Source: an uncultured Spirochaetota bacterium (GTDB lineage: Bacteria; Spirochaetota; B62-G9; DRHN01). From it: a stretch of 64,000 nt of DNA. This document shows positions 1 through 64,000 of this stretch, piece by piece (within the stretch, counting starts at the first letter, position 1; each line of letters starts with the position of its first letter). Both the position numbers and the translations under genes were made by a program. The stretch lies in NCBI GenBank assembly GCA_964433545.1, contig CAYSRJ010000002.1, forward strand, positions 37,020-101,019. The letters are read 5' to 3'. The notes under the pieces were generated by a model that was not told the DNA's origin, did no database searches, and saw only the letters and a list, made by a program, of their open reading frames with translations.

Positions 1-1
1 G

Positions 2-112
2 GGAAGCAGGTCGTATCAGGCTTCTCTTATTCTCAAGGCGCAGGGTTTTAAGAATATCCGTATACTTGAAGGCGGGCTCAAGATGTGGCCTTTTCAAATG
101 GTGCGTGAGTAA
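2..112 (+). CDS. Rhodanese-like domain protein, C-terminal fragment (gene starts upstream of the window)
   Basis: Frame 2 reads ...SYQASLILKAQGFKNIRILEGGLKMWPFQMVRE*, which matches the C-terminal motif of rhodanese/sulfurtransferase domains (xGxRS..A..L...G...V..L.GG...W). Confidence 0.45.
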   Translation, partial: GSRSYQASLILKAQGFKNIRILEGGLKMWPFQMVRE

Positions 113-117
113 CCGCC

Positions 118-230
118 TATGGCTATTAATGACCGAAGGTTATTAATGACCTTGAGCTATAAATGACCGAAGACTACCAAAGGCCTTAGGTTATCAACGA
201 CCTGAGGTTATCAATGGCCTGTGGTTATCA
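118..230. repeat. Tandem about 17-18-bp imperfect repeat (GGTTATYAATGRCCNNNN) x about 7 in the convergent intergenic region between the rhodanese gene and the ABC ATPase
   Basis: Direct reading: ggctattaatgaccgaa ggttattaatgaccttga gctataaatgaccgaa gactaccaaaggccttag gttatcaacgacctgag gttatcaatggcctgtg gttatcagc. Confidence 0.8.
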
Positions 231-1776
231 GCATTCCGATCTCTTCTCTTTTCGCGTCAACACCATCGAGTACTTTAATAATATTTCCCTGAGACATAAC
301 GGCGATGCGGTCGCCCAGCGCCATTATCTCATCCAGGTCTTCGGAAATCAACAGGAAGGATGTGCCTGTTTCCCTCAGTTCCATGAATAGTTCCCAGGTG
401 TGTTCAATCGCTTTTGCGTCGAGTCCCTGTGTCGGATATGCAGCGACGATGAAGCGGGGCCTGCGCCAGGTTTCCCTCCCCAGTATGAGACGCTGTATGT
501 TCCCTCCCGATAGGATTCTGGTAGGTGTTTTCCACAGGTCCGACACAATAGCGCCGAAACTCGCGACAATTTTTTCTGTATGGTTTGTAATATAGGGAAT
601 ATTGAGAAACGAACGTTTCGAAAATGGTGGAATTCTGACATCCTTCAAGATGACGTTCTCTGCGACGGTCATTGCTTCAATCACACCGACCTCACGCCTC
701 ATTTCGGGAATATGCGCTATTCCCGCCTTGATTATTTTTTGTGGTGAGCTGTTCGTAAAATCTTTTCCCTCGATGAGCACCCTTCCGCCTGAAGCGTGCC
801 GCAGCCCGGTTACCACCTCGGCGAGCTCACTCTGACCGTTTCCGGAGACTCCTGCAATACCGAAGATTTCCCCCTCTCTGATAGAAAAAGACACACCACA
901 AAGCGCAGGCTCCTCATCCATTCCCGCTGCCTCGAGGTTTTGCACCTCGAATACGATCCGCTCTGAACGCACGGTTTTTCGCTTTAGCTGTGCCGGCTCG
1001 TGTTCTCCGAACATGAGTCTGACCAGCTCATCTTTGTCTGTCTCGGATGATTTTCTGGTGCCCATGAGCTTTCCGAGTCGAAGTACGGTAACGCGGTCGC
1101 CCATCTCGAGGGCTTCCTCGATTTTATGAGTTATGAATAGGATGCCGTACCCCATTTTCGCCATATTGTGGAGCACTTCAAACAGATGTTGGGCATCAAC
1201 GGATATAAGCGATGTAGGCTCATCGAGAATAAGAATCTCCGGATCATGGTACAGGACCTTGATGATTTCGGCCCGCTGCTGTTCTCCGGCGGAAAGGTCC
1301 TCGATCCGCGCCGTGGGATCGATATGCATATTATATCTCTTCGACAATTCGCGAACCCTGTTTTCTACTTCGCGGAGGGGAAAGGAGAAATTATATCCCG
1401 ACAGCCCGATCGCGATATTCTCGGCTACCGTAAATGGTTTTACAAGAGCCAGCTCCTGGTGTACCATCCCGATGCGGTGACTGAGACCGTCCTTTGGAGA
1501 TTTCAGATACACCGGTTGGCCTTTTACATATATCTGTCCCTCTGTGAGGCTGTAAAATCCTGAAAGGCAGTTTGCAATTACGGTCTTTCCGGCACCATTT
1601 TCTCCAAGGAGGGTATGTATTTCACCCACTCGTACATCGATGTTGATATGATCGAGGATGAGATGCTCCCATACGCCGGGAAATCCCTTGCAGATTCCCT
1701 CTCCCTGTAAAATGACTCTGGTATCATCCGGTCCGGTGTCGTTACTCATAGCTGTCCTGCTCCTTTTCTGTCTCAT
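211..1776 (-). CDS. ABC transporter ATP-binding protein with two ABC domains (nucleoside/sugar importer ATPase)
   Basis: 521 aa; Walker A GENGAGKT plus a second ABC domain; ATGA start/stop overlap with the upstream permease; an alternative start (MSNDTG) 27 nt downstream has an AAGGAG RBS. Confidence 0.9.
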   Translation of the reverse strand: MRQKRSRTAMSNDTGPDDTRVILQGEGICKGFPGVWEHLILDHINIDVRVGEIHTLLGENGAGKTVIANCLSGFYSLTEGQIYVKGQPVYLKSPKDGLSHRIGMVHQELALVKPFTVAENIAIGLSGYNFSFPLREVENRVRELSKRYNMHIDPTARIEDLSAGEQQRAEIIKVLYHDPEILILDEPTSLISVDAQHLFEVLHNMAKMGYGILFITHKIEEALEMGDRVTVLRLGKLMGTRKSSETDKDELVRLMFGEHEPAQLKRKTVRSERIVFEVQNLEAAGMDEEPALCGVSFSIREGEIFGIAGVSGNGQSELAEVVTGLRHASGGRVLIEGKDFTNSSPQKIIKAGIAHIPEMRREVGVIEAMTVAENVILKDVRIPPFSKRSFLNIPYITNHTEKIVASFGAIVSDLWKTPTRILSGGNIQRLILGRETWRRPRFIVAAYPTQGLDAKAIEHTWELFMELRETGTSFLLISEDLDEIMALGDRIAVMSQGNIIKVLDGVDAKREEIGMLITTGH

Positions 1777-2675
1777 TCACGCATGTATGGTGTTCCCATT
1801 GCAGCTGGAAACCTGACCCTGCCGATGACACCGGCCACGATAAGCAGTGTTACAATATAGGGGGCCATGGAAATAAGCTGCCACGGAACAACACTCTGAA
1901 CTGCGGGCATCGTGGATATCCATACCGCAAGATTTTCGAAGAATCCGAAAATAAAACCTCCTAACAGAACCAGAAGCGGGTTCAGTCCGCTGAAAACAAC
2001 GGTTGCCAATGCGATAAAGCCTCTACCAGCCGATATTTCCTTCGTTACAGAGCCCATCCATGCCACGCTGATATAGGCACCAGCAAGGCCGGCGAGGGAT
2101 GCCCCGGCAGCAGTAGAAAAAAGTCTGAGCAGATGAACATTAATGCCAGCGACATCCGCGGCCTGCGGATTCTCTCCTACAGCCCTGATTTTGAGACCGA
2201 GTTTTGTTCTGAAGAGCAGGATCCAGACAATAACCGGCAGTGCAATGGTCACCAGAATCATGGGGCTTATGTTGCCAATTGCAGTGGAAATATTGACCAG
2301 TTGACTCTCCTTGGGTACTGCATGGTGCCCGGGGACGCCGAGGTGTATGAGCCAGAACGCTACCATGCCGATGGCGGCGAGATTGATTCCAACCCCCGTA
2401 ATAAGCTGTACGCCTTTGAAGTAGGTGTTGATCAGCCCGAATATGAGGCCCATGGCAAACCCGGTCGCAAGGCCGGTTACAAGGCCCATGAAAGCGCCCC
2501 ATGCTTCTGCCCCGAGAGCACCGGTCATTGCGCTGAGAAGGATTATGCCTTCAAGCCCGATATTGAACAGTCCCGCGGATTCACCGACGGTTTCTCCCGT
2601 GGCGGTGAGTGTGATCGGGACCATTGCATGGAGCGACCCCGTGAATATTCCGATAAAAAGGTAGGCCAGGCTCAT
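1773..2675 (-). CDS. ABC transporter permease (BMP-family nucleoside uptake system)
   Basis: 300 aa polytopic membrane protein; operon context between the SBP and the ATPase. Confidence 0.85.
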   Translation of the reverse strand: MSLAYLFIGIFTGSLHAMVPITLTATGETVGESAGLFNIGLEGIILLSAMTGALGAEAWGAFMGLVTGLATGFAMGLIFGLINTYFKGVQLITGVGINLAAIGMVAFWLIHLGVPGHHAVPKESQLVNISTAIGNISPMILVTIALPVIVWILLFRTKLGLKIRAVGENPQAADVAGINVHLLRLFSTAAGASLAGLAGAYISVAWMGSVTKEISAGRGFIALATVVFSGLNPLLVLLGGFIFGFFENLAVWISTMPAVQSVVPWQLISMAPYIVTLLIVAGVIGRVRFPAAMGTPYMRE

Positions 2676-2718
2676 TCATTCCTCCGATACCCGGCTCTGT
2701 ATTGCCGGGGTACCTGTT

Positions 2719-3786
2719 TTACAGGGTTTGATCCTTTTTTCTTTTAAAGATGGAAAAGATACGTGACAGCTCGGGAATTGCGAGAAAAAGCACGACGACC
2801 CCCTCCAGTACACGGACCATCTCGAGGGGGACCTGGGCTAAGAGCTGCATCATCCTACCCCCGGCTAACAGGCCGCCGAAAAAAATCGCGGCAAAGATAA
2901 TCCCTGCCGGATGGTTTCTTCCGATCATCGCTACAGCGAGGCCGTCGAAACCGAGGTTCTGTATGGCGGGCAGACCGCCGAACACCGCGTATGTGGGGGG
3001 GCGGCCCATGACGTGCACTGCACCTCCGAGTCCGGCGGTTATCCCGCCCATCACGAATACGGAAAGTATCACCCTCCATTTTTCAATGCCCGCATACCTG
3101 GCTGCATCCTGGTTGTAGCCCATGGCCCGCAAGTCAAAACCGATGACTGTCCGCCAGATAAAAAGCCATACAAGGGCGGCTGCAGCAACAGAGAGAAAAA
3201 TACCGTAGCTGAGGCTTGTTCCCGGCACGAGCAGGGCGAAACGTGCGCCTCTGGCAATGCTGACGGTTTTCTCGGCCCTCTGAGGGTCGACGAGTACTTT
3301 TGAGATGAGGTAGAATGATAAAAAATGCGCGACCCAGTTGAGCATAATTGTGGATATTACTTCATGGACTCCCCTGGTGGCTTTCAAAACGGCAACAGGC
3401 ATACTCCAGATTATTCCGGCAAGTGCCGCTGCAATAATACTCAAAACAAAGGAAAGTGCAGGCGGGAGTCTCAGCAGGGTTATTGAAACAGCAGCAAGCG
3501 CCCCCAGATACAGCTGGCCCTCGGCACCGATATTGAACATGCCGCCCCGAAATCCGACAGCAAAGGTAAGTGCGGTAAGTATCAGTGGCGTGGCGTTTGC
3601 GACTGACTCTGAAAACCCGTACAGGTCACCGAATGCGCCGCTGAGAAGGGCCTGATACGCTGCTATCGGATTATATCCGTATGCCAGTATGATGAGTGCA
3701 CCAACGCAAAACCCGATAACTCCTGCAGTGATCGATTTTCTCAGCTCTTCCGTTCGGTCACGCGCGGTTTTTTTCCAGTCCTTCAT
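2719..3786 (-). CDS. ABC transporter permease (BMP-family nucleoside uptake system)
   Basis: 355 aa polytopic membrane protein, branched-chain/ribose permease family fold. Confidence 0.85.
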   Translation of the reverse strand: MKDWKKTARDRTEELRKSITAGVIGFCVGALIILAYGYNPIAAYQALLSGAFGDLYGFSESVANATPLILTALTFAVGFRGGMFNIGAEGQLYLGALAAVSITLLRLPPALSFVLSIIAAALAGIIWSMPVAVLKATRGVHEVISTIMLNWVAHFLSFYLISKVLVDPQRAEKTVSIARGARFALLVPGTSLSYGIFLSVAAAALVWLFIWRTVIGFDLRAMGYNQDAARYAGIEKWRVILSVFVMGGITAGLGGAVHVMGRPPTYAVFGGLPAIQNLGFDGLAVAMIGRNHPAGIIFAAIFFGGLLAGGRMMQLLAQVPLEMVRVLEGVVVLFLAIPELSRIFSIFKRKKDQTL

Positions 3787-3935
3787 TTAGAGTTATTTTT
3801 CCTTCACTGTATATTTACCCATTATACTTCTCTCAGTTAGGCGCCCTGCATGGTGAAAGGTAGGGTTTTCGAATGTCCAGTTTGTTCATTTAACGTGTTG
3901 GGAAATCAATTTCACACAGGACGTTTTCTGAAACA

Positions 3936-3968
3936 AAGAAAGGGGACAGCACCGGCTGTCCCCTGTAG
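3936..3968 (-). terminator. Stem-loop (GGGGACAGC-ACC-GCTGTCCCC) with flanking A/T runs between bmp and the permease genes; possible intra-operon attenuator or bidirectional terminator
   Basis: 9-bp perfect inverted repeat; A-run upstream on + (a U-run on the minus transcript); T-run downstream on +. Confidence 0.5.
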
Positions 3969-3978
3969 TTTTGAAAAC

Positions 3979-5175
3979 TTAGCGTGTCAGCGGGTATTTC
4001 GATCTGACTGCTTTCATCTCCTTGAGTGTGTTCGCTGTTGGAACGCTGACCTGGCCGGAAATTATCTGCTTCTCCAGGTCGTCAACCGCCCGCCAGATGA
4101 ATTCCGGAATATCGTTTCGCATACGTTTCCAGTTTGCAATTATTCTTCCCTTGTCCTGTGCGGTGATCTTTTTCGATTCAATACCGAACTCCATGAAGGT
4201 GCTGAGGTCTTCATACTTGCTTATGGCAACACCTTTTGAATCAAGACCCATAACAACGAGTCCTCCTTTGAATGTGCCGTTGACAACGGCCTTGACTGCA
4301 TTATAGCAGCCGTTATCCACACGCTTCAGCGCACTGGCAAGAACCCGATGCCCGTCTCCCATCCAGTCCTGATCTGCATCCACACCGATCATAAAGGGCG
4401 GGCCCGCTTCTTTTCCCTTTGCCTCGATTGCTTCGGTAACGGCCTGCAGGTCGCCTATTCCAAGCGGGCCGGCGACATTGTAGATAAGCCCGGCCCCCTG
4501 GGCGAGCATCGCTTTGGATGCTTCTTTTCCTTTAGCGATATCGGAGAAAGTTCCCGTATAGGTGTACAGAAGCCCAATATTCGGGTTCTTTCCCTTTACC
4601 TTTGCATACCGTTTGTTTCCCCAGTCGATGCCGTATCGGAACCCTGCTTCGAAATGGTACAACACTGGGATTTCAATTCCGAGCACACACCCCACATTGG
4701 GATAGCCGTAATAGGCCGCGGTCATCGCTGATAGAGCTCCGACGAGCGCCGAGCATTCATTTTCCTTGAAAACGATGGACATCACATTCGGTGAATCGAC
4801 TACAGAATCGATTATCATAAACTTCTGATCGGGAAACTCCTTCGCGACTGTTGAAACAGCATCGGTAAGCAGGAACCCGACCGCAATGATAAGATCGAAT
4901 CTGCCCGACCTGGCTGCATTTCGTACATTAGGAAGGTAATCGGCTGCGGAAGCGCTCTGAATTTCAACCATCTTTAAACCGAAATCGGCAGCCGCCCTGT
5001 CGGTACCCATGAACCCCATGTCGTTAAAGGCCAGGTCGCCTCGTCCGCCGACATCGAGCACAACGGCAACATTGCCTTTGAGCTTCGCATGCGCTGTTCC
5101 AGGTGCGACTAACAAACCAAAAACAAATAGTACTGCCACAACGGCGCACATCAATGACTTTTGTTTGATATTCAT
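3979..5175 (-). CDS. BMP-family (basic membrane protein / PnrA-like) ABC substrate-binding lipoprotein, probably nucleoside-binding
   Basis: 398 aa; N-terminal signal peptide; BMP/Med family sequence features; first gene of the ABC operon. Confidence 0.8.
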   Translation of the reverse strand: MNIKQKSLMCAVVAVLFVFGLLVAPGTAHAKLKGNVAVVLDVGGRGDLAFNDMGFMGTDRAAADFGLKMVEIQSASAADYLPNVRNAARSGRFDLIIAVGFLLTDAVSTVAKEFPDQKFMIIDSVVDSPNVMSIVFKENECSALVGALSAMTAAYYGYPNVGCVLGIEIPVLYHFEAGFRYGIDWGNKRYAKVKGKNPNIGLLYTYTGTFSDIAKGKEASKAMLAQGAGLIYNVAGPLGIGDLQAVTEAIEAKGKEAGPPFMIGVDADQDWMGDGHRVLASALKRVDNGCYNAVKAVVNGTFKGGLVVMGLDSKGVAISKYEDLSTFMEFGIESKKITAQDKGRIIANWKRMRNDIPEFIWRAVDDLEKQIISGQVSVPTANTLKEMKAVRSKYPLTR

Positions 5176-5452
5176 GTACCAGCCTCCTTTCAGGAATTAG
5201 TTTTTTGTACAGCCTTTTATGATGAATCACAGTATACCAAATATAAAAAATATGCAAGTACAATTGATGTTTTTTATGGGGGCCGGGTGAGGTGTATACG
5301 CGCGACGTATTGTATAACAAATCCAGGGTTTGCACCGGCGGCACTATTCGGATTCAAAGCGTCCGAAAAATAGGGGTTTCTGTGCATGTGTGCTTTCCGA
5401 TTGACCGTACTTCGTTTCTCCTGTACAATCTTAAAAATAGGGGGAGGAAAAT

Positions 5453-6514
5453 GTGGACCAGGTGATTCTCAAGGCAAAAGATCTGGACGGGTATCTCACC
5501 GAAAATGACAGGGGAAATATCGAACGGGTAAACAGGATGTATGATAAGGCGATTGCCGTTTTCCAGGTTCTTTCCGATGTTCGGGTATTGCAGAGAAGAG
5601 AGAAATCGATCAACGAGCTCATCGACCTGTATAATAAAGTGGGCGACATGATGCAGGAGATAATCAGCAGGGAAAACGGAATACACGTGTACTCATTTGA
5701 GACGCATGAGTCCATACACGGTGAGGCATCACGTCTTATTGCAAAGCTTCGCGACGAGAAGACCGAACGTCCAGAATTTATCTACTATATTCAACGCGCC
5801 TATGAGCTCCTGTTCAACTTTGCATTTGGTAACGTGAAGCACAAGAAAAAGAACTATATCGTGGTGAAGACTCCGGTGGATGTCCCGGTTGAAAATTACG
5901 CAGTCCATAAAATTCCGGACATCGATGACCGTGTCGAAAAGAGTGTAATGTGCGTCATGCTCAGGGGAGCGCTTCTGCCCTCGATGATCATGTCGAAAGA
6001 GATCCAGGAATATTCTTCCCATAACTACCTCACGCCATTTGCTCTCTTCAAGATAGCGAGAGACGACACAAAGGAAGAACACAATATGGAGTATATTCTC
6101 AATCTCCAGCGATCATACTTCAGCATAGAAGAACTCGACGGAAAGGACCTCTTTTTTGCAGATCCGATGAACGCAACGGGTGGAAGTATGGTGACGATCG
6201 TAAAGTATCTTCTGGATCAGGGTGTGAAGCCGCGTTCGATTAGTTTTTTCAACGTCATCTCGGTGTTGAAGGGCGCGCTTCGTATTGTCCGGGCTGTCGA
6301 AAATGTCCATGTGTATACACTATGGATGGATCCTGTCCTGAACAGGCTTGCATACATACTGCCAGGACTCGGCGATGCAGGGGACAGGATTAACGGGTAC
6401 GATGAAGCCGGTAGCCCGAGGAATATCCTGCGGCTCGTGGCAGATTACGGGGCAAACATCGCCCTGCTGTACAGGGACCAGCTGAAGCAAATAGAGGAAA
6501 CAGTATTGGAATAG
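5453..6514 (+). CDS. upp: Uracil phosphoribosyltransferase-like protein with an N-terminal extension of about 100 aa
   Basis: The C-terminal two-thirds carries the UPRTase motifs ...DPMNATGGS... and YILPGLGDAGDRINGY (cf. canonical DPMLATGGS / IIPGLGDAGDK); GTG start with a GGGGAGG RBS. Confidence 0.7.
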   Translation: MDQVILKAKDLDGYLTENDRGNIERVNRMYDKAIAVFQVLSDVRVLQRREKSINELIDLYNKVGDMMQEIISRENGIHVYSFETHESIHGEASRLIAKLRDEKTERPEFIYYIQRAYELLFNFAFGNVKHKKKNYIVVKTPVDVPVENYAVHKIPDIDDRVEKSVMCVMLRGALLPSMIMSKEIQEYSSHNYLTPFALFKIARDDTKEEHNMEYILNLQRSYFSIEELDGKDLFFADPMNATGGSMVTIVKYLLDQGVKPRSISFFNVISVLKGALRIVRAVENVHVYTLWMDPVLNRLAYILPGLGDAGDRINGYDEAGSPRNILRLVADYGANIALLYRDQLKQIEETVLE

Positions 6515-6546
6515 TGGTATGAATCTACTTCGGAGAGGAGAGACGG

Positions 6547-7101
6547 ATGACGAAAAAGGTTCTTGTGCCGATTGCCGACGGCAGTGAGGAAATAGAGGCT
6601 GTATGTATTATTGATGTGCTCCGAAGAGCAGGAGCGGAAGTTACCGTTGCATCAGTCGGTGAGCTTCAGATAACAGCCTCTCGCGGAGTCAAACTTGTCG
6701 CCGACACGCGTATAGCGGAGTGTACGGATAAAACCTACGACTGCATTGCCCTCCCGGGCGGTATGCCGGGAGCCGAGCATCTGAGGGACTCTGAAGAGCT
6801 CCTTGGCCTGTTGAAGCGACAGGCGGACGAGGGCAGGCTGTTTGCCGCGATCTGCGCTGCACCGGTGGTTGTGCTCAAGAATCACGGGCTTTTGGGAAGG
6901 CGGAGGGCAACAGGCCATCCGGATTTCAGCGATGTCTTTGAGAACAGGGAGAGTGTCGGCTCCCGTGTTGTGGTGGACGGCAACTGCGTGACAAGCCGCG
7001 GGCCAGGCACGGCAATCGAGTTCGCCCTCACACTGGTGGAGCTTCTCTTCAGTAAAGAAAAGGCTGATGAAGTTGCAGCCCCGATGCTCGTGCGGGAATG
7101 A
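6547..7101 (+). CDS. DJ-1/PfpI (ThiJ) family protein
   Basis: 184 aa; IALPGG...AICAAP nucleophile-elbow cysteine motif typical of DJ-1/PfpI. Confidence 0.8.
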   Translation: MTKKVLVPIADGSEEIEAVCIIDVLRRAGAEVTVASVGELQITASRGVKLVADTRIAECTDKTYDCIALPGGMPGAEHLRDSEELLGLLKRQADEGRLFAAICAAPVVVLKNHGLLGRRRATGHPDFSDVFENRESVGSRVVVDGNCVTSRGPGTAIEFALTLVELLFSKEKADEVAAPMLVRE

Positions 7102-7183
7102 CTATTTGCCGAAAATCTCTCATGTTCGCGTCCGATTAATGCCAAGCGGCATTACACAGAATCCAGGCCTGGTTTGGCCCGGT

Positions 7184-8146
7184 TTACGCGTGAAGGAAGC
7201 AGGCGACGAACTGCCCGGGTTTATTTTCCTTCAATTCCGGTACTTCTTTATCGCATACGTCCATCTTATAAGGACATCGTGGATGGAACCTGCATCCTGA
7301 AGGAGGGTTGACAGGGCTCGGAACATCTCCCATTAGAATTTCCCCCTTTTTTCTGCGCCTCGGGTTGGGAATGGGTATTGCTGATAGAAGCGCTTCAGTG
7401 TATGGGTGCTTTGGGTCGTCAAAGAGAATTTTTTTAGGTGCCATTTCAACAATTTTGCCCAGGTACATGACTGCAACGCGGTCGCTGATGTGTTTTATGA
7501 TACTCAGATCGTGAGCGATGAAGAGAAGGGTTATCCCGAATTCCTCCTGCAAATCCTGCAATAAATTGATGATCTGGGCCTGAATTGAAACATCCAGAGC
7601 GGAGACTGACTCATCTGCAACGATAAATTCCGGGTTTATCGCCAGAGCCCGTGCGATTCCGATTCGCTGCCTCTGTCCCCCACTGAACTCATGGGGATAG
7701 CGAAACCTCTGATCGGCTGTGAGCCCCACCTTTTCCATTATTTCTATTACCTTCTCATCTCGTTCTTTTTTCGGTACGGTTCTATGCACTGCCAGAGGTT
7801 CGGCAATTGCTGATTTCACGGTCATTCTCGGATCAAGGGAGCCAAACGGGTCCTGGTAAATGATCATCATCCTGCGCCTGATCGGCATCATCTCCTTTTT
7901 TTTCAAATGAGTGATTTCTCTGCCACCAAAATAGATGCTGCCTTCGGTAGGATCCAGTATCTTCAGGATAACCTTCCCGCACGTTGTTTTGCCGCAGCCC
8001 GATTCTCCGACAAGCCCGAGGACTTCTTTCTGTTTAATAAAGAAGCTCACATCATCCACAGCCCTCACGGCCTCTTTTCCCATAGGGCCCCTCTTCCCTG
8101 TCCAGAACCATTTTCTCAGATTTTTAACTTCAACCGTTTTCTCCAA
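7184..8146 (-). CDS. oppF: Oligopeptide/dipeptide ABC transporter ATP-binding protein (OppF/DppF-like)
   Basis: 320 aa; Walker [10 protein letters not shown]; C-terminal oligopeptide-ABC extension with conserved Cys. Confidence 0.85.
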
Positions 8147-8171
8147 CCTGACTGTCCCCCTGGAGTTTTTC

Positions 8172-9134
8172 TTAATATAAGTGGCATTTTACGAAATGAT
8201 TGGTATCGATTTCCTTTAATTCCGGAGATTCGGTGACACATTTTTCGAAGCAAAAATTGCACCGTGGATGAAATGAACATCCTGAGGGCATGGCTAAAAG
8301 ATTCGGGACCAGACCTTTTATTGTATCGAGACGTTTCACGTTTTTGTCCAGCCGAGGTATGGATTTATTGAGTCCCATCGTATAGGGGTGGAGCGGGTTG
8401 CTGAACAGTGCATCAATATCGGCATACTCAACGATGTGTCCTGCATACATCACTGCAACATCGTCACACATTTCTGCAATCACACCGAGATCATGGGTTA
8501 TCAGCAGTACCGAAGCGTTGATTTTAGCCTTCATTTCATTGATCAATCTCAGGATCTGGGCCTGGATGGTTACATCAAGTGCGGTTGTAGGTTCATCGGC
8601 GATGAGCAGCGCAGGGTGGCAGGACAACGCCATTGCGATCATTACTCTTTGTCTCATTCCGCCGGAAAGCTCATGAGGGTAGTTGTTTAACCTCTTTTCT
8701 GCATCAGGAATCCCGACAATCGCAAGTGCTCCTATTGCTGCTTTTTTTGCCTCTGTCTTATTCAATCCCTGATGCAGGGTGATTGATTCCATTATTTCAT
8801 GGCCGATGGTGAATACGGGGTCAAGTGATGTCATTGGCTCCTGAAAAATCATTGATATTTCGCACCCTCGAATCTTTCTCATTTCCCTTTCAGTCAGATT
8901 CAGGAGGTTCTTTCCCTTAAAGATTATTTCTCCTCCCACAATCTTTCCGGGAGGATACGGAACCAGCCTCAAGATGGAAAGAGCCGTAATACTCTTGCCG
9001 CATCCGGATTCTCCGACGAGCCCCAGTGTCTTGCCCTGGTTTATGGTTAGACTTATTCCATCAACAGCTTTTGCTGTTCCCTCATACATATAAAATGAAG
9101 TTTGCAGGTTTTTTAAATTCAGCAACTCTTTCAT
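8172..9134 (-). CDS. oppD: Oligopeptide/dipeptide ABC transporter ATP-binding protein (OppD/DppD-like)
   Basis: 320 aa; Walker A GESGCGKS; LSGGMRQR signature. Confidence 0.85.
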
Positions 9135-9142
9135 ATTCCGCC

Positions 9143-10024
9143 CTATGTTTTCAATCTTGGGTCAAGAATATCCCGCAGGCCGTCTCCCAGCAGGTTGAGG
9201 CCTAACACCGAAAAAAGAATGGCAATACCGGGAAAAGTAGCCACCCACCATGCGCCGCTCACTATGTAGGAGTAACTTTTAGAGAGCATCGCTCCCCATT
9301 CAGGAGTTGGGGGCTGGGCTCCCAGGCCCAGAAAACCCAGCGCTGCACAGTCAAGAATTGCCGTCGCCAGCATCAGGGTTCCGTATACAATCACCGGTGC
9401 AACGCTGTTCGGTAGAACATGACGGAAAATAATCCGCAGGTTTCGTGAACCGAGCGCAGTCTGCACCTCTATATACTCCATTTCCTTGATGTAGAGTACC
9501 GAGCTCCTTATAATTCTCGCCATCTGCGGTGTGTATACAATACCGATAGCTATCATTGCTTTACTCAGCCCCTGGCCTATGATGGTCACGATGACGATTG
9601 CAAGAAGCAGCGCAGGGAATGCAAACATAATGTCGACGAATCTCATAATTGTTGCATCGACCCATCCCCCGAAATAGCCCGCGATTATTCCAAAGGTAAT
9701 GCCGAGTATCATTGCAATGCCAACGGCAACAAAACCTGCACTCAAACTGACCCTGGTTCCGTATATGATTCTGCTGAGAACACACCGTCCGAGGGCATCG
9801 GTTCCAAGCGGCTTGCCCTTCAGGCCTTCTGCGCTCCAGAAACCTGGTTTTAATTTATTGGCAAGATCGGGCGGTGAGGGAATGGGATCATTGGGCGCAA
9901 TGATGTTTGCGAAAATTGCACAGAGGATTAAAATAATGAGAATTACAAGACCGAACGTCGCGGACTTGTTGTATTTCAGCCGTCTTATTACTTCTGCGGC
10001 TCTGGTTTCTTTCTTCTTCTCCAT
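9143..10024 (-). CDS. oppC: Oligopeptide ABC transporter permease (OppC/DppC-like)
   Basis: 293 aa membrane protein of the BPD_transp_1 family; operon context. Confidence 0.85.
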   Translation of the reverse strand: MEKKKETRAAEVIRRLKYNKSATFGLVILIILILCAIFANIIAPNDPIPSPPDLANKLKPGFWSAEGLKGKPLGTDALGRCVLSRIIYGTRVSLSAGFVAVGIAMILGITFGIIAGYFGGWVDATIMRFVDIMFAFPALLLAIVIVTIIGQGLSKAMIAIGIVYTPQMARIIRSSVLYIKEMEYIEVQTALGSRNLRIIFRHVLPNSVAPVIVYGTLMLATAILDCAALGFLGLGAQPPTPEWGAMLSKSYSYIVSGAWWVATFPGIAILFSVLGLNLLGDGLRDILDPRLKT

Positions 10025-10035
10025 TTGTATCCTGC

Positions 10036-11040
10036 TTACTTGTATTTAATCCTCGGATCGATGAACACATAGAGGATATCTGTAATCAGATTTACGATAA
10101 CGAACATAAAAGCAAAAAACAGCACACACCCCTGTACGGCGGGGTAATCTCGCATGCGCACCGCATTTATAACGTATCTCCCTATTCCTGGCCAGGAGAA
10201 AACTGTTTCTGTGAGGATTGCGCCTGCCAGAAGCAAACCGAAGTTCAATCCTATAACCGTAATTACAGGAAGCATTGCGTTTTTCGCCGCGTGTTTATAG
10301 ATGACAAGCCGTTCCGATAGGCCTTTTGCGCGTTCCGTGCGGATGTAATCCTGTCTCAATACCTCCAGCATACTCGACCGGGTCACTCTGGCGATCGTTG
10401 CCATGGGGATGGTGCCGAGGGCGACGGAGGGAAGGATTAAATAGCGGATAGTGCTTATGAGAGCCGGACCATTCCAGGTAATGATGCTGTCAAGAAGGTA
10501 GAAGCCGGTGATATGCCTGAAGGGAATAAGTGAATCGATACGCCCGCTTATGGGAAGCCACCGTAAAAACACGCCAAAAACCATCATGAGCATAATACCA
10601 AGCCAGAAAACTGGCATAGAGACCCCGAAAAGCGCGACTCCCATGGTGGAATAATCGAGAATAGAGTACTGCCTGGAAGCCGAGATGATCCCCGCGAATG
10701 AACCGACAAGAATGGCGATCGCCATTGCACAGAAGGTGAGCTCAACAGTATTGGGAAACCTGTGAAATATTTCCTTTGTAACGTATTCATTTGAAACAAT
10801 AGAGCGTCCCATATCACCATGCAGGACTCTTTTCAGCCAGATCCAGTACTGCGTTGTAAGCGGTTTATCAAGTCCGTATTTTTCTCTTATTGCATTGATT
10901 GTCTGCACGGATGCATGCTCACCCGCCATCGTTATTGCGGGGTCTCCCGGTGCTAGCTGTATTAACGCAAATGAAAGCATTGAAACACCCAGCAATACGG
11001 GTACGAGCATGAGAAGGCGCTTGGTGATATACCATTTCAT
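10036..11040 (-). CDS. oppB: Oligopeptide ABC transporter permease (OppB/DppB-like)
   Basis: 334 aa membrane protein; operon context. Confidence 0.85.
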   Translation of the reverse strand: MKWYITKRLLMLVPVLLGVSMLSFALIQLAPGDPAITMAGEHASVQTINAIREKYGLDKPLTTQYWIWLKRVLHGDMGRSIVSNEYVTKEIFHRFPNTVELTFCAMAIAILVGSFAGIISASRQYSILDYSTMGVALFGVSMPVFWLGIMLMMVFGVFLRWLPISGRIDSLIPFRHITGFYLLDSIITWNGPALISTIRYLILPSVALGTIPMATIARVTRSSMLEVLRQDYIRTERAKGLSERLVIYKHAAKNAMLPVITVIGLNFGLLLAGAILTETVFSWPGIGRYVINAVRMRDYPAVQGCVLFFAFMFVIVNLITDILYVFIDPRIKYK

Positions 11041-11310
11041 TTATTGGTACCTTTTTTCTCCGGCATGACGAAGAATATGTAACCCTGAACCTTACTTTAT
11101 TACAACCTTTTATCGCCCGCACAGGAAAAAAAACATGCTTTCCCAGAAAAATCTTGGGCGAGATGCAGTACTCTTCGGTTTTGTGGGGAAAAACCATATG
11201 ACGCGTGTTGGTTTGCACCTTTTATGATTGAAAGTTCATTTGTCTATTATTTAACCGGCAAAGGAGTGAAATCCCCTTTGCCGGTTAAAAATTATACACA
11301 ATACGCTATC

Positions 11311-13026
11311 TTACTTTATCCACACAGGGTAGAAAAACTTTCTCGATGTGGGATGCAGCGTGTATCCCTCTACATTTGACCTGAACACGATATTCTGATT
11401 GGAATGAGCAATATATACCCAGTTTGCACTTTCATGAATTCTCACCTGTGCTTCCTTGTAGTATTCTGCACGTTTTTTCACATCGTAGGTCTGCAGCGCT
11501 GCGGTAAGAAGCTCCTGTGTTTTTTCGTCGTTATAGAAGCCGTAGTTGCCGGCTTTACCTATCGAACAGGCATTTGCGCCGTACAGGACGTTCATAAAAT
11601 TGTCCGGGTCGCCGTTGTCGCCTGTCCACCCGAGAAGACACATCTGATGCTTTCCGGCCTCGGTTTCCTGCAGGTAGGTACCCCAGTCGACCTGGTAGAA
11701 CTTCACCTTGATGCCGACAGCGGCCAGATAACTCTGGATTGCCTCGCCGATCTTCGGAGGATCGAACATGTAGGGCCGTGATACCGGCATGACGTACAGG
11801 GTAACCTCAAATCCATCAGGATATCCTGCTTCTGCAAGAAGCTTCTTTGCCATCTCCGGATCGTAGGGATAATCTTTGATATCATTGTTGTATCCAAGCA
11901 TAAACGGCGGCATTCCGTTCTTTGCCACTATTGCGGTCCCCATGTAGATATTATCCACAATAGACTTTTTATCAATAGCGTAGTTGATGGCCTGTCTCAC
12001 CTTTTTCTTGGTGAGGGGTTCATAATATCCGGGAGTCTTGACAAGCGGTTCATCCGCGTCACGTATGCCGTTTCCATTGGCATCATTATATCCGTACCCG
12101 GCATTCATGGCCATATATCCAATATTCATTCCAGGCGCTGAGAGTAGTTTCAGATCTTTATTGGATTTAATTCTATCAAAGTCGGCAGGGTTCGGGTATT
12201 CGATACCCTGAACTTCACCGACCTCCAGGGCTAAAAGCCGTGCAGAAGGATCGGGGATAACCTTGAAGATCAACTTGTCCAGTTTGGGCCTTTTGCGCCA
12301 GTAGTTGTCGTTTGCCTCGAGAGTAATGTGGTCATCCTTTACCCACTCGACGAATTTGAAGGGGCCGGTCCCGCAGGGATGCTTGAAGGCATCGCCCTTG
12401 TATTTCTCGGCATTGGTCGGGCTTACAATAGCCGTTGTGAACATCGCAAGGCTTGTCATGATGGAAGCATTGACATTTTTAAGGACCAGTTTCACCGTAT
12501 AGTCGTCGATCTTCTCCATTCTGTCCACATCATAGAACATGTATCCCCAGTATGCCCATTCTCCGTACTGATGAAAGGGATGGTTCGTATCGTACTGTCT
12601 GGCAAAGGAAAATACAACGGCATCGGCATTAAAATCCGTTCCATCGTGGAATTTTACTCCCTTTCTCAAGTGAAAGGTAATTTCTTTGCCGTCTGCGGAT
12701 GTTTCCCAAGATGTGGCCAGGGCAGGTTGTATTTCTGTCGAACCCTTCTTATATTCAACCAGGCCTTCAAAAATGTTGTCCATTCTCTGTATGGACTCTC
12801 CGTCGGTCACATCTCCAGGGTCCAATCGAGACGCATCTCCGCTGCTGCCAAACACCATAATCTGAGCAGGAGCCTCCTTTTTCTCGGGAGCCGGAGCTTT
12901 CTCTTTCTCCTCTGCAGGTGCTGCTGCTGGAGCAGCCTCCTTCTTCTTGCCGCCGGCAAAGACGGCCTGCACTGAAAAAAGCATAGCCAGTGCAATAAAA
13001 ATGACGATGAATGTTTTGAACTTCAT
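11311..13026 (-). CDS. oppA: ABC transporter substrate-binding protein, family 5 (OppA/DppA-like), with signal peptide and a Pro/Ala/Lys-rich linker
   Basis: 571 aa; N-terminal signal; SBP_bac_5 features; followed by a 12-bp-stem hairpin (about 11255-11293) before oppB. Confidence 0.8.
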   Translation of the reverse strand: MKFKTFIVIFIALAMLFSVQAVFAGGKKKEAAPAAAPAEEKEKAPAPEKKEAPAQIMVFGSSGDASRLDPGDVTDGESIQRMDNIFEGLVEYKKGSTEIQPALATSWETSADGKEITFHLRKGVKFHDGTDFNADAVVFSFARQYDTNHPFHQYGEWAYWGYMFYDVDRMEKIDDYTVKLVLKNVNASIMTSLAMFTTAIVSPTNAEKYKGDAFKHPCGTGPFKFVEWVKDDHITLEANDNYWRKRPKLDKLIFKVIPDPSARLLALEVGEVQGIEYPNPADFDRIKSNKDLKLLSAPGMNIGYMAMNAGYGYNDANGNGIRDADEPLVKTPGYYEPLTKKKVRQAINYAIDKKSIVDNIYMGTAIVAKNGMPPFMLGYNNDIKDYPYDPEMAKKLLAEAGYPDGFEVTLYVMPVSRPYMFDPPKIGEAIQSYLAAVGIKVKFYQVDWGTYLQETEAGKHQMCLLGWTGDNGDPDNFMNVLYGANACSIGKAGNYGFYNDEKTQELLTAALQTYDVKKRAEYYKEAQVRIHESANWVYIAHSNQNIVFRSNVEGYTLHPTSRKFFYPVWIK

Positions 13027-13206
13027 GGTGAACCTCCTTGAAAAGAATGATTACTAATAATTGTACGCAGTTATAAAATAAATACAAGAAAATTAATTTA
13101 AGAAACGGGGCTATTTTTATATAGTTTTGCGGGGTGTGTATTTACAGAAAGCGAGTGTCAAACGCACGTACAGGTTTTCTGAACTGAAGTATTAATACCG
13201 AGTATA

Positions 13207-13250
13207 TAAAAAAGAGCCGGGTTGATGTTTCACAAAACATCCCCGGCCCC
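13207..13250 (-). terminator. Rho-independent terminator ending the hox operon
   Basis: Hairpin GCCGGG..TGATGTTT-CACAA-AACATC..CCCGGC followed on the minus strand by TCTTTTTT. Confidence 0.6.
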
Positions 13251-13328
13251 TGATATACAGGAAACTCAATCGATTGTCTGATTTTTCAAAGCGCTGTTTT
13301 CCAAAACCCCGTGTTCCGTAGTAATGGG

Positions 13329-14180
13329 TTATTTAATGTTGAGCTTAGTCTTCAGCGTGCTTATGAGGATCTCGTGGTTGATCGGCTTCTGAAAAATACC
13401 GTCAAGACCGAGCTCCTTCGCATCGATGTTGTAGCGAACCGTATCTCCTGCAGCGCTGAGCAGGTAGATTGGGCCCTTGAACCCCGATTCTTTCAGCTTC
13501 GCCGATACCTTGCTGCCGGCATCGACCGTTTCCATCATCAGGTCGACAATGACGGCATCAGGATTCACTTTCTGGGCGACTTTCAAGCCCTCTTCACCGT
13601 CACCCGCCTCTCCGATTGAAAATCCGGCTGCCTCTAACACTATGCGCATGGAAGCCCTGATATCGGCATCGTCATCAATGATTAATACTGTTTTTTCCTC
13701 ATTTTGCGTGGTTGCCATAGTTCTTTCCTCATATGTACGTAATAGTTGAGTTATAAAATGAAACGTCTCTCGGTAGTTCTCCCGTGCCCTTTCGGTGAAA
13801 CCCTCCGCAAACTCGAACTCGTATCCCCTGATGCCGATGATCCATACATCGGGTACCCTGCCGAATGCATCCTCACACAGGGCCACGACAGATTCAGGGT
13901 TGACCAGGTGACTCGTGAAGGTGATGGTGGAAGACGGCAACACCTTCCGAATTGAAAAGCAGTCGACATCCTGAACCGTCGTATCGATGAGGATGATAAA
14001 ATCATGCTCCGCCATTTCTGCGGCATCCTCGATACTCAGCTGGTAGTTCGCATCCGTTTCGACAAAGCTGTAACCGAGACATTCTATCTCCTCGATCATG
14101 GCCGGGCCAAGGCCGTCGTCCTGGCGACCCGGGTTCCCGTATCCGAATATGAGCACAGGTTTGCCGTCCAGCCCCTTCAA
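13329..14180 (-). CDS. hoxW: [NiFe]-hydrogenase maturation endopeptidase (HoxW/HybD/HycI family) fused to a C-terminal response-regulator receiver (REC) domain
   Basis: N-terminal VLIFGYGNPGRQDDGLGPAM protease motif (about 150 aa); C-terminal about 120 aa with VLIIDDD...DAVIVDLMM...FQKP receiver hallmarks; last gene of the hox operon. Confidence 0.75.
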   Translation of the reverse strand: MKGLDGKPVLIFGYGNPGRQDDGLGPAMIEEIECLGYSFVETDANYQLSIEDAAEMAEHDFIILIDTTVQDVDCFSIRKVLPSSTITFTSHLVNPESVVALCEDAFGRVPDVWIIGIRGYEFEFAEGFTERARENYRETFHFITQLLRTYEERTMATTQNEEKTVLIIDDDADIRASMRIVLEAAGFSIGEAGDGEEGLKVAQKVNPDAVIVDLMMETVDAGSKVSAKLKESGFKGPIYLLSAAGDTVRYNIDAKELGLDGIFQKPINHEILISTLKTKLNIK

Positions 14181-15619
14181 TCACGAACCTTTTCATCGAG
14201 CACTGCGCCGTTTTTGTCTTCCAGGGTCACGATAAGGGGCATCTGACCTATTGCATGGGTGGCACAGCTCAGGCAGGGGTCATAGGCCCGTATTGCAACT
14301 TCAACCAGGTTCAGAATAGGTTCTGTAACCTCCTTGCCGACAATATAATCCTCTGCAACAACGCGCACAGCCTCATTCATCGGCTGATTGTTGCTCGTTG
14401 TTGAAACGATGAGGTTTGCCATGGTAACCTGGTCTTTGTCGTCGACCTGATAGTGATGAAACAGGGTACCCCTCGGCGCCTCGATAATGGCAATTCCCTC
14501 GTTTCTTTTCTCGCCCGATACAACGAGGTCCTCCCCCTGTAGATCGGGATCATTCAGAAGTTCTTTAATCCTCTCAGCAGCATACAGGGTTTCGATCAGC
14601 CGCGCCCAGTGATAGGCCATGGTCGAATGAACGGGCCTGCCGCCCCCGAGCTCCATAAACTCCTGGCGCTCCTTCTCTGCCTTCGGCGTTGTGATAAAAT
14701 CACAGTTGTTCAGCCGTGCGAGCGGGCCGACGCGATACCAGCCCTTCTCCTGGCCGAGTGAGTAGATGAACGGGAATTTCATGTAGCTCCAGTTTCTCAC
14801 CCCTTCCCGAATATACTTCAGGTAGTCTTTCGGCTCGACCATATCGAAAATCAGTTTGCCGTCCGGGTCTTTCGCCCTGAGTTTTCCGTCATACATATCG
14901 AGCGCCCCATCCTCACGCACAATGCTGACAAAATTCGATTCAAAGGATCCGAGTTTGCCCAGGCGGGCGATATCGTCGCGGTAGAGTTTTTTGTACAGAT
15001 CAAGACCCCCCTGTGCCCAGTCGATCATCTGGTCGACATCCTTGAGCAGGGCATCCCGTTCTTCGATCGACAGGTTCTTATTGACGCCGCCGGGAATCGA
15101 ACCGTTTCCGTGTATCTTTTTGCCTGCGGTTGCCTTGATAACCTCCTGACCGTACTTTCGCATCATTACCGCCTGCACTGCAAGATCCGTGTTTTTCTTT
15201 GCGAGCCCGATGACGTTCCTGATTGCGGGGTCCGCATCGTATCCCAGTAAAAGATCGGGTGCACTGAGGTGGAAGAAGTGCAGTGAATGGGACTGGTATA
15301 CCTGCCCCATGTGCAGGAGCCTCCTCATCTTCTCGGCGGTCGACGTGAGCTTGTCTGCGCCGATAATGACATCCATTGCCTTGGATGCGCAGAGCAGGTG
15401 GCTGACAGGACATATCCCGCACAGGCGCTGCACTATAACCGGTGCTTCCCAGTACAGGCGGCCGCGCACAAAGCGTTCGAAACCACGAAACTCCACAATA
15501 TGCATCCTTGCCTTGTCGATCTTCCCGTTTTCATCGAGTCTGATCGTTACCTTGGCATGTCCTTCAATCCGTGTCACCGGGTTGATGACAATTTTTCTTG
15601 CTTTTGTCTCAGAAGCCAT
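14177..15619 (-). CDS. hoxH: [NiFe]-hydrogenase large subunit (group 3 bidirectional/HoxH-like)
   Basis: 480 aa; N-terminal RIEGHAKV and RLCGICPVSH (CxxC); C-terminal DPCLSCATHA metal-binding motif followed by a cleavable extension. Confidence 0.9.
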   Translation of the reverse strand: MASETKARKIVINPVTRIEGHAKVTIRLDENGKIDKARMHIVEFRGFERFVRGRLYWEAPVIVQRLCGICPVSHLLCASKAMDVIIGADKLTSTAEKMRRLLHMGQVYQSHSLHFFHLSAPDLLLGYDADPAIRNVIGLAKKNTDLAVQAVMMRKYGQEVIKATAGKKIHGNGSIPGGVNKNLSIEERDALLKDVDQMIDWAQGGLDLYKKLYRDDIARLGKLGSFESNFVSIVREDGALDMYDGKLRAKDPDGKLIFDMVEPKDYLKYIREGVRNWSYMKFPFIYSLGQEKGWYRVGPLARLNNCDFITTPKAEKERQEFMELGGGRPVHSTMAYHWARLIETLYAAERIKELLNDPDLQGEDLVVSGEKRNEGIAIIEAPRGTLFHHYQVDDKDQVTMANLIVSTTSNNQPMNEAVRVVAEDYIVGKEVTEPILNLVEVAIRAYDPCLSCATHAIGQMPLIVTLEDKNGAVLDEKVRD

Positions 15620-15639
15620 ATTAAAACGCCTCCATGAAA

Positions 15640-16179
15640 TTAGTCGTATTTGATTAACTCGTACGGCAGCTTGGGTTCTTCGCCTTTAAGCAGAGCCGTT
15701 AACGCAGCCCAGAAAGTTTCCGCTCTGGGAGGACAGCCGGGCAGCCAGTAATCGATCTTCACCACCTCGTGGATAGGGTAGACCTTGTCCAGGATAAGCG
15801 GAATATCGGGGTCGTTCGGGATGACGCCGTCGACGACGGACGGGCCTTTGAGATACGCTTCCTCCATGCATTCTCTGAGGGGAATCGTGTTTCTCAGGTG
15901 GGGAACCCCCCCGGTATTGGCGCATTCTCCGACTGAAATGAGAATTTTGCAGTGCTTGCGAAAAGAACGAAGCACCTCGACATTCTCCTGCGTCGAGCAT
16001 CCTCCCTCTATCAGGCCGATATCTACAGGGCCTGTAAACTTCTTTATATCGTCTATGGGTGATTTGTCGAAATCCACAAGCTCGATCAGGTCGAGTATCT
16101 TCTCATCGATGTCGAGCAGAGACATGTGACAGCCAAAGCACCCCGTCATATGAGTTGTCGCTACTTTTGGTTTGGCCAT
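15640..16179 (-). CDS. hoxY: [NiFe]-hydrogenase small subunit (HoxY-like, NuoB/20 kDa-type)
   Basis: 179 aa; Cys ligands typical of the proximal FeS cluster in group-3 small subunits; adjacent to the large subunit. Confidence 0.85.
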   Translation of the reverse strand: MAKPKVATTHMTGCFGCHMSLLDIDEKILDLIELVDFDKSPIDDIKKFTGPVDIGLIEGGCSTQENVEVLRSFRKHCKILISVGECANTGGVPHLRNTIPLRECMEEAYLKGPSVVDGVIPNDPDIPLILDKVYPIHEVVKIDYWLPGCPPRAETFWAALTALLKGEEPKLPYELIKYD

Positions 16180-16205
16180 TTTTCCTTCCTCAAAATAAAG
16201 TTTTT

Positions 16206-16919
16206 TTACGGAGCCTTTTGAATATCCGAACCAATGGGTTGCTTGTCGTACAGGCGGGTGCCGAATGGCTTTGCATAGCCGATACGTTTGATGACAATAC
16301 AGCCGGTCGGGCAGATTGAAGCCGCCTTGTCGGCTGCTGCAAGCTCTGTATCGGATAATCGGTCGCCTTGTGAATTAACCGCGATTCGCTTGTTTATGCC
16401 GCGCCCGACAAACCCGAACACGCTTTTCCCATCGAGGTCACGCGATGCCCGCACACACCTTCCGCAGAGAACACACCGCTCACGGTCTATATACACATCC
16501 GGATGTGTCGCATCGACCTCGACATGTTTGTACTGGTAGGTGTATGTCGGGGTGAGCATGCCGAAACGGTATGCAAGCGCCTGCAGTTCGCAGTCGCCGC
16601 TTTTTTCACAGAACGGACAGAAGTGATTCCCCTCGACAAAAAGCATCTCAATTATATTCCGGCGCTCTTCTGTTAATTCCGGAGTTTCATTTTCGATGAC
16701 CATACCGTCTGCGGCAGGCATTGAACAGGCGTTAGTCGGTTTTCCGTTGACTTTTACCGTGCAGACACGGCAATGTCCGGCCGGAATCAGGTCCTTGTGA
16801 TAGCAGAGGCGTGGGATATAGATTCCCGCTTCATCGGCTGCCTGCATGATCGACTGGCCGGAAGCCGCCTTGATTTCTTTACCGTCAATGATTATTGTTA
16901 TTTTTTGCTCTTTCATCAT
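16206..16919 (-). CDS. hoxU: Hydrogenase diaphorase FeS subunit (HoxU-like; NuoG N-terminal/2Fe-2S + 4Fe-4S ferredoxin)
   Basis: 237 aa; N-terminal 2Fe-2S ferredoxin fold (ITIIIDGKEIKA...CYH...C..C) and multiple CxxCxxC motifs. Confidence 0.8.
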   Translation of the reverse strand: MMKEQKITIIIDGKEIKAASGQSIMQAADEAGIYIPRLCYHKDLIPAGHCRVCTVKVNGKPTNACSMPAADGMVIENETPELTEERRNIIEMLFVEGNHFCPFCEKSGDCELQALAYRFGMLTPTYTYQYKHVEVDATHPDVYIDRERCVLCGRCVRASRDLDGKSVFGFVGRGINKRIAVNSQGDRLSDTELAAADKAASICPTGCIVIKRIGYAKPFGTRLYDKQPIGSDIQKAP

Positions 16920-18739
16920 TCCTCCTCTTCCACCACAGGTTCTCTTCCAGCGATCTGGATTCCCACAGCAAGCGCTTTTTCATAGTCAAACGGCGGAATA
17001 AACTCGTCAGTTTTTGCCTTTGCCGTATACAGCGAGTGAAAATTTCTGAGCGTCGTCAGAATCGGATTTGCCGCAGTTTGGCCGAGGCCGCAGCGGCTCA
17101 TCTTCTCCACCGTGTTTCCGAGGCTCTCGATCTCCTGCAGGTCCAGTTTCGATCCTCTTCCTTCAAGAATTTTCTCGAGCTTCTGCAAAAGGAGTGTCGT
17201 TCCGACCCTGCATGGTGCACACCACCCGCACGATTCTTCAACAAAGAATTCGGTGAACTGCCTGACAATTTCAAGAAGGTCCCGTTCTTTGCTGAAAACG
17301 ATTATTGAGCCGCCGGTTGGAAGGTCTTCAAAACTGATACTTCTTCCAAAATCCTTCGGTGCAACGCATCGTCCGGATGGTCCGCCGACCTGAACCGCCT
17401 GTGTGTCTTTTGCTCCCACAAGATCGAGCAGATCGTCGATTGTAATTCCATATTCGACCTCATACACCCCTGGGTGCGCACAATCGCCTGACACGCTCAG
17501 GCATTTTGTACCTGTTGAATCTTTCGTGCCGATTTTCGAAAACCATTCGGCGCCCTTCTCCATGATACGGGCGGCGCAGCAGAATGTTTCGACATTGTTG
17601 ACGGAACTCGGCTGGTTCATATAGCCACGGGTAACGGGAAACGGCGGTCTGTCGCGCGGCGCGCCCCGTTTTCCTTCGAGCGATTCAATGAGTGCGGATT
17701 CTTCGCCGCACACATAGGCCCCTGCACCGACCTGAATTCGAATATCGAAGTCGAATCCCTGCCTGCCTGCGATATTTTTGCCGAGAAGGCCAAGATGTCT
17801 CCTACGATTAAGAACCTGCTCGAGTGAGCTGAGAAGGTATTTAAATTCTCCTCTCAGGTACATGAATCCCTGCGATGCGCCTATTGCATATCCTGCAATC
17901 GTCATTCCTTCAAAAGCGAGATCTGCAGCTTCGGTGAGGATGACCCTGTCTTTAAAGGTGCCGGGTTCTCCTTCATCCGCATTGCAGATCACATAGTGCT
18001 CTTTTCCCTCCGATTTTCTGCAGAAGTTCCACTTCATGCCCGTCGGAAAACCGGCACCGCCGCGGCCGCGAAGGCGTGATTCGGTAATTGTATTTATCAC
18101 ATCCTCCGGTGACATGTTGAGTGCGGCCCTGATTCCGCTCCCCGGTTCCTGAGGGGAGAAAACAACGGGACCTGTTTTATTGAGATTGTTCTCCACCAGG
18201 GTGGCAGGAAGAACCGTCGCTGCTTTTTCAGGGCTGTACTTCGAACCGCCTTTGAGCTCTTTTACTATGCCCGGCACATCTTCCGGACATATTTTTGTAA
18301 CGGGGATGCCGTTGATGAGAGCAGACGGAGGCTGATCACTCATCCCGATACATGAAGTGTACTCAAGTGAAATCGAACCGTCCGTGCTCGTGCTGCCGAA
18401 GGGAACACCCACTTCTTTTTCGAAGGTATCCGCGACAAGGTCGGCCCCATGCAATCTCTCGACAACAGCATTGCAGAGACGGACCACGCTCTTTCCTGTC
18501 GGTTCACGAGAAAAGAAGGTATAAAAACTCACCATGTCACGAACTTCGACGAGGGGGATACCCAGTGCCCTTGCAATGTGCCCCATGCTCTCCTCGGAAA
18601 TATATCCGAATCGATTTTGTACCTTTTGTGCAATATCCATCAAGTTGCTGCGGTCGCTGCAGCACTCCTCGACAATTTCCTTGATGGCTTTACTTTGATC
18701 ATTTGCCATTACTGTACCTCCGATTGAATAATCAGTCAC
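16916..18739 (-). CDS. hoxF: NAD(P)H-binding diaphorase subunit (HoxF-like; fused NuoE-like thioredoxin-fold 2Fe-2S domain + NuoF FMN/NADH/4Fe-4S domain)
   Basis: 607 aa; NuoF-type GxGxxG/FMN motifs and C-terminal CxxCxxC...C cluster; N-terminal NuoE-like region. Confidence 0.85.
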   Translation of the reverse strand: MTDYSIGGTVMANDQSKAIKEIVEECCSDRSNLMDIAQKVQNRFGYISEESMGHIARALGIPLVEVRDMVSFYTFFSREPTGKSVVRLCNAVVERLHGADLVADTFEKEVGVPFGSTSTDGSISLEYTSCIGMSDQPPSALINGIPVTKICPEDVPGIVKELKGGSKYSPEKAATVLPATLVENNLNKTGPVVFSPQEPGSGIRAALNMSPEDVINTITESRLRGRGGAGFPTGMKWNFCRKSEGKEHYVICNADEGEPGTFKDRVILTEAADLAFEGMTIAGYAIGASQGFMYLRGEFKYLLSSLEQVLNRRRHLGLLGKNIAGRQGFDFDIRIQVGAGAYVCGEESALIESLEGKRGAPRDRPPFPVTRGYMNQPSSVNNVETFCCAARIMEKGAEWFSKIGTKDSTGTKCLSVSGDCAHPGVYEVEYGITIDDLLDLVGAKDTQAVQVGGPSGRCVAPKDFGRSISFEDLPTGGSIIVFSKERDLLEIVRQFTEFFVEESCGWCAPCRVGTTLLLQKLEKILEGRGSKLDLQEIESLGNTVEKMSRCGLGQTAANPILTTLRNFHSLYTAKAKTDEFIPPFDYEKALAVGIQIAGREPVVEEEE

Positions 18740-19364
18740 AAGTGTTGATGAATTTTACAATAATTTTTTAGTGTGATGGTAACGCTGATGCTGCATGTAT
18801 AGTGTGTTTTCGATTATAATCTCACGTTTTTTTATCGTTGCGCCCCCTTTTTTAAAATTGGTATGGATACATTCCTCTAAATTGCCTCGATGTGTGCCAA
18901 ATCAGTTAGACATACAAGATTAAACAGCGATGCATTGAAGCTATCCTTTGAGGATTGTACCGGCTTCTAAGTAACTTAGAACAAGTTGCTTTTTGATACT
19001 CGGCCGCGAAGTGGCTTTCCCCTAGGGGGACTTGCGCCACTTTGTTTTACTTGACCCGGTGCACTGCCGCTGTTAAATTCATTGCCGCAGCAGGAAACAG
19101 CGGGTAATACACAAAAGTTTCGTCGTATTACGGGACTATGTTAAAAAATTAACTATTATTTTAGTGAGACAAATCCTTATATATCTATTCTGCTTTTATG
19201 AAATTGTCAAGGATATTTTCTTTCAGAAGTGAATAAATATCGGGTGAGGTAATAATTATTGCAAGCCCGGGGAAATATTTAAATATTTGAAGAACGCCCT
19301 CAGCATGATAAACATTGTTCAGGTGAATACATAACCTTCATAGAGGCGACCACGGGCACAGATC

Positions 19365-19607
19365 ATGCACGAGCTTTCAATCACGGAAGAGCTGCTTATG
19401 ATAATACACCGGCGTGCTGGAGAGGAGGGCATACAGAAGATTTCGAAAATCAACCTGAAAATCGGAAAGTACTCCGGTGTGTTCACCGATGCGCTTCTCT
19501 TTGCATTCGACGTGCTCTCGAAGGACACAATTTCCGAGGGGGCTCACATCAGTATAGAAGAGACAGGAGGGTCTGAACTCCAGGTTCTTTCGTTTGAGGG
19601 AGACTGA
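19365..19607 (+). CDS. hypA: HypA-like hydrogenase nickel insertion protein, truncated (N-terminal Ni-binding domain only; no Zn-finger)
   Basis: Starts MHELSITEEL (canonical MHE Ni-binding N-terminus); aligns to HypA residues 1-75, then stops; the CxxC...CxxC zinc motifs are absent in all frames downstream. Confidence 0.6.
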   Translation: MHELSITEELLMIIHRRAGEEGIQKISKINLKIGKYSGVFTDALLFAFDVLSKDTISEGAHISIEETGGSELQVLSFEGD

Positions 19608-19720
19608 CGGGTAAAATCCTCGGTTTACAGGAGATTTCAATAGTTATTCGGACGCTTCGCGTCTGAATAATGCCGCTTAACGGCGGAATCATATCAACTA
19701 CATCTTGAAAGGATGAATCC

Positions 19721-20362
19721 ATGAAGGTAAATGTTATGACCGATATTCTGCAGGCGAATGACCTTCTTGCGCAGGATATCAGGAATATACTTCATGACAA
19801 GAAGATCGCATGCTGGAATGTCATGGGATCGCCCGGTGCCGGAAAGACCGCAATGCTTGAACGGCTTGTGCCGATGTTGCCCGCGGAGATAAAAGCGGCC
19901 GTGATAGAGGGTGATCTCGCAACATCGCGTGATGCCGAGAGGATTTCGAAAACCGGCGTGCAGTCCGCGCAAATCAATACGAACGGCGCATGCCATCTGG
20001 ATGCCGCGATGGTGAGATCGGCTCTCGATACGATCGAGCTCGACGATATTTCCCTGCTGTTTATCGAAAATGTCGGAAACCTCGTCTGCCCGTCGGGTTT
20101 CGATCTCGGTGAGAAGGGAAGAATAATTGTCGCCGGTATTACAGAGGGCGATGACAAGCCGGAGAAATATCCCTCGATGTATAAGACTGCGGACCTGGTG
20201 GTGGTCAATAAGATGGATATGCAGGAGAACTCGAATTTCAAGATCGAGAACTTCGAAAAAGGGCTTAAAATGATCAACCCTTCATCTGATATTGTTCCCG
20301 TTTCCTCTGTAACCGGAGAAGGCTTTGACAATCTCCTCGGATGGATACTTGACAGGCAGTAA
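19721..20362 (+). CDS. hypB: Hydrogenase nickel incorporation GTPase HypB
   Basis: 213 aa; P-loop GSPGAGKT; ENVGNLVCP motif; SIMIBI GTPase. Confidence 0.9.
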   Translation: MKVNVMTDILQANDLLAQDIRNILHDKKIACWNVMGSPGAGKTAMLERLVPMLPAEIKAAVIEGDLATSRDAERISKTGVQSAQINTNGACHLDAAMVRSALDTIELDDISLLFIENVGNLVCPSGFDLGEKGRIIVAGITEGDDKPEKYPSMYKTADLVVVNKMDMQENSNFKIENFEKGLKMINPSSDIVPVSSVTGEGFDNLLGWILDRQ

Positions 20363-20365
20363 CAA

Positions 20366-22672
20366 ATGGAAAATGCCGGTACAACCGGTGCCGTTATATG
20401 GTACAAAGGCATCGTGCAGGGGGTGGGGTTTCGGCCGCTCGCGTACAGAAGGGCCCACCTTTATCGCCTCAGAGGAACCATCAGAAACACCGAAACCGGT
20501 GTGCACATTGAGCTGGACGGCTCAAGGCGGAGCATCGAACAATTCTACAGGGACGTTCTGAAAAATCCACCGGTTCTCGCTGAAATACATACAAGCTCGA
20601 TCGAATACACGAAACCGCACGGGTTTACAAAACTCAGGATTGCCGGGAGCACCGCAGAAGGAGAGGGGTTTACACCGATCTCCCCGGATATTGCCACCTG
20701 TGACAACTGCCTCGAGGAAGTATTCGATCCGAATAACAGAAGATATCTCTACCCTTTTACCAACTGTACCGACTGCGGACCGCGATTTACAATAATCCAG
20801 TCAGTTCCATATGATAGAAAAAATACGACGATGAGTGAATTCGTCATGTGCTCCGACTGCAGGGCCGAATATGAAAATCCCCTTGACCGCCGGTATCATG
20901 CTCAGCCGAATGCATGTCCCGTATGCGGGCCTTCACTCGAATTGAGGGCCCCGGACGGATCTGTTATCGAAAAAGACGCGCTGGATAATGCGGTCTCGCT
21001 GCTCGAACAGGGGGCTATTGTTGCAGTCAAAGGGCTCGGCGGCTATCATCTGGCAGTTTCACCGCAGAGGCCTGAGTGGGTAATGCGTCTACGGAAAATG
21101 AAGCGGAGGCCCGCAAAACCGTTTGCCTTGATGGCCCGGGATATGCCGACGATAAGGAAGTACTGCATCGTCGGGGAACGGGCAGAGGACCTGCTTGCAG
21201 GCTTTGAACGGCCCATCGTCCTGCTTCGGGGAAGGAAAGGCAAACTTCCCAATGAAATCGCCCCTGATACAGATTGTATCGGTATTATGCTGCCCTACAC
21301 TCCTCTGCATCATATTCTTCTAAGAGAAGGGCCTGAAATACTTATAATGACGAGCGCGAATGTATCCGAGGAACCGCTTGTCTACCGGGACGACGAGGCG
21401 TCAGAAGAGCTCACCGGTATTGCTGATGCATTTCTCGTGCATAACAGGAAGATACAGCGCCCCTGCGACGATTCGGTTTTTTTTGTGAGTGATGGGGTTC
21501 CTGTACCGGTGCGAAGGTCACGTGGGTATGTGCCGAAGGCTATACCCGTCGGCCCGCCTGAAAGGACACTGCTGGCGTTCGGCCCGAACGAAAAAAACAC
21601 CTTCTGTGTTTTTCGGGAAGAAATGGCCTATGTGAGCCACCACATAGGGGATCTGAACAACACCAAGAGTATCGACGCCTATACAGCGGGTATTCAGGAT
21701 TTTTTGAGTATGCTGAGGGTGGAGCCTGAAATACTCGTCTGTGACATACACCCCGATTATATAAGCACACGCATTGCAGAAAGGATGGCCTCGGATCGGG
21801 GAATACACCTTGAGCGCGTTCAGCATCATCATGCGCATATAGCCAGTGTTCTCGGTGAAGCAGATGTTAATGACGCCGTGATTGGTGTTGCACTTGACGG
21901 AACAGGATACGGGACTGACGAGACGATATGGGGTGGTGAGTTTCTTATTGCAACACAGAAGGATTTTACCAGGGCCGCGCGGTATTTCCCCGTTCCCATG
22001 CCTGGAGGTGAAAAGGCGATTATCGAAACTGACCGCATGGCGGTTTCTTACTTGCTTCATGCCTTTGGGTCAGCATCGGGAATTCCGGATTTCCCGTTTA
22101 TTGTAAAATACGATAAAAAAAAGCTGGCACTTTTTGAAAAGATGATACATTCGGGGATTAACTGCCCGCGTACCTCCTCCTGCGGCAGGTTGTTTGATGC
22201 GGTGTCGGCTCTGATAGGCCTCTGTGTTCAGCCGTCATATGATGCACAGCCGGCCGTGCTTCTTGAAACGGCGGCAGGTCCTCCGGAAGCACTGTCCCTG
22301 TCACCGGAGAATGCTTATTCATATAGTATCGATGACGGGATGAACCTGCATTTCGAGCCTGCAATCAGAGAAATCGTCAGCGATATGCAAGGGGGGAGTT
22401 CCCGCAATTTTATCTCACAAAAGTTTCATGCAGCTGTTATATTATCTGGTGTTGATGTATGCAGGCGCCTTCGGAAAAAAACAGGAATAAACACCATTGC
22501 CCTGAGCGGCGGTGTATTCCAGAACCGAATTATTTTAAAGCTCATCCGACGCCTGCTGTCGGAGAATAATTTTTCAGTGCTTTTTCACAGATTGATGCCA
22601 CCGAATGACGGCGGTATTTCCTTCGGGCAGGGAATTGTTGCCCGTCGGCGGTGCGGAAGGGGTGTGGAATAA
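20366..22672 (+). CDS. hypF: Carbamoyltransferase HypF
   Basis: 768 aa; N-terminal acylphosphatase domain, two CxxC-x18-CxxC zinc fingers, YrdC-like and Kae1/HypF C-terminal domains. Confidence 0.9.
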   Translation: MENAGTTGAVIWYKGIVQGVGFRPLAYRRAHLYRLRGTIRNTETGVHIELDGSRRSIEQFYRDVLKNPPVLAEIHTSSIEYTKPHGFTKLRIAGSTAEGEGFTPISPDIATCDNCLEEVFDPNNRRYLYPFTNCTDCGPRFTIIQSVPYDRKNTTMSEFVMCSDCRAEYENPLDRRYHAQPNACPVCGPSLELRAPDGSVIEKDALDNAVSLLEQGAIVAVKGLGGYHLAVSPQRPEWVMRLRKMKRRPAKPFALMARDMPTIRKYCIVGERAEDLLAGFERPIVLLRGRKGKLPNEIAPDTDCIGIMLPYTPLHHILLREGPEILIMTSANVSEEPLVYRDDEASEELTGIADAFLVHNRKIQRPCDDSVFFVSDGVPVPVRRSRGYVPKAIPVGPPERTLLAFGPNEKNTFCVFREEMAYVSHHIGDLNNTKSIDAYTAGIQDFLSMLRVEPEILVCDIHPDYISTRIAERMASDRGIHLERVQHHHAHIASVLGEADVNDAVIGVALDGTGYGTDETIWGGEFLIATQKDFTRAARYFPVPMPGGEKAIIETDRMAVSYLLHAFGSASGIPDFPFIVKYDKKKLALFEKMIHSGINCPRTSSCGRLFDAVSALIGLCVQPSYDAQPAVLLETAAGPPEALSLSPENAYSYSIDDGMNLHFEPAIREIVSDMQGGSSRNFISQKFHAAVILSGVDVCRRLRKKTGINTIALSGGVFQNRIILKLIRRLLSENNFSVLFHRLMPPNDGGISFGQGIVARRRCGRGVE

Positions 22673-22899
22673 TGTGTCTTGCGGTAACAGGAAAGATAAT
22701 AACTAAAGAGGGCTTGACCGGCGTAGTGGACATGAGTGGGATCAGGGTCAATACCGGTTTTCATCTTGTTCCGGAAGCAAAAGTGGGCGACTACGTTTTG
22801 CTTCATGCCGGGTTTGCCATACAGATCATTGACGAGCAGGAAGCGCTTGAAACGAACGCCCTGCTCGATGAGCTTCTTCATCCGGAGGAAATCCGGTGA
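22651..22899 (+). CDS. hypC: Hydrogenase maturation factor HypC
   Basis: 82 aa; starts MCLAV (essential Cys2); overlaps hypF by 22 nt. Confidence 0.85.
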   Translation: MRKGCGIMCLAVTGKIITKEGLTGVVDMSGIRVNTGFHLVPEAKVGDYVLLHAGFAIQIIDEQEALETNALLDELLHPEEIR

Positions 22900-23981
22900 A
22901 TGAACCGTACAGGGACAGGGAGCTGGTAAAGACGGTTACACGGAAAATACACGATGTCTATCCGGGCGACGCGGTCAAGATCATGGAAGTCTGCGGCACA
23001 CACACAATGGCGATCGCCAAATACGGCCTCAGAAGCCTTCTCCCGGACGGACTTTCGCTCATCTCCGGCCCTGGATGCCCGGTTTGTGTCACACCTTCAT
23101 CTATCATAAACGCGGTGCTCGAACTGGCAGTGCTTCCGAATGTCACTGTTGCGACATTCGGCGATATGATTCGTGTTCCGGGCTCTGATAAAAATCTCGA
23201 ACAGTTAAAAGCCGAAGGTGCCGATGTTCGCATTGTCTATTCGGCGTATGAACTGATCGACATGGCATCATCCGAAAAGGACAGGGAGTTCGTTTTCGTC
23301 AGTGTCGGATTCGAGACTACTACCCCTGGGATTGCGCTTGCAATTCTGGAGGCGGAAAAACGGGGTATAAAAAACCTGTTTTTCATAGCTGCAAACCGTC
23401 TGGTGATACCGGCGCTTGAGGCACTCTGCATCAGTGAGAACACGCTGATAGACGGTTTTTTATGCCCCGGCCATGTCAGCGTTATTATCGGCTGGGACGC
23501 GTACCGGCCGATTGCAGACCGGTTTCATGTGCCGTGCGTTGTCGGCGGTTTCGAGCCGGTTGATATATTGACGGCTGTCTACGAAATCGTCCGGCGGGTG
23601 TCAAAGGGAGAGGCTGGCGTCGCCAATACCTATAAAAGAGCGGTTTCCGAGAAAGGAAATGCGCGCGCCCTTGAAGTGATGGACAGGGTGTTCGAGCCGG
23701 CGGATGCCGCCTGGCGCGGTATAGGTACAATCCCAAAAAGCGGCCTAAAGCTTCGTGATGAGTTTGCCCACCTCGAGGCGCTGTCTCATTTTAGGGTTCA
23801 TCTCATCGAAAGCCCCGACCCGAAGGGGTGCCGATGCGGTGATGTTCTCAAGGGGGTGATAATTCCGCCTGAGTGTGCGTTGTTCGGAAAGAGATGCACC
23901 CCCGAGAATCCTGTCGGGCCGTGCATGGTTTCTTCTGAAGGATCCTGTGCAGCCTACTACAGGTACCCAAAAAGCGAGTAA
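22896..23981 (+). CDS. hypD: Hydrogenase maturation factor HypD
   Basis: 361 aa; CGxH, GPGCPVC and C-terminal CxxC...CxxC HypD motifs. Confidence 0.9.
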   Translation: MNEPYRDRELVKTVTRKIHDVYPGDAVKIMEVCGTHTMAIAKYGLRSLLPDGLSLISGPGCPVCVTPSSIINAVLELAVLPNVTVATFGDMIRVPGSDKNLEQLKAEGADVRIVYSAYELIDMASSEKDREFVFVSVGFETTTPGIALAILEAEKRGIKNLFFIAANRLVIPALEALCISENTLIDGFLCPGHVSVIIGWDAYRPIADRFHVPCVVGGFEPVDILTAVYEIVRRVSKGEAGVANTYKRAVSEKGNARALEVMDRVFEPADAAWRGIGTIPKSGLKLRDEFAHLEALSHFRVHLIESPDPKGCRCGDVLKGVIIPPECALFGKRCTPENPVGPCMVSSEGSCAAYYRYPKSE

Positions 23982-24072
23982 GTACCCAAAAAGTGGGTAA
24001 CTACCCGATTCCTCATTTTGCAGCTGTGATGTATAATTCAGTTAGAAATCTTCGAGATGATGGAGGTGGGGC

Positions 24073-25116
24073 ATGAGCATTGAGAGAGTCCTTCTTATCC
24101 ATGGAGGCGGCGGACGCATGGCGAGAAGGCTCATCGAGAGCATCGTTTCAACATTCGACAATACGGCTTTGAGCCGGATGGAGGATGCATCGCCGATTTA
24201 CATTCCTGAGCATGAAAAAAAGTCAGCGGGCGACACTGCAGAACAGCAGCCGAGAATTGTCATGACGACCGACAGCTTTGTCGTGACCCCACTCTTTTTC
24301 CCCGGCGGAGACATCGGTAAGCTTTCTGTATGCGGAACAGTAAACGACCTCGCTACTGCCGGCGCGGTTCCCGCCGCCCTGTCTGTAGGGCTGATAATCG
24401 AGGAGGGCTTTCCTGTTCGGGACCTCGAGCGAGTGCTCACATCGATGAAGGAAACCGCAGACAGTGTACCCGTCCCACTCATAACGGGAGATACGAAGGT
24501 TGTAGAGAAGGGCAGGGGTGACGGTGTTTACATCTCGACCGCTGGAGTCGGGGTTGTGCGGCCCGGTATCGAACTTTCGCCGGCGCGGATTGAGGAGGGA
24601 GACACGGTACTTATCAACGGTTCCATAGGCAACCATGAGGCCTCTATACTGAGTGCGAGAAACGAACTTTCACTGGGAGCGAAAATAGAATCAGATTGCG
24701 CTCCTCTAGGCGATCTCATGCAGACAGTTCTCGAAGCCGCGCCGGAAGCCAAATGTGCGCGTGACCCGACCAGGGGAGGGGTTACAGCAGTTCTCTGTGA
24801 GCTTGCTGAAAGCGCCGGATGCACTATAACACTTGATGAAGAGGCAATTCCGGTCAATGAAGATGTGCAGGGCCTCTGCGACATACTCGGTCTCGATCCA
24901 TTGCAGATGGCGAATGAGGGAAAGATGATCGTGATTGTGCCCGGTAGAATGGCGCAGATAGTTCTCGAAGCGATGAAAACCCTCGACGTTGGAAGGAACA
25001 GTGTGAAAATCGGAGAGGTCCAAAAAGGACCAGGACGTCTCGTTATGAAAACACCATACGGGACGAGCAGGATCATCACCATGCCGGTAGGGAACCAGCT
25101 CCCCCGCATATGTTGA
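24073..25116 (+). CDS. hypE: Hydrogenase maturation factor HypE (carbamoyl dehydratase)
   Basis: 347 aa; PurM-like fold; C-terminal ...PRIC motif. Confidence 0.9.
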   Translation: MSIERVLLIHGGGGRMARRLIESIVSTFDNTALSRMEDASPIYIPEHEKKSAGDTAEQQPRIVMTTDSFVVTPLFFPGGDIGKLSVCGTVNDLATAGAVPAALSVGLIIEEGFPVRDLERVLTSMKETADSVPVPLITGDTKVVEKGRGDGVYISTAGVGVVRPGIELSPARIEEGDTVLINGSIGNHEASILSARNELSLGAKIESDCAPLGDLMQTVLEAAPEAKCARDPTRGGVTAVLCELAESAGCTITLDEEAIPVNEDVQGLCDILGLDPLQMANEGKMIVIVPGRMAQIVLEAMKTLDVGRNSVKIGEVQKGPGRLVMKTPYGTSRIITMPVGNQLPRIC

Positions 25117-25171
25117 TTGCAGGGGGCAGCCGCTTGAAAACCAATTATACTAGGAAAAAAGCGTCGTAATT

Positions 25172-25325
25172 CCTTGACAGGATACATCCCCCTGGGATAC
25201 ATCCCCCCGGGACTGAGTATCAGACAGTAACTTGCTCGAAGTTACTTAGAAGCGGTGTTCGTCCCTGTGGGACTGAGTATCGACGAGTAACTTTATAATT
25301 GAAGTTAATTAAAAAAGCCCGAAGG
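25172..25325 (+). repeat. Repeat family 2 copy (TTGACAGG module, 2 x 15-bp units, two GGGACTGAGTATC...AGTAACTT hairpin sub-units) in the hypE/eno convergent spacer
   Basis: ccttgacaggatacatccccctgggatacatccccccgggactgagtatcagacagtaacttgctcgaagttacttagaagcgg...gggactgagtatcgacgagtaacttt. Confidence 0.85.
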
Positions 25326-25396
25326 ATTGTGTAATTGCCTGTTACACTGCGTTTCTGTTTATGCCCCTGAAGCACCTTAATCTACATACCCGATAT

Positions 25397-26749
<1,353 letters not shown>

Positions 26750-26888
26750 TTATCAAGAATTAATTTATCGCTGTTTTTACTACTGCCGGCATGCCTATGA
26801 TGAAGATACTTAAGATTAATAGGAACGCTTTCTGTACCGATAAATTAAAGGAAAACACGGCATTACGTCCGAACAGTATGAAGAGTAT

Positions 26889-28415
26889 ATGGAAAAGAAA
26901 GAAAAAGAATTGCTTGTTGATCCAGGCGATTGGTACTCGGAACTTTTTAATGGCGACCCCAATGGGGCGGCTCCCACGTCCCATACCTCCAATTCGAAAA
27001 AATTAGCAGGACAAATACCGGAGCCCGTTCTTTCTGAGGAAACTGAGGAATCCCATCCAGATACTGCTGAAAATGCCTCCCTGGAAAAAGAAAAACATAC
27101 ACCGGGGAAAAGCATGCACATTCATGTGTATGCCTTTTTTTGCTGCTCGGTTATTATATTTGTGCTGTGTTTGTATTATCTCTTTCATGCTGATGATTTC
27201 AGTACATTACCCGCTCTTCATTTTTCGCCGCCCCGTACAGAATATGTCTCGAGCTACCTCTCGTATTCTACAAAACAGAATATGTCAAGCAGCGCCCTTG
27301 ATCTATTGAGAAAGAATGGAGCACGGCTCGCATCACTCCAGCATGAGCTCGAAACACTCGAAGAGAACAAAAACGATTTCATTAAAGGAATAGAAGGTAA
27401 GGATAAAATTTATTTTCAGAGCAGGTCTATATTCGGATTGACGGGAAAAGAGAAGAACCTGCGGTCTATAGCCGACCTCGTCAGATCGGATGTAGAGTTC
27501 AGAGGGGAAAAGAAACGCCGCATACAGATATATCTACAGCAGTACAATAAAAAAAGGCAGTCCCTTCTTGCGCAAAAGACAGAGTATGAAAAATCTATTG
27601 GTAACCTGACTGCATACCAGAAGACGGTTGACCGTATCCGCCCTGTTAAAGATCAAAGTTTCGATAGTGCGTTTCTTGTCGATACCTTGCGGTCCGGTTA
27701 TCTAAGTAAATTTATGTACTCTGTCGAACACGAGGATTATGACGGGGCGCTTTCCGCCCTGAGATTCCTCAAGCCCCTGTCCCCGAGGGGGGAAGATATG
27801 ACGATGAAGCTGATTCATCGCCTGGTTCTTCTGTTGAAAGAATATGACAGACGGATGGAACTGCTGACCAGACATTCGCCATTTGAGGAAATAAATCTTG
27901 CATATTTGAATGAAGACTACAATGCAGTTGAAAAGAAAATCGGTAATCTTCAAAAAGAAGGATTTTTAAAGCCTATTCTCAGTGGAATAGACGGAAGTCT
28001 TTTCGAAAACAGCACGAACCGGGATGCGATTGACTCTGAAATCAGGCAGAGCGGGCAACTTGTGGATCTCGTTCAGAGAGCCCGGATGTATGAGAAAAAA
28101 TACGAGTATAAAAAAGCCCTTGATATATATGAAAACCTGCTTGTCTTCAGAACGAATAGCTATGACCGTGAAATGATAATCGGAAAGCTCCATTCAATCT
28201 GGCTTGCTCTCGAACAAGAAAAGCAGAGGCGGGAGGAGAATACGCGGGCGATAAAGTACATTAACAGTGCCCGTATTCTTGGAAGGGAGGGCAAGGACGC
28301 AGATGCACTCGAGTATTACAGGATGCTTTTACAGGAATGTCCGAACTCCGATTATATACAGGAAGCAGTGGAAGGTATTATTAAGATTACCTCTATGCAA
28401 AAGATTCCCGGTTGA
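26889..28415 (+). CDS. Hypothetical membrane-anchored protein with coiled-coil and C-terminal TPR-like region
   Basis: 508 aa; acidic N-terminus; one TM helix (VYAFFCCSVIIFVLCLYYLF); no recognisable enzymatic motif. Confidence 0.5.
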   Translation: MEKKEKELLVDPGDWYSELFNGDPNGAAPTSHTSNSKKLAGQIPEPVLSEETEESHPDTAENASLEKEKHTPGKSMHIHVYAFFCCSVIIFVLCLYYLFHADDFSTLPALHFSPPRTEYVSSYLSYSTKQNMSSSALDLLRKNGARLASLQHELETLEENKNDFIKGIEGKDKIYFQSRSIFGLTGKEKNLRSIADLVRSDVEFRGEKKRRIQIYLQQYNKKRQSLLAQKTEYEKSIGNLTAYQKTVDRIRPVKDQSFDSAFLVDTLRSGYLSKFMYSVEHEDYDGALSALRFLKPLSPRGEDMTMKLIHRLVLLLKEYDRRMELLTRHSPFEEINLAYLNEDYNAVEKKIGNLQKEGFLKPILSGIDGSLFENSTNRDAIDSEIRQSGQLVDLVQRARMYEKKYEYKKALDIYENLLVFRTNSYDREMIIGKLHSIWLALEQEKQRREENTRAIKYINSARILGREGKDADALEYYRMLLQECPNSDYIQEAVEGIIKITSMQKIPG

Positions 28416-28515
28416 TTACGAGAATATGTTTTTGCATTCATCACCTCTCAGAGAACTGGTTTTATGCTTGTCATCACCTTCATATTTACGTAGAATAAAA
28501 TAAAATTAAAAATCA

Positions 28516-30735
28516 ATGAAAAAGCTAAATATCACACCCAGCGCATTGTCGGATGCACGGAAGAAGTTATACTATTTTACTTTTTTAAACATCATCGCCT
28601 TTACCCTGCTCAGTGGAAACCTTATCACTCTATTTTCTTTGCGACTTGGCGCAGACAGTTTTTTAATTGGGATGCTCTCATTTTTTACCTACATAAGTTA
28701 CCTCTGTATGCTTATTGGGCGGTCTCTTGTTAAGAAATTCGGTGTTGTCGGTTTAATGGGGAGATTCTGGTTCGCACGTCATTTGATGATGCTGCCGATG
28801 CTTATCACTCCGCTGATAGCCGGGAAGGGCTACTACACCGCTGTTTATGCGGTAATCATTTTCAGCGTGCTCGGTTTCAGTGTATCCCGCGGAATTGCAA
28901 TTACAGGATACAATCCGGTAATCGGTGAGGTGACAACAGAAAAACAACGCGGCTATCTGCTTTCGCAGCTTCAGAAAATACAGCATGCAGCCACTCTTGT
29001 GGTCAGCATCATTATGGCCCTGGTTCTGGGAAAGCAGGCTCCTCTCTACAGGTATGTGCTCTTCATTATTACAGGAATCATCTGTGGCTCATTCGCCTCT
29101 TTCGTCTTTATGAAAATACCCGAACCGGATAATATCAGGGAAAATATATCGGAAAATTTATGGACGGGCTTTTTTCAGGCGCTTAAAAGAGCTTCGTTCA
29201 GAAAGTTCATTGTTATCCACTTTTTAATCTCCTTTGCAACATTCATGGTCTTTCCTTTTCTCATTGTTTATATAAAAAAGATATTCAATCAACCCGACAA
29301 CTTTATTCTTTTTTACACTGTTTTCGGGAGCCTGGGTGCTATTCTCATGGCACTTATCAGCGGATTTATGATCGACAGGCTCGGCGCCAAACCTCTTTAT
29401 TTTATCTTTTCAGGCATAATCCTGCTTGCCGTAATCCCGACTATTCTATCACCTGGAACAATACAGCCCGAATTTATATGGATATTCGCATCCGCGGTAT
29501 TTTTCTTTCACAATATGGGAAATTTTGGCGTTTTTAATGCTGGCCAGACATATTTTTTCTCAGCCATCAGGGCTGAAGAGAGCCTCAACCTGGGGGTTAT
29601 GTTCTTTCTGATCAGAGGGCTTGCAAGCGGGATCGGGGCATTGTCAGGAGGTATTATCCTCGAATGGCTCCAAAAGTTTCAATCCATTGGCACTGCTGAC
29701 GTTTTCAGGATATACTTCGGGTTTGTTGCCCTGATGTTCGGGTTTATCATGATACTCATTGCCAGGATGGAAAACCTGGGGGCCTATCCCATCCGTAATG
29801 CAATGGCAATAATCTTCTCTCCAAGGGAAATACGTACAGTCAGCCTGCTGAACAGGCTGGACCGGTCACAGACAGTTTCGGAAGAAAAGAGCGTAATCAG
29901 GGCACTTGGCGGATCGAAGTCGGAGCTGTCAATAGACGATATTCTGAACAAGCTTACATCTCCGCTGTTTACAATACGGAAAGAGGCTCTTTCAGCACTC
30001 AGCACTCTGCCGGTTGATAAAACCGTTATCAACGCTCTTATATCAGAGGTTAAAAACCACGCATTTACAACAGCATATATTGCAGCAGATATTATCGGGA
30101 AGAGAAAAATCAAAGAATCTAAAGCCGTACTCAGAAAACAGCTTTACTCAAAGGACTACATTTTGGGCGGTAAGTGTATGGTAGCTCTTGCGAATTTGAA
30201 TGACAGGAAAAGTCTTGGGGCTATCGAAGATATTATCAGGAAAACCAGGAATCCGGGTTTAATTGTGCATGGTGCTGCAGCTCTGTCAATATTCCATGAT
30301 CCGGCGTCGGTTCAAACACTTTTTGCCAAATTAAAAGAAAAAAACCAACCCTATATGCGGGACGAAATAATACTATCTATTGCGGGTATCCTTGGATTCG
30401 AAAAATGGTTCTATCCGGTCTATATTTCTTTTCTTGAAAACAGCACAACCGGAATTTCTCATTTAATCGATTTTCTGTCAGATAATCGGCCTCAGAAGCA
30501 GATTGTCGACCAGATTGAAAAATTGTATGCGAGCCTCCCAATAACCGGTCCATCTCAATTTTCAATGCTTGCAGAAAAACTGCTTCAACAGATAGCTGTA
30601 AAGCCGGAAGGCGCTGACATATCGCCTCTAATGCTATCGGCTGTTAAAGATGCAGGCCTTGCCAGGCTTGTACGCTTTCGTTTTCTTATTGCGGCAACAA
30701 TCACCTGGTTCGGTATAAGGAGACACCATACGTGA
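28516..30735 (+). CDS. MFS transporter fused to a C-terminal HEAT-repeat (PBS-lyase-like) domain
   Basis: 739 aa; about 12 predicted TM helices in the first 430 aa; C-terminal 300 aa with repeated ...ALGxxxxxxAIxxLIxxLxD... HEAT-like units. Confidence 0.65.
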   Translation: MKKLNITPSALSDARKKLYYFTFLNIIAFTLLSGNLITLFSLRLGADSFLIGMLSFFTYISYLCMLIGRSLVKKFGVVGLMGRFWFARHLMMLPMLITPLIAGKGYYTAVYAVIIFSVLGFSVSRGIAITGYNPVIGEVTTEKQRGYLLSQLQKIQHAATLVVSIIMALVLGKQAPLYRYVLFIITGIICGSFASFVFMKIPEPDNIRENISENLWTGFFQALKRASFRKFIVIHFLISFATFMVFPFLIVYIKKIFNQPDNFILFYTVFGSLGAILMALISGFMIDRLGAKPLYFIFSGIILLAVIPTILSPGTIQPEFIWIFASAVFFFHNMGNFGVFNAGQTYFFSAIRAEESLNLGVMFFLIRGLASGIGALSGGIILEWLQKFQSIGTADVFRIYFGFVALMFGFIMILIARMENLGAYPIRNAMAIIFSPREIRTVSLLNRLDRSQTVSEEKSVIRALGGSKSELSIDDILNKLTSPLFTIRKEALSALSTLPVDKTVINALISEVKNHAFTTAYIAADIIGKRKIKESKAVLRKQLYSKDYILGGKCMVALANLNDRKSLGAIEDIIRKTRNPGLIVHGAAALSIFHDPASVQTLFAKLKEKNQPYMRDEIILSIAGILGFEKWFYPVYISFLENSTTGISHLIDFLSDNRPQKQIVDQIEKLYASLPITGPSQFSMLAEKLLQQIAVKPEGADISPLMLSAVKDAGLARLVRFRFLIAATITWFGIRRHHT

Positions 30736-30822
30736 GCGGCATTGAAGATTTTCGTGCTTCGCGCGGTTAAAGGGAATGGTTGTAATCAAATATTTCAGAG
30801 GAATAGCATAAACGACTATTGG

Positions 30823-31302
30823 TTATGTTCGCTCAAGGATAAAAAAGGTAAAAGGAATTGATCCCTCATGTTCTTCCCTGAAAGAAACCTTGAACTGTTT
30901 CTCAGGATAGGAGGGGAAGTAGACATCCCCCTCGAAATCACTCCTGATAAGTGTCTGATAGATCCTGTGGGCAACAGGAATGGCCTTTTGGAACACCTCT
31001 TTCCCGCCTATAATAAAAACGTCGTTTCTCTTCATCTCTTTTGCATATGAGAGGGCCCCTTCAAACGAATGAAAGACAATCGCCCCGTCTGCTCTGTAGT
31101 TTTTTTGCCGTGTGAGGATGATGTTTTCACGCTGTGGCAGGCCCCGGCCTATTGATTCAAATGTTTTTCTACCCATAATGACAGTATGATCGAGGGTGTG
31201 GCGCCGGAACCACTGAAAATCCTCGGGGATATGCCAGGGGAGTTTTCCGTTCTTTCCAATGACTCCTGTCTGTGTCATTGCAACGATAATGGATACTGTC
31301 AT
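30823..31302 (-). CDS. folA: Dihydrofolate reductase
   Basis: 159 aa; the DHFR N-terminal motif IIVAMTQTGVIGKNGKLPWHIPEDFQWFRRHT. Confidence 0.9.
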   Translation of the reverse strand: MTVSIIVAMTQTGVIGKNGKLPWHIPEDFQWFRRHTLDHTVIMGRKTFESIGRGLPQRENIILTRQKNYRADGAIVFHSFEGALSYAKEMKRNDVFIIGGKEVFQKAIPVAHRIYQTLIRSDFEGDVYFPSYPEKQFKVSFREEHEGSIPFTFFILERT

Positions 31303-31304
31303 GG

Positions 31305-31817
31305 TCAGTAGCCCTTTTCTTTCAGCTCATTGAAGTGTTTTTTTGCAAGCTCATTGTCCTTGTCGACGGCCAGGAGATGCATATATGCCTTTTTTGCTTC
31401 AGTAAAATGCTGTGTCTTTTCATAGGTAACGGCAAGATTTGTGATGTAGAGCTTGTCTTCCGGTTTAAGAAGATACGCCTTCTCGAAGTAGGGAAGAGCT
31501 TTTTCATACATACCGAGATTTCCATACACAAGCCCCAGGGCTTCAAGAGCCTGATCATGATTCGGGCTGTACTTCAGGGTGAGCTCGAATTCCTCCACTG
31601 CCTTATCGTACTGTTGGGATTTTACGTAGCGTTTTCCGTCCTCATAGTGTTTTGTTGATTTGACATTGGCGCATCCCGCGAGCTGAAGCAAGAGGAGACC
31701 CGATAAAACTACTGTAAAACCAATGAATTTTCCTGCACGTTGTCGTTTCCGTATGTTCTGAGAGTTTGTACAGGCTGTCATGTTCAGGTCCCTTTCAAGA
31801 ATATGTTTTTTCCGCAT
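31305..31817 (-). CDS. TPR-repeat protein with N-terminal signal/membrane anchor
   Basis: 170 aa; hydrophobic N-terminus; 3-4 TPR units. Confidence 0.6.
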   Translation of the reverse strand: MRKKHILERDLNMTACTNSQNIRKRQRAGKFIGFTVVLSGLLLLQLAGCANVKSTKHYEDGKRYVKSQQYDKAVEEFELTLKYSPNHDQALEALGLVYGNLGMYEKALPYFEKAYLLKPEDKLYITNLAVTYEKTQHFTEAKKAYMHLLAVDKDNELAKKHFNELKEKGY

Positions 31818-31835
31818 GTGCAGTACGGCTCCAAT

Positions 31836-31912
31836 TAAGATACATCTTGCAAAGATACATCTTGAAAAGATACATCTTGAAAAGATACATCTTGCAAAGA
31901 TACAATGTATGG
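31836..31912. repeat. Tandem 15-bp repeat (AAGATACATCTTGMA) x about 4.5, directly upstream of the TPR gene start
   Basis: Direct reading: aagatacatcttgcaaagatacatcttgaaaagatacatcttgaaaagatacatcttgcaaagataca; each unit holds the inverted repeat AAGAT-AC-ATCTT. Confidence 0.85.
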
Positions 31913-31964
31913 GGCGTAAAAAGAAATAAAAACGAGAGTTAGGAGACCGTTGGCCCCGGGTTTA

Positions 31965-33077
31965 CTACTGTATCTGTATCTTCCCCCTGCTGCTGCTATT
32001 AATGAGACTCGTGGTCTCCTGCCATCCTGCAGGAAAATCGGGGTCGTGTACGCGGCTTTGCCATTCAATGTACTGTTTTCGTTTGATATACCGGTACATC
32101 TGAAGCTGTCTTGGAGAGAGGAATTCACTGGGGTCCTCATCCAGAAAGAGGGCGTTGTTCACCATAATAGCCTGTTTTTCGGTCATAGGAACGAATCTAT
32201 AGATCGATTTTGAGAGATACCGTTTGTAGCTGGCCTTCCTGGGTGCCGGGACGAACGCATCCGCAGTAGTATCGACGACTTTTTTATCTGGCATGATGCC
32301 ATGAGCAGCGGTGCTCTGTTGTTCATTCATGGGAAAAGCTTCATTGATCAGATTGAGATCGAGCGATGATTTCAAGATGTCTTCGTAGCTGATTGCCGAA
32401 CCGTTGAATTCCAGGTACAGAGCCTCCTTATCACCGATATAACCGGGTTCGGTATAGACGATTCCATGTTCGATACCAAGCTCGACTTCACCCGACCAGA
32501 AGCAGTGCAATGTTATTACTGCTGATTCACGCTTTTCGGCCGCGTTGAATTCCTCATTCACCAGCTTAAGGTATACGGGTGCAGCCATTCCCTCCTGTTG
32601 AAGAGCATCGAGCATAATCCCGGTCAAATGCTTCATCCACGCCGCATCGTCTGAGTTTTTACTTTTTGGATGTCCATCGGTGCCGACTATACTCATTGCC
32701 GTGCCCGTTTTGGTGTCCCCGGGTAAAGAGAGGATGCTATGTTCAGCGGCAACGGCAGGAGAAACAGCAACCGGGATGAAATTCGACTCTATTGCTTCAA
32801 CGATAAGAGGATGACTTAAAATCTCGTTCCGTCGCACGGAAAGCACATCGTTTCCGGTATTACCCAGTATATACACGAGCATCGGTTTGTTTTCTTCCGC
32901 CATTTTCAGCAAAGCTGTGTTGTAGTCAGACAACCAGCGTACCCTCCCCAGGTTTTTATTGTTCAGGGCCGTTTCGGTTCTCAGGTGATCATTTTTATTT
33001 GAGGGAGCGATGCTGCTGCATGAGATTGAAAGTACAAGCAAGGCAGTAAGCACTGTAAAAACCAGTGTCTTTATCAT
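31965..33077 (-). CDS. Hypothetical secreted/lipoprotein-like protein
   Basis: 370 aa; N-terminal signal peptide (MIKTLVFTVLTALLVLSISCSS); no confident family assignment. Confidence 0.5.
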   Translation of the reverse strand: MIKTLVFTVLTALLVLSISCSSIAPSNKNDHLRTETALNNKNLGRVRWLSDYNTALLKMAEENKPMLVYILGNTGNDVLSVRRNEILSHPLIVEAIESNFIPVAVSPAVAAEHSILSLPGDTKTGTAMSIVGTDGHPKSKNSDDAAWMKHLTGIMLDALQQEGMAAPVYLKLVNEEFNAAEKRESAVITLHCFWSGEVELGIEHGIVYTEPGYIGDKEALYLEFNGSAISYEDILKSSLDLNLINEAFPMNEQQSTAAHGIMPDKKVVDTTADAFVPAPRKASYKRYLSKSIYRFVPMTEKQAIMVNNALFLDEDPSEFLSPRQLQMYRYIKRKQYIEWQSRVHDPDFPAGWQETTSLINSSSRGKIQIQ

Positions 33078-33261
33078 TTTAGCACCTCTCTGCTATATAA
33101 AATAATATCCAAAAGATATAAAATCAATAGTATATAGTTAGTATGGTTGCAATTTTCCAATTAGTTGATGCGTTCTGCATTACAGTGTTATTTTATGCTG
33201 CGTATCTTGGCGTGTCATGATTCTGTTTTTCTTAGAAATAAGCAGGTGAGCCTTCAACCTT

Positions 33262-33372
33262 AATAGGTTCAAGCCAATCGGGCTCGCGAATAAGTGTTTT
33301 TCCGTTGCAACTGCATAGCGAGCCCATTCTGACGGCCGAAGGCCGGAAGAACACTTGCCTAATGGTTTTTAC
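33262..33372 (+). repeat. Dispersed intergenic repeat family 1 (MITE/REP-like, about 110 bp), copy A
   Basis: About 85% identical to the copies at about 44209-44355 (reverse) and 54353-54485; internal 8-bp stem GGGCTCGC/GCGAGCCC and a GGCC-GAA-GGCC hairpin. Confidence 0.8.
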
Positions 33373-33447
33373 CTTAATTTATCAATTACTTTAAAAGCCA
33401 TGGAAAATTAAAGGACCATTGTTTTTTTAAAAATCTGGTACAAAATA

Positions 33448-35055
33448 TCAGTCTTTTAATAGATAAAACCATAATTTATACACAGCGGTCAGGAGAATAC
33501 CGAGTGCAATATAGTACCATACCCACAGAGGAAGACCCGCTGCCAGTACCGGAGTCTTCCCCCAGTTCCAGAAATCGTTTCCCAGAATAAAAATTAGGAC
33601 GAAAATCGGTATAAAGAAAAGTGATCCCCTTTTTATCCGAAATACAATATTTGTATTTTCGTTACTGACGCTCGTCAGGGCGCTTACGAATATAAACACA
33701 ACGCCGGTTGCGCTCAGTATGGGAATGACCGGGTGCAAGCCGGATATCTGTATTTTTTCGAAATAATAGGCTACCACCATGAATTCGCCGGTGAATATGC
33801 TTGCGATTGCGCCGAACTTGTTTGCTTTTTTCCAGTACAGGCCGCCTAAAACACAGGGACCGAGTACACTCAGACCGTTGAAGGTCGTCCTGCTGATAAA
33901 TGCAAGAATAGTATTCGGCGGTTTCAAGGCAATTAATAAGCTGACTGCGCCGATCACAATAATGGTGGTTTTTTCCTTTAATATTTCATTCTTCTCTACT
34001 TTGAGAAAATCGATGGTGATCATCGAAGTAAGAGTCAAGAGCTGGGAGTCCATTGTCGACATGAGCGCTGCGATGGCTCCGGTCAACAGGAGGGTGCTCA
34101 GGAAGGTGCTCGTATAGTTTCCAAGCAATAGCGGGAAAATGGTATCCGATCTGCCTGCCTCTAAAGCGGGAAATGCCGATCTTCCCATAACACCTATCGA
34201 TACGGTTAGGAAAAAAAGAAACGTGGTTATGATAGGGTAGAGGATCACCGTCGTGTGGAGGGTCTCGCGGTCCTTTGCAACCATGAAACGCTGAAAGAGC
34301 TGTGGAAACATTGGGTCCGCAAAGAACCAGAGCACCATGTAACCAATCCAGATTCCAAAGCCCATCGAACCGTTCATTCCCGGTCTTGAAAAGAGTGAAG
34401 GTGCATTGGAAAAAATAGTTTCATGCACGTGAATAAACCCTCCGCTTTTCCGGGCAATAATTATAAATGCGGTGAGTGTGAATACAATCATCAACACTCC
34501 CTGGAAAAAGTCCGTCCACACAATTGATCGGAGTCCGCCGAGCACCACATAGGTTACCACAAATCCGGTAATAAGAAGTGCTCCAGCGAGGTAGGGAATA
34601 CCGATAAGCGAATTGAGCGATTTCCCGCTCGCGATGGCCTGCAGGGAAATGTAGGGCAGTGTGAAAATAATCATTATCATGGAGAAGAGTTTTTTCAGGA
34701 AGGGTGAGTTGTACCGGTCCTGGATAAAATCCGAGGGAATTATGTAGTTCCTCTTTTTTGAAAGGATAAGGATTTTTTCTCCGATAACGATGAATGAAAG
34801 CGCCATGAATGCCGTTCCGAAGCCCATAACCGGATAGAATGAGTAACCGATTCTGTAGCCGGCGCCGGAAAAGCCGAATATCGTAAAGGCACTGAAGTTA
34901 GTCGCAGCCATTGTAAAGAAAAGGAGCATGCGGTTCAAATTACGGCCTGCAAGAAAGAATTCGACAGAACTGATCCGTGCGCTTTTTCGAAACAGCACAC
35001 CGATACCGAGCGTTGCGAGAAGATAAACCAGTACAATGGAAAGTTGTGTAATCAT
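33448..35055 (-). CDS. Sodium:solute symporter (SSS) family transporter
   Basis: 535 aa; 13-14 TM helices; SSS family sequence features. Confidence 0.8.
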   Translation of the reverse strand: MITQLSIVLVYLLATLGIGVLFRKSARISSVEFFLAGRNLNRMLLFFTMAATNFSAFTIFGFSGAGYRIGYSFYPVMGFGTAFMALSFIVIGEKILILSKKRNYIIPSDFIQDRYNSPFLKKLFSMIMIIFTLPYISLQAIASGKSLNSLIGIPYLAGALLITGFVVTYVVLGGLRSIVWTDFFQGVLMIVFTLTAFIIIARKSGGFIHVHETIFSNAPSLFSRPGMNGSMGFGIWIGYMVLWFFADPMFPQLFQRFMVAKDRETLHTTVILYPIITTFLFFLTVSIGVMGRSAFPALEAGRSDTIFPLLLGNYTSTFLSTLLLTGAIAALMSTMDSQLLTLTSMITIDFLKVEKNEILKEKTTIIVIGAVSLLIALKPPNTILAFISRTTFNGLSVLGPCVLGGLYWKKANKFGAIASIFTGEFMVVAYYFEKIQISGLHPVIPILSATGVVFIFVSALTSVSNENTNIVFRIKRGSLFFIPIFVLIFILGNDFWNWGKTPVLAAGLPLWVWYYIALGILLTAVYKLWFYLLKD

Positions 35056-35167
35056 TGTTCCCTCCTCGAAATTTGGTATATACCGGTCAAAGACAACAAA
35101 TTACTGAATTTGTTGAAACGTCAGGGTCACCCGGATTTCGGAACAGCGAGCTCATGATTACGAGTAA

Positions 35168-35205
35168 TTAAAAAAAGCCATCCGGACCGTGAGGGTCTGG
35201 ATGGC
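35168..35205 (-). terminator. Strong terminator-like hairpin (13-bp stem) with a U7 tail on the minus strand, inside the SSS transporter leader region
   Basis: AGCCATCCGGACC-GTGAG-GGTCTGGATGGCT; the minus strand reads the hairpin followed by TTTTTTT; no minus-strand CDS upstream. Confidence 0.5.
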
Positions 35206-35387
35206 TTTCACCTTGGCATAACCCGTTATTGTATTGTATACGTATAAGCGTATAACGTCAATTATTTTTATACTAATAGCGTATTGGAATGGAGTTGTTT
35301 ATTCATGATGCTCAGCGTAATCTGCTGATTGTAAGTACATGTTAAAAGCGACGTGAATCCCCCTGGGAATGTCGCTTCGCGGCCGAG

Positions 35388-35590
35388 CCTTGACAGGATA
35401 CATCCCCCCGGGATACATCCCCCCGGGATACATCCTCCCGGGAAACATCCCCCCGGGATACATCCTCCGGGGATACATCCTCCGGGGACTGAGTATCAAA
35501 CAGTAACTTGTGCGAAGTTACTTGGAAGCGGCCTACCTCCTGAGGGACCGAATATCATGAAGTAACTTCGCGAGAAGTTACTTAGAAGTA
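35388..35590 (+). repeat. Dispersed composite repeat family 2: TTGACAGG module + 6 x 15-bp tandem GGGATACATCCYCCS units + two AGTAACTT...AAGTTACT hairpin sub-units
   Basis: Direct reading; related copies at about 25172-25325, 48581-48700 (reverse), 62101-62213, and degenerate ones at about 18962-19045 and 50170-50265. Confidence 0.85.
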
Positions 35591-35673
35591 CGCACAGCCG
35601 GCAATTTAATAATTGACTGAATTTCAATTCCGGTATATTTTGATAAAACATAAATGCAGAGGGAGGTATATTA

Positions 35674-36300
35674 ATGGCGGATTTTAAAGGTATGGCAGAA
35701 GCCCTTATTGAGGGGAATGCCGGAAAGGTAAAAGAGCTCGTACAGGCGGCTGTTGATGAGAGTGTTGGACCGCAGAAGATACTTGATGAAGGCCTGATTT
35801 CCGGCATGGAGGTTGTTGGTGTGCGTTTCAAGAATTGTGAAATTTACGTGCCTGAGGTACTGGTCAGTGCAAGAGCTATGTCTGCGGGTATGGAAATACT
35901 GGAACCACTTCTTGCAAAAGCCGGTGCAAAATCCCGTGGTATTTTTGTTGTGGGAACGGTCAAAGGCGACCTGCACGACATAGGGAAAAACCTGGTTGCC
36001 ATGATGCTGAAGGGGGCAGGATGGAAGGTTGTGGATGCCGGCGTTGATGTTGATGCTGAGAAGTTTGTTCAAACGGCCATTGACGAAAATGCGGATGTAA
36101 TCGGACTGAGCGCATTGCTTACAACGACCATGGTAAATATGAAGCAGGTAATCGAGCTTGCCAAGAATAAAGACTGCAAATCAAAAATTGTTGTCGGTGG
36201 AGCGCCCCTTACGCAAAATTACGCCAATGAAATCGGTGCTGACGGTTATGCGCCGGATGCAGCGACCGCTGTTGAGGTTATCAATAGCCTCGTTTCATAA
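35674..36300 (+). CDS. Stand-alone corrinoid (cobalamin-binding) protein, MtaC/MtbC-like (B12-binding_2 cap + B12-binding Rossmann domain)
   Basis: 208 aa; DxHxxG cobalamin motif (GDLHDIGKNLV); no adjacent methyltransferase genes. Confidence 0.75.
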   Translation: MADFKGMAEALIEGNAGKVKELVQAAVDESVGPQKILDEGLISGMEVVGVRFKNCEIYVPEVLVSARAMSAGMEILEPLLAKAGAKSRGIFVVGTVKGDLHDIGKNLVAMMLKGAGWKVVDAGVDVDAEKFVQTAIDENADVIGLSALLTTTMVNMKQVIELAKNKDCKSKIVVGGAPLTQNYANEIGADGYAPDAATAVEVINSLVS

Positions 36301-36471
36301 TAACCGTGCAGTCAGGTTCGGTTTCGGGCACGATTAATTGCATCTATATGCCCTTATGGAACTGCGGAGGAGAGCCGAGGACCTTTCTCCTCCTTTATAT
36401 TTGATAACATAAACATTATTCCATCACCGGGTGCTCCGGTATATGTATCGTCCGGTTGGTACAGGAGAGAG

Positions 36472-37134
36472 GTGAAGCGTCTTGTCCATCGAACAGGACG
36501 GGCGTATCGCTGTGCGGTCGATGAAGCCCTTTTTTTTCGTGAAAAGGGAGGGCGGATGGGTATGAAAAAAGTGCAGGCGAATGGATGGGGAATGGCAAAA
36601 AGGTTTTTAGCATGGAAGTCTCTTTTTTCCGAAGAGGTGTTTTCAACCCCCTGGATGAGTATCTATCATGACCAGTTTGAAATGCCCGATGGGAAAAAGG
36701 GAAACTACTTTTATATGCACACGAGGGGGAGCGCTCTCGTCATCCCGGTAACCGATGAGAAAGAGATAATCCTTGTTAAACAGTACCGCTATCTGATGAA
36801 TAAGGCGTCAATTGAGCTGCCCTGCGGCGGAATCAAGGATGGGCAGGATGAAAACGACGCGGCACGTACGGAACTCGTTGAGGAAACCGGATATGACTGC
36901 GAGCGTCTGAAAAAAGTCTGCCGCTTTATTCCTTATAACGGGCTGTCGGACGAATTTTGCGCGGTTTTTATTGCAAAGAAACTTTCATTTGTCGGATCCA
37001 GACCCGATGAAACGGAGCAGATAGAGGTTATGAAGGCCCCTCCCAAAGAAGTTGATTCAATGATCACAAAGGGAAAAATTATCGATGGCATGAGCATCGC
37101 CGGGTGGATGCTGTGCCGCAGGTATTTCCAATAG
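36472..37134 (+). CDS. NUDIX hydrolase (ADP-ribose pyrophosphatase-like)
   Basis: Nudix box GGIKDGQDENDAARTELVEETG; the true start is probably internal (MGMKKV, about 36558). Confidence 0.75.
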   Translation: MKRLVHRTGRAYRCAVDEALFFREKGGRMGMKKVQANGWGMAKRFLAWKSLFSEEVFSTPWMSIYHDQFEMPDGKKGNYFYMHTRGSALVIPVTDEKEIILVKQYRYLMNKASIELPCGGIKDGQDENDAARTELVEETGYDCERLKKVCRFIPYNGLSDEFCAVFIAKKLSFVGSRPDETEQIEVMKAPPKEVDSMITKGKIIDGMSIAGWMLCRRYFQ

Positions 37135-37149
37135 AACCGGCCGGACAAA

Positions 37150-38316
37150 TCAGCTGCAGCTTATCACGCGTACAATTGTTACTCCTTTAATAGACCGTAT
37201 CCTCTTCACACTGGTTTCACTAATTTCCGTGTCTGTATCGATAATGTTGTACGCATTGTCGCCTTTTGACCGGTTGAGCATATCTGATATATTAATGCCC
37301 TCTTCTGCGAGTACCGCGGTAATCTGTCCGACCATTGTCGGAATGTTCTGATTTGCAACCACTAATCTCTGCTTGCCGGAAATATCCAGGTCGCAGTCTG
37401 GGAAGTTTACGGAATTTTTTATGTTTCCTCTTTCAAGCAGATTTCGGACCTGTTCAACCGCCATCACCACGCAGTTCTCCTCTGCCTCAGGTGTCGAAGC
37501 CCCGAGATGGGGAATAGCGATCACCCTGTCCATTGTCAGGAGGTCTTCGTCCGGGAAATCGGATATATAGACTGAGACGATACCATCCGCAATAGCCTTT
37601 TTTAAATCATTCCTGTTGACGAGGCCACCCCGGGCATAGTTGAGGATGCGGACGCCTCTTTTCATCAGGCCAAACCTGCTCTCATTGAGAATATTTTCCG
37701 TCTCCTCGGTTAGCGGTATATGCAGGGTAACATAGTCGGATTGTGACAGAAGGCTCTCGAAGTTACGAGCCTTTCGAATGTTCCGTGAAAGTCCCCATGC
37801 TGCATCAACAGAGATGAAGGGGTCGTGCCCCAGTACATTCATGCCCAGCGCGACTGCATCGTTTGCGACCATTACGCCTATTGCCCCAAGGCCGATGACC
37901 CCCAGTGTTTTACCCTTTATTTCGGGACCTGCAAACTGCGATTTGTTTTTTTCTATGATTCGCGGAACATCTTCACCGGTCAGTGTTTTCGCCCACGTGA
38001 TTCCCTGAACAACCTTTCTTGATGCGATAAACAGTCCCATCAATACAAGCTCTTTAACACTGTTCGCATTTGCCCCCGGTGTATTCAAAACAACGATTCC
38101 CCGTTTCGAGCATTGTTCAACAGGAATATTGTTCACACCCACACCGGCACGCACAATGGCCTTCAGCGATGACGGAAGTTCTATGTCATGCATGTTCTGG
38201 CTTCTAACCAGCACAGCATCGGGATTTGGTATTTCCGAAGCAATTTCATATTCTTCCATAGGGAAACGTTCAAGTCCTGCTGTGGAGATTCTGTTGAATG
38301 TTTGAATTCTGAACAT
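37150..38316 (-). CDS. serA: D-3-phosphoglycerate dehydrogenase (2-hydroxyacid dehydrogenase with C-terminal ACT domain)
   Basis: 388 aa; NAD-binding GLGAIG motif; C-terminal ACT-like domain; adjacent to serC. Confidence 0.8.
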   Translation of the reverse strand: MFRIQTFNRISTAGLERFPMEEYEIASEIPNPDAVLVRSQNMHDIELPSSLKAIVRAGVGVNNIPVEQCSKRGIVVLNTPGANANSVKELVLMGLFIASRKVVQGITWAKTLTGEDVPRIIEKNKSQFAGPEIKGKTLGVIGLGAIGVMVANDAVALGMNVLGHDPFISVDAAWGLSRNIRKARNFESLLSQSDYVTLHIPLTEETENILNESRFGLMKRGVRILNYARGGLVNRNDLKKAIADGIVSVYISDFPDEDLLTMDRVIAIPHLGASTPEAEENCVVMAVEQVRNLLERGNIKNSVNFPDCDLDISGKQRLVVANQNIPTMVGQITAVLAEEGINISDMLNRSKGDNAYNIIDTDTEISETSVKRIRSIKGVTIVRVISCS

Positions 38317-38351
38317 GTCGTAATCCTTAATTCTTGTACGTGAGACCTATG

Positions 38352-39434
38352 TTACTTGTTTTCAGTTTCAAATTCCTTGAGGAAAGACACGAGCTTTTGC
38401 ACTCCCGCCATCGGCATTGCATTGAAGATACTTGCCCTGAGCCCTCCCACAGAACGGTGACCCTTGAGATTTAAAAGACCTTTTTGTTCCGCTTCACGAA
38501 CACACTTCACGGTGAGCTCATCGGTGGGAAGAGCGAAAGTGACATTCATACGCGAGCGGTCCCTCTTTTCTGCTGTCCCTCGAAAGAGCGTGGAGCTATC
38601 GAGGAAATCGTACAGCAACCCCGCTTTTTCTCTGTTGATTTTCTCGAGTGAGGGCACACCCCCCTGTGCCACGACCCATTCGAACATGAGTTTCGCCATG
38701 TAAATATTCCAGCAGGGCGGGGTGTTGTATACCGATTTTTTTTCCGCATGTGTTTTGTAATCGAGCATGGTCGGCGTTATGTCAAGCGCATTGCCGATAA
38801 GGTCGTTACGTACTATGACGATTGTCAATCCCGCCGGCGCAATATTCTTCTGTGCCCCTGCATATATGAGTCCGAATTTCGATACATCGTAGACTTCAGA
38901 AAGTATGTTCGAGGACATGTCCGCAACAAGCGGTGTTTTTCCTGTATCGGGGATGGCACTGAAGCGTGTGCCGTAGATCGTGTTGTTTGTGGTAATATGA
39001 AAATAATCCGCATCAGGATCGAACTGTGAGCTGTCAAGGTCCGGTATACAGGTATAATTTTTATCCTCTGAAGATGCAATCACCCGTACCGCTCCGTACC
39101 GTGATGCTTCGGCTATCGCTTTTTTCGACCAGTTCCCCGTGTTGACATAGTCGGCCTTTCTGCTCTTTTTGAAGAGGTTGAGAGGAACCATGGCAAACTG
39201 CGTCGATGCACCGCCCTGGAGGAAGAGCACTGTATGGGTGGGCGGAACATTCATAATCTCGCGAGAAAGAGACTCGGCGCCCTGTATAACCTCCCCGAAA
39301 AGATCAGACCTGTGGCTGAGCTCCATAATCGACATGCCGGATCCGTTGTAGTCGAGAAGCTGGTTTTGAGCGTGCTCCAGCACTTTTTCTGGGAGTGTAG
39401 AGGGGCCGGGGGAAAAGTTGAACACACTGCGCAT
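38352..39434 (-). CDS. serC: Phosphoserine aminotransferase
   Basis: 360 aa; class-V aminotransferase, SerC family; N-terminal FNFSPGPSTLP motif. Confidence 0.85.
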   Translation of the reverse strand: MRSVFNFSPGPSTLPEKVLEHAQNQLLDYNGSGMSIMELSHRSDLFGEVIQGAESLSREIMNVPPTHTVLFLQGGASTQFAMVPLNLFKKSRKADYVNTGNWSKKAIAEASRYGAVRVIASSEDKNYTCIPDLDSSQFDPDADYFHITTNNTIYGTRFSAIPDTGKTPLVADMSSNILSEVYDVSKFGLIYAGAQKNIAPAGLTIVIVRNDLIGNALDITPTMLDYKTHAEKKSVYNTPPCWNIYMAKLMFEWVVAQGGVPSLEKINREKAGLLYDFLDSSTLFRGTAEKRDRSRMNVTFALPTDELTVKCVREAEQKGLLNLKGHRSVGGLRASIFNAMPMAGVQKLVSFLKEFETENK

Positions 39435-39596
39435 TGTATTTCTCCTTGATCAGTTCTGATAATTATATCAGGTGTAATTGGATTACGGTTAATCCGCCCT
39501 GCACGGGAGCAAGGCCGACTCTCATAGTATACTACTATTTGCCTGAGGATGAAAATGTGAAAAACAACACACTGTGCGGGCTGCTTCGGAAAGCCT

Positions 39597-39785
39597 TTAC
39601 GGCGAACTTTTTTTATCGTATACCTTTTCAAAAAAAGTAAAGAGCCATTTAGGCCTAAAGAGAAGCAAAGCTATACCTAGAACTGCAGCGATGGGAACGA
39701 ATATTGAAAAGGCATCAACAATTGCAACTGCAATCAGGATAAGAATCGCCATGATGCGCAATTGTAAACTCTTTTTCATCGGCAT
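39597..39785 (-). CDS. Small hydrophobic membrane protein (62 aa), hypothetical
   Basis: Two predicted TM segments; AGGAAG RBS 8 nt upstream of the ATG; a + strand ORF overlapping it is rejected. Confidence 0.35.
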   Translation of the reverse strand: MPMKKSLQLRIMAILILIAVAIVDAFSIFVPIAAVLGIALLLFRPKWLFTFFEKVYDKKSSP

Positions 39786-39844
39786 ACTTCCTTTTTTTTT
39801 ACATTATCAGCGGCGCCCATTTTAGTCAACAAAAACAAAAAAAC

Positions 39845-39873
39845 CTTGACAGACCCTGTTTGTGGTGATAAGT
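39845..39873 (+). promoter_or_regulatory. Candidate sigma70-type promoter for yajC-secDF (TTGACA-17 bp-TAAGTT), overlapped by the inverted repeat GTGATAA...TTATCAC
   Basis: Direct reading; coordinates approximate (+/-2). Confidence 0.4.
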
Positions 39874-39874
39874 T

Positions 39875-40312
39875 TTGCGCGTTTATCACGTTTTGAAGAA
39901 AGGATTAGGAATTATGATTACTCAGTTGTTTGCAGCATACGGACCGCAGGGGGGCGCAGGAGGCCAGAGTTCCGGAGGCGGAAGCCCCATGTCACTTATT
40001 TTCATGATTATAGCGATTTTTGCAGTTATGTATTTCCTCATGATACGCCCTCAGCAAAGGCAGAAAAAACAGCATGCGGATATGATGAGTCAGCTCTCCA
40101 AAGGTGATAAGGTTGTCACCACGGGCGGGATACATGGTACTGTCGCCGGTGTAAAGGATAATCTCGTCATCCTGAAAATTGCCGATAACGTGAAAGTAGA
40201 GATAAACAGAGCTTCGGTCGGCCAGATTGTTTCTTCCAGGGCCTCAAAAACACAGCCCAAGGGCCCGCAGAAGGCTGAAGAGAAGAGCCAAAAGACCAAA
40301 AATCAGGAATAG
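39875..40312 (+). CDS. yajC: Preprotein translocase subunit YajC
   Basis: C-terminal ...DKVVTTGGIHGTVAGVKDNLVILKIADNVKVEINRASVGQIV is the canonical YajC core; the likely true start is the internal ATG (MITQLF) about 39914. Confidence 0.85.
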   Translation: MRVYHVLKKGLGIMITQLFAAYGPQGGAGGQSSGGGSPMSLIFMIIAIFAVMYFLMIRPQQRQKKQHADMMSQLSKGDKVVTTGGIHGTVAGVKDNLVILKIADNVKVEINRASVGQIVSSRASKTQPKGPQKAEEKSQKTKNQE

Positions 40313-40406
40313 CAAACATCTCACAATTCAGATTTTCTTATTGCGTAATGCATCGGTTAACATAACATCTGCTGACGTAAGCGGAGAATCCTAACCAGAG
40401 AGATCA

Positions 40407-41894
40407 ATGAACAAAGCATTCAGACTTCTGATAGTACTTGTCGCCGTCGGAATCGCTACATGGGGTTTTTCCTATACGTTTATCTGGTACTTCAGGTACA
40501 CAAAAGAGGATCGGGCCCTGACCAATCTCACCGCGGAAGAACTTGTCCGGTATCCGGAGAAGAAGAGGCTCCACATAAAAGAGATAAAGAAACTTCGATC
40601 CCGGATAATAAATCTCGGCCTCGACCTCCAGGGTGGTATCTACATGGTTTTAGAGCCGGATTACCAGGAGCTCGAAAAACGGCAGGGGAGTGCGCTCACT
40701 CCCGATGAGATGAAGGATGCGATGAGACGGGTTATGGAAATTCTGAGAAACCGTATAGATAAATTCGGTGTCTCGGAACCCTCTATCAGGACACAGGGCG
40801 AGGACAGGATAGTCGTAGAGCTGCCGGGCTCAAAGGATCCCAACAGGGCCAGAAACGTGGTAATGGGACGGGGCCTTTTGGAGTTTCGTCTTGTTGATGA
40901 GGAGACCACGGCCAAGCTGACACGGGACATGTTCGACGACACCGGGACCCTGATCGACCGATCCATAATCCCGGAGGGGTCGGAGCTGCTCTATCTCTGG
41001 GTGAAGAACAGGTTTGATATTCTCGAGAGGCAACGGGCCGTTGTCGTGTACAAGAAGGTCCTCCTCGAGGGAGGCGCAATCAAGCGTGCGCAGGTGCAGA
41101 CCGATCAGTTTGGCAAGCCGGAAGTCATCTTTGAGCTCAGCTCTGATGGTGCCAAGGAGTTCGCCAGCATTACCGGGGCAAATGTGGGTAAGCGTCTTGC
41201 AATTATACTGGACAACAAAATCCTCTCCATGCCTTCTATTCGCGAGAGAATCCCATCCGGTCGTGTTCGCATAACCGGTGATTTCACCATGAAGGATGCG
41301 CAGGATCAGGCGCTTGTGTTGAGGGCGGGTGCTTTTCCCGTCCCCCTGCAGATCGCCGAACAGAGAATTGTCGGCCCTTCTCTCGGAGAAGATTCGATAC
41401 GGGCAGGAATAAAGGCTGCATTAATAGGCGCTGCACTCGTGATTCTCTTTATGCTGGTTTATTACAAGCTTTCGGGTATTGTCGCAAATATTGCTCTTAT
41501 GCTCAATATTTATCTGCTCCTCGGTATTCTCGCATGGCTGAATTTCACACTGACCCTCCCCGGAATTGCAGGCATGATTTTGACGGTCGGTATGGCGGTA
41601 GACGCAAATGTCATTATCTTTGAAAGAATCAAAGAAGAACTAAGAAGCGGGAAAACCGTATCAGCAGCTGTGCAATCCGGGTATGAGAAGGCGTTTCGAA
41701 CCATACTGGATGCGAATATGACAACCCTGATTGCAACGTTCGTGCTGTCCCAGTTTGGCTCGGGCCCGATCAAAGGTTTTGCAGTGACACTGAGCATCGG
41801 TATTGTCATCAATATGTTTACATCGATTTTCGTAACACGACTTTTGTTTACGATGGGTATCGATGCGTTCAGGGTAAAAAAGCTTTCGATCTGA
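40407..41894 (+). CDS. secD: Protein translocase subunit SecD
   Basis: 495 aa; N-terminal TM, large periplasmic domain, C-terminal 5 TM of the SecD/SecF family. Confidence 0.9.
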   Translation: MNKAFRLLIVLVAVGIATWGFSYTFIWYFRYTKEDRALTNLTAEELVRYPEKKRLHIKEIKKLRSRIINLGLDLQGGIYMVLEPDYQELEKRQGSALTPDEMKDAMRRVMEILRNRIDKFGVSEPSIRTQGEDRIVVELPGSKDPNRARNVVMGRGLLEFRLVDEETTAKLTRDMFDDTGTLIDRSIIPEGSELLYLWVKNRFDILERQRAVVVYKKVLLEGGAIKRAQVQTDQFGKPEVIFELSSDGAKEFASITGANVGKRLAIILDNKILSMPSIRERIPSGRVRITGDFTMKDAQDQALVLRAGAFPVPLQIAEQRIVGPSLGEDSIRAGIKAALIGAALVILFMLVYYKLSGIVANIALMLNIYLLLGILAWLNFTLTLPGIAGMILTVGMAVDANVIIFERIKEELRSGKTVSAAVQSGYEKAFRTILDANMTTLIATFVLSQFGSGPIKGFAVTLSIGIVINMFTSIFVTRLLFTMGIDAFRVKKLSI

Positions 41895-41927
41895 TGCCGG
41901 TTTTTGCGGAATAGATAAGAGGAAAGC

Positions 41928-42830
41928 ATGAAAAATATTAAAATCCTGCACATCAGAAAATTTACCTATACGGTGTCTGCCGTAATTATTCTGGCGGGTA
42001 TCGTGAATATGACGATCCATCATGGACTCAAGATGGGTATCGATTTTGCCGGCGGCAACGTTGTGCAGGTGCAGCTTGCCGATCCGAATATCACAATCGG
42101 CGAAGTGCGCACTGTGCTTATCGGAACCGGTTACGGAAACAATGTGCAGAAAATCGATGATCCTGCAAAAAACCTGTTTATCCTTAAAACTCTCGCCAGG
42201 GAAAGAGATAACGACAAAATCATAACAGAAATAACAGATGCGCTGTATCGGAAATTCGGCAGAGATGCGGTTGTAATAGAGAAGGCTGATATCGTCGGTC
42301 CGAGAATCAGCAAGTACCTGTTAAGGAGCTCATATATCATTGGAGTAGTTGCGCTTGTGTTGATTCTGCTGTATACGACATTCAGGTTCAAATTCCGGTT
42401 TGGTGTTACTGCAATTATTGCTCTCCTTCATGATGTCTTAATTGTGCTCAGTTTTATCTCCTTTTTCGGCAAGGAGATGGATACCTTTGTCCTCGCGGCG
42501 GTATTGACAATTATCGGATACTCACTGAACGACACAATTGTTGTTTTTGACAGGGTACGGGAAAACCTTAAATCATCAAAAGCGTATGAGGAATACATCA
42601 AGACGGTGAACCGCAGTATTAACCAGTCTCTTTCACGTACCGTTATAACCTCTTTGACGACTCTGCTTGCCGTTTTTTCCCTCTTTATATTCGGAGGGAA
42701 TACAATGAAAGATTTCGCATTTGCTCTTATTGTCGGCATCATTGCCGGAACCTATTCCTCAATATTCATTGCATCGGCTCTTGTAGTGGATTGGCACAGA
42801 TGGCGGCCGGAAAAGATGAAAAAGATTTAA
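41928..42830 (+). CDS. secF: Protein translocase subunit SecF
   Basis: 300 aa; SecF family; follows secD. Confidence 0.9.
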   Translation: MKNIKILHIRKFTYTVSAVIILAGIVNMTIHHGLKMGIDFAGGNVVQVQLADPNITIGEVRTVLIGTGYGNNVQKIDDPAKNLFILKTLARERDNDKIITEITDALYRKFGRDAVVIEKADIVGPRISKYLLRSSYIIGVVALVLILLYTTFRFKFRFGVTAIIALLHDVLIVLSFISFFGKEMDTFVLAAVLTIIGYSLNDTIVVFDRVRENLKSSKAYEEYIKTVNRSINQSLSRTVITSLTTLLAVFSLFIFGGNTMKDFAFALIVGIIAGTYSSIFIASALVVDWHRWRPEKMKKI

Positions 42831-42914
42831 ATGTACACCGCAGTTCACGTGTGTCGATAATTATCTATACAGTATTTTCAAGTATAGTAATTTTTAGAGT
42901 AAGGAGTTATAGGA

Positions 42915-43340
42915 ATGGTGAAACCCAACGACGTGAAGTTGATTGAAGAAAAGGATATTGATACGGTACTTGCGGAAGATATCGATTTTACAGGCACAAT
43001 GAAGTTCCAGAACTCGCTTATGATCAAAGGTAAATTTGACGGGCAAATCGATGCAGTGGGGCATCTTATCCTCGGTCCCAATGCGGTCGTGAAAGCAACG
43101 ATACGGGCCGGAGTAGTAACGAATTACGGGAAGATAATCGGAAATGTAGAAACTATTAAAAAACTGGAATTGTTGAAGGGTGCGGAATTAAACGGTGATG
43201 TCAAGACGCCCGACCTTATTATAGAGAGCGGCTGCTCCTTCAACGGGAAATGCACCATGGGGCCCGTCGATATCGTGTCCGGACACTATGACTCAAAGGA
43301 AAAATCTTCCGGGTCTCCGGCCCAATCCCTGAAAGAATAG
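42915..43340 (+). CDS. Bactofilin-family cytoskeletal protein
   Basis: 141 aa; beta-helical bactofilin (DUF583) repeat pattern ...MIKGKFDGQIDAVGHLILGPNAVVKATIRAGVVTNYGKIIGNV... Confidence 0.7.
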   Translation: MVKPNDVKLIEEKDIDTVLAEDIDFTGTMKFQNSLMIKGKFDGQIDAVGHLILGPNAVVKATIRAGVVTNYGKIIGNVETIKKLELLKGAELNGDVKTPDLIIESGCSFNGKCTMGPVDIVSGHYDSKEKSSGSPAQSLKE

Positions 43341-43394
43341 TGAATTTACTCCGTATGTTACCGGCATATTTAGTACCCGGAATACTTCCAATAA

Positions 43395-44105
43395 GTGTTT
43401 AAAATCGATAAGCAGTACCCACTGTACATACCTGGGGGCGTGAAAAGCGTAATGAATAAATATGTGCATATTTTTTTTCTGGCTATTATAGTGTTTCTTA
43501 TTTCCATCCTCCCCGCAGTCTCAATTTTTGCCAGTTTCCAGCAGGGATATGACCTGTACAGAAAAGGTAAATACTACGACGCCGAAGAGGTGCTCCTTCG
43601 TGAAAAAGAACTCTCACCAGGAAACCTCGATGTCTATGCAGTTTTAGGCTGGTGCTATTTAAATACCGGAAGGTATAAGAATGCCATAGATATCAGCAAT
43701 GAGGGCCTGAAACTGAATGCCGGGGATGCCAGGTTTTTAACCACACTCGGAAGGTCATATCTTGAATTGAAGCGATTCAATGAGGCTCTTTCCTATTTAC
43801 AACGAGCCATTTCTCTGAATCCTAATTACGAGTATAACTACTTCTATGTCGGGCGTGCATATCTCAGTCAGGGTAAGTATATACTTGCAGAGACTGCCTT
43901 TTCGGCAGCCATAAAACTGAGAAATGACAGGTATATCTTCTATCGCTTACGCGGCGAGGTGTATGAAAAAATGGCAAACTACAAAGCTGCAGAAGAAGAC
44001 TACAAACAGGCCCTGACGCTAAAGCCGAACGACCCCCGTTTGAAAGAGTCGCTTATACGCGTTATAAGCAAGCAAACAGAGCAAACGACAGGGATAGAAG
44101 AGTAG
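43395..44105 (+). CDS. TPR-repeat protein with N-terminal membrane anchor
   Basis: 236 aa; hydrophobic N-terminus; about 5 TPR units. Confidence 0.6.
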   Translation: MFKIDKQYPLYIPGGVKSVMNKYVHIFFLAIIVFLISILPAVSIFASFQQGYDLYRKGKYYDAEEVLLREKELSPGNLDVYAVLGWCYLNTGRYKNAIDISNEGLKLNAGDARFLTTLGRSYLELKRFNEALSYLQRAISLNPNYEYNYFYVGRAYLSQGKYILAETAFSAAIKLRNDRYIFYRLRGEVYEKMANYKAAEEDYKQALTLKPNDPRLKESLIRVISKQTEQTTGIEE

Positions 44106-44208
44106 CTCCCATACTCACCCCAAGTAGCCCATGTAAAAAAGATCAGCAGAAGGTGCTTTTTTCCTTACAATCGATGGTCCGACAATCCGCAATTATGGTT
44201 TTATCCAT

Positions 44209-44355
44209 TGGAATACCGGCATTCCATGTCGGAGAAGGCTGGTTCATCCGGCCTTCGGCCGTCAGAATGGGCTTGCTATTCAGTTGCAACGGAAAAACAC
44301 TTATCAGCGAGCCCGATTGGTTTGAACCTTTTTTGATTGAAAGTTAACTTGCCTA
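44209..44355 (-). repeat. Dispersed intergenic repeat family 1, copy B (reverse orientation) with the GGCAAGTTAACTTTCAAT end module and an alternative tail
   Basis: Reverse complement aligns to copy A (33262-33372) and to copy C; its tail (…GGATGAACCAGCCTTCTCCGACATGGAATGCCGGTATTCC) recurs in copy C at about 54578-54612. Confidence 0.8.
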
Positions 44356-44412
44356 TATACATTATGGGTACGGTGTACCTGGGATATTAACGGGGAAAGA
44401 GGGATTCTTATC

Positions 44413-45798
44413 GTGAATAAACCGACAGGTGTCGGGAAGACCCCGACAGTTGCCGTGATCAACCACGGCTGTAAATTAAATCAGTTTGAAGGGGAATCCA
44501 TAGCGTATTCTCTTGAGCGAGCGGGTTTTGAAGTCATCGGAATGGAAGCCGGAGGTACGCCTTCGGGAGGCCATGGTGATAATGAAGGGGATGGGCGTCT
44601 ACGTGGCAGAGCTGTTCATAACAGCTGCAGGAAGCCCGATATCATCATTATCAACTCGTGCACGGTTACCGGGAAGAGCGACAGGAAGTCCAGGCATTCC
44701 GTGCTACATGCGGCCCGGCGCCTTGCAGAAGACGGGATTCTTGTTGTAACAGGCTGTTATGCAGAGACAGATCCCGATGATCTGCAGAAAATAGAGAGAG
44801 TCGATCTTGTTATCGGGCAAAGAAATAAAGCGTCGATTCCCGGCATTTTGCGCAACAAGTACGGCAAAAGTTCTCCTGTTAAATCCGATGTATCCGTCTT
44901 TGATTTTCATGATCCTGAGCCGAACCGTTCACGGGCATTTGTGAAGGTTCAGGACGGATGCGATATGCGCTGCTCCTACTGCAAGGTGCCCTTTGCGCGA
45001 GGTACGTCCCAGAGTAGAAGTGATCGTGATGTGTTCGCTGCGGTGAGGGAACTTGTTGCAAACGGATACCATGAAGTGGTGCTTACCGGAGTCAACCTTG
45101 GCGCTTATAATTACGGTGGGGCGAGGCTTCACACATTGATTTCTCGTATATTTGAAAAGGTTCAGGGAGATTACCGGATACGCCTTTCATCGATTGAACC
45201 GGTGCTCTTCACCGATATGCTCGTTGACCTGATTGCACAGAACCCGAATATCGTACCGCATTTTCATATACCTCTTCAGAGCGGCTCGGACAGGCTGCTC
45301 AGGCTGATGAAAAGGCCCTATACATCGGATGTCTACCTTGATACTGTTTACAGACTCCGAAGCGCAAGACCTGAAAGCCATATTGCAATGGACGTTATGG
45401 TCGGGTTCCCAACGGAAACCATCGATGATTTCAAAGCAACCGAGCGTGTTATTAAGAAATCCGAATGTGCATCTTTGCATGTGTTCAGATACTCACCTCG
45501 AAAAGAAACTACAGCAGCAGCCCTGCAGGATGATGTTTCATATCAGGAGAAATCTGAGAGAAGCAGGCGGTTGATGGAACTGGGCAGCACGCTCAACTAT
45601 ATATACAGAAAGAGGTTTTTGGGAGCGGCGCGGGATACAATTGTTCAGCAGCATGGAAACAAATATGAAGGCATTACAGACAACTATATTCGAGTTCAAT
45701 TGGCACCAACCCGTGGAATGCAGAAAAAGAGATGCAGTGTACGAATAGTCGGTGTAGAAAAGAAGAAAACAACAGGTGAGATTGTTACAATATATTAA
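44413..45798 (+). CDS. Radical-SAM methylthiotransferase, MtaB/MiaB/RimO family (tRNA t6A or i6A methylthiolation), with TRAM domain
   Basis: 461 aa; N-terminal MTTase Cys triad; radical-SAM CSYCKVP motif; C-terminal TRAM; a Gly/Asp/Arg-rich insertion of about 30 aa near residues 45-75. Confidence 0.75.
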   Translation: MNKPTGVGKTPTVAVINHGCKLNQFEGESIAYSLERAGFEVIGMEAGGTPSGGHGDNEGDGRLRGRAVHNSCRKPDIIIINSCTVTGKSDRKSRHSVLHAARRLAEDGILVVTGCYAETDPDDLQKIERVDLVIGQRNKASIPGILRNKYGKSSPVKSDVSVFDFHDPEPNRSRAFVKVQDGCDMRCSYCKVPFARGTSQSRSDRDVFAAVRELVANGYHEVVLTGVNLGAYNYGGARLHTLISRIFEKVQGDYRIRLSSIEPVLFTDMLVDLIAQNPNIVPHFHIPLQSGSDRLLRLMKRPYTSDVYLDTVYRLRSARPESHIAMDVMVGFPTETIDDFKATERVIKKSECASLHVFRYSPRKETTAAALQDDVSYQEKSERSRRLMELGSTLNYIYRKRFLGAARDTIVQQHGNKYEGITDNYIRVQLAPTRGMQKKRCSVRIVGVEKKKTTGEIVTIY

Positions 45799-45823
45799 AT
45801 GCACACCCGAAATATTTCCCGCC

Positions 45824-48514
45824 CTAAAACAGCGCCTTTTCTATTTTCAATATTTTATACTGCTTTTTTCTAGTGCTCCTGCCAAGTTCGATTACATCTC
45901 CAACAGACTTGTTCAAGAGGTTTTCTCCGATTGGTGATGTATAGGATATAATGTTCTTTGCAGGTTCCGATTCCCACGGACCGAGAACGGTAAATTTTTC
46001 TTTTTTTTCGTCCTCAATGCAGTTCAAACTAATCACCGTCCCGACTGAGATAACATTTGTCTTGATATCTTCACCTTTGAGAATCTTCGCCCTGTTCAGA
46101 CTTTCCCTGAGGTTTTTAACCTGCTGTTTCAGGAATTCCTGCTTTTCAAGTGCGAACTTGTATTCCGCATTCTCCCGAAGATCGCCTTTTTCCATGGCGA
46201 CACCGATCTCTTTGCTGTTTGAGGGGATTGCCACGTCCATCAGGTATTTCAATTCGTTCTGTTTCAATTCGAACGATCGCTGTGTGACGAGGAGCTGTTT
46301 CGAGTTGTCTACACTCTCTACTTCATCATCGAATACAATACTCGGGTAGGTTGTTTTGATAGCGAAACGGGTTTTAATGATATATTCATCCTTTAACTCT
46401 TCGATATTCAGAATGGTCGGCATCAGCCGTCGGACTCTGGCTTCATCAGCAGTTTTGATATACTCGACAAGAAGATCGTCTTTGAACAGGATGTCGACAA
46501 TGGTGTTGAATATTTTCCTGTTGTATACCACATTCCGTTCATTAATGAGTTCCCTGCTCGCAATCTCGAGTAAATGGGTAAGGCCGATCATGACCTTATC
46601 GAAATTTATCTTGAAGTCATATTCATCCTGTTTTCTGATGAGATTCTTGCTGATCCAGATAAAAAGTTTGCTGTACTCCCTGTAATGGGAGGTGATATTG
46701 GATATAATTTCATCCACGCGGGCAGTTTCTCCGGATGCAATTAGCTCATCGATTATGAATTTCATGGGGTGTATATAAAAACTCTTTACAAACAACTCTG
46801 GCCATGCGTTGGATTCCTTTTTGATATTCAGTAAGAAGATTTTTCTAAGATCGTTATCCGGTATAATCGAGAGATATGTGTGAATGTCCTTGAGGTTTTC
46901 GAGTATCGCACTGAAATCGAAAGAAAAATCAAACGGGAGGTAGCTGTACGATTTCTTCAGGGTTTTCAGGAGCAGAAAGCTCTTTAGTGTATTTTCGTTC
47001 ATGTTCCCGGATGATGTAATAAATCCGGTAAAGTAGTGGAGCATTTCTTCGAAATATTCGGAGTCGATATCGCCGTTGGAAATGTAATCATTGAAGAGCT
47101 CGAATCTTTTATTGAAATTCTTCTCGGTTTTAAATTTATTATATATATCTTCGTTATATGAAATCGGCTTTTTTCTTATGAAGTATATATCGTTGTTTTC
47201 AGGTGAAGTACCAAAATAAGGATTCTTTTTAAGTATTGTTTTTGCCCTGTTCCACCATTTCGACCATTCTTTTTTTGTGAGTACACCTTTGAGAAGCTCT
47301 TCTTTGAAATCTTTAACCGATGCTGTATTATTTTTGCTCTTTATTACTATCCTCAATCCTTCCTCAACATTGTTCAAAATCAATTCCCGTAATTTATCAA
47401 GGTCCTTTGCCTTGAGAAGCCATATATGATCATCAGGGAGAATCTGAAGGCAGCTGAGAGCCATCTGCAGCGTCATACTGTGGTTTTTCTTGTCCGTAAA
47501 GTCAATGATTAGAGATTCATCTTTTATATCGGTGCACCTGCCAATACCCCAGGTTCGGTGAAATACGTAGCTGCCGACATCGAAGATTATGTGTTTTTCA
47601 AAGGTTTCGATTGCTTTGATACTGTCAGTTGCCGGGTCTTTTAAGCCCGACATTTCTATATATTCATCAAGGTAGGAATGTGTGCTGTATTTATTTGTAT
47701 AACAATCAATGAGTTCCTCACGTGATTCTCTGTCCCGTGCGTTGTATCTCAGAATTTTCTTCAGAATGTCGATGGCGGTATCGAACTCGCCCTTGTCTTT
47801 GAAGTAGGGGAGTATAAAAGACAGAAGAAATGCAGATTTGTCTGTTCCTATTGTATCTGCAATTCTCTTTTCCGTGCTCAGGAAAAAATTGAGGTCTTCC
47901 GGGATCAGGTCCACGAGTTTCAGCCATATCTCTTCGACGGGATTATTAATCCCTTTTTTCAGATATCTGAGTAGCGCTTTTTTATAGTAATCGACCGCTT
48001 CTTCGATAGCGCCTTTTTTCTCTTTAATTGTTGCAAGCTTCCGTGTTAATTCCGCTTCGTCGTAGTCGATTTTGACAAGGCGTTCCCATACTCTTATTAG
48101 CTGGTCTTCCCTGTTGTCGTTTGAAAGACATTGTGAGAGTGCCTCGAGGGCATACTTGTTTTCTCCGTATTTAAGAGTCTCTTTTGCGAGGAACTCAACA
48201 ATGTTAAAACGTTTATTGTCGATAAAAAGGTTTATGAGTTTCTGAATATGCCCTTCATCGAGAGCCTGTTCTTCGAAGTTGATCTTTCCCATTATGTAGA
48301 GCGCAATTATACTGTTTGGTGTGTGCGTCAGGTGTTCCTCGGTAAGACTGCGCACTGCAGGATGCTTTCCTGTTTTTTTTGCTTCTGTCAGAAGGGTGTC
48401 TAAATCGGTAAAATTTTTAATTGTGTAATTGTTGAGAGTCGCCCGGGTCCATTTTTCCTCGTTTAAAAGATCGGACAACTGTTGAACTGTCTCGACTGCC
48501 ATATGTATCTCCAT
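45824..48514 (-). CDS. greA: Transcription elongation factor GreA with an N-terminal extension of about 730 aa (spirochaete-type long GreA)
   Basis: The C-terminal 160 aa align to full GreA (GDLRENAEYKFALEKQ coiled-coil + FKBP-like C-terminal domain); the N-terminal region has no recognisable domain. Confidence 0.75.
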   Translation of the reverse strand: MEIHMAVETVQQLSDLLNEEKWTRATLNNYTIKNFTDLDTLLTEAKKTGKHPAVRSLTEEHLTHTPNSIIALYIMGKINFEEQALDEGHIQKLINLFIDNKRFNIVEFLAKETLKYGENKYALEALSQCLSNDNREDQLIRVWERLVKIDYDEAELTRKLATIKEKKGAIEEAVDYYKKALLRYLKKGINNPVEEIWLKLVDLIPEDLNFFLSTEKRIADTIGTDKSAFLLSFILPYFKDKGEFDTAIDILKKILRYNARDRESREELIDCYTNKYSTHSYLDEYIEMSGLKDPATDSIKAIETFEKHIIFDVGSYVFHRTWGIGRCTDIKDESLIIDFTDKKNHSMTLQMALSCLQILPDDHIWLLKAKDLDKLRELILNNVEEGLRIVIKSKNNTASVKDFKEELLKGVLTKKEWSKWWNRAKTILKKNPYFGTSPENNDIYFIRKKPISYNEDIYNKFKTEKNFNKRFELFNDYISNGDIDSEYFEEMLHYFTGFITSSGNMNENTLKSFLLLKTLKKSYSYLPFDFSFDFSAILENLKDIHTYLSIIPDNDLRKIFLLNIKKESNAWPELFVKSFYIHPMKFIIDELIASGETARVDEIISNITSHYREYSKLFIWISKNLIRKQDEYDFKINFDKVMIGLTHLLEIASRELINERNVVYNRKIFNTIVDILFKDDLLVEYIKTADEARVRRLMPTILNIEELKDEYIIKTRFAIKTTYPSIVFDDEVESVDNSKQLLVTQRSFELKQNELKYLMDVAIPSNSKEIGVAMEKGDLRENAEYKFALEKQEFLKQQVKNLRESLNRAKILKGEDIKTNVISVGTVISLNCIEDEKKEKFTVLGPWESEPAKNIISYTSPIGENLLNKSVGDVIELGRSTRKKQYKILKIEKALF

Positions 48515-48580
48515 ATATGGTTTTATCCATTAAAAGTCTAATAGTATGTATAAAGATTTACAATATACAATGGTCTTTTA

Positions 48581-48800
48581 CTTCTAAGTCACTTCTCGCG
48601 AAGTTACTTTATGATATTCGGTCCTTCGGGGATACATCCTGTCAAGGACGTAGACCACTTCCAAGTAACCTCGATTAAGTTACGTTTTGATACCTAGTCC
48701 TGCCAAGGACTAGTCGTGACAGAGATCGGCTGCGAAGTCGCCACTTTTCCTTGGCTCGTTAAGCATTGGGAAATTAAGGTAAAAACCATTAGGCAAGTGA
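48581..48800 (-). repeat. Repeat family 2 copy (reverse orientation) followed by the CTAGTCC-TGCCAA-GGACTAG hairpin and a family-1 tail fragment (AAAAACCATTAGGCAAGTG)
   Basis: Reverse complement of 48590-48655 matches 35545-35590 and 62139-62213 nearly base for base. Confidence 0.8.
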
Positions 48801-48943
48801 TAAATTGTATCTTTTAGAATTAACAAGCTAACGTACCTATTTTTTCAATTATTCTGTGTGCAAGTTTTTTTCCGGGATACTAATAAAGTAAAAAAAGTGT
48901 TACGGAAAATCAATCATTATTTGAAATACTGCTTGCATGTATA

Positions 48944-49000
48944 CCAAGGGCACAGGTACCAAGGGCACAGGTACCAAGGGCACAGGTACCAAGGGCACAG
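48944..49000. repeat. Tandem 15-bp repeat (AAGGGCACAGGTACC) x 4 immediately 3' of the TPR gene
   Basis: Direct reading: accaagggcacaggtaccaagggcacaggtaccaagggcacaggtaccaagggcacag. Confidence 0.85.
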
Positions 49001-49017
49001 AAGAGTGAAAAACCGGT

Positions 49018-49992
49018 TTATTCCAGGTAACGGGAGAAGATTTCTGTATCAATCTCATTGATCCTCTGCAGAGATTGCTCTATCTCTTTTCTGCTCCCAC
49101 CGATGATCTTCAGTGTGTCTATCAGCCAGAAATAATGGTTAAGCAGTTTTGGCTCGATAAAGGAACGCTTTTTACGGTTTGTTTCATACTCCTTTTCGAG
49201 CACCTCTATTTCCAGACGCAGCTTTTCAAGCTCCCCTTTTTTTGGCTCGCGTTTGACATTGAATGCCCTGTTTATTTCCGCAATCACGGGCAGCCAGTAA
49301 ATAGATACTTCCGGGTCTGGCGCCTTTTCTATTGTCTTTTTATAGAGCATGTGGATGAACGGTGACTCGATGCTATCAAGCTCAATCTGGCCGGGATCGA
49401 TAAAAAAGGCTTCTCTGAAAAGAACCTTGGCCTTTGATGTTTCATCTATGCTGAAGTAACAGTCTCCGAGCTTGGACATCAGGTCAGGGTCGTTTATGTT
49501 GAAGCTTCTCGCATACTCGTATATGTCGATAGCACGCTCGTAATTGCCTAATTTTTTAAAACAGTCCCCTATCTGGATGAGGATGCCGGTATCCGGTGCT
49601 GCTCCCTCATTATATGCATCGGTAAATGATTCGATAATGTCCCCGAAAATATACTTTTGAATAGCCGCGGTGGATCTCCCATGCCGGAGATTATTTTTTA
49701 CCATATATTTTTCAAAATCCCTCCATTCTTTCAAGAGCACCCGCGCCTTGTCGTATGGACTGTTGAATCTTTTGGCCTTTTTCCTGCTGATCCAGAACCT
49801 GGTTGCCTTGACTCCGTCGACAACTCCCGGATAATTGCTGTTTTCACGAATGATATTTTCGAAAAGGGCAATTGCTTCGCTGAAATTGCCATCTTCCAGC
49901 AGTTTGTGAGCCCTGTTCTGCTTGATATACAGAGGATCATCCTCAAATGTGAGCTGACCGTCGTTTTCCATTGACATGCATTCCGTTAGCAA
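49018..49992 (-). CDS. TPR-repeat protein (cytoplasmic)
   Basis: 324 aa; multiple TPR units; no signal peptide. Confidence 0.6.
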   Translation of the reverse strand: MLTECMSMENDGQLTFEDDPLYIKQNRAHKLLEDGNFSEAIALFENIIRENSNYPGVVDGVKATRFWISRKKAKRFNSPYDKARVLLKEWRDFEKYMVKNNLRHGRSTAAIQKYIFGDIIESFTDAYNEGAAPDTGILIQIGDCFKKLGNYERAIDIYEYARSFNINDPDLMSKLGDCYFSIDETSKAKVLFREAFFIDPGQIELDSIESPFIHMLYKKTIEKAPDPEVSIYWLPVIAEINRAFNVKREPKKGELEKLRLEIEVLEKEYETNRKKRSFIEPKLLNHYFWLIDTLKIIGGSRKEIEQSLQRINEIDTEIFSRYLE

Positions 49993-50411
49993 GGAAAGTT
50001 GTTTTTTTTCATTTCTATTTTTCAGTGCACAAAGTGGGAAGGCTTCCGCAGCAGGTACCCCGTGTAAATTACCCCGCGCGATTTTAAATTTCCGTATGCC
50101 CTGCAGTCATAGTAACATATTCTGTAAAAATCTGTCAAATGGTTTAAATCCTTCTGGGCAACTTAAAATACGTTATCTGTGATACTTCATCCTGCCGGGG
50201 ATCTGCCGTGAAGTAACGTTCTCTGGGTGGATTCTCCCAGGGGGATCTACGTCACTTTTAAAACTCTTAATTGCGCCTGTATAGGTGTCGACTAGTATTA
50301 TAATGAGAGTATTGCTGCTCAAATAATACTCCAGCGATGCATACTGATTAATTAAAGGACTGTGATAGACTGTCGAGGGCACCAAGCCGGCATGCAGACT
50401 GAATACAAGGT

Positions 50412-51371
50412 GTGGAGCAGTGCATGAAAAAAAAACAGATAATAATTATTGTTATACTGAGTGTGATATTTATTATAACCTTTTTCCCAGCCGCCAGTTT
50501 GTCTCGAGCTTTAACTCTTGAAGACGCCCAGTTCGATTTAGCACTTACCCTGTTCAGGAGAGGAAATTATACGGCTGCAACTACTGAATTCCGTCGGCTT
50601 CTCTTCGATATGAAAACCGTCAAGTACAGAGATGCCGGATACTACTACGTTGCCCGCTGCTATTTGTACATGAAAAATTACATCAGGGCAAAAAAGAACC
50701 TGGAAATTGTCGTTAATACGATGGAAAATAGCAGGTATCACGGCGCATCACTGTATTATCTTGGAAGGTGCCAATATCTGCAGAAAGAATACAAGGTCGC
50801 AATCACCGCATTTGACACCTATGTCAGTTTATACCCCTCACAGGAATATGCGGACAACGCTCTCTACTGGAAGGCGGAGAGTCTGCTCAACCTGGGCTCA
50901 CGCTCACAGGCACGAAAGACGCTTGTTGAAATTTTAAAAAGATACCCGAATGGAAACAAGGCGGATGCCGCATCGTTCAAGCTGCGCCTTCTCGATCTGG
51001 AGCAGCTTGAAAAAAAGGAAACTGCACAAATAAGTCCCGTGTCTTCTGATGAGGGTCTGAAAAAGGAGCTTGCGCAGGCGCAGGAGGAGCTGACGCGAAT
51101 GAAGGAGAAGGAAGCACAATGCAAGGATGAGATCACCAGGCTGAATAATCAGATAGAGACATTGCAATCGGAGATAACGAACCTGAAAGAAATCGGAAAG
51201 GGGACGAATGATGAGAGGGAAAAACAGATCGAGGAAAAGATAAAAGCACTTGTGTCCTGGGAAAACGTTTTGAAAGTGAAAGAGGAGGCTCTTGACGACA
51301 AGGAACAGATGCTGGACGAGGAATATGAGAGACTACAAAAAATCACCGCCGAGCTCGAAAACAATGATTAA
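50412..51371 (+). CDS. Secreted TPR + coiled-coil protein
   Basis: 319 aa; signal peptide; N-terminal TPRs; C-terminal heptad-rich coiled coil; its stop overlaps the next gene's ATG (ATGATTAA). Confidence 0.6.
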   Translation: MEQCMKKKQIIIIVILSVIFIITFFPAASLSRALTLEDAQFDLALTLFRRGNYTAATTEFRRLLFDMKTVKYRDAGYYYVARCYLYMKNYIRAKKNLEIVVNTMENSRYHGASLYYLGRCQYLQKEYKVAITAFDTYVSLYPSQEYADNALYWKAESLLNLGSRSQARKTLVEILKRYPNGNKADAASFKLRLLDLEQLEKKETAQISPVSSDEGLKKELAQAQEELTRMKEKEAQCKDEITRLNNQIETLQSEITNLKEIGKGTNDEREKQIEEKIKALVSWENVLKVKEEALDDKEQMLDEEYERLQKITAELENND

Positions 51372-52497
51372 GACTGCTTCTATCATTTTTCTATCGATGA
51401 TTTTCATTTTCACTGTACAGCCGGTCTTTCCCGCAGTTTTACGAAGCAGTTCTATTCTTGTCGATATTGACGACACCACCGGCAGATTGTTTCTTTCAAC
51501 AGTGAACGGAAAAGATGATGTAGAGGGGGACGAAAACAGTAATCTGCTTTTTTACGATGAGCCGCCGACAAGTTATACGATCGTATATGTCGATGATGAG
51601 CTTTTTGTTTTCGGCAGTACCGAAGGCGTGTTTTCTCTACTCCCCGTAAACAGAAACTCCTCGATTGAGGCTGTGTGGGAAAACGACCTGGTGCGTGTCC
51701 GGCAGATTGTTACTTTTGTGCAGAGAAAGGGTACAGGCAAGGAAGAAGGCGCGCTTATCCAATATCGGGTAGAGAACAAATCAAAAAAAAAGCGGTCGAT
51801 AGGTTTTCGGATACTGTACGACACCTATCTCGGTGAAAAGGGTCAGTACCATTTCGAGCTTTCAGGTAGGAGACGGATATCATTTGAGACAACCCTTGAA
51901 AACAAATCATTACCCACGTTCTGGCGTTCTCAATCCGAAAAAAATCCAGCTCTCTGTCTGAGTGGTTTGCTGAAGGGCGGTATCGTGACGGTTCCCTATA
52001 AAATAAATTTTGCAAATTTTAAAACATTACAGGATCATCTGGAATTCGGCTGGGTCGTTCCTGATACTAAACGTAAAAGAAGGTTCGATAATCTGCCCTT
52101 TTCCAAGGATGACAGTGCCGTAGCCCTGTACTTCAAACCAGTTCCCGTTGATCCCGGCGGCGTGCGGGAGGTCAACAGCGTGCTGGGCCTCTGCGGCATT
52201 GAGGATTTCACACTCGAAACCTCTGAAACGGTTGTCAAAATCGTAAAAAACGAAGGTGAAAAGAAGCCTCCCGAGTTTCAGCAGAAGCATGAAGACCTCT
52301 CTCTCCTTTCTCAGGCCGATCTGGACCGTATTGTAAAAGAGCTGAAAAGAATTAAGCTGCTACACGGCTCTCTTGACGATATAAACGGGGTCATAAAAAG
52401 GATAAATGAGATCCTTGCCTCGGAGGGGAAGAAGGTAGAGGAGGATGAGCTCGTTGATATACTTGACTCTTTGCAGAATATGAGGAAAAAGCCCTAA
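51367..52497 (+). CDS. Hypothetical secreted protein, translationally coupled to the upstream TPR/coiled-coil gene
   Basis: The ORF track gives 51292-52497; the likely real start is the ATG at about 51367 (MIKTASIIFLSMIFIFTVQPVFP is a signal peptide). Confidence 0.5.
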   Translation: MKTASIIFLSMIFIFTVQPVFPAVLRSSSILVDIDDTTGRLFLSTVNGKDDVEGDENSNLLFYDEPPTSYTIVYVDDELFVFGSTEGVFSLLPVNRNSSIEAVWENDLVRVRQIVTFVQRKGTGKEEGALIQYRVENKSKKKRSIGFRILYDTYLGEKGQYHFELSGRRRISFETTLENKSLPTFWRSQSEKNPALCLSGLLKGGIVTVPYKINFANFKTLQDHLEFGWVVPDTKRKRRFDNLPFSKDDSAVALYFKPVPVDPGGVREVNSVLGLCGIEDFTLETSETVVKIVKNEGEKKPPEFQQKHEDLSLLSQADLDRIVKELKRIKLLHGSLDDINGVIKRINEILASEGKKVEEDELVDILDSLQNMRKKP

Positions 52498-52518
52498 TTC
52501 GAGCTGGAGGATTGAAAT

Positions 52519-53010
52519 TTATTTAAGCTGGCCTGATAGGTTCGAGGCCTTGAAATGCCGCTTTAGCTCCCGTGATTCGTCCCTTTTTCTGATGTCTTCT
52601 TTTTTATTATACAGTTTTTTCCCTCTGACCAGTCCGAGCTCCACTTTAACCCTGCCGTCTTTGAGGTATACCCTGAGAGGCACGAGTGTGTATCCCTTTT
52701 CACGAATCTTTGAACGGAGTTTTTGTATTTCACTTTTATGAAGAAGCAGTTTCCTCTCGCGAACAGGATCGTGATTCATCCTGTTTCCAAACGGATACTG
52801 GCTGATATGCACGTTCTTTAAAAAGATCTCTCCTGACCTGATAAATGCAAAACCGTCCTTGAGGCTGATGTTCCTATCCCGTATGGATTTAACCTCGGTG
52901 CCGAGTAGAGATATTCCCGCCTCTATTTTCTGGATTATGGTAAAATCATGGTAGGCTTTTTTATTGGTAACAAGTACTTTTTCTTCAGTGCTTTTCTCAG
53001 GCATACACAT
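52519..53010 (-). CDS. smpB: SsrA-binding protein SmpB
   Basis: 163 aa; SmpB core motif …AYHDFTIIQKIEAGISLLGTEVKSIR… (cf. canonical NKKAxHDY…ExGIxLxGxEVKSxR) and C-terminal basic tail. Confidence 0.9.
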   Translation of the reverse strand: MCMPEKSTEEKVLVTNKKAYHDFTIIQKIEAGISLLGTEVKSIRDRNISLKDGFAFIRSGEIFLKNVHISQYPFGNRMNHDPVRERKLLLHKSEIQKLRSKIREKGYTLVPLRVYLKDGRVKVELGLVRGKKLYNKKEDIRKRDESRELKRHFKASNLSGQLK

Positions 53011-53043
53011 AACATACTATGACGGTATCTCAACAGTCAACCG

Positions 53044-54231
53044 GTGAGCATGTATTTTACCGGTCGGCTTTTAAAAACTGAAGGCGGTATTATGATTTCT
53101 CTTTATATTCACATACCGTTCTGCACGAGCAAATGTGCGTACTGCGATTTTCTCTCCTTCGCCTCACCGGATGATGATGAGGTCTTCCGCTATCTACATG
53201 CACTCAACTGTGAAATGGCCCTCTATAGGGGAGAACGGATCAATACTGTGTACATAGGGGGGGGTACTCCCTCTATTCTTACAACCCGGCAGTTTGGTTT
53301 TATTACTGAGAAGTTGTACAGCAGTTTTAACATCATTCAGGATGCTGAATTTACACTGGAGGCGAATCCAGAATCAGTTGACCGGCAGAAGGTTCGGGCC
53401 TGGAAATCCTCCGGAATAAACCGGGTGTCACTTGGGGTGCAGAGCTTCGAAGATTCGGTGCTGGAACAATGGGCGCGGAAAACACGAAGGGCGGATTCTA
53501 TAAGAGCTGTTGAAATTCTTTCTGAAGAGAATATTAATAATTTCAACATCGACCTTATACTCGGGCTACAGGCAGGGAGGGATGTTGCGGCAGGTGTGGG
53601 TCTGTTTAAAAAAGATCTTGCAGAGGCCGCAGCTCTTAAACCCGCGCATATATCGGTATATATGCTTTCCATTCACGAGGGGGGTGGTTTTGCACTTTCA
53701 TCGGAAGCCCTTCTGTTCGATGATAGCACCTATGAGAAGCTGTATTACCGTACAGTCAGATTTTTGTCGTCTTTCGGGTACAGCCAGTATGAGGTTTCAA
53801 ACTTTGCAAAAAAGGGCTTCCGGTCAAAACATAATATAAATTACTGGAGGTCAGGCCAATACATTGGCGTGGGGCTCGGTGCGGTAACGACAAGAAACGG
53901 TATTCGTGAGAAAAATACACAGGATCTCGGGAAATATATTGAAGTTGCCGAAAAAGGGTTGAAACCGATAGCGGAGACAGAAGTGCTCGGCAAACGGGAA
54001 CTGTTGTATGAAAGGATAATACTCGCCCTGCGAATGACCGGCGGTATCAAGCTGTCAGAATTGGAGTGTATGGCCAATGTAAAATATAAGGTTCACTTAG
54101 ACAGGTACATCAATGAGCTTCAAAATCTCGGTTATGCGGAAAAGAAAACAGACCGCTTGTGCCTTACATCTGCCGGATTCTTCCGCTCAAATTATATCAT
54201 TGCAAGGCTTCTGCGGTTTATCAGCTGCTGA
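53044..54231 (+). CDS. hemW: Radical-SAM HemW/HemN-like protein (heme chaperone / oxygen-independent coproporphyrinogen oxidase family)
   Basis: CxxxCxYC (CTSKCAYCDF) radical-SAM motif; HemN_C-like C-terminal region; probable true start MISLYIHIPFC about 53092. Confidence 0.8.
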   Translation: MSMYFTGRLLKTEGGIMISLYIHIPFCTSKCAYCDFLSFASPDDDEVFRYLHALNCEMALYRGERINTVYIGGGTPSILTTRQFGFITEKLYSSFNIIQDAEFTLEANPESVDRQKVRAWKSSGINRVSLGVQSFEDSVLEQWARKTRRADSIRAVEILSEENINNFNIDLILGLQAGRDVAAGVGLFKKDLAEAAALKPAHISVYMLSIHEGGGFALSSEALLFDDSTYEKLYYRTVRFLSSFGYSQYEVSNFAKKGFRSKHNINYWRSGQYIGVGLGAVTTRNGIREKNTQDLGKYIEVAEKGLKPIAETEVLGKRELLYERIILALRMTGGIKLSELECMANVKYKVHLDRYINELQNLGYAEKKTDRLCLTSAGFFRSNYIIARLLRFISC

Positions 54232-54352
54232 CACTCAGGGGCGGAGGGGATAATTAAGGATTCTCGAATACGTTTTAGTTGACGTTGAATTTTTTTATCG
54301 TTATCTTTTTCCTATCCGGAAAATGGCTAAATCTTCTTTGAATAATACTATA

Positions 54353-54612
54353 GGCAAGTAAACTTTCAATTGTAGAAGACCAAACCGATCGGGCTCGTTG
54401 ATAAATGTTTTTCGTTACAACTACACAGGCGAACCCATTCTGACGGTAGAAGGTCGGAAGAACGCTTGCCTAAGGGTTTTTAGCGAAATTTGTCAATGCT
54501 TAATAGGCCGTGGACAGGAAAAGAGTTATTGTCTATTAAAAAAACCGGTATTAAGGATACCGGGGAATACTGGTACAAAACACCAGCCTTCTCCGGCATG
54601 GAATGTCGGTAT
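54353..54612 (+). repeat. Dispersed intergenic repeat family 1, copy C, with an 80-bp insertion carrying an A7-hairpin (CCGGTAT-TAAG-GATACCGG) before the tail module
   Basis: GGCAAGTAAACTTTCAAT...GGGCTCG...CCCATTCTGACGG...CTTGCC; the core aligns to copies A and B; the tail aligns to copy B. Confidence 0.8.
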
Positions 54613-54617
54613 TCTAA

Positions 54618-55424
54618 GTGGATAGAATCATAAAAATAGAAAATATGGATAGAAAAGATAAAGAGAATTCAAAGCGTAAAAAAAACACTGAAGCCAGTAG
54701 AGGATACGATAAAAAGGGCGATGAACAGGAGATTTCGATAGACAAACTCGATGCGACGAATAATCAGGAGATTTCGGCTGAAAAGAAGAAAAACGGGCAA
54801 AATACAACCCAAGAATGTTCACCCGCAAAGACGCTTTTGCAAACCCTCTGTGAAGATGAACTGCAGGAACTTCTCAGCGTCAGAGAGAAACTTGACGAAC
54901 AGTCGAAAATTCTGGAAGAGAAGAAGAGCCTCCTTTCCGAATATGAGGACCTGCTTAAGCGCAAACAGGCGGATTTTGAAAATTATCGTAAGAGAGTCCA
55001 GCGGGAATTCGATGATTTTAAAAAATATGCAACCTCTGATCTTGTTCTCGACATCCTGAACGTTATAGACGATTTTGAACGGGCTATCGATTCTGCACGG
55101 TCGTCAAAGGATTTCGACACGCTTCTCGAAGGCATCCTGCTTGTGGAAAAACATCTCCGGAACCTTCTCGAGAGCAAGTACGATATCGAGCCTATTGAAA
55201 CTGTCGGCAGAGAATTTGACCCAATGGTCCATGATGCAATCATGATGGAAGAATCAGAGCAATACAGTGAAGATACAGTGGTAGAGGATTTCCAGAAGGG
55301 ATATAAACTCCATGATAGAGTTTTGAGACCTGCCAAGGTTAAGGTTGCGAAAGCTGTATCTTCGAACAGTGCGTCAGACGAAAAAACCGATGAAGTAGCG
55401 GAATCCTCCGGGAAAGGAGATTAA
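54618..55424 (+). CDS. grpE: Nucleotide exchange factor GrpE with a Lys/Glu-rich N-terminal extension
   Basis: 268 aa; C-terminal GrpE four-helix bundle/beta domain features; precedes dnaK. Confidence 0.85.
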
Positions 55425-55426
55425 AA

Positions 55427-57370
55427 ATGGGAAAGATAATAGGAATTGATCTTGGTACTACCAATTCCTGTGTTGCCGTAATGGAGGGCAGTGAAGCAAA
55501 GGTAATTACCAATGCGGAAGGGCAGAGAACGACCCCTTCTGTCGTTGCTTTTACAAAGAAGGATGAAGTGTTGGTCGGGCAACCGGCGAAGAATCAGATC
55601 ATCACAAACTCGGAAAATACTGTCTACTCCATAAAGAGATTTATGGGGCGGCGTTATTCAGAAGTATCAAAAGAGAAGGGGATGGTTCCATATCAGGTTA
55701 TTCAGGGGAAAAACGGCGATGCACGCGTCAAAGTAAATGCCGGTGAGTTCTCGCCGCCTGAAATTTCAGCCCGTGTACTTCAGAAAATGAGGCAGACAGC
55801 TGAGGATTATCTCGGTGAGAAGGTGATCGAGGCAGTCGTTACCGTACCGGCGTATTTTAACGATTCTCAGAGACAGGCAACAAAGGATGCAGGAAGAATT
55901 GCCGGCCTCGACGTGAAGCGCATAATCAACGAGCCGACTGCTGCCTCGCTTGCTTACGGCCTGGAGAAAAAGAAGGATGAAAAGATTGCCGTCTATGATC
56001 TCGGCGGTGGAACATTCGATATATCGATTCTTGAGCTTGGTGACGGTGTATTCGAGGTCAAATCGACCAACGGCAATACTCATCTCGGCGGAGATGACTT
56101 TGACAAACGTGTTATGGACTGGCTGATCGATGAATTCAAAAAAGATTACAGTATCGACCTCTCACAGGATAAAATGGCGCTCCAAAGGCTCAAAGAATCG
56201 GCTGAGAAGGCCAAAGTTGAGTTATCAAGCGCCATGTCGACAGACATCAATCTCCCCTTTATTACGGCTGACTCGGGGGGTCCGAAGCATTTGAACTATA
56301 CGTTGACACGCGCCAAATTGGAACAGCTTCTTGGAGATCTGGTGGAGTCCACGAGGGGACCCTGCGAAAATGCGCTCAAGGATGCAGGCTTGACCGCAAA
56401 TGATATCGATGAGGTTATTCTCGTCGGGGGTTCTACTCGCATGCCAGCTGTCGTTGAAGTGGTTAAAAAAATATTCAAGAAAGAGCCGAACAAAGGCGTA
56501 AACCCTGATGAGGCGGTCGCAATCGGCGCTGCGATTCAAGGTGGTATTCTTGCCGGTGATGTGAAAGATGTTCTTCTCCTCGATGTTACACCGCTTTCGC
56601 TTGGTATTGAAACCCTTGGCAGTGTAATGACCAGACTTATCGAGAAGAATACGACAATACCGACTCGCAAGAGCCAGATTTTTTCAACCGCTGCGGACAA
56701 TCAAACGGCGGTAAGCATACATGTGCTGCAGGGTGAGCGTGAAATGGCAGCACATAACAGAACGCTCGGTAGATTTGACCTTGTCGGTATTCCACCCGCA
56801 CCGAGGGGTATTCCGCAGATTGAGGTTACATTTGATATCGATGCAAACGGTATCGTTCACGTATCCGCGAAAGACCTTGCCACCGGGAAAGAACAGAAGA
56901 TCAGAATCGAGTCATCGAGCGGTCTCAGCGAGGATGAAATTAAAAAAATGGTAAGGGATGCCGAAACCCATGCTGAAGAGGACAGGAAGGCAAAGGAGAA
57001 GGCTGAATCAGTGAATCAAGCTGACAGCCTTATCTACCAGACTGAAAAGATGCTGAAAGATTACGGTGACAAGATTTCTCCGGATGATCGATCGAACATA
57101 GAGAATGAAATTGAGAACACCAGAAAGGCCATGAGTGAAGGCGATGCCGATGCCATAAAACAGGCTGTCGAATCTTTGACACAGGCTTCTTATAAAATCT
57201 CCGAATCGATGTATAGGGAAGCGGCGAGCCAACAGGCGTCGCAGCAGGGACAAACCGCAGATACCTCAGAGTCAGGACCGGAGGGAGAGGCTGGGTCACA
57301 GCAGAAGGAAGAAGACGTGGTTGACGCCGAGTACGAAGTAGTTGATGATGACAAGAATACAAACAATTAA
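55427..57370 (+). CDS. dnaK: Molecular chaperone DnaK (Hsp70)
   Basis: 647 aa; Hsp70 signatures IDLGTTNS and DLGGGTFD; acidic C-terminal tail. Confidence 0.97.
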
Positions 57371-57455
57371 CTATCAAAATTTCTAGCCTCATGACCCCGG
57401 ACCAAGGAGGTGGGCGAAAGTCCGCCTCCTGTTCAGTTTTGGAGAATCGCTCAAA

Positions 57456-58619
57456 ATGGCACCAAAAAGAGACTACTATGAAATTCTTGGCATTGACAGA
57501 AACGCATCAAAAGACGAGATCAAGAAAGCCTACAGAAAACTCGCTGTAAGATATCATCCCGATAAAAATCCAGACGATAAATCTGCGGAAGAGAAGTTCA
57601 AGGAAGCAACTGAAGCCTATGAAGTTCTGGGAGATCAAGAGCGGCGAAAAATGTACGACCAGTTCGGTCATGAAGGGGTCAATGCCCAGGCCGGTGGATT
57701 CCGAGGATTCAGGAGCAGTTCTGATTTTGAGGACCTGTTTAGCGGATTTTCTGATATTTTCGGATCTGATTTTTTCGAGTCGTTTTTCGGGTTCGGAAAT
57801 GCTTTCGGCAGGTCGCGGGAAGGCTCTTCACAACAGCGTGCCGCGCGGCAACGTGCCGCACGGGGATCTGACATTCGCTACGATGTTAATCTGAATCTTG
57901 AAGAGGCTGCATTCGGCAAAAAAATTGAGATACAGCTCAATAGGTTGGAGCATTGTCGGGAGTGTGGAGGCACGGGCTCAAAAGAGGGAAGCGGCTACGT
58001 AAACTGTCCAAAGTGTGGCGGCACCGGGCAAATAACCCGGTCCCAGGGTTTTTTTACCATTGCCTCCACATGCCCCACATGTAGAGGAACGGGAAAGGTC
58101 ATCAAAGATTACTGCACTGTCTGCAAGGGTAGCGGGCAGGTGAAAAAGAGCAGGAAGATCGTGCTTGATATTGAGCCCGGCGTTGAAGACGGCACCGTTT
58201 TGCGTCTCCATGGAGAAGGAAATGCCGGTCAACAAGGTGGTCCGCATGGTGACCTGATCGTTGTTGTTCATCAGAAACCCCATCCCTTTTTCCTCAGAAA
58301 GGGGAATGACGTTATCTGTGAAGTACCGATCAGTGTTTTTCAAGCCATACTAGGAGCGGAGATCAAGGTTCCCACTCTTGACGAGAAGATTGTAAAGATC
58401 AATATTCCTTCCGGAACTGAGAGCGGAAAAGTGTTCCGGCTGAAAAAGGAGGGAATTCCCTATTTCAAACGATGGGGAAAGGGTGATCAGCTCGTCAAGG
58501 TTATCGTTCAGATACCGAAGAACCTTTCATTAAAAGAAAAAAAAGTTTTACACGAGCTTAACACGGTTAGAAAAGATACCGACACACCTTCTCTTCTTCG
58601 TGTCAATGACTTCAAGTAA
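57456..58619 (+). CDS. dnaJ: Molecular chaperone DnaJ
   Basis: 387 aa; J domain with HPD; G/F-rich region; four CxxCxGxG zinc-finger repeats. Confidence 0.95.
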
Positions 58620-58826
58620 CACGCACTGTTTTTCCTGCCTGAAACTTCAGGTGCATGAAATTATTGCTGCTGTCAAGTAACGTACATCACTATTATCTGC
58701 AAAGCTGTTAACAAAATTCCATTTTTTTTGGACAAATGCAGTCACAGGGGATATTTTGTAATGTATGTTGTACTTCTATACTTCGTACGTATGCTGTAAA
58801 GTACAAATAAATAGAGGAATGGAGTT

Positions 58827-59843
58827 ATGAAGAGGGAGAGACGAATCGAACTGGACAAAAGAATCAGGATAGGGATAATCGGTGTAGGGAAAATGGGAAC
58901 ATATCATGCCAATGTGCTTTCCACCATGGACGATGAAATTGAATTTATCGGCGTGTACGACATTGACGACCGTCGGGCTCAGGAAATATCCAAAAAATAC
59001 AAAATCCGCGCATACGAGAATATGGAAGACCTGCTCGGTGAAGCAGACGGAGTATGTGTGGCTGTTCCTACAGGCATCCACTACGATATTTCCAAGAAGG
59101 CTCTTGATGCAGGTGTTCATACGCTTGTGGAAAAGCCGATTTCAAGAACTATTGAAGAGGCAACCGATCTTGTCAATACGGCTACCACCAATAAACTCAT
59201 CTTCCAGGTGGGGCATATTGAGCGGTTTAAAGGTGCGGTCGCTGAATTGAAAAAGATTGTGGCGGATCCGTATCTCGTAGAGGCAAGAAGAATCGGGCCC
59301 TGGAAGGACAGGGATTGGGATACAGGCGTCGTTCTCGATTTGATGATTCATGATATTGATATTGTTCTGTCTCTGATAAACAGCGGCGTTGTTCACATAG
59401 ACAGTATCGGCAACCGGGTTAAAAGCAGCTTTGAGGATATTGCATCTGCGGTCCTGCAGTTTGAGAACGGTGCAATTGCGACCATAACTTCAAGCAGATT
59501 AAGTGAGACCCGAATCCGAACCATGGCAATATCCCAGGACAAGGCATACATTGTGCTTGATTTTGAAGCGAACGATATAAATATATACAGAGGTTCGTCC
59601 GCACGGTTCTTTGTTTCACCGGTTGAAATAACCTATAAGCATGATTCATTCGTCGAACGTGTCCTCGTCCAGAAGGAAAATGCCTTGAAGGATGAGCTGC
59701 AGCACTTTATCGATTGTATCTATGAACGAACAGAGCCCATTGTAAGCGGAGAAGACGATATCAAGACCCTTGATATAACTCTCAAGATTATCGGACAGAT
59801 TGAGAAAAGAATACAAGCATCAGAACAGATGTTCAGCGTATAG
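58827..59843 (+). CDS. Gfo/Idh/MocA family NAD(P)-dependent oxidoreductase
   Basis: 338 aa; N-terminal Rossmann motif IGIIGVGKMG; family-typical EKP motif. Confidence 0.75.
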   Translation: MKRERRIELDKRIRIGIIGVGKMGTYHANVLSTMDDEIEFIGVYDIDDRRAQEISKKYKIRAYENMEDLLGEADGVCVAVPTGIHYDISKKALDAGVHTLVEKPISRTIEEATDLVNTATTNKLIFQVGHIERFKGAVAELKKIVADPYLVEARRIGPWKDRDWDTGVVLDLMIHDIDIVLSLINSGVVHIDSIGNRVKSSFEDIASAVLQFENGAIATITSSRLSETRIRTMAISQDKAYIVLDFEANDINIYRGSSARFFVSPVEITYKHDSFVERVLVQKENALKDELQHFIDCIYERTEPIVSGEDDIKTLDITLKIIGQIEKRIQASEQMFSV

Positions 59844-60032
59844 AATAGGATTTTTCACAGTAATTCAGTCTTGTATGCACTGAAAAAATGAATTACAATT
59901 CGAATTAGGACGGTGAAACAGGATTTGGCTGTTTATCGTTTATAGAGGGTTCAGCCGGCCAAGGGTTTGCGGAACCATGACAGTATCATGTGCAGGTTTT
60001 TTACCACAACTCAATTACAGGAGTGAAAAATA

Positions 60033-60632
60033 ATGCACAGAAGAAGACATTTTATTATTGAAGGTAACTTTCAAACACGCTTTATTCTTCGCTTTATTCT
60101 TGTTGTTGTTGGAGCGACGCTTCTTTCTACTGCCGCAATTCTTGGACTTTTTTATTTTAAATATCAGTACGGCGGTGCAAATTTCGAGAATATTGTCATT
60201 ATGGTCACGAGCGAGGGACAAACGGATGTGACCGGTCTTTTTCAGGTTGTCCTCACCCCGCTTATTGCGGCAAATCTATTCGTACTGTGTATCATCGTTC
60301 CCTTTTCCCTGTTTTATTCACATAAAATAGCGGGACCTATATACCGGCTCGAGCAGAGCCTGGATTTACTGCTCAGTGGGGATATGGATTTTATTATTAC
60401 GCTGAGAAAGCACGATGAATTCAAATATCTCGCTGACAAGATGAATGCTCTTATCGATTATATGCGGCGGAATGTCGGCGAGGTCAGGTCGAGCTACAGA
60501 CTGATTCAGGAAAAGATCGGTAAGATATCGGCAAACCTTCACTCTGAACGGCCCGATGTAGGTTCTCTTAAAAAAGAGATTATGGAATTAGAGCGTTTCT
60601 TCACCGAACGCAAGAAACCCTTCAGTTACTGA
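60033..60632 (+). CDS. Small membrane protein with a HAMP-like domain
   Basis: 199 aa; two TM helices followed by KIAGPIYRLEQSLDLLLSGDMDF (HAMP-like amphipathic segment); no output domain. Confidence 0.5.
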   Translation: MHRRRHFIIEGNFQTRFILRFILVVVGATLLSTAAILGLFYFKYQYGGANFENIVIMVTSEGQTDVTGLFQVVLTPLIAANLFVLCIIVPFSLFYSHKIAGPIYRLEQSLDLLLSGDMDFIITLRKHDEFKYLADKMNALIDYMRRNVGEVRSSYRLIQEKIGKISANLHSERPDVGSLKKEIMELERFFTERKKPFSY

Positions 60633-60680
60633 CAGTATTTCCTCTTCGCCGATAACAGCCCTCCCGTGCGCAGGTTTTGA

Positions 60681-61316
60681 TTACCACTGTATTTTTTTCA
60701 GGGCGTCACGGGCTGCTATCTTTATACTCCGTCTGAATTTCCCCCGCATTACTTCAATAAGAGGCACAAATCCGTCCCTGTGCCCTATATCACCGAGTGC
60801 CTGTACGCAGGCCAGAACGAGCTGGTCGTCAGGTCCTGATGGACTGGATGTTTCAATAGTACGGGTTATTTCCGGGATTGATTTCCGCTGTCCCATTTTG
60901 CCGATACCGATAACCACTGAGCTCCTCACAAATACATCAGTGTCGTATCTGAGAGCCTGGTAGAGCTTGGGAAGAACTCGTGTATCTCCGATATTTCCGA
61001 GTGCAACTGCACTTGCCGCTCTTACATCCCAGAAGTCGTTAACCACCCTGCCGTTCTGCCTCTCTACATAAAGAGTTCCCTGCTGCAGTCCGAACACGAG
61101 TGCATCAATAACGTCCTGATCCTTTGCGCCCATTTCAACCAGCTTGTTTATCGCCCACAGCTTGTTCTCATGAGACCCCTCATAAATGAGCTTTACATAG
61201 TCCTCTTTGCCGGGTTTTTCCAGATCACGAAGAAACTGTTCGATGCTTTCCTGTGCTTGAAGCACTCCTGCGCCGAGCACAAAGAGTACTGCAACGATTA
61301 TAACTATTTTTCTCAT
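60681..61316 (-). CDS. Secreted HEAT-repeat (PBS-lyase-like) protein
   Basis: 211 aa; signal peptide; repeated ...AAxALGxIGD... HEAT-like units. Confidence 0.6.
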   Translation of the reverse strand: MRKIVIIVAVLFVLGAGVLQAQESIEQFLRDLEKPGKEDYVKLIYEGSHENKLWAINKLVEMGAKDQDVIDALVFGLQQGTLYVERQNGRVVNDFWDVRAASAVALGNIGDTRVLPKLYQALRYDTDVFVRSSVVIGIGKMGQRKSIPEITRTIETSSPSGPDDQLVLACVQALGDIGHRDGFVPLIEVMRGKFRRSIKIAARDALKKIQW

Positions 61317-61317
61317 T

Positions 61318-62106
61318 CTATCCCTCCTCCTCTCGCAGGCCTTTCAACCATGTGCCGTTGATTCTGATAAAAGTATGCTGCGGCTCGGGGAATTCCCGGC
61401 CCTCAAAAAATACATAAACATAGGCTTTATTCTGGTTGGCGAAAACCACCCGTGATATTTTCAAAGTCTTTATCTGCCCTTTTCTCCTCGTTTCAACAAG
61501 AAGGTTGAAAAAAGAATGGAGGTCTGCTGCATCCCACCCGTCATTGTGCAGGTTTTCGGGATTGCCGTACTTCTTTCTGTAATCCGGGGTTAACATGCCC
61601 TTCCACCCTTCAAAGTCATCCTTTTCATACATTTCCTCGAGCTTGTTGATAATCTCGAGTATGTTCTCTGCTTCATGTTTTGCTTCTCCAGCGTCAATTG
61701 CAGTAGAGACATTATCACTTTCGGGCAGTACGACTTCTATTTTCGAATCCTGTTCGGGGACTGAGATGGTTAATTCTTCCGTGTTTTCCATGTTGGTATT
61801 ATCGGCGGCAACTTCAGTCCCGGCGGGTTCTTTCTGCTTTATTTCAACCTGAGTTTGTTCCAAAGGCTCCCGGGTGGATTTATGTTCTGAAGGCTTCTCT
61901 TCAACACCTGACGGCCCCTGTTGCTGGTAATCAAACTGCACAGATTTTTTTCCTGAACAGCCGGTTATAAAAAGTACCGCACATGCGGTGAGCAGAAGGC
62001 ACCCTCGTATATTCTGAAATTTATTCATCATTATATAAGGAATTTTAACAACTTCTCCTTTTTTTTCAATATCTTTCTCCTCCTGCGAATAAGGGAGGTG
62101 TATCAA
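61318..62106 (-). CDS. Hypothetical lipoprotein
   Basis: 262 aa; lipobox FITGC after a hydrophobic h-region; acidic low-complexity linker. Confidence 0.5.
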   Translation of the reverse strand: MIHLPYSQEEKDIEKKGEVVKIPYIMMNKFQNIRGCLLLTACAVLFITGCSGKKSVQFDYQQQGPSGVEEKPSEHKSTREPLEQTQVEIKQKEPAGTEVAADNTNMENTEELTISVPEQDSKIEVVLPESDNVSTAIDAGEAKHEAENILEIINKLEEMYEKDDFEGWKGMLTPDYRKKYGNPENLHNDGWDAADLHSFFNLLVETRRKGQIKTLKISRVVFANQNKAYVYVFFEGREFPEPQHTFIRINGTWLKGLREEEG

Positions 62107-62213
62107 ACAGTATCTTGATCGATGTTACATAGAAGCGGTCTACATCCTTGACAGGATGTATCCCTGGGGGATCGAATATCGCAAAGTAACTTCGCGAGAA
62201 GTTACTTAGAAGA
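62101..62213 (+). repeat. Repeat family 2 copy (sub-unit a'-TTGACAGG module-sub-unit b)
   Basis: CCTTGACAGGATGTATCCCTGGGGGATCGAATATCGCAAAGTAACTTCGCGAGAAGTTACTTAGAAG, nearly identical to the reverse complement of 48590-48655. Confidence 0.85.
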
Positions 62214-62280
62214 TATGCAGTTCAAAATAATACATTCTGTTCACTCCGGCATGTACTTTTACATCATATATTGGGTATTT

Positions 62281-63306
62281 TTACCCAGCACTCGGTTTGA
62301 GCATTGAAGCGTCCAGTGCCGTTCCCTTCTTAATATCTGTTGCTGCTCTCATACAAAGCAGTGTATCGACCTCCTCTGCACCGATGCCCGTGTTCGGCCG
62401 TAAGAAAGACAATTTTCTCAGGGTAAATTTTTCTCCGCGTGTAATGTTTCTTGCTGCATATACGCCTCTCCTCGCAAAGACCCTTTCACGTGCCTCCCTG
62501 GGGCTCACCTCCCTTTTTTTACTTCCGCTCATTTTTTCACCGGTTCGAATTCTTTCAACGAATTGTTTGAAATGAGGCGGATCGAGGGAATTTCTATGAT
62601 CCTGCCCCTCCTGGGTACTGTTGAGGGTAAAATGTTTTTCAATAGCCGCGATTCCCTTGCCAATACAAATTATCGATGCCTCTGATTCCATGGTATGGTC
62701 GGAAAAACCAATAGGAAGTTTATACCGGCTTTTCAGGGTATCGATGAAATCAAGGTTCAACAGTCTGTCAGGAGGGGGATACAGCATGACACAGTGCATA
62801 ATGCAAATAAAAGGAGGATGATAGGAGGCAAGTAGCTGTACTGCCCGGTCTATTTCATGCAGTGTAGACGCCCCTGTTGAAATGAATATACCCTTTTTCG
62901 TTTCAGCTATTGCTCTGAGGAGAGTCGTATGGGTGATATCGCCGGAAGATATTTTATAGAAAGGTACAAAGGGGTCCAGCATTGCCACCGCTTTCACTGA
63001 AAAGGGTGTCGAAAACCAGTGAATACCCACACGGGTTGCCTCTTCGCTGATTGGACGAATCCAACCCGGCTTGAAAGAGATGTGCTCAATTTTATTTATC
63101 CAGGTAGAATCAGAAATATTGAGCGCCTTTGCATAGTGAAGAGTGGAGAAGAGTCCTTTTAGTGTGAAGCTCTGAAACTTTATCGCATCCGCACCCGTAT
63201 CTTTTGCACTCTTAACCATTTTCAGGGCGGTATCGAGATTTCCGTTGTGGTTCGAGCCCGCCTCCGCGACAATGAACACCTTTTCAAACATGCCCTCTCC
63301 TTTCAA
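62281..63306 (-). CDS. neuB: N-acetylneuraminate/pseudaminic/legionaminic acid synthase family (NeuB-like, with C-terminal SAF domain)
   Basis: 341 aa; N-terminal MFEKVFIVAEAGSNHNGNLDTALKMV...GADAIKFQ NeuB motif; SAF/antifreeze-like C-terminal domain. Confidence 0.8.
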   Translation of the reverse strand: MKGEGMFEKVFIVAEAGSNHNGNLDTALKMVKSAKDTGADAIKFQSFTLKGLFSTLHYAKALNISDSTWINKIEHISFKPGWIRPISEEATRVGIHWFSTPFSVKAVAMLDPFVPFYKISSGDITHTTLLRAIAETKKGIFISTGASTLHEIDRAVQLLASYHPPFICIMHCVMLYPPPDRLLNLDFIDTLKSRYKLPIGFSDHTMESEASIICIGKGIAAIEKHFTLNSTQEGQDHRNSLDPPHFKQFVERIRTGEKMSGSKKREVSPREARERVFARRGVYAARNITRGEKFTLRKLSFLRPNTGIGAEEVDTLLCMRAATDIKKGTALDASMLKPSAG

Positions 63307-63865
63307 TCGCAGTAGTCATGGTCCATATGAATGCAGTCAGTTTTCGGTCTTTATCCGTATAAAGTACTGTCGTAAATACCTGGATTTTTTCACAACTCCG
63401 GGCGAGCGGATAGAATATCCACCTTAATATTGCAGAGAACATGCTGCTTGGCATCGGCAATATATTGAATCTTCCCCCATCACATAGTATACTATGCTAC
63501 ACGGCTTCTATGCGCTCCATGTTCATGCAGAGGGCTATCCTTTTATGTGAAGCTTTACACAAATACGGGTGGAGCATTTTTTTCGGCCCTAACGCATGGC
63601 TTGTATCGTGTTTTAGGATCGTTTATTTTATGTATCGGCAGGTTGATAGTACTTCTTATCTTACAAACCCGCGTATAGTTTTATTAGATCACAATCGTTA
63701 AGCAGGTGTTAGGGCTTAACTTTTTCGATTAATGCATTTACAAGCCTATTCTCTGCAGCCTTGCATGAAAAGGCCTGAATGAGTGTAATAAGCGGTTTGC
63801 ATGGTTGAATATTAATGAAGTGTGCCTGTGCATACCGGATATTAAAATAAAAAATGGAAGAGTGA

Positions 63866-64000
<135 letters not shown>

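Follow-up and report, generated by a model that had tools for sequence, protein, structure and literature searches.

Genomic context of the hoxW-REC gene

The window analysed here, i.e. the whole stretch of 64 kb of DNA, carries on its minus strand a gene (hoxW-REC, 13329..14180) whose 283-aa product joins a C-terminal endopeptidase of the [NiFe] hydrogenase type to a receiver domain. The ORF is unbroken and free of ambiguous bases, and its TTG start codon shares 4 nt with the stop codon of hoxH (TTGA). As the first-pass annotation had it, this is the last gene of the hox operon, i.e. the fifth and final one after hoxF, hoxU, hoxY and hoxH, all on the minus strand. Of these, hoxF (16916..18739) encodes the 607-aa NAD(H)/FMN subunit with a HoxE-like 2Fe-2S N-terminus, an FMN/NAD site and a 4Fe-4S domain, hoxU (16206..16919) the diaphorase Fe-S subunit, hoxY (15640..16179) the small subunit with an Oxidored_q6 domain, and hoxH (14177..15619) the [NiFe] large subunit, which has a precomputed match to PF27537 (HoxH) and is the presumed substrate of the protease. 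Based on the Pfam domains of these four genes and the PF27537 match, the operon has the gene content of a group 3d [NiFe] hydrogenase (NAD-coupled bidirectional Hox), i.e. HoxH, HoxY and a NuoE/F/G-like diaphorase. The HoxH C-terminus reads DPCLSCATH and is followed by a 25-aa extension (14180-14254).

Around 80 nt past the stop codon of hoxW-REC, the operon ends in an intrinsic terminator (13206..13251, minus strand), composed of a hairpin (13212-13251) and a U-run (13206-13211). The hairpin has a folding energy of -27.7 kcal/mol (z -4.6), and none of 200 shuffled sequences folded equally well. This terminator was overlooked by the consensus terminator scan because of its long loop, and was recovered by strand folding.

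Upstream of the hox operon and divergent from it lies a hypA-hypB-hypF-hypC-hypD-hypE maturation cluster (19365..25116, plus strand; the coordinates of hypA and hypC were carried over from the related locus L057), which contains neither a protease nor a regulator. The hoxW-REC gene thus encodes the sole A31-type protease as well as the sole receiver in a window that also harbours a complete hyp set. Therefore, judging from gene content, the fused protein must be the working HoxH protease. The first-pass annotation had seen no histidine kinase in the window, and we likewise found no ORF of at least 130 aa with a HisKA or HATPase_c domain; when HMMs for kinases, receivers and proteases, built locally, were scanned over all six frames of the window, hoxW-REC was the only match, and tblastn of the kinases from related loci against the window gave no match.

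The endopeptidase half

The N-terminal domain (aa 9-148; 13737..14156, minus strand) is of the HybD/HycI/HoxW type. The motif GNPGRQDDGLG, on which this assignment was originally made, is located at aa 15-25, and aa 10-146 match the NCBIfam model TIGR00072 (hydrogenase maturation protease) with 54.3 bits, above the cut-off of 47.45, so that the identification as a HoxW/HybD-type protease holds. Of the two Pfam families named for this protein in the first-pass annotation, PF00072 detects the receiver, while PF01750 (HycI) gives no match to the product even at E<=10. Detection of the protease half is therefore a matter of the profile chosen, i.e. it is found with TIGR00072 and missed with PF01750, and architecture surveys based on Pfam are blind to the hoxW-REC family for this reason.

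When compared with structures in the PDB, the protease half was only marginally similar to HybD in a single-sequence phmmer search (E 0.12), whereas the profile search was significant, and it shows the HybD-type alpha/beta fold. The predicted metal ligands are D22 (14115-14117), D66 (13983-13985) and H91 (13908-13910). In the alignment of the profile to 1cfz, they coincide with the metal-binding positions of HybD, i.e. E16, D62 and H93 in the Escherichia coli enzyme. None of the three residues varies in two of the alignments (A1, A2), and in another (A3) their conservation is 90 % or higher. The cognate large subunit with an extension after DPCxxCxxH, as expected next to an A31 peptidase, is provided by HoxH, the gene of which overlaps the start of the protease; in 42 of 42 distinct related loci, HoxH ends in DPCLSCATH plus a tail of 25-27 residues. 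The protease half is, on these sequence features, a member of peptidase family A31, for which nickel-dependent precursor cleavage is predicted.

The receiver half

The C-terminal domain (aa 164-280; 13341..13691, minus strand) matches the PF00072 profile and has the (beta-alpha)5 fold of receivers. Its active site comprises D169, D170 and D171, the phospho-acceptor D213 (13542-13544), S242, K265 (13386-13388) and P266, and none of these (D169/D170/D171, D213, S242 and K265-P266) varies among 63 sequences with identities to the window protein as low as 54 %. The receiver is accordingly complete, as originally described, with the acidic pocket at D169-D171, D213 within DAVIVDLMM and K265 within FQKP all present. 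The caveat entered at that time, i.e. that the C-terminal ~120 aa might turn out not to be a REC fold and to lack the D-D-T/S-K quartet, does not apply, the quartet being intact. The domain therefore looks phosphorylatable: it belongs to the CheY-like receiver family, with phosphorylation predicted at D213.

Both the protease and the receiver half are intact and under purifying selection, with a mean pairwise identity of 73 % for the receiver versus 53 % for the protease. Besides the active-site loops, the most conserved part of the receiver is the alpha4-beta5 face, which is normally used for output, and the alpha4 region GDxVRYNxDxxELGLxGIFQKP is strongly conserved. The residue three positions before the lysine (K-3) on beta5, i.e. 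the usual aromatic switch position as assigned by way of Y106 of CheY, is an invariant isoleucine (I262).

Distribution and annotation of the fusion

A search in a collection of 5.8 billion proteins gave 1928 matches, of which the best 120 clusters (90 % identity) were examined. These 120 of the 1928 showed 92-100 % query coverage, 54-100 % identity and lengths of 255-307 aa. Since coverage, identity and length are those of full-length relatives, they represent the same fusion, which is thus known in at least 120 clusters. The exact 283-aa protein was found on 13-19 contigs from independent samples, and the closest relatives of the window protein (88-92 % identity) are from Spirochaetota, so that the window itself probably comes from this phylum. 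A library clustered at 50 % identity gave a single further full-length protein among the 150 best matches, suggesting that the fused form is a compact sequence family rather than one repeatedly invented among distant proteases.

A phyletic survey, as suggested in the first-pass annotation, was made by scanning one genome per species, and the protein was found adjoining hoxH in 48 metagenome-assembled genomes, with no cultured isolate seen among them. Most belong to the Spirochaetota, the rest to the Nitrospirales/Nitrospiraceae, the Hydrogenedentota, the Phycisphaerae and one alphaproteobacterial bin. Across these 48 species-level genomes from five named groups, the gene order is hoxF-hoxU-hoxY-hoxH followed by hoxW and REC in every locus with enough flanking sequence.

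Regarding the possibility raised at the outset that this fusion is already common and well annotated in hydrogenase operons, our data support the first part (at least 120 clusters and 48 genomes) but not the second. The names given in the source databases are generic, i.e. 'hydrogenase maturation protease', 'response regulator', 'CheY-like' or 'CheY-like chemotaxis protein', or there is none at all, and for each of the 120 relatives listed, PF00072 is the only domain in the precomputed Pfam annotation. There is no dedicated NCBIfam model for the protease-receiver combination, and no description of it was found in the literature searched.

Fused and split forms of the hoxW-receiver pair

When domain HMMs were run over the ORFs of all loci, the fused form was found in around 36 loci and separate adjacent genes in around 18. 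In the split loci, a protease of 150-190 aa and a receiver of 124-135 aa are encoded in the same order by abutting or overlapping genes. Whether fused or as two coupled genes, hoxW and the receiver directly follow hoxH in all of the around 50 related loci, and the receiver subtype is constant across them, as recognized by DLMMETVDAG and SxGDxVRYNIDAxELGLxGIFQKP. Further split pairs were found among the nearest stand-alone proteases and receivers (L063, L065 and L067), with hoxW, the receiver and a six-transmembrane (6TM) kinase gene being consecutive in L063. The sole exception is a more distant relative (L049), in which a related receiver is located upstream of hoxF and not beside hoxW.

Very small changes separate the two states. 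L020 has an in-frame TGA two codons upstream of the receiver ATG, at a place where the frame stays open in its relative L015, and L045 has one additional A in the run GGGAAAAAC when compared with its fused relatives L021-L029. Both states can also be found within the Hydrogenedentota, with L010 being fused and L039 and L044 being split. On the neighbour-joining tree of HoxH, fused and split states are interspersed, and Fitch parsimony gives 8-9 changes among 41-42 loci, with a split root inferred; the 8 changes observed compare with 9.1 for shuffled labels. Fused and split states therefore interconvert often. In four loci from long-read MAGs (L035, L037, L038 and L041), other hox genes contain frameshifts, which makes their fused or split state unreliable, and a sequencing artefact is possible for some of the long-read split loci. 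At least 14 split loci are from short-read assemblies or metagenome contigs.

Such frequent splitting indicates that the covalent link is dispensable. The fusion in the window is thus not a singular oddity, but the fused state of a widespread and so far unrecognized hoxW-plus-receiver module. The conserved unit is the pair, and its target could be the protease step or another Hox component.

The junction and a possible internal start

The junction (aa 149-163; 13692..13736, minus strand) consists of the end of the C-terminal helix of the protease and a variable linker of around 9 residues. In the AF2 model of the full-length protein (pLDDT 86, pTM 0.56), a helix spans residues 130-158 and the pLDDT drops below 50 at residues 158-160; both domains are modelled confidently, but their relative orientation is not fixed and there is no reliable inter-domain interface.

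Within the otherwise variable linker, M155 is at least 90 % conserved. Its in-frame ATG (13716-13718, minus strand) is preceded by the Shine-Dalgarno (SD)-like sequence GAGGAAAG (13723-13730) and is located where stand-alone receivers start (MATTQNEEK... in the window protein versus MATTQNKK... in the separate receiver P0146). The energy of the duplex with the anti-SD sequence is -6.3 kcal/mol at this ATG. A purine-rich SD-like run precedes the in-frame ATG throughout the 30 distinct fused junctions, for which the median duplex energy is -7.25 kcal/mol, versus -3.0 kcal/mol for 117 other internal ATGs of the same genes. Values of -4 kcal/mol or lower were reached by 97 % of the junctions versus 12 % of the control ATGs (Mann-Whitney p = 7e-15, which is not an exact probability since the sequences are related). 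The SD sequence at the TTG start for the full-length protein is weak (-3.4), and this start depends on the overlap with hoxH.

We considered whether the SD-like run is a mere by-product of amino acid conservation. However, the purine run and the ATG stay although the residues encoded there vary between lineages (e.g. YEER, YGER, WRGK, WKGK, WREE and RGSEAF). Selection at the nucleotide level on the SD-like run and the ATG is therefore more likely. Alternatively, they could have been retained because the fusions are recent and repeated. The simplest reading of these sequences is that the receiver's own translation start still works inside the fused genes, and that a free receiver may be made in addition to the fusion protein. 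If so, the gene would give rise to two products, and switching between the fused and split forms would come cheaply.

Histidine kinases near related loci

Most loci, including the window, have no flanking kinase gene. Of around 52 loci, 12 have a histidine kinase gene directly beside the hox-hoxW-receiver cluster, as compared with around 2 % of the genes elsewhere in the same flanks. Kinase genes are thus found beside the cluster far above chance expectation. They belong to several unrelated types.

The first type (A) is a kinase of 450-500 aa with a PilS-like six-helix membrane domain, the gene of which comes next after that of the receiver in L040 (Nitrospirales), L044 (Hydrogenedentota), L048 (Phycisphaerales) and L063 (a metagenome contig), with copies being 44-48 % identical; a more distant version of this 6TM kinase is present in a spirochaete (L028). 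As a universal partner, however, the 6TM PilS-like kinase had to be rejected, i.e. it belongs to a large family, and three sampled distant relatives are located on long contigs away from hox genes. One of these three (L070) was found on a different contig of the same MAG as the fused gene of L018. Some lineages may therefore use the 6TM kinase as the partner, but it is no constant component of the module.

The second type (B) consists of two kinase genes divergent from hoxF, in a Nitrospirales bin (L018) and an unclassified bin (L013/L064). The first kinase combines a 4Fe-4S domain, an [FeFe]-hydrogenase H-cluster domain (Fe_hyd_lg_C, 164-169 bits), an FeS domain, HisKA and HATPase_c, while the second has the architecture REC-HisKA-HATPase and is also present in L060. 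The H-cluster maturase genes hydG, hydF and hydE are located just downstream of the fused gene in L013/L064 and L011. Within 18 kb of the [FeFe]-like kinase and the REC-kinase in L013/L064, there are no receivers besides HoxW-REC and the one that is part of the REC-kinase, and no DNA-binding response regulator was called in the 18 kb of L064. Other loci have hybrid GAF-PAS, HAMP or PAS kinases, and a Rex-like gene is present in L062.

In HydDB, 'histidine kinase-linked' [FeFe] group C1 proteins are listed as putative H2 sensors, with their role undetermined (PMC5037454), and in a survey of the Hydrogenedentota no process could be assigned to them (PMC11406978).

Possible signal control of hydrogenase maturation

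The conserved protease-plus-receiver pair suggests that hydrogenase maturation is under signal control. The reading that we tentatively prefer is that the gene encodes a Hox-specific, HoxW-type C-terminal endopeptidase joined to a dedicated single-domain response regulator, and that the phosphorylation state of the receiver gates the cleavage of HoxH. A histidine kinase encoded elsewhere in the genome would phosphorylate D213, and the phosphorylation state would then decide whether HoxW cuts the tail off HoxH, or at what rate it does so. The receiver would act via its conserved alpha4-beta5 face while being tethered by the linker to the C-terminal helix of the protease, and the assembly of active hydrogenase would depend on the signal, which in some lineages would probably be H2 or the redox state as sensed by the [FeFe]-hydrogenase-like kinase. 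Where the gene is fused, a free receiver might be available as well, as suggested by the conserved internal ribosome-binding site and ATG.

Several lines of evidence favour the protease step as the target. In both fused and split loci with enough sequence, the receiver gene lies immediately after hoxW and never elsewhere in the operon, except in L049, fusions persist across many divergent lineages (Rosetta-stone argument), and the best-resolved kinase-containing locus shows no transcriptional output, i.e. it has no dedicated DNA-binding regulator. The gating reading is further supported by the conserved HoxH tail, the enrichment of kinase genes beside the cluster and the strong conservation of the usual output face of the receiver. 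Against the protease step count the missing confident interface between the domains in the AF2 model, the receiver upstream of hoxF in L049 and the better conservation of the receiver as compared with the protease, as well as the flanking kinases, which are of several unrelated types and missing from most loci. In addition, the dispensability of the covalent link counts against gating and would equally fit two proteins that merely share an operon.

A serious, if somewhat doubtful, alternative is that the receiver is a true phospho-acceptor of the Hox system with a target other than the protease. It would then act on the assembled hydrogenase/diaphorase, or take up phosphate, as a sink or as an intermediate in a phosphorelay, from a kinase whose real output is transcriptional, the fusion with HoxW being a near-neutral loss of a stop codon or frame between translationally coupled, overlapping neighbours. 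The almost random distribution of fused and split states on the HoxH tree and the single-base events that part them, i.e. the in-frame TGA in L020 and the extra A in L045, are in line with a near-neutral fusion, and the retained internal SD and ATG, from which a free receiver may still be made, are in line with a target other than the protease. Furthermore, the receiver is far better conserved than the protease, which hints at a very conserved partner such as HoxH, HoxY or HoxF rather than the faster-evolving HoxW, and the multi-kinase arrangements in L013, L018 and L060 suggest relays. The case of L049 points in the same direction, while the otherwise fixed position of the receiver gene, the persistence of the fusions and the missing DNA-binding regulator speak against this alternative.

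The preferred reading can be extended to a two-component phosphorelay that senses H2 or the redox state and ends on a receiver physically coupled to the endopeptidase. In some lineages, the relay would be headed by an H2 sensor kinase of the [FeFe]-hydrogenase-like type, with HydGEF as its maturases. Proteolysis, as the last and irreversible step of [NiFe] cofactor assembly, would thereby become a signal-gated checkpoint, and the fused gene would have two products, HoxW-REC in its full length through coupling to hoxH and the receiver alone through the conserved internal start. In this complete form, we consider the proposal rather unlikely.

It is improbable that the C-terminal domain works as a (pseudo-)receiver independently of phosphorylation, i.e. 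a structural, dimerization or docking module that works without a kinase. The absence of a kinase from the window and most related loci, and the invariant isoleucine (I262) at the usual aromatic switch position, would be in agreement with such a module, but pseudo-receivers typically lack some of the phosphoryl-transfer residues, all of which are invariant in the 63 sequences here, and kinase genes are enriched beside the cluster. That the fusion is an assembly or sequencing artefact, with a frameshift error merging two real genes, deserves next to no credence: although fused and split versions can differ by a single base in an A-run and the four long-read MAG loci mentioned above are frameshifted in other hox genes, the window ORF is continuous and unambiguous, there are 30 distinct fused junction sequences, many of them from short-read assemblies, and for the window it was rejected because the identical protein is present on 13-19 contigs from independent samples.

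Removal of the tail from the large subunit is seen as simply following nickel insertion, without regulation, with each hydrogenase having its own protease, and to our knowledge no regulator of this step has been described. The presence of a dedicated receiver on or beside the Hox protease in around 50 species-level genomes from five named groups points to post-translational regulation. Under such control, a cell could keep unprocessed HoxH in store until a signal triggers its activation, and the putative H2-sensing [FeFe] group C1 kinases would have a candidate output. If phosphorelay-gated maturation were true, it would be the first two-component control of metalloenzyme maturation rather than transcription, and the 'histidine kinase-linked' group C1 [FeFe] sensors, to which no function has been assigned so far, would gain a concrete output.

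Comparison with known systems

HoxW of Cupriavidus necator (Ralstonia eutropha) as well as HybD and HycI of E. coli are [NiFe] large-subunit C-terminal endopeptidases of peptidase family A31. These known enzymes are single-domain proteins of around 150-165 aa without a described regulatory partner, whereas in the hoxW-REC family a receiver is either fused or encoded immediately downstream, and its protease half is divergent enough from known A31 members to escape PF01750.

Among other proteins in which a receiver is combined with a functional domain, CheB resembles HoxW-REC in having a hydrolytic domain and a receiver in one polypeptide. As long as the receiver of CheB is unphosphorylated, it obstructs the active site of the methylesterase. 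In contrast, HoxW-REC has the opposite domain order with a C-terminal receiver, its catalytic fold is not related to that of CheB, the parts are often separate proteins, and no inhibitory interface is predicted (AF2 pTM 0.56). Regarding domain order, CheV is closer, as its CheW domain is followed by a C-terminal receiver and both modules are also found as separate proteins elsewhere, but it is a chemotaxis coupling protein and its N-terminal domain is unrelated to HoxW.

A link between receivers and proteolysis is known from CpdR and RssB, response regulators that serve as phosphorylation-dependent adaptors for proteolysis by ClpXP. CpdR is a single-domain receiver, like the one in the split form of the hoxW-receiver pair, and RssB models are among the best NCBIfam receiver matches of HoxW-REC, though far below the cut-off. 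However, CpdR and RssB direct the degradation of substrates by an ATP-dependent machine, while HoxW-REC would make a single maturation cut as a metal-dependent endopeptidase, and the comparison implies homology of the receiver fold only.

Finally, two-component control in response to H2 is exerted by the HoxBC-HoxJ-HoxA and HupUV-HupT-HupR systems, which end on an NtrC-type DNA-binding regulator and thus act on transcription. Similar to HoxJ/HoxA and HupT/HupR, kinase and receiver signalling would be dedicated to a hydrogenase here, and L013 and L018 have an [FeFe]-hydrogenase-like kinase gene, together with hydGEF, by the hox-hoxW-REC cluster. In contrast to these systems, the hoxW-REC receiver is devoid of a DNA-binding domain and is instead tied to a maturation protease.

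Kinases and other regulators beside the hox genes

The cluster that joins the hox genes to hoxW and its CheY-like receiver (REC) is accompanied in some genomes by a kinase pair, by hyd genes or by both, namely in an unclassified bin (loci L013/L064, 1539-4794 and 11242-17440), in a Nitrospirales bin with a fused gene (L018, 1792-5147) and in L011 (2680-8309). One neighbour is an [FeFe]-hydrogenase-like sensor kinase combining 4Fe-4S, Fe_hyd_lg_C, FeS, HisKA and HATPase_c domains, while the second adjoining kinase has the architecture REC-HisKA-HATPase. Downstream, L013 and L011 also harbour hydG, hydF and hydE, and no DNA-binding regulator was called in the 18 kb that L064 spans. This arrangement resembles a relay that senses H2 or redox state and specifically serves a [NiFe] Hox enzyme.

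In several groups, the hoxW/receiver pair is directly trailed by a different kinase gene, encoding a PilS-like histidine kinase with 6TM (L040 10885-12288, L044 10997-12517, L048 7765-9273, L028 10925-12283 and L063 847-1410), the copies of which are 44-48 % identical. Hox genes were not found near any of the three relatives sampled from this kinase family, one of which (L070) comes from the MAG that also contains L018 with its fused gene. One fused locus (L062) carries a Rex-like gene (Put_DNA-bind_N and CoA_binding domains; 3940-4623) directly upstream of hoxF, which would provide a transcriptional redox input instead of a kinase. At L006, a minus-strand gene (7946-10429) situated 2.5 kb away from the fused one encodes an 827-aa protein with an N-terminal histidine kinase core and a long C-terminal part, which on visual inspection looks similar to a pyridine-nucleotide disulfide oxidoreductase followed by a rhodanese domain.

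Fused and split forms of hoxW and the receiver

The split and fused states can be separated by a single nucleotide. A one-A difference in the run GGGAAAAA(A)C, located just 5' of the receiver ATG, distinguishes the split L045 (around 10430-10452), which reads A AAA AAC, from the fused junctions of L021-L029, and this difference may stem from simple mutation, from faulty assembly or from slippage. In four long-read MAGs (L035, L037, L038 and L041), several hox genes each gave a pair of separate tblastn segments, a sign of indel errors. Therefore, the state of hoxW and REC is unreliable there, and the split calls for these four loci should not be relied on.

The fused loci have a conserved in-frame ATG with a Shine-Dalgarno-like run at the domain boundary (13692-13736 in the window), which suggests that an internal start in the fused genes may yield a free receiver of about 129 aa as a second product. 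The same receiver type recurs in a more remote version (39 % identity, motif DLMMETVDAG), encoded by a separate gene on the high-GC contig L049 (2731-3108), directly upstream of hoxF (3128 onward); it has no adjoining hoxW, and the contig stops before the remaining operon.

Detection of the protease half and further neighbouring genes

The Pfam profile PF01750 (HycI) gave no match at E<=10 to the protease clade, either in the window (13710-14180, minus strand) or in any of the 120 relatives, i.e. the best listed clusters of full-length fusion proteins. Surveys built on Pfam domain architecture therefore list the fusion proteins simply as response regulators.

In L021, the next gene after the fusion, on the same strand (2234-3640), encodes a 468-aa protein with CdhD-like and 4Fe-4S dicluster domains, also found at the equivalent position in L022, L023, L025, L027, L029 and L045, i.e. 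in seven Spirochaetaceae loci including L021. The window itself encodes an 896-aa GreA protein (45824-48514, minus strand), in which the N- and C-terminal GreA domains are confined to the last ~155 residues and Pfam matches nothing in the ~740 residues before them. GreA proteins of great length are known from spirochaetes, in agreement with the assignment of the closest loci to Spirochaetota.

Follow-up and report, generated by a model that had tools for sequence, protein, structure and literature searches.

HypA belongs to the six maturation proteins that are universal for [NiFe] hydrogenases. The job of its zinc domain is debated, with scaffold, hinge, and sensor of pH, zinc or iron all under consideration, and modulation via the zinc site has been reported, by pH in H. 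pylori and by iron versus zinc in M. maripaludis. Furthermore, in the T. kodakarensis HypA-HypB complex described by Watanabe et al. in 2015, a histidine adjoining the zinc domain is said to complete the high-affinity nickel site. Nickel binding is attributed to the N-terminal MHE motif (PMC7055735, PMC5557546), and a zinc site composed of two CxxC motifs has been stated for all HypA proteins (PMC7055735). Single cysteine substitutions in this site abolish or strongly reduce hydrogenase activity in H. pylori (PMC5557546). Because the zinc domain is said to stabilise HypA and to be important or even essential for partner interaction (PMC13202556), it is not self-evident that HypA could function without it. 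Full-text literature searches did not turn up a published account of natural zinc-less HypAs.

Here, we describe an 80-residue, cysteine-free HypA from a member of the Spirochaetota. The DNA examined comprised 64 kb of the source genome (the window, i.e., the whole stretch that was analysed) and 20 kb of each relative.

An 80-residue HypA with an internal gap at the zinc-finger site

The hypA gene, encoding a zinc-finger-less protein of 80 aa referred to below as mini-HypA, occupies positions 19365-19607 of the window including the stop codon (+ strand) and was delineated by its ORF, PF01155, TIGR00100, AlphaFold2 (AF2) and Foldseek. The reading frame runs from an ATG start to a TGA stop, its product reads MHELSITEELL...SFEGD, and the complete translation of 80 residues is MHELSITEELLMIIHRRAGEEGIQKISKINLKIGKYSGVFTDALLFAFDVLSKDTISEGAHISIEETGGSELQVLSFEGD. 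The nickel-binding motif at the N-terminus, Met1-His2-Glu3 (codons at 19365-19373, + strand), has no in-frame start upstream of it, and this MHE is invariant in 52 of 52 homologues. The protein matches the Pfam HypA profile PF01155 with 61.9 bits (cutoff 28.9), scores 60.1 bits with the NCBIfam HypA equivalog TIGR00100, below the cutoff of 88.1, and contains zero cysteines. An earlier note on this DNA had reported a hypA ORF with an MHE start and without a zinc motif, and both features hold. As regards its family assignment, the threshold of PF01155 is passed, with residues 1-67 covering positions 1-67 of the 112 in the profile, and that of TIGR00100 is not. The note's statement that the protein aligns to about residues 1-75 of HypA and then terminates was not borne out: residues 68-80 represent the last beta-strand, and it is an internal stretch of about 31 residues that is missing.

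Several alignments place this gap. The last HypA beta-strand is present in the 80-aa protein (GSELQVLSFEGD), and phmmer paired residues 68-80 (GGSELQVLSFEGD) with residues 99-113 of H. pylori HypA (TQGNEMRLLSLE), a match that is insignificant when taken alone. In the multiple alignment with its nearest full-length relatives, of 111 aa, the C-terminus of mini-HypA corresponds column for column to GGxELxIxSFEGD, and the gap of about 31 residues coincides exactly with the CxxC-Xn-CxxC zinc finger. The 80-aa HypA has thus arisen by internal, in-frame loss of the zinc finger of about 31 residues (CxxC...CxxC), not by C-terminal truncation. At the zinc-finger site, alignment with 111-113-aa relatives and DSSP analysis of the model locate a tight turn from beta2 to beta3, formed by E66-T67-G68-G69 (codons at 19560-19571, + strand) and flanked in the model by strands E61-67 and E72-79. 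Alignments also show that residues 70-80 (SELQVLSFEGD; codons at 19572-19604, + strand) make up the C-terminal beta-strand, which the nickel domain has kept. No conserved counterpart of the T. kodakarensis histidine was found in the alignment, in which His61 is confined to the window protein and its two closest relatives.

The fold was predicted with AF2 from a 52-sequence alignment, giving a model with a mean pLDDT of 95.4 and a pTM of 0.83. Its secondary structure comprises a helix (residues 2-20), a strand (26-34), a second helix (41-51) and two further strands (61-67 and 72-79). When the model was compared with the PDB using Foldseek (E<=1e-3), all 14 matches were HypA structures. It superposed on T. 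kodakarensis HypA (3a43_B) with a TM score of 0.94 and an rmsd of 1.6 A, and on H. pylori HypA (6g81) with a TM score of 0.87, both superpositions bridging the zinc domain. Mini-HypA is accordingly predicted to comprise the whole nickel domain (alpha1-beta1-alpha2-beta2-beta3), with the ETGG turn in place of the zinc finger.

The missing finger was not found elsewhere in the window. Across the 113-nt spacer between hypA and hypB (19608-19720, + strand), six-frame translation of spacer and flanks revealed no CxxC motif and no zinc-finger remnant, in agreement with the earlier note's statement that no zinc motif follows in any frame before hypB; nor was a Cys-rich C-terminal half, which the note had considered might lie in a shifted frame, detected there. 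Throughout the 64 kb, CxxC-x(8-30)-CxxC occurred in plausible genes only in the two HypF fingers and DnaJ, with an extra match in an antisense frame inside hoxF that is not a gene, and no other MHE-initiated HypA-like ORF was present. A frameshifted or trans-encoded zinc ribbon for HypA was rejected on the basis of these scans. The spacer also harbours a hairpin with a 13-bp stem (19643-19671; RNA fold of -39.7 kcal/mol, z = -3.8). In the related zinc-less loci L001-L005 the spacer length varies and the hairpin is not kept, so a functional role for the hairpin was dropped and it is treated as incidental.

Genomic setting and zinc-containing relatives

Mini-HypA is encoded by the first gene of a hypA-B-F-C-D-E operon, directly upstream of hypB. 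The hypB gene (19721-20362, + strand; TIGR00073, 256.7 bits, and alignment with relatives) encodes a type-I GTPase nickel chaperone without an N-terminal CxxCGC or His-rich region. It is followed on the same strand by hypF (20366-22672; Pfam acylphosphatase, two zf-HYPF, Sua5 and HypF_C domains), hypC (22672-22899; Pfam HupF_HypC, 80.7 bits), hypD (22896-23981; Pfam HypD, 491 bits) and hypE (24073-25116; Pfam AIRS and AIRS_C), the last being syntenic in L001-L010. For hypC, the mechanically called ORF starts earlier, at a GTG at 22651; the Pfam match begins at residue 8 of that ORF, and the likely start is an ATG (MCLAVTG...).

Divergent from hypA, on the - strand, lie genes for a hydrogenase and its protease. 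They encode a hoxF-like diaphorase subunit that fuses NuoE-like 2Fe-2S and NuoF-like parts (16916-18739; Pfam 2Fe-2S_thioredx, Complex1_51K and NADH_4Fe-4S), a hoxU-like (NuoG-like) Fe-S subunit (16206-16919; Pfam Fer2_4 and NADH-G_4Fe-4S_3), a hoxY-like [NiFe] hydrogenase small subunit (15640-16179; Pfam Oxidored_q6) and a hoxH-like group 3 large subunit, the presumed client of HypA (14177-15619; Pfam NiFeSe_Hases). The best NCBIfam match of the large subunit is VhuA, with 427 bits, which is below the cutoff of that model. Its C-terminus carries DPCLSCATH followed by a 25-aa extension, and nickel-dependent proteolytic maturation is therefore needed. To judge from the four Pfam-assigned genes and this extension, the hox genes encode a group 3 (Hox-type) cytosolic bidirectional [NiFe] hydrogenase, of a subgroup that may be 3d or 3c-like. 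Next to hoxH (13329-14180, - strand) is a gene for a HoxW-like hydrogenase maturation endopeptidase with a C-terminal receiver (REC) domain: residues 10-146 match TIGR00072 with 54.3 bits (cutoff 47.45), and residues 165-276 match PF00072. The HoxW-REC fusion is kept in L001, L004 and L005. As far as contigs reach, the layout hoxW(REC)-hoxH-Y-U-F, divergent from hypA-B-F-C-D-E and followed by enolase, recurs in five of five zinc-less genomes.

In five further Spirochaetota loci (L006-L010), HypA is 111 aa long and has both CxxC motifs. Over the 80 shared columns, the 111-aa Spirochaetota HypAs P0025, P0030, P0037 and P0039 show 65-70% identity to the window protein, with which proteins of this length have the C-terminal GGxELxIxSFEGD in common. 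In L006-L010 the gene occupies the same syntenic slot as mini-HypA, at the head of hypA-B-F-C-D-E with enolase following on the opposite strand. The window gene is thus a HypA orthologue by homology, synteny, motif and predicted fold. Unlike the zinc-less loci, however, L006-L010 have no divergent hoxFUYH-hoxW(REC) operon upstream of the hyp genes; in L007, this position is taken by NikR, thioredoxin and an MMPL transporter. Within the Spirochaetota sample, an adjacent hox operon was present at 5/5 zinc-less versus 0/4 testable zinc-containing loci.

HypB was aligned across five zinc-less and five zinc-containing loci. It is a plain type-I GTPase in both groups, and the zinc-less loci showed no compensating change in the form of an added domain, a His-rich stretch or CxxCGC. 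Only two columns discriminate the groups, and these weakly. The N-terminus MK[VI]xVM is common to both groups; its counterpart in the HypB of A. fulgidus and E. coli comprises hydrophobic residues that have been mapped as binding HypA (PMC3287977).

A single loss within Spirochaetota was not upheld as proven. The neighbour-joining (NJ) tree of concatenated HypB, HypF, HypD and HypE (1632 columns) contains a bipartition between zinc-less and zinc-containing loci, at a bootstrap of only about 30%, and in the NJ tree of HypA (80 columns) monophyly of the spirochaete zinc-less proteins was recovered in just 6 of 200 bootstraps.

Conservation of the 80-aa form and its wider occurrence

A search of 5.8 billion proteins yielded 52 relatives of mini-HypA. 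Approximately 35 sequence clusters are exactly 80-81 aa long, with 61-96% identity to the window protein; they derive from JGI, ENA, NCBI and Logan assemblies, and all named ones are Spirochaetota. The 35-member zinc-less clade has 23 invariant positions, including M1-H2-E3, E71, L72, Q73, F77, E78 and G79. When one genome per species (GTDB) was scanned, the 80-aa HypA was found in five species-level Spirochaetota MAGs (L001-L005), and the other 75 best HypA loci all had cysteine motifs. For every pair with unsaturated synonymous sites, dN/dS (Nei-Gojobori) of mini-HypA was 0.055-0.147. Pairs with saturated dS are still identical in length and frame, with no frameshifts or stops. These substitution patterns indicate that purifying selection on the gene is strong.

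A profile of the 80-aa clade was then compared with 1.84 billion representatives at 50% identity, giving 5611 HypA-family proteins. Among the best 150 of the 5611 matches, an automatic length-and-motif filter flagged 41 further zinc-finger-less entries besides the two spirochaete representatives. On inspection, about 37 of these 41 look like intact proteins of about 80 aa, and the remainder, e.g., P0054, P0110 and P0147, are probably frameshifted or cut off. The intact diverged proteins match the profile end to end, and their junction consists of beta2, a turn of 3-4 residues with a near-invariant Gly, Glu and beta3. H2 and E3 are invariant among 34 diverse zinc-less HypAs. A second database search, using an alignment of the diverged proteins, added about 30 more.

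Many of the diverged zinc-less HypAs are singletons on short metagenomic contigs. The robust cases are Paenibacillus thiaminolyticus WP_272044439.1 (P0219; 34 index blocks including complete genomes), Desulfotomaculum defluvii WP_459910607.1 (P0086; annotated as 'hypothetical protein'), Aquicella lusitana (P0294; complete genome), the Anaerospora sp. MAG protein MDF2928325.1 (P0134), Deltaproteobacteria MAGs, and one 90% cluster of 64 members found on hundreds of contigs.

Neighbourhoods of these genes were judged from called genes and Pfam families. In Aquicella lusitana (L091), hypA80-hypBFCDE accompanies a sulfhydrogenase-like (group-3b-like) hydrogenase and HycI, and on a metagenomic contig (P0142, L086) the same gene order is found with the start of a sulfhydrogenase-like operon, the contig ending in the small subunit. 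A second metagenomic locus (P0084, L087) reads hoxFUYH...hypA80-hypB. Both Paenibacillus thiaminolyticus (P0154, L088) and Desulfotomaculum defluvii (L089) have the hyp operon beside an enzyme of small (~300 aa) and large (~465 aa) subunits, with HycI. Other metagenomic copies lie at the end of a Mbh/Mrp-type membrane-bound (group-4-like) operon (P0188, L090) or with a pair of 597-aa large and 349-aa small subunits (P0050, L081), and one MAG (P0058, L084) has the order hypA-hypC-prismane-hypD. [quoted passage not shown] Nevertheless, they are just 30-46% identical to it, less than the up to 70% that it shares with zinc-containing spirochaete HypAs. For 20 of the 41 other zinc-less representatives the nearest neighbour is a zinc-containing protein, and the window clade grouped with zinc-containing spirochaete HypAs in 91 of 200 NJ bootstraps. 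One ancient zinc-less subfamily was rejected, with a clade of all zinc-less proteins recovered in 0 of 200. The simplest and most likely reading of these relationships is that structurally equivalent deletions of the zinc finger have occurred recurrently and independently.

Function of mini-HypA and comparison with known systems

The mini-HypA gene is intact, conserved, under selection and correctly placed. We consider it probable that its product is a functional minimal HypA acting in nickel insertion. The same architecture is seen in dozens of diverged representatives, among them the full hyp operons of Aquicella lusitana, Paenibacillus thiaminolyticus and Desulfotomaculum defluvii, and a non-functional form would not be kept repeatedly in that slot. 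Among the possibilities raised by the earlier note, it is the minimal natural HypA that fits, given about 35 clusters and five genomes at this length, purifying selection and a complete predicted nickel-domain fold. Comparison of orthologous loci in relatives showed the 80-aa form to be complete for the clade, which refutes the note's reading as a truncation.

For such a minimal HypA we infer nickel binding, docking with HypB and delivery to HoxH along a route based on pathway knowledge from other systems (PMC12134894, PMC7055735, PMC3287977, PMC13202556). The co-transcribed GTPase HypB would bind nickel at the Cys-His...Cys site of its G domain (GACHL...LVCP in the window) and would dock HypA via its conserved hydrophobic N-terminal peptide, upon which nickel would be handed to the site formed by the Met1 amine, His2 and Glu3 of HypA. 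HypA may then bring nickel to the adjacent HoxH precursor, which would already carry the Fe(CN)2CO group from HypCDEF, and the REC-fused HoxW-like protease would cut off the 25-residue C-terminal extension. The whole route would be zinc-free, so that no modulation by zinc, iron or pH via that site would be expected.

One alternative accepts that mini-HypA is functional and assigns the core job to another HypA/HybF, of full length and with a zinc site, whose gene would lie in a different part of the genome; mini-HypA would then be a specialised accessory paralogue, i.e., a hydrogenase-specific adaptor, a nickel buffer or a modulator of HypB, like HybF alongside E. coli HypA. Known HypA paralogues include some that confer hydrogenase specificity (PMC12134894), the mini-HypA of L090 stands alone at the end of its group-4 operon, outside a hyp operon, and the tracking of zinc loss with the adjacent hox operon would also suit such a role, as would the fact that the search for a second hypA covered 64 kb of the source genome. 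We nevertheless regard this alternative as unlikely. In the window and in L001, L003, L004 and L005, just one hypABFCDE operon is visible and mini-HypA fills its one hypA slot, which is orthologous, by synteny with hypBFCDE and eno, to that of the 111-aa hypA of related spirochaetes. The single slot is filled likewise in L086 and in Aquicella, Paenibacillus and Desulfotomaculum. The five zinc-less assemblies contributed none of the other 75 best loci of the genome scan, a weak point in the same direction.

The two remaining alternatives deny the gene a function or question the sequence itself, and both had been raised in the earlier note. If hypA were a decaying remnant, its protein would be inactive and nickel would be inserted by HypB alone or via high ambient nickel. 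High nickel can bypass hypA and hypB defects (PMC12134894, PMC3287977), and the zinc-site cysteine mutants of H. pylori are defective (PMC5557546). However, removing the domain cleanly and closing the site with a tight turn differs from a point mutation in the zinc site, which leaves a misfolded domain behind. Decay is moreover contradicted by the low dN/dS, by an exact length free of frameshifts and stops across lineages with saturated synonymous sites, by the 23 invariant residues including MHE, by the confidently predicted fold and by the repeated maintenance of the zinc-less architecture in unrelated phyla, so that this explanation is highly improbable. The note's companion idea of compensation by HypB found no support: in relatives with and without the zinc finger, HypB is an ordinary type-I GTPase to which no metal-binding region has been added. 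As for a sequencing or assembly artefact, in which a collapsed or mis-joined region took 93 nt out of a normal hypA, the unusual length is the one point that speaks for it. Against it stand the identical 80-aa architecture in independent JGI, ENA, NCBI and Logan assemblies, the five species-level MAGs that carry the 80-aa form in diverged DNA, the zinc-less HypAs in isolate genomes of other phyla, and the intact reading frame and C-terminal strand; an artefact is scarcely conceivable. Because dN/dS lies at 0.055-0.15, length and frame are constant and the assemblies are independent, we discard pseudogene and artefact alike, the conservation, selection and in silico fold weighing in the same way against both.

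With some reserve, we lean towards a broader reading of the functional minimal HypA. The zinc finger of HypA may be a dispensable add-on outside core nickel insertion that has been deleted independently many times, and there may exist a widespread, undescribed class of 80-residue, cysteine-free proteins that, in Spirochaetota, Bacillota, Pseudomonadota and other phyla, serve as the sole HypA for [NiFe] hydrogenases of Hox-like, sulfhydrogenase-like and other types. Should mini-HypA insert nickel, nothing beyond the nickel domain would be required, and the role of the zinc finger would be regulatory or client-specific. With their complete hyp operons, some of them in bacteria that can be cultured, natural zinc-less HypAs offer a ready-made test of the role of the zinc domain, and would come as a moderate surprise to specialists. 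Since mini-HypAs do not reach the NCBIfam equivalog cutoff, hypA may be counted as absent from hyp operons that contain it. In databases, some of these proteins have been automatically named HypA and at least one is a 'hypothetical protein'. Furthermore, an 80-residue, cysteine-free and zinc-independent chaperone could be a simpler part for heterologous hydrogenase expression.

Compared with canonical HypA/HybF (E. coli; H. pylori, 6G81/2KDX; T. kodakarensis, 3A43), mini-HypA shares the MHE motif and the nickel-domain fold of two helices and three strands (TM scores of 0.87-0.94), and its gene, like canonical hypA, is the first hyp gene, directly upstream of hypB. It differs in that the zinc finger and all cysteines are gone, leaving 80 aa versus 111-139 aa. 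Unlike canonical HypA, it would be expected, from its sequence, to have no structural zinc, no zinc-site domain swap and no pH or iron sensing at that position.

Gene neighbourhood of zinc-less hypA

Within the Spirochaetota, loss of the HypA zinc finger and adjacency to the Hox genes co-occurred perfectly across the loci compared (zinc-less L001-L005 versus L006-L010, whose 111-aa HypA contains the zinc finger). A divergent hoxFUYH-hoxW(REC) operon lay 5' of hypA in all zinc-less loci, whereas it was found upstream of hypA in none of the four testable zinc-containing ones. At the zinc-containing locus L007, a NikR gene stands directly upstream of hypA in place of the hox operon.

The hox operon ends with a gene (13329-14180, minus strand) whose product joins a hydrogenase maturation endopeptidase and, at its C-terminus, a response-regulator receiver domain (PF00072, residues 165-276). 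The protease part (residues 10-146) scored 54.3 bits against TIGR00072, above the cutoff, and carries the GYGNPGRQDDGLGP motif; it had no match to Pfam HycI. As the endopeptidase is fused to a receiver domain and the fusion is kept in L001, L004, and L005 (66-88% identity), its architecture suggests that phosphorylation controls the proteolytic cleavage that completes hydrogenase maturation.

The hox operon is followed directly by a five-gene Opp/Dpp/Nik-family ABC transporter (7184-13026, minus strand) in the same orientation. Its binding-protein (11311-13026) and permease (10036-11040) genes were identified by domain scan, and the remaining three ORFs (7184-10024) were assumed to belong to it by size and position. 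DppA is the better match of the binding protein (407 bits, versus 238 bits for NikA), and both scores fall below their respective cutoffs; a role of the transporter in nickel import is therefore possible but not supported.

Organization of the hyp operon

In the mechanical hypC ORF (22651-22899, plus strand), which starts with GTG at 22651, the Pfam domain is matched from residue 8 onward. Translation from the ATG at 22672 yields MCLAVTG, the canonical N-terminus of HypC with its essential Cys2. This ATG shares bases with the stop codon of hypF (TGATG), and the GTG start of hypD at 22896 overlaps the hypC stop; these overlaps indicate that genes of the hyp operon are probably translationally coupled. 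The hypA-hypB spacer contains a hairpin (19643-19671, plus strand; GUUAUUCGGACGC UUC GCGUCUGAAUAAU) with a perfect 13-bp stem and a 3-nt loop, and the surrounding 126 nt have a folding energy of -39.7 kcal/mol (z = -3.8). No T-run terminator was found at the hairpin. Neither the hairpin nor the length of the spacer, which ranged from 35 to 192 nt, was conserved in five related loci.

Zinc-less HypAs at other loci

In MAG GCA_016234925.1 (locus L084, 8001-10489), the zinc-less HypA P0058 is encoded within an unusual gene order: PF27218 (MJ0043_C) protein, hypA80, hypC, a 680-aa prismane/hybrid-cluster-family protein, and hypD, with neither hypB nor a hydrogenase found nearby. In Desulfotomaculum defluvii, an 81-aa zinc-less HypA (WP_459910607.1; L089, 10001-10246) fills the hypA slot in a complete hyp operon, and its source record annotates it as 'hypothetical protein'. 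Since zinc-less HypAs score below the NCBIfam equivalog cutoff, hyp operons carrying them can be wrongly scored as being without hypA.

Follow-up and report, generated by a model that had tools for sequence, protein, structure and literature searches.

The repeat described here belongs to a family of small (~70-280 nt), gene-less, non-autonomous mobile elements in the chromosome of an uncultured spirochaete of marine or salt-marsh origin and in some of its relatives, a reading to which we assign a probability of about 0.8; the mobile, non-autonomous nature of the elements, taken by itself, is very highly probable. Five copies of this family (family 1) were found in the window, by which we mean the whole 64-kb stretch of DNA analyzed: three large copies, designated A, B and C, and two degenerate copies, D and E, that lack the core of the element. 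The original prediction had proposed either a non-autonomous mobile element or a structured-RNA family. The mobile-element half of that proposal is supported by insertion polymorphism: for each of sites A, B, C and E, one or more relatives with the same gene order lack the element.

Copies of the element in the window

The family was first recognized from three copies placed at 33262-33372, 44209-44355 (reverse) and 54353-54612. These copies are real, and self-comparison of the window confirmed their similarity. By self-BLAST, A (33238-33352) matches B (44356-44242) at 87% identity over 115 nt (E 7e-31), and A (33238-33440) matches C (54350-54550) at 74% over 204 nt (E 5e-33); the cores of B and C are 80% identical over 117 nt. 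A repeat finder was also applied to the window. The positions first given cover the central part of each copy only. From the analysis of junctions at filled and empty sites, the full extents are 33238-33473 for A, 44194-44356 for B and 54350-54632 for C. The separate tail that had been noticed in B and C was confirmed; it is about 50 nt long (44193-44243 in B and 54582-54633 in C) and 88% identical between them. Partial copies had also been suspected at about 11185-11250 and 48779-48800, and both are real: self-comparison gave matches at 11187-11247 (E 1e-7) and at 48745-48799 plus 48516-48583. The second of these is in fact a complete copy without a core, broken in two by an insertion nested inside it. 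Searches of the window with profiles of the core and of the second unit found no copy beyond A to E, and 3.5 kb of added sequence beyond the window held no new copy.

The window copies are 77-85% identical among themselves and up to 88-90% identical to copies on other contigs. Since identity within the window is lower than identity to copies elsewhere, the family is older than the insertions seen here, with sub-lineages that are shared between genomes.

Copies in other genomes

One genome per species was scanned with a 20-nt pattern from the core, and metagenome contigs were scanned with a stricter core pattern. The genome scan returned 21 matches, of which 18 were single chance matches in unrelated phyla and three were in the Spirochaetota MAG CAZGJW01; only these three align to the whole element, at 77-87% identity. 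The metagenome scan returned 11 matches on 10 contigs of salt-marsh type, which collapse to about six further distinct copies. Profile searches of those contigs then identified a coreless copy (L023, 8233-8390), a copy truncated where its locus ends, so that only the unit-2 tail is visible, and a copy in L026 with a partial duplication of the core. In all, 13 distinct copies are known, at least eight of them outside the window, and all of them intergenic except that copy A overlaps a gene end. They lie in both orientations in several genomes beside unrelated genes; the neighbors of the 13 copies have no detectable similarity to one another, and several have recognizable enzyme-like N-termini. 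The description of the repeat as a dispersed intergenic family therefore holds, since copies occupy unrelated positions in a second Spirochaetota MAG and on contigs from metagenomes, and a local duplication within the 64 kb is ruled out by the copies on other contigs and in other genomes.

Several copies lie beside ORFs of ~370 aa, and a link to a particular neighboring gene was considered; these ORFs proved to be mutually unlike in an all-versus-all BLASTP comparison (E 1e-3). A phage or plasmid origin was likewise rejected. Pattern scans of viral contigs gave chance matches only, such as L056 in a phage-like coding sequence, and BLAST searches of plasmid and phage collections found no match to the element. 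A search of the full text of the literature with the signature strings of the element and their reverse complements found unrelated papers of the primer type only.

Filled and empty sites in related genomes

Contigs of syntenic relatives were reached through homologs of the window's GrpE, symporter and permease proteins. In the closest relative (L045), whose GrpE is 92% identical, site C is empty and reads AATAATACTGTAGAAATAGAACAAATGG, where the window has AATAATACTATA, 277 nt of element and then ATAAAAATAGAAAATATGG; the junctions at this site differ by two substitutions from the closest empty site. Site C is also empty in the more distant L044 and L042. At site E, CAZFTJ01 (L042) reads GAAAAAATATATGGAG, whereas the window and L044 both read GAAAAAATA, the element and ATATATGGAG. 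Site B is empty in L042 and L047, and the flanks align on both sides of the TA/ATA. At site D the window is 54-87 nt longer than L061 and L062, which are missing about 63 nt at this point, and the junctions are not clean. The MAG CAZFTJ01 (L042, L046, L061) carries no copy of the element in the ~47 kb over which it is syntenic with the window, against five in the 64 kb of the window.

Site A is empty in L046 and L047, where GGGATAT runs directly into T(C/T)TT; in the window, the element has TAT at either side, and beyond it lies the old end of a gene. This gene encodes a sodium:solute symporter on the minus strand. In the relatives its coding sequence ends in AVYGIFLRRTES (GIFLRRTES and stop), and in the window it ends in AVYKLWFYLLKD (KLWFYLLKD and stop), at the same length. 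The tail of copy A now supplies the last nine codons and the stop codon of the window gene (33448-33477, minus strand). The original 3' end of the gene, old stop codon included, has been displaced to the far side of the element (33210-33237, minus strand). When this displaced end was aligned with the gene ends of L047 and L046, the local alignment score was 38, a value reached by none of 1000 shuffles. Alignments with the homologs P0122 and P0123 cover only 98% of the query. Judged by its position, copy A rewrote the nine C-terminal residues of this transporter.

A target-site repeat flanking the copies, a point raised by the original prediction, was found. The insertions are in AT-rich DNA; empty sites carry a single (A)TA, and filled sites carry one at each junction (sites A, B and E, and site C with its two substitutions). 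Such pairs of filled and empty sites are the signature of insertion by a mobile element with a short target repeat at both junctions. It should be noted that, for any single site, precise deletion in the relatives instead of insertion in the window is formally possible.

Modular organization of the element

Alignment of the copies yields a plan of two adjacent units, each bounded by inverted repeats, with an optional core of about 80 nt (the coreless copies being D, E, L023b and the copy in L044). Unit 1 consists of TA followed by GGCAAGTG, a 35-nt 5' module (AACTTTCAATC.TAAAAGGTTCAAACC), the optional core, and CACTTGCC followed by TA. Its 10-nt ends are perfect inverted repeats in the consensus. 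The core holds a stem, GGGCTCG/CGAGCCC, around a T-rich loop, and a hairpin, CGGCC-GAA-GGCCG, that lies inside UUCU.../...AGAA. Unit 2 follows directly and consists of ATGGTTTTTACC, a variable spacer of 70-150 nt with a CTGGTAC... hairpin and, usually, CTGGTACAAAA, and then GGATAAAACCAT; its ends are also inverted repeats, but imperfect ones. The inverted repeats thus bound inner units only (TAGGCAAGTG/CACTTGCCTA for the first and ATGGTTTTTACC/GGATAAAACCAT for the second). This modifies several of the features first proposed. The inverted repeat GGCAAGTG/CACTTGCC, which had been likened to a terminal inverted repeat, is real but bounds an inner unit and not the whole mobile segment. The 5' module that had been credited to B and C is found in A as well, in the diverged form TAAGCAGGTGAGCCTTCAAC, and the 3' ACTTGCC credited to the same two copies is absent from B.

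Copy A (33238-33473, plus strand) is full length, with a body of 230 nt and ATA at 33238-33240 and 33471-33473. Its unit 1 (~33239-33361) runs from TAAGCAGGTG through the core to CACTTGCCTA, and its unit 2 (~33362-33472) from ATGGTTTTTACC through CTGGTACAAAATATCAG to TAATAGATAAAACCAT. Copy C (54350-54632, plus strand) has the longest body, 277 nt, between ATA at 54350-54352 and at 54630-54632; both tail hairpins are present, together with an additional one, AAAAAACCGGTATTAAGGATACCGG, and L026 has extra hairpins also. Copy B (44194-44356, minus strand) has a body of 157 nt, with TAT on the plus strand at 44194-44196 and 44354-44356. It retains the 5' module and the core, after which a deletion has brought the core end CGGATGAAC up against the tail hairpin CCGACATGGAATGCCGG and the end TAATGGATAAAACCAT, and it has neither CACTTGCCTA nor ATGGTTTTTACC. 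Copy B and the related L013 have in this way lost about 100 nt, the first part of unit 2. Judging from the alignment, this variant may have arisen by a deletion that ran from CGGAAGAAC, where the core ends, to a second CGGATGAAC such as the one seen in L026. An 80-bp insertion had been proposed to displace the tail in copy C; because most copies elsewhere have that stretch, the difference is better read as the deletion in B. Internal deletions and duplications account for the mosaic variants.

The two degenerate copies are both on the minus strand. Copy D (~11177-11247) is located in an oligopeptide-type ABC operon, between the genes for the substrate-binding protein and the permease, and consists of ATA followed by GACAAATGAACTTTCAATCATAAAAGGTGCAAACC, AACACGCGTCAT and ATGGTTTTTCCCCACAAAACC; its right boundary is uncertain. 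Copy E (48516-48840) has a diverged 5' module and ATA at 48838-48840 and 48516-48518. It is interrupted at 48580-48743 (minus strand) by a nested insertion that belongs not to family 1 but to a second repeat family (GGATGTATCC / GTAACTT type), with flanks GAAAAG and TAAAAG. In L044 copy E is uninterrupted and reads GAGCCAGGTAAAAGAC where the window has the nested element.

The bodies of the copies measure 157-277 nt (~70 nt for the degenerate D), and single-base insertions and deletions between copies exclude a conserved ORF. A reading of the repeat as a small-protein gene was rejected: the reverse strand of B has an ORF of 56 codons and A has an unrelated one of 28 codons, and the copies differ by 1-nt indels.

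Neighboring genes and effects on the host

The genes of the window are ordinary chromosomal genes. They include two ABC transporter operons, genes for a NiFe hydrogenase with hyp maturation genes, enolase, secDF-yajC, the sodium:solute symporter gene, genes for a MiaB-like radical SAM enzyme and an 896-aa GreA, smpB, hemW and grpE-dnaK-dnaJ. An identical DnaK, the same gene order and the same hemW-grpE spacing are found in many JGI sediment metagenomes and Logan assemblies, and the homologs are labeled Spirochaetota or Spirochaetes.

Two copies lie directly in front of genes. Copy C is located between a conserved block upstream of grpE and the grpE start codon (54645), and ends 12 nt upstream of that start. 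The conserved block is 47 nt long, lies ~45 nt upstream of copy C and contains TTGACG-17-TATCTT; among relatives with 78-92% GrpE identity, 6 columns vary in four sequences. Copy E has a similar location, with a conserved block upstream of it and the GGAG/ATG of greA beyond it; the copy stops just upstream of GGAG, 1 nt short of the first ATG in the greA ORF. From their positions between promoter-like blocks and start codons, copies C and E would now form strongly folded 5' leaders in the transcripts, that of the grpE-dnaK-dnaJ heat-shock operon in the case of copy C. At its left end the element carries an outward-facing TTGAAA which, with a -10-like hexamer in the AT-rich flank, forms TTGAAA-16/17-TATTAT/CATTAT in copy B, where it faces the MiaB-like gene, and in copy C. 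By position, the left end may supply a -35 element to neighboring genes. As for other promoter signals, a sigma-54 promoter in the conserved CTGGTACAAAA tail was rejected, as the tail has no -12 element, and generic promoter scans found nothing consistent within the element other than the outward TTGAAA.

Folding of the element and alternatives to a mobile element

The element is strongly foldable. On the written strand, unit 1 of copy A folds into a closed structure of several helices at -48.4 kcal/mol (z -4.5), and the reverse strand of copy A reaches -46.2 kcal/mol (z -3.4). About 90% of helix cells are paired in ten copies, compared with 29-44% when the partners are slid. In a shuffle control, however, 89.3% of cells were paired versus the 89.8% observed, the covariation score was reached by 74 of 500 shuffles, and the RNAalifold covariation term was about zero. 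Substitutions in the stem had originally been described as compatible with G-U pairing. In the GGGCTCG/CGAGCCC stem the changes produce C-A mismatches as written and allow G-U pairing only when the other strand is read; in the GGCC hairpin, G-U pairs form on the written strand. Changes that are compatible with G-U on opposite strands in different helices are as expected of neutral transitions in a DNA palindrome. Searches of the window and of copies A and C with the Rfam covariance models found no credible match: there was no hit at the gathering threshold in the window, none at E<=10 for copy A, and sub-threshold chance hits only for copy C.

A structured non-coding RNA family, consisting of small RNA genes or cis-acting leaders whose spread is secondary, appears on this evidence to be quite improbable. 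In its favor are the low folding energy of unit 1, the retention of the helices, one compensatory C-G to U-A change in L003 with another stem pair that has two U-A cells, and the location of copies C and E in likely 5' leaders. Yet covariation is no better than in shuffles, so that the structured-RNA half of the original prediction is not borne out; the reverse strand folds nearly as well as the written one, as DNA palindromes do; and helices or the whole core are missing from B, D, E and L023b. Orientation relative to neighboring genes is mixed, with A and B antisense and C, D and E sense, and no consistent promoter/terminator pair accompanies the copies. We treat the folding as a property of the palindromic DNA of the element, relevant to RNA where a copy is transcribed. 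More improbable still is a repeated regulatory DNA site, an operator or an array bound by a nucleoid protein, that has been spread by recombination and in which GGTTnnAACC-like motifs would be the binding sites. A motif, GGTT..A.CC, does occur three times per element (GGTTCAAACC, GGTTTTTACC and GGATAAAACC), and every copy is faced by at least one gene start, but the neighbors (symporter, lipoprotein, tRNA-modification-type radical SAM enzyme, chaperones, GreA and peptide ABC transporter) share no function, orthologous promoters in close relatives work without the element, and a coding sequence contains one of the copies. The sharp junctions, at which ATA is repeated, are moreover a signature of insertion.

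Element ends and the mode of movement

The outer ends of the mobile segment are not inverted repeats of each other. When the left 45 nt were set against the right 45 nt in reverse complement, nine of ten copies scored no better than shuffles, and for the tenth the score was reached by 36 of 500 shuffles; between outer ends, 1-4 of the first 15 positions match. The flanking ATA is nearly fixed in orientation: all copies have (A/G)TA on the left, and all but one have ATA on the right. The left TA nearly always has an A in front of it; a T comes after the right TA in no more than about a quarter of copies. The left flank is A/T-rich and then reads ATA; the right flanks are unrelated to one another. 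No transposase domain was detected in the window ORFs that were scanned or that are syntenic with annotated contigs. In genome and metagenome scans made with core patterns, and in plasmid, phage and viral collections, no autonomous partner element with matching ends was found. Because the window encodes no transposase and the element has no conserved ORF, the element is classed as non-autonomous, and an enzyme encoded at another place in the genome would act in trans to move it.

If other bacterial repeats with TA flanks (Correia, RUP and ERIC-type; PMC3184786) are a guide, the single most likely mechanism may be a DDE-type transposase that makes a 2-3-bp target duplication, a suggestion to which we would give slightly less than even odds. 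Against the textbook DDE case are outer ends that are not inverted repeats and the fixed orientation of the ATA. These same two features would be natural for a strand-specific or site-specific enzyme, namely an HUH enzyme of the IS200/IS605 type (palindrome-associated), an IS110-type enzyme or a serine recombinase, which is a less likely but serious alternative. In that case the enzyme would recognize the left ATA as its target, whereas the right ATA would belong to the element itself, as the sequence at its end where cleavage or crossover takes place, with no true duplication; one ATA in the empty site and two in the filled site fit such a scheme as well as they fit duplication, and a conserved left flank beside unrelated right flanks, along with the many subterminal hairpins, points the same way. 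However, from 20 to 64 kb, where the GC skew of the window is uniformly positive, two copies are on the plus strand and two on the minus strand, which in this small sample (n=4) is not the strong strand bias expected of insertion into ssDNA of the lagging strand. The left-end and right-end hairpins are unlike each other, whereas those of IS608-type ends are alike, and a target of 3 nt falls short of the 4-5 nt that are usual. Nor is there a conserved 10-14-nt target on both sides, as RNA-guided insertion of the IS110 type needs, an Rfam match to IS605-associated RNA motifs, or a gene for such an enzyme near any copy. Rather more doubtful is the possibility that the composite is a non-autonomous form moved by a non-DDE enzyme (strand-specific and HUH-type, or guided by RNA or structure) new to such spirochaete repeats, with the folded core and GGTT..A.CC as the recognition structure, or else that it consists of two different inverted-repeat units that have fused and are moved as one by an enzyme that reads internal sites. 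Whichever mechanism applies, the lack of terminal inverted repeats together with the oriented ATA makes the family a useful case for asking which enzyme moves such elements. The filled and empty sites are also potential markers for telling closely related uncultured spirochaete populations apart in sediment metagenomes.

Comparison with known repeat families

Small repeats are common in bacteria, and spirochaetes have been reported to be MITE-rich (PMC11602168), so the existence of such a family is not surprising. The element resembles a classical MITE in its small size, its lack of a transposase or conserved ORF, its dispersed intergenic copies, its insertion polymorphism and its short target repeat. 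The classical definition also includes terminal inverted repeats (PMC3184786), and since these are absent from the true ends here, we call the element MITE-like rather than a MITE. The MITEs derived from IS630/Tc1-mariner elements (RUP of pneumococcus, Stowaway type) and the ERIC-type repeats share insertion at TA, TA at both junctions, short length, the absence of coding capacity and AT-rich intergenic targets. In those elements, however, terminal inverted repeats match a partner IS, whereas here there are no outer inverted repeats, no partner was found and the extra A is orientation-specific.

The original prediction had also called the repeat REP-like, a label that does not fit. REP and REPIN sequences are GC-rich palindromes of 20-40 nt that occur in hundreds of copies with a RAYT gene; the present element is 5-10 times larger and modular, and no RAYT-like gene is found in the window. 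Palindrome-associated IS200/IS605 elements and the REP/REPIN-RAYT systems do resemble it in the absence of terminal inverted repeats, the subterminal hairpins and the short, oriented flank, but here no HUH or RAYT gene lies nearby, the end hairpins are dissimilar, and there is no strand bias in a small sample.

To our knowledge, no target duplication has been documented for the BOX elements of S. pneumoniae, whereas four pairs of filled and empty sites with a repeated (A)TA were found here; the sequences and the hosts are also unrelated. In their construction (boxA-boxB-boxC) the two are alike, BOX elements being modular and mosaic, with optional or duplicated modules, intergenic and highly foldable, and neither is known to have a transposase (general knowledge; PMC3184786). 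The Correia elements of Neisseria (CREE/NEMIS) are, like the present family, gene-less, intergenic and TA-flanked; they are ~100-160 nt long and differ in presence or absence between strains (PMC3184786; general knowledge). They have outward promoter elements and form hairpins in transcripts, and no mobilizing enzyme has been named for either family (PMC3184786; general knowledge). The true ends of Correia elements are 26-bp terminal inverted repeats, whereas in the present family the outer ends are unrelated and inverted repeats bound the inner units; there is no sequence similarity between the two, the host phylum is another, and the present element is larger and modular. The family appears to be undescribed but of a known kind, closest in behavior to the Correia elements and other TA-flanked MITEs, in build to BOX, and in its ends to the palindromic elements derived from IS200/IS605.

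Family 2 and other repeats

Family 2, the second and separate repeat family of the window, is composed of GGATACATCC repeats and GTAACTT...AAGTTAC hairpins. Copies were found at about 25159-25293, 35375-35590 and 62063-62212, and a further copy (48580-48743) is nested inside copy E, a coreless copy of the small, gene-less family 1 element before greA, where it is flanked by GAAAAG and TAAAAG. The orthologue of copy E in L044, a syntenic contig of a close relative, has no family 2 interruption and reads GAGCCAGGTAAAAGAC. Since one copy sits within copy E whereas the orthologous element is uninterrupted, family 2 acts as a mobile insertion too, possibly with a 5-6-bp duplication.

A family 2 fragment (18963-19008) lies in the gap between the leftward hydrogenase operon and the rightward hyp genes. 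Gene direction flips here, at about 18700-19700, and the cumulative GC skew has its minimum in the same interval; this switch could simply be a divergent promoter region.

Upstream of a small TPR gene and a DHFR gene, AAGATACATCTTG(A/C)A is repeated in tandem as 4-5 units (31837-31911); at the equivalent place in the syntenic contigs L046 and L047 the array is a single unit. The array core, GATACATC, is similar to the GGATACATCC repeats of family 2, a resemblance which suggests that the two may share a putative protein-binding motif. Another tandem repeat, four copies of the 15-nt CTGTGCCCTTGGTAC, directly follows the stop codon of a TPR gene (about 48940-49005). One additional unit of this 15-mer occurs on contig L030 (about 3965-3985), within the CTGGTAC hairpin of the family 1 copy L030b, which reads CTGGTAC|CTGTGCCCTTGGTAC|AAAA.

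Gene content and upstream sequences

The gene at 31965-33200 encodes a predicted lipoprotein of 370 aa, whose signal peptide carries a Cys lipobox and which shows a weak similarity to thioredoxin-like proteins (E 2.7e-4). Neither relative (L046, L047) has this gene between its symporter and TPR genes at the orthologous place, and this gene-sized indel is distinct from the insertion of family 1 copy A. The region immediately upstream of the window start is represented by positions 1-3600 of L059/L060, Logan assemblies of the same population. It codes for NikR and for a large protein in which a histidine kinase is fused to an oxidoreductase, and it also holds the terminal part of a gene whose product is 768 aa long. 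This product is equal in length to the HypF-like ORF of the window (20366-22672), and may be a paralogue of that ORF or an alternative assembly join.

Upstream of grpE lies a 47-nt block, TCTCGAATACGTTTTAGTTGACGTTGAATTTTTTTATCGTTATCTTTT (54262-54309), which is nearly unchanged among the relatives although their GrpE proteins are only 78-92% identical. The block contains TTGACG-17-TATCTT and no CIRCE element. It is likely to serve as this lineage's heat-shock promoter or operator.

Follow-up and report, generated by a model that had tools for sequence, protein, structure and literature searches.

Introduction

The REPs, BIMEs and REPINs of Proteobacteria are short hairpin repeats which are mobilised by RAYT tyrosine transposases. 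In BIMEs, palindromic units alternate in orientation, are connected by defined linkers and bind IHF or gyrase. The BOX elements of Streptococcus pneumoniae are composed of the modules boxA-boxB(n)-boxC; they are strongly folding, intergenic and present in more than 100 copies, and to our knowledge no dedicated transposase has been assigned to them. For the insertion sequences of the IS200/IS605 type, a strong replication-strand bias is known. CGTC-type REPs were described by Di Nocera et al. in 2013, who reported them in five phyla including Spirochaetes and found no dedicated transposase for them (PMC3733652). According to the same study, head-to-tail dimers of REPs are negligible (PMC3733652). 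Furthermore, the insertion of IS110-family elements into REPs is documented (PMC1525189; PMC11208160), IS621 being a prominent case with 144 out of 173 insertions located in REPs (PMC11208160).

The DNA studied here is a 64-kb stretch from an uncultured Spirochaetota bacterium, which as a whole is called the window in the following. A sequence-only reading of the window had drawn attention to a mosaic, hairpin-rich repeat at 35388-35590. We consider it probable that this flagged sequence represents a copy of a hairpin repeat family of the REP/BIME/BOX type which is dispersed, non-coding and non-autonomous and belongs to an uncultured lineage of Spirochaetota. A search of the literature by sequence words and by organism revealed no description of this family. 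It is new and of a familiar kind (dispersed intergenic hairpin repeats), and it is unusual mainly for a unit of approximately 65 bases that crosses the border between two phyla.

Results

The repeat unit and its modules

An alignment of 81 units defined a basic unit of approximately 60-65 nt, which is composed of a hairpin termed P1, the conserved and single-stranded motif GARTATCA, a second hairpin termed P2 and a sharp end, TTARAAG. The unit starts with G(T/C)G(G/A)CG. P1 is a short G+C-rich hairpin whose sequence is variable between copies. P2 has a fixed sequence with a stem of 8-10 bp, the arms AGTAACTT and AAGTTACT and a loop of 4-8 nt; including its flanks it covers approximately 35 nt. 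Immediately 5' of P2, the four bases differ between units (AAAC, CATA, CATG, AAGG, CGTT and others), the conserved TATC is located 3-4 nt from the P2 stem, and the tail reads TAGAAG or CAGAAG. A pairing of TATC with RAAG, corresponding to that of guide and cleavage site in IS608, would be an analogy and was not used as an argument. At the 3' side the boundary is sharp, as conservation ends after TTARAAG at the 61 array ends analyzed.

Units follow each other head to tail on the same strand with a period of 60-61 nt, for instance in locus L002 (three units) and at 35462/35522 of the window. In mosaic fashion, a copy combines one to three units with extra P1-type hairpins, namely a 15-mer array, a 'TTGACAGG' hairpin and a long 5' hairpin. 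The units fall into three recurrent subtypes. Subtype A contains ...GAGTATCAAACAG... with the loop GCTCG, subtype B contains ...GAATATCATAAAG... with the loop GCGA, and a third, variant form is marked by the arm GATAACTT; as a rule, A or the variant comes first and B second. In the 15-mers, halves of P1-type hairpins (ATCC-loop-GGAT) are iterated, and 'TTGACAGG' comprises the loop and the 3' arm of another such hairpin. The latter had been listed as a module; it is not a fixed motif but one loop variant (YTGRCR) of a short hairpin, and elsewhere the loop TTGACA is replaced by TTGGCA, TTTACA, CTGGCA or CTGGCG. The long 5' module, a larger hairpin (AAGYGRCG...CGYCRCTT), is able to enclose inner hairpins. 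Folded as DNA, the 253-nt element 35340-35592 reached -51 kcal/mol with a z of -5.4, in agreement with the hairpin folding that had been suggested.

Copies within the 64-kb window

The window harbors six intergenic loci of a single repeat family, comprising nine units above chance and one degenerate copy. Together the repeats make up approximately 1.5% of the window, with about one locus in every 10 kb. With a covariance model of the 81 aligned units, the nine units were detected at five loci with scores of 24 to 72 bits. Chance occurrence was excluded by shuffled controls, since AGTAACTT-N6-AAGTTACT with up to two mismatches gave three matches compared to 0.05 expected and GGATACATCC with up to one mismatch gave 16 compared to 3.9. 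Repeat finding yielded the families D1, D2, D5 and D9 and the inverted pairs I2, I4, I5 and I6. All four copies that the sequence-only reading had regarded as clear, and both that it had regarded as degenerate, exist at or near the positions it had assigned to them; for the clear copies and their common modules, the sequence, repeat finding, shuffled controls and the covariance model agree.

The flagged copy lies on the plus strand and starts at about 35342, not at 35388 as had been supposed. Its 5' long-hairpin module (35342-35387; AAAAGCGACGTGAATCCCCCTGGGAATGTCGCTT plus CGCGGCCGAG), which has an interrupted stem of 13 bp, is situated outside of the range first given. This module recurs in reverse at 50235-50261 and in many MAG copies. 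A related module reading CCCAGGGGG...CACTTTT had been listed in addition; this module (CCCAGGGGG.../AAAAGYGACG...) is the 5' end of the flagged copy, seen on the other strand. Adjacent to the long hairpin, a short P1-type hairpin (35388-35405, plus strand; CCTTGACAGGATACATCC), whose loop happens to read TTGACA, and a tandem array (35396-35488, plus strand) were identified. The array contains 6.2 copies of the 15-mer GGATACATCCCCCCG, i.e. of iterated P1 half-hairpins, and has a TRF score of 144. Two units follow on the plus strand. The first one (35462-35521) is of subtype A and consists of P1, GAGTATCAAAC, P2 with AGTAACTT-GTGCG-AAGTTACT and TTGGAAG; it was recognised by 32.9 bits and by alignment. 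The second one (35522-35588) is of subtype B with the P1 CTCC-TGA-GGGA, CCGAATATCATG, the P2 AAGTAACTTC-GCGA-GAAGTTACTT and AGAAG. It is the top-scoring unit of the window (72.2 bits, E 1e-14), and its fold was checked as well.

At the second locus (25159-25325, plus strand), a hairpin module is followed by 2.2 copies of the 15-mer (25180-25212 according to Tandem Repeats Finder), a unit A (25186-25252, 68.2 bits) and a decayed unit (25253-25315, 30.7 bits). Hence, the tandem arrays of 15-mers that had been claimed are real in both places. The locus occupies the convergent spacer between the gene of an AIRS-domain protein and the gene at 25397-26686. The third locus (48581-48760, minus strand) contains a 5' module, a variant unit (48658-48725, 36.6 bits), a TTGACAGG hairpin and a unit B (48581-48648, 54.9 bits). 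It is positioned upstream of a GreA-domain gene and sits inside a copy of another repeat family. A decayed unit (62063-62135, 24.2 bits), a TTGACAGG hairpin and a unit B (62145-62212, 64.2 bits) form the fourth locus (62063-62213, plus strand), which is antisense to both flanking genes and 86% complementary to the 48581 copy over 113 nt. For these two loci the limits had to be revised, as the 48581 copy reaches to about 48760 and the copy thought to begin at 62101 begins at about 62063. The fifth locus (18964-19045, minus strand) is a single unit A (18964-19030, 51.6 bits) whose P1 is long (AAGTGGCGCAAGTCCCCCTAGGGGAAAGCCACTT) and whose P2 has a mismatched arm (AGCAACTT). At the sixth locus (50150-50265, minus strand), a long 5' hairpin module is combined with a decayed unit, GAAGTATCACAGATAACGTATTTTAAGTTGCCCAGAAGG, which was recognised by eye and to which the covariance model assigns only 9.4 bits. 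The orientation of the units across the six loci, ordered by position, is -,+,+,-,-,+ and this mixture does not suggest a strong replication-strand bias.

Host and distribution

In a scan comprising one genome per species, more than 50 loci with the pattern were present in the uncultured Spirochaetota MAG CAZGJW01 among the matches listed, so that the expectation of further copies beyond the window held. Since CAZGJW01 and the window are 88-93% identical where they overlap, the window derives from a close relative of this MAG. The covariance model detected 107 units in 525 kb of related loci, and identical copies of the corrinoid protein of the window are encoded on at least 24 metagenome contigs. 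Among the matches listed, a few units each were found in two further Spirochaetota MAGs, and units were also carried by approximately 15 MAGs of Syntrophales, Smithella and Syntrophus. The Syntrophales units share the layout and P2 with the spirochaete units but differ in P1 and in the 5' part. They have the form AATAGCGACyCACGCCC-loop-GGGCG-nTTTATC...CAGAAG, in which the P2 arms around the loop are GAGTAACTT and AAGTTACTC, and are located on different contigs in differing gene contexts. Pattern matches in other taxa were due to chance and possessed neither P1 nor the tail. In viral contigs the pattern gave 0 matches, and a phage or virus origin was rejected on these grounds.

No unit was detected in a syntenic relative with approximately 78% nucleotide identity and a 96%-identical corrinoid protein (22 kb, fully syntenic), nor in the more distant GCA_964347455 and a contig sharing the corrinoid protein with Spirochaetes bacterium DG_61. 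In the window, two loci fall within these 22 kb, and CAZGJW01 has a third one there. The family had been regarded as lineage-specific. This holds insofar as close relatives are devoid of it, but not with regard to the homologous unit in a second phylum (Syntrophales).

Conservation of pairing and of sequence

In P1 the base pairs covary. At one position, 64 units pair as U-A and 28 as C-G; in total, 98 double-change cells were counted compared to 42 in shuffles. The outer stems of the long hairpin occur in the forms GTGAC/GTCAC, GCGAC/GTCGC and GTGGC/GCCAC. In P2, by contrast, the eight inner pairs are essentially invariant and the basal pair alone switches, with A-U in the spirochaete and G-C in the Syntrophales units. 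The first collection of units had used a pattern that fixed P2, and sampling was repeated with an anchor in the 5' half only. When P2 was left free in this way (80 Syntrophales-type units), most units kept an identical P2, and the variants observed (GAGAAACTT, GAATAACTT, GAGCAACT and others) were one-sided, pair-breaking and uncompensated. Covariation had been recommended as a check on the hairpin sub-units; compensatory changes were found for P1, while P2 displayed decay instead of compensation. Because P1 covaries and the P2 variants are uncompensated, P1 must be a hairpin and P2 must be this particular hairpin. The invariance of P2 would be the expected pattern if a protein reads P2 and its flanks, and recent amplification may contribute to it.

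Relation to genes and transcription signals

All copies in the window are intergenic. Their neighbours are functionally unrelated and encode AIRS-domain and corrinoid proteins, the product of the gene at 25397-26686, an SSF transporter, NeuB and GreA-domain, Nuo51-domain and CobW-domain proteins. Gene orientations around the spirochaete arrays, which were counted on crude ORF-based gene calls, showed 21 arrays in sense and 12 in antisense within co-directional spacers, 11 in divergent spacers and 6 or 7 in convergent ones. The occurrence in all three kinds of spacers had been noted before and was reproduced by these counts. In one MAG, a two-unit element is inserted in sense between genes for L23-like and L2-like ribosomal proteins (identified by eye). 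Because this pair of units sits between the two genes, the element is tolerated inside a normally co-transcribed region.

Transcription signals were searched in the region 35050-35700. The sole promoter-like site on the plus strand (35613-35641) is situated downstream of the element, and no terminator-like site was detected. The promoter-like sequence downstream of the flagged copy, TTGAC(T/C)-N17-TAT(A/T)(A/T)T, is kept in all three relatives; inside the flagged copy there is no promoter. An identity as promoter or terminator was rejected, since the element contains no such signal and TTGACA is one of several loop variants. The earlier statement that the copies are not simply promoters is in line with this variable loop and with the conserved promoter downstream. 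Rfam 15 gave 0 matches at the gathering score for the whole window, and searches with the element and one Syntrophales unit at E values up to 10 yielded chance-level matches only, a result which discards a known RNA family or self-cleaving ribozyme.

These data bear on the possibility that the units are structured RNA elements with a function in the transcript, be it to stabilise or process mRNA, to control translation or to serve as a small RNA, and that their abundance is the result of repeated recruitment. We regard this as improbable. It is true that P1 covaries and that several Syntrophales units end directly in the Shine-Dalgarno-like AGAAGGAG followed by ATG. However, variants of P2 break pairs without compensation, orthologous copies decay, and no Rfam family was hit even at E up to 10. 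The sense element between the L23-like and L2-like genes and the mild excess of sense over antisense in co-directional spacers (21 versus 12) are compatible with a role in mRNA, but the units are antisense in 12 of these 33 cases, the 62063 copy is antisense to both of its neighbours and the flagged copy precedes the conserved promoter that belongs to the downstream gene. Internal promoter or terminator signals are absent from the element, the neighbouring genes have unrelated functions and close relatives manage without the units. The suggestion of a small-RNA family is not supported, in view of the missing Rfam match, strand rule and promoter or terminator and of a P2 that shows decay and not compensation.

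Even less probable in our view is that P2 acts as a double-stranded, palindromic site for a dimeric DNA-binding protein (a nucleoid-associated protein, a global regulator or a recombinase core) with the GATACATC 15-mer arrays as iterated sites. In otherwise intact units, the P2 arms are 4 to 8 nt apart, a latitude compatible with a hairpin loop but not with a rigid dimer site, and P1 retains its pairing while its sequence changes. A duplex site would fit the two invariant inverted arms of 8-9 bp, conserved in two phyla, and the arrays with a 15-bp period and the common core GAT(A/G)(C/T)ATC, including a separate array at 31837-31904. On the other hand, copies exist in every kind of spacer, convergent gene ends among them, and a difference in presence between near relatives would hardly be expected of a conserved regulatory site. 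Three further identities were rejected by eye: the core does not fit the GTTRRRY of an integron attC site, the GGA motifs expected of a CsrA sponge lie in stems and the copies are on both strands, and unique spacers of a CRISPR are missing.

IS110-family insertions in the Syntrophales sister family

Of the 80 Syntrophales-type loci, approximately 17 have a unit that breaks off behind the 5' arm of P2. In several of these, namely L102, L104, L119, L156 and L169, this arm is followed by approximately 270 nt of non-coding DNA, an ORF of 430 amino acids and then the 3' arm and tail of the unit. The ORF product contains the domains DEDD_Tnp_IS110 (PF01548, 5e-22) and Transposase_20 (PF02371, 6e-14). 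The IS110 insertion lies exactly in the P2 loop with the junctions GAGTAACTTG|TTGTTTGG on the left and ATATTGTT|AAGTTACTCAGAAG on the right, and in L104 and L156 two adjacent units contain one such IS110-family element each. No IS110-type ORF was present in the spirochaete loci or in the window. A descent of the units from the non-coding region of IS110 (the bridge-RNA gene) was rejected, as the shared motifs TTTATCA and TCAGAAG score 21-23 compared to 18.6 +/- 3.2 for shuffled sequences. To be targeted by IS110/IS1111- or IS3-family elements is a behaviour typical of REPs, and it was observed for the Syntrophales homologues only. The idea of a recombination hotspot gains indirect support, as suggested by the IS110-family elements inside the P2 loop of homologous Syntrophales units. 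In Syntrophales, the unit is a natural landing site for IS110-family elements and therefore an example of a natural target of an RNA-guided (bridge/seek RNA) recombinase outside Proteobacteria.

Presence, absence and instability of copies

A MAG locus (L029) contains a two-unit insertion of approximately 150 nt that is missing from the window at 26850. It is located between the gene at 25397-26686, whose L090 homologue is annotated as enolase by Pfam, and a TPR gene. The empty site reads ATTAAAG GAAAACAC, the filled one ATTAAAA[GTGGAC...ACTTAAAAG]AACACAT. A second pair is provided by the 48581 copy, which interrupts another repeat that is intact at 33200-33480, as revealed by comparison with 33200-33520. 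Read in the orientation of the element, the site has the sequence GGAAAA^TTAAAGG when empty and GGAAAA[GTGGCG...CTTAGAAG]TAAAAG when filled. In both pairs the insertion site is an A-tract with junctions ambiguous by 1-4 nt, and neither a target-site duplication nor terminal inverted repeats were found. The flagged copy is missing from the orthologous spacer of three relatives and the second locus from the 82-nt orthologous spacer of L090/L093. Overall, the family differs in presence between genomes that are approximately 92% identical.

Copies also change internally. In otherwise identical metagenome contigs of one organism, the 15-mer array has five or six copies, depending on the strain. Between the unit at 18964 and its orthologue in the MAG locus L013, P1 differs by an internal indel of 22 nt and P2 by unpaired changes; because of these differences old copies are considered to decay.

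Classical MITEs, i.e. internally deleted derivatives of DDE insertion sequences that are moved via terminal inverted repeats, resemble the family in being small, intergenic, numerous, stably folding and polymorphic for presence or absence, but this identity, which had been proposed for the repeat, is most improbable in its strict sense, since the ends (GYGRCG... and ...GAAGTTACTTARAAG) are not mutual inverted repeats, the two sites with an empty counterpart show no target-site duplication, copies differ by whole modules and have no fixed common ends, the flanks contain no transposase-like multi-copy ORF, and the only insertion sequence found (IS110 family, Syntrophales) targets the unit and has ends unrelated to it.

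Search for a mobilising enzyme

All ORFs of the window and of approximately 170 loci (about 1.1 Mb) were searched by phmmer for a Y1 transposase of the RAYT or IS200 type. Nothing below E 0.02 was obtained with the two approximate query sequences used, one YafM-like and one IS608 TnpA-like, with which distant RAYT groups could be missed. An all-against-all clustering of ORFs revealed no multi-copy transposase family near the units. In L031, L027 and L024, the ORFs enclosed by units of opposite orientation encode rubrerythrin-, ABC transporter-, MnmA- and FdhD-like proteins by inspection. They were rejected as mobilisers, because they are housekeeping genes by inspection, and the same applies to the neighbours in the window.

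Discussion

A proposed model for the spread of the family

For a dispersed hairpin repeat family of the REP/BIME/BOX type, the following scheme can be proposed. It is probable that a trans-acting protein inserts new units in the form of single-stranded hairpin DNA and that this protein reads the invariant P2 and its flanks. The likeliest candidate would be an HUH/tyrosine transposase, either RAYT-like or of the IS200/IS605 type. Judging from the two filled/empty pairs, insertion apparently takes place beside A-rich ...AAA(A)G sites. Each unit itself ends in a target-like site (TTARAAG), and head-to-tail arrays might arise because this end resembles the apparent target. The 15-mers may expand and contract by replication slippage, and effects on neighbouring genes through mRNA folding or supercoiling would be secondary. 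Single-strand insertion of the HUH type fits best, because it would account for the invariant hairpin with conserved flanks, the sharp 3' end, insertion at A-rich sites without duplication and tandem units on the same strand.

It is conceivable, albeit unlikely, that the two-hairpin unit defines a separate REP-like superfamily which moves horizontally between Syntrophales and some Spirochaetota and to which units are added head to tail at A-rich sites by an enzyme other than a flanking RAYT. If this were true, the family would represent a self-extending hairpin cassette system. A unit crossing phyla offers a handle on how REP-like repeats without a neighbouring transposase, such as the CGTC REPs and BOX, arise and move. 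In practical terms, arrays with variable copy number are usable as markers for strain tracking. The repeats may also limit assembly and binning of the host lineage, as one MAG contig (that of L029) ends near a repeat locus.

Comparison with known repeat systems

A match to Rfam, an intrinsic terminator and a sigma-70 promoter were not found for the element, nor were the terminal inverted repeats and target-site duplication of MITEs. The ends of IS200/IS605 elements and the gene-less PATEs have two similar subterminal hairpins in the same orientation, as in a unit A followed by B, a defined 3' end a few nucleotides after a hairpin, and they insert by a short motif without target duplication, which corresponds to the two sites analyzed here. 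What separates the family from them is the lack of a TnpA or TnpB match in about 1.1 Mb, the number of one to three units and the mixed orientation in the window.

The CGTC REPs, including the dRS3/NIME mosaics of Neisseria (PMC3733652), resemble the family in stems of 8-9 bp starting with A-T pairs, loops of 4-5 nt and a short unpaired tail. As with the family, no associated transposase is known for them, and some members occur in large clusters or mosaics. By description they are set apart, since the tag of the family is not CGTC, TGTC or CCTC, the tail is TAG(A)AG instead of CCA and the orientation of dimers differs. In the GTAG and CGTC superfamilies the tag abuts the stem, whereas the family has no such tag and its TATC is 3-4 nt off, which places it outside of both. 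REPIN units are arranged as inverted dimers and the units studied here head to tail; the mosaic structure of E. coli BIMEs is shared but their alternating orientation is absent, so that the family is neither a REPIN nor a BIME. Unlike a REP, the unit comprises two hairpins, one free and one fixed in sequence, and unlike in REP-RAYT systems, no RAYT match was obtained in about 1.1 Mb of unit-bearing DNA with the approximate queries.

The likeness to BOX concerns the architecture alone, i.e. modularity with an internal module in variable tandem number, strong folding, intergenic location and more than 100 copies. The host phylum is unrelated, and so presumably is the sequence; the family has instead a two-hairpin core ending in TTARAAG that is common to a second phylum. 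With the REPs, BIMEs and REPINs of Proteobacteria it shares short imperfect palindromes with conserved unpaired flanks, which are numerous, intergenic, lineage-restricted and joined to mosaics with other short motifs. REPs are moreover targets of IS110-family insertion, which was seen here in the Syntrophales sister family. The broad definition of a REP, an imperfect palindrome of 20-40 bp that is extragenic and present in many copies, describes the family well. Hence, the structural likeness to BIME/REP and BOX noticed in the sequence-only reading is sustained by repeats which are intergenic, hairpin-rich, modular, variable in copy number and lineage-restricted, and whose presence differs between relatives.

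Hairpins in the spacer 5' of the corrinoid protein gene

The gene located downstream of the flagged copy of the hairpin element (35674-36300) encodes a B12-binding corrinoid protein (PF02607, PF02310), whose close homologues number thousands in uncultured Spirochaetota. In one relative (locus L086), the corrinoid protein gene adjoins genes for URO-D-type methyltransferases and microcompartment genes. The divergent spacer between this gene and that of an SSF transporter contains another hairpin at ~35171-35209, which has an A-run on one side and a T-run on the other (AAAAAAGCCATCCGGAC...GTCTGGATGGCTTT) and is conserved in three related species lacking the hairpin repeat element. By its shape the structure resembles a bidirectional terminator, and its location is unexpected. 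At ~35300-35600, where the window carries the hairpin element, the orthologous region of a relative with ~78% identity (locus L090, 9720-9900) revealed other, perfect hairpins at the element's site, e.g. ACATTATCCGGAC-ACTTCGC-GTCCGGATAATGT. The spacer may gather hairpin repeats belonging to different families.

Further repeats and variable segments

A second dispersed repeat of ~170-240 nt, unrelated to the hairpin element, was observed in several copies within the window, at 33238-33476 (-), 44191-44356 (+) and 54349-54617 (-) and, in two pieces, at 48516-48583 and 48765-48799 (+). Two of the copies are 87% identical over 115 nt, and the one at 48516-48799 is interrupted by a hairpin element. 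The second repeat, for which Rfam gave no match, may be a shared 5' region, a mobile element or an RNA.

Short tandem arrays were detected at three other positions. The array at 31837-31904, composed of 4.5 copies of a 15-mer with the palindrome AAGATGTATCTT, is situated immediately 5' of a TPR gene (start 31817) and has the core GATGTATC in common with GGATGTATCC of the hairpin element. The remaining arrays comprise 3.9 perfect copies of TACCAAGGGCACAGG (48942-49000) and 2.8 copies of a 17-mer (184-230).

Two segments of the window are missing in the corresponding locus of a close-relative MAG that is 90-93% identical (L029). The larger one (31945-33350, ~1.4 kb) contains a 370-aa ORF (31965-33077) showing only a weak thioredoxin-like match, while the smaller one (28445-29467, ~1 kb) falls within a 739-aa ORF (28516-30735).

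IS110-family insertions in homologous units

On Syntrophales-type metagenome contigs (L102, L104, L119, L156 and L169), units homologous to those of the window are occupied by insertion sequences of the IS110 family, which have their insertion point within the P2 hairpin loop. The inserted element consists of a gene for a 430-aa DEDD transposase and a 5' non-coding region of ~270 nt; at L104 and L156, each of two adjacent units harbors such an element.
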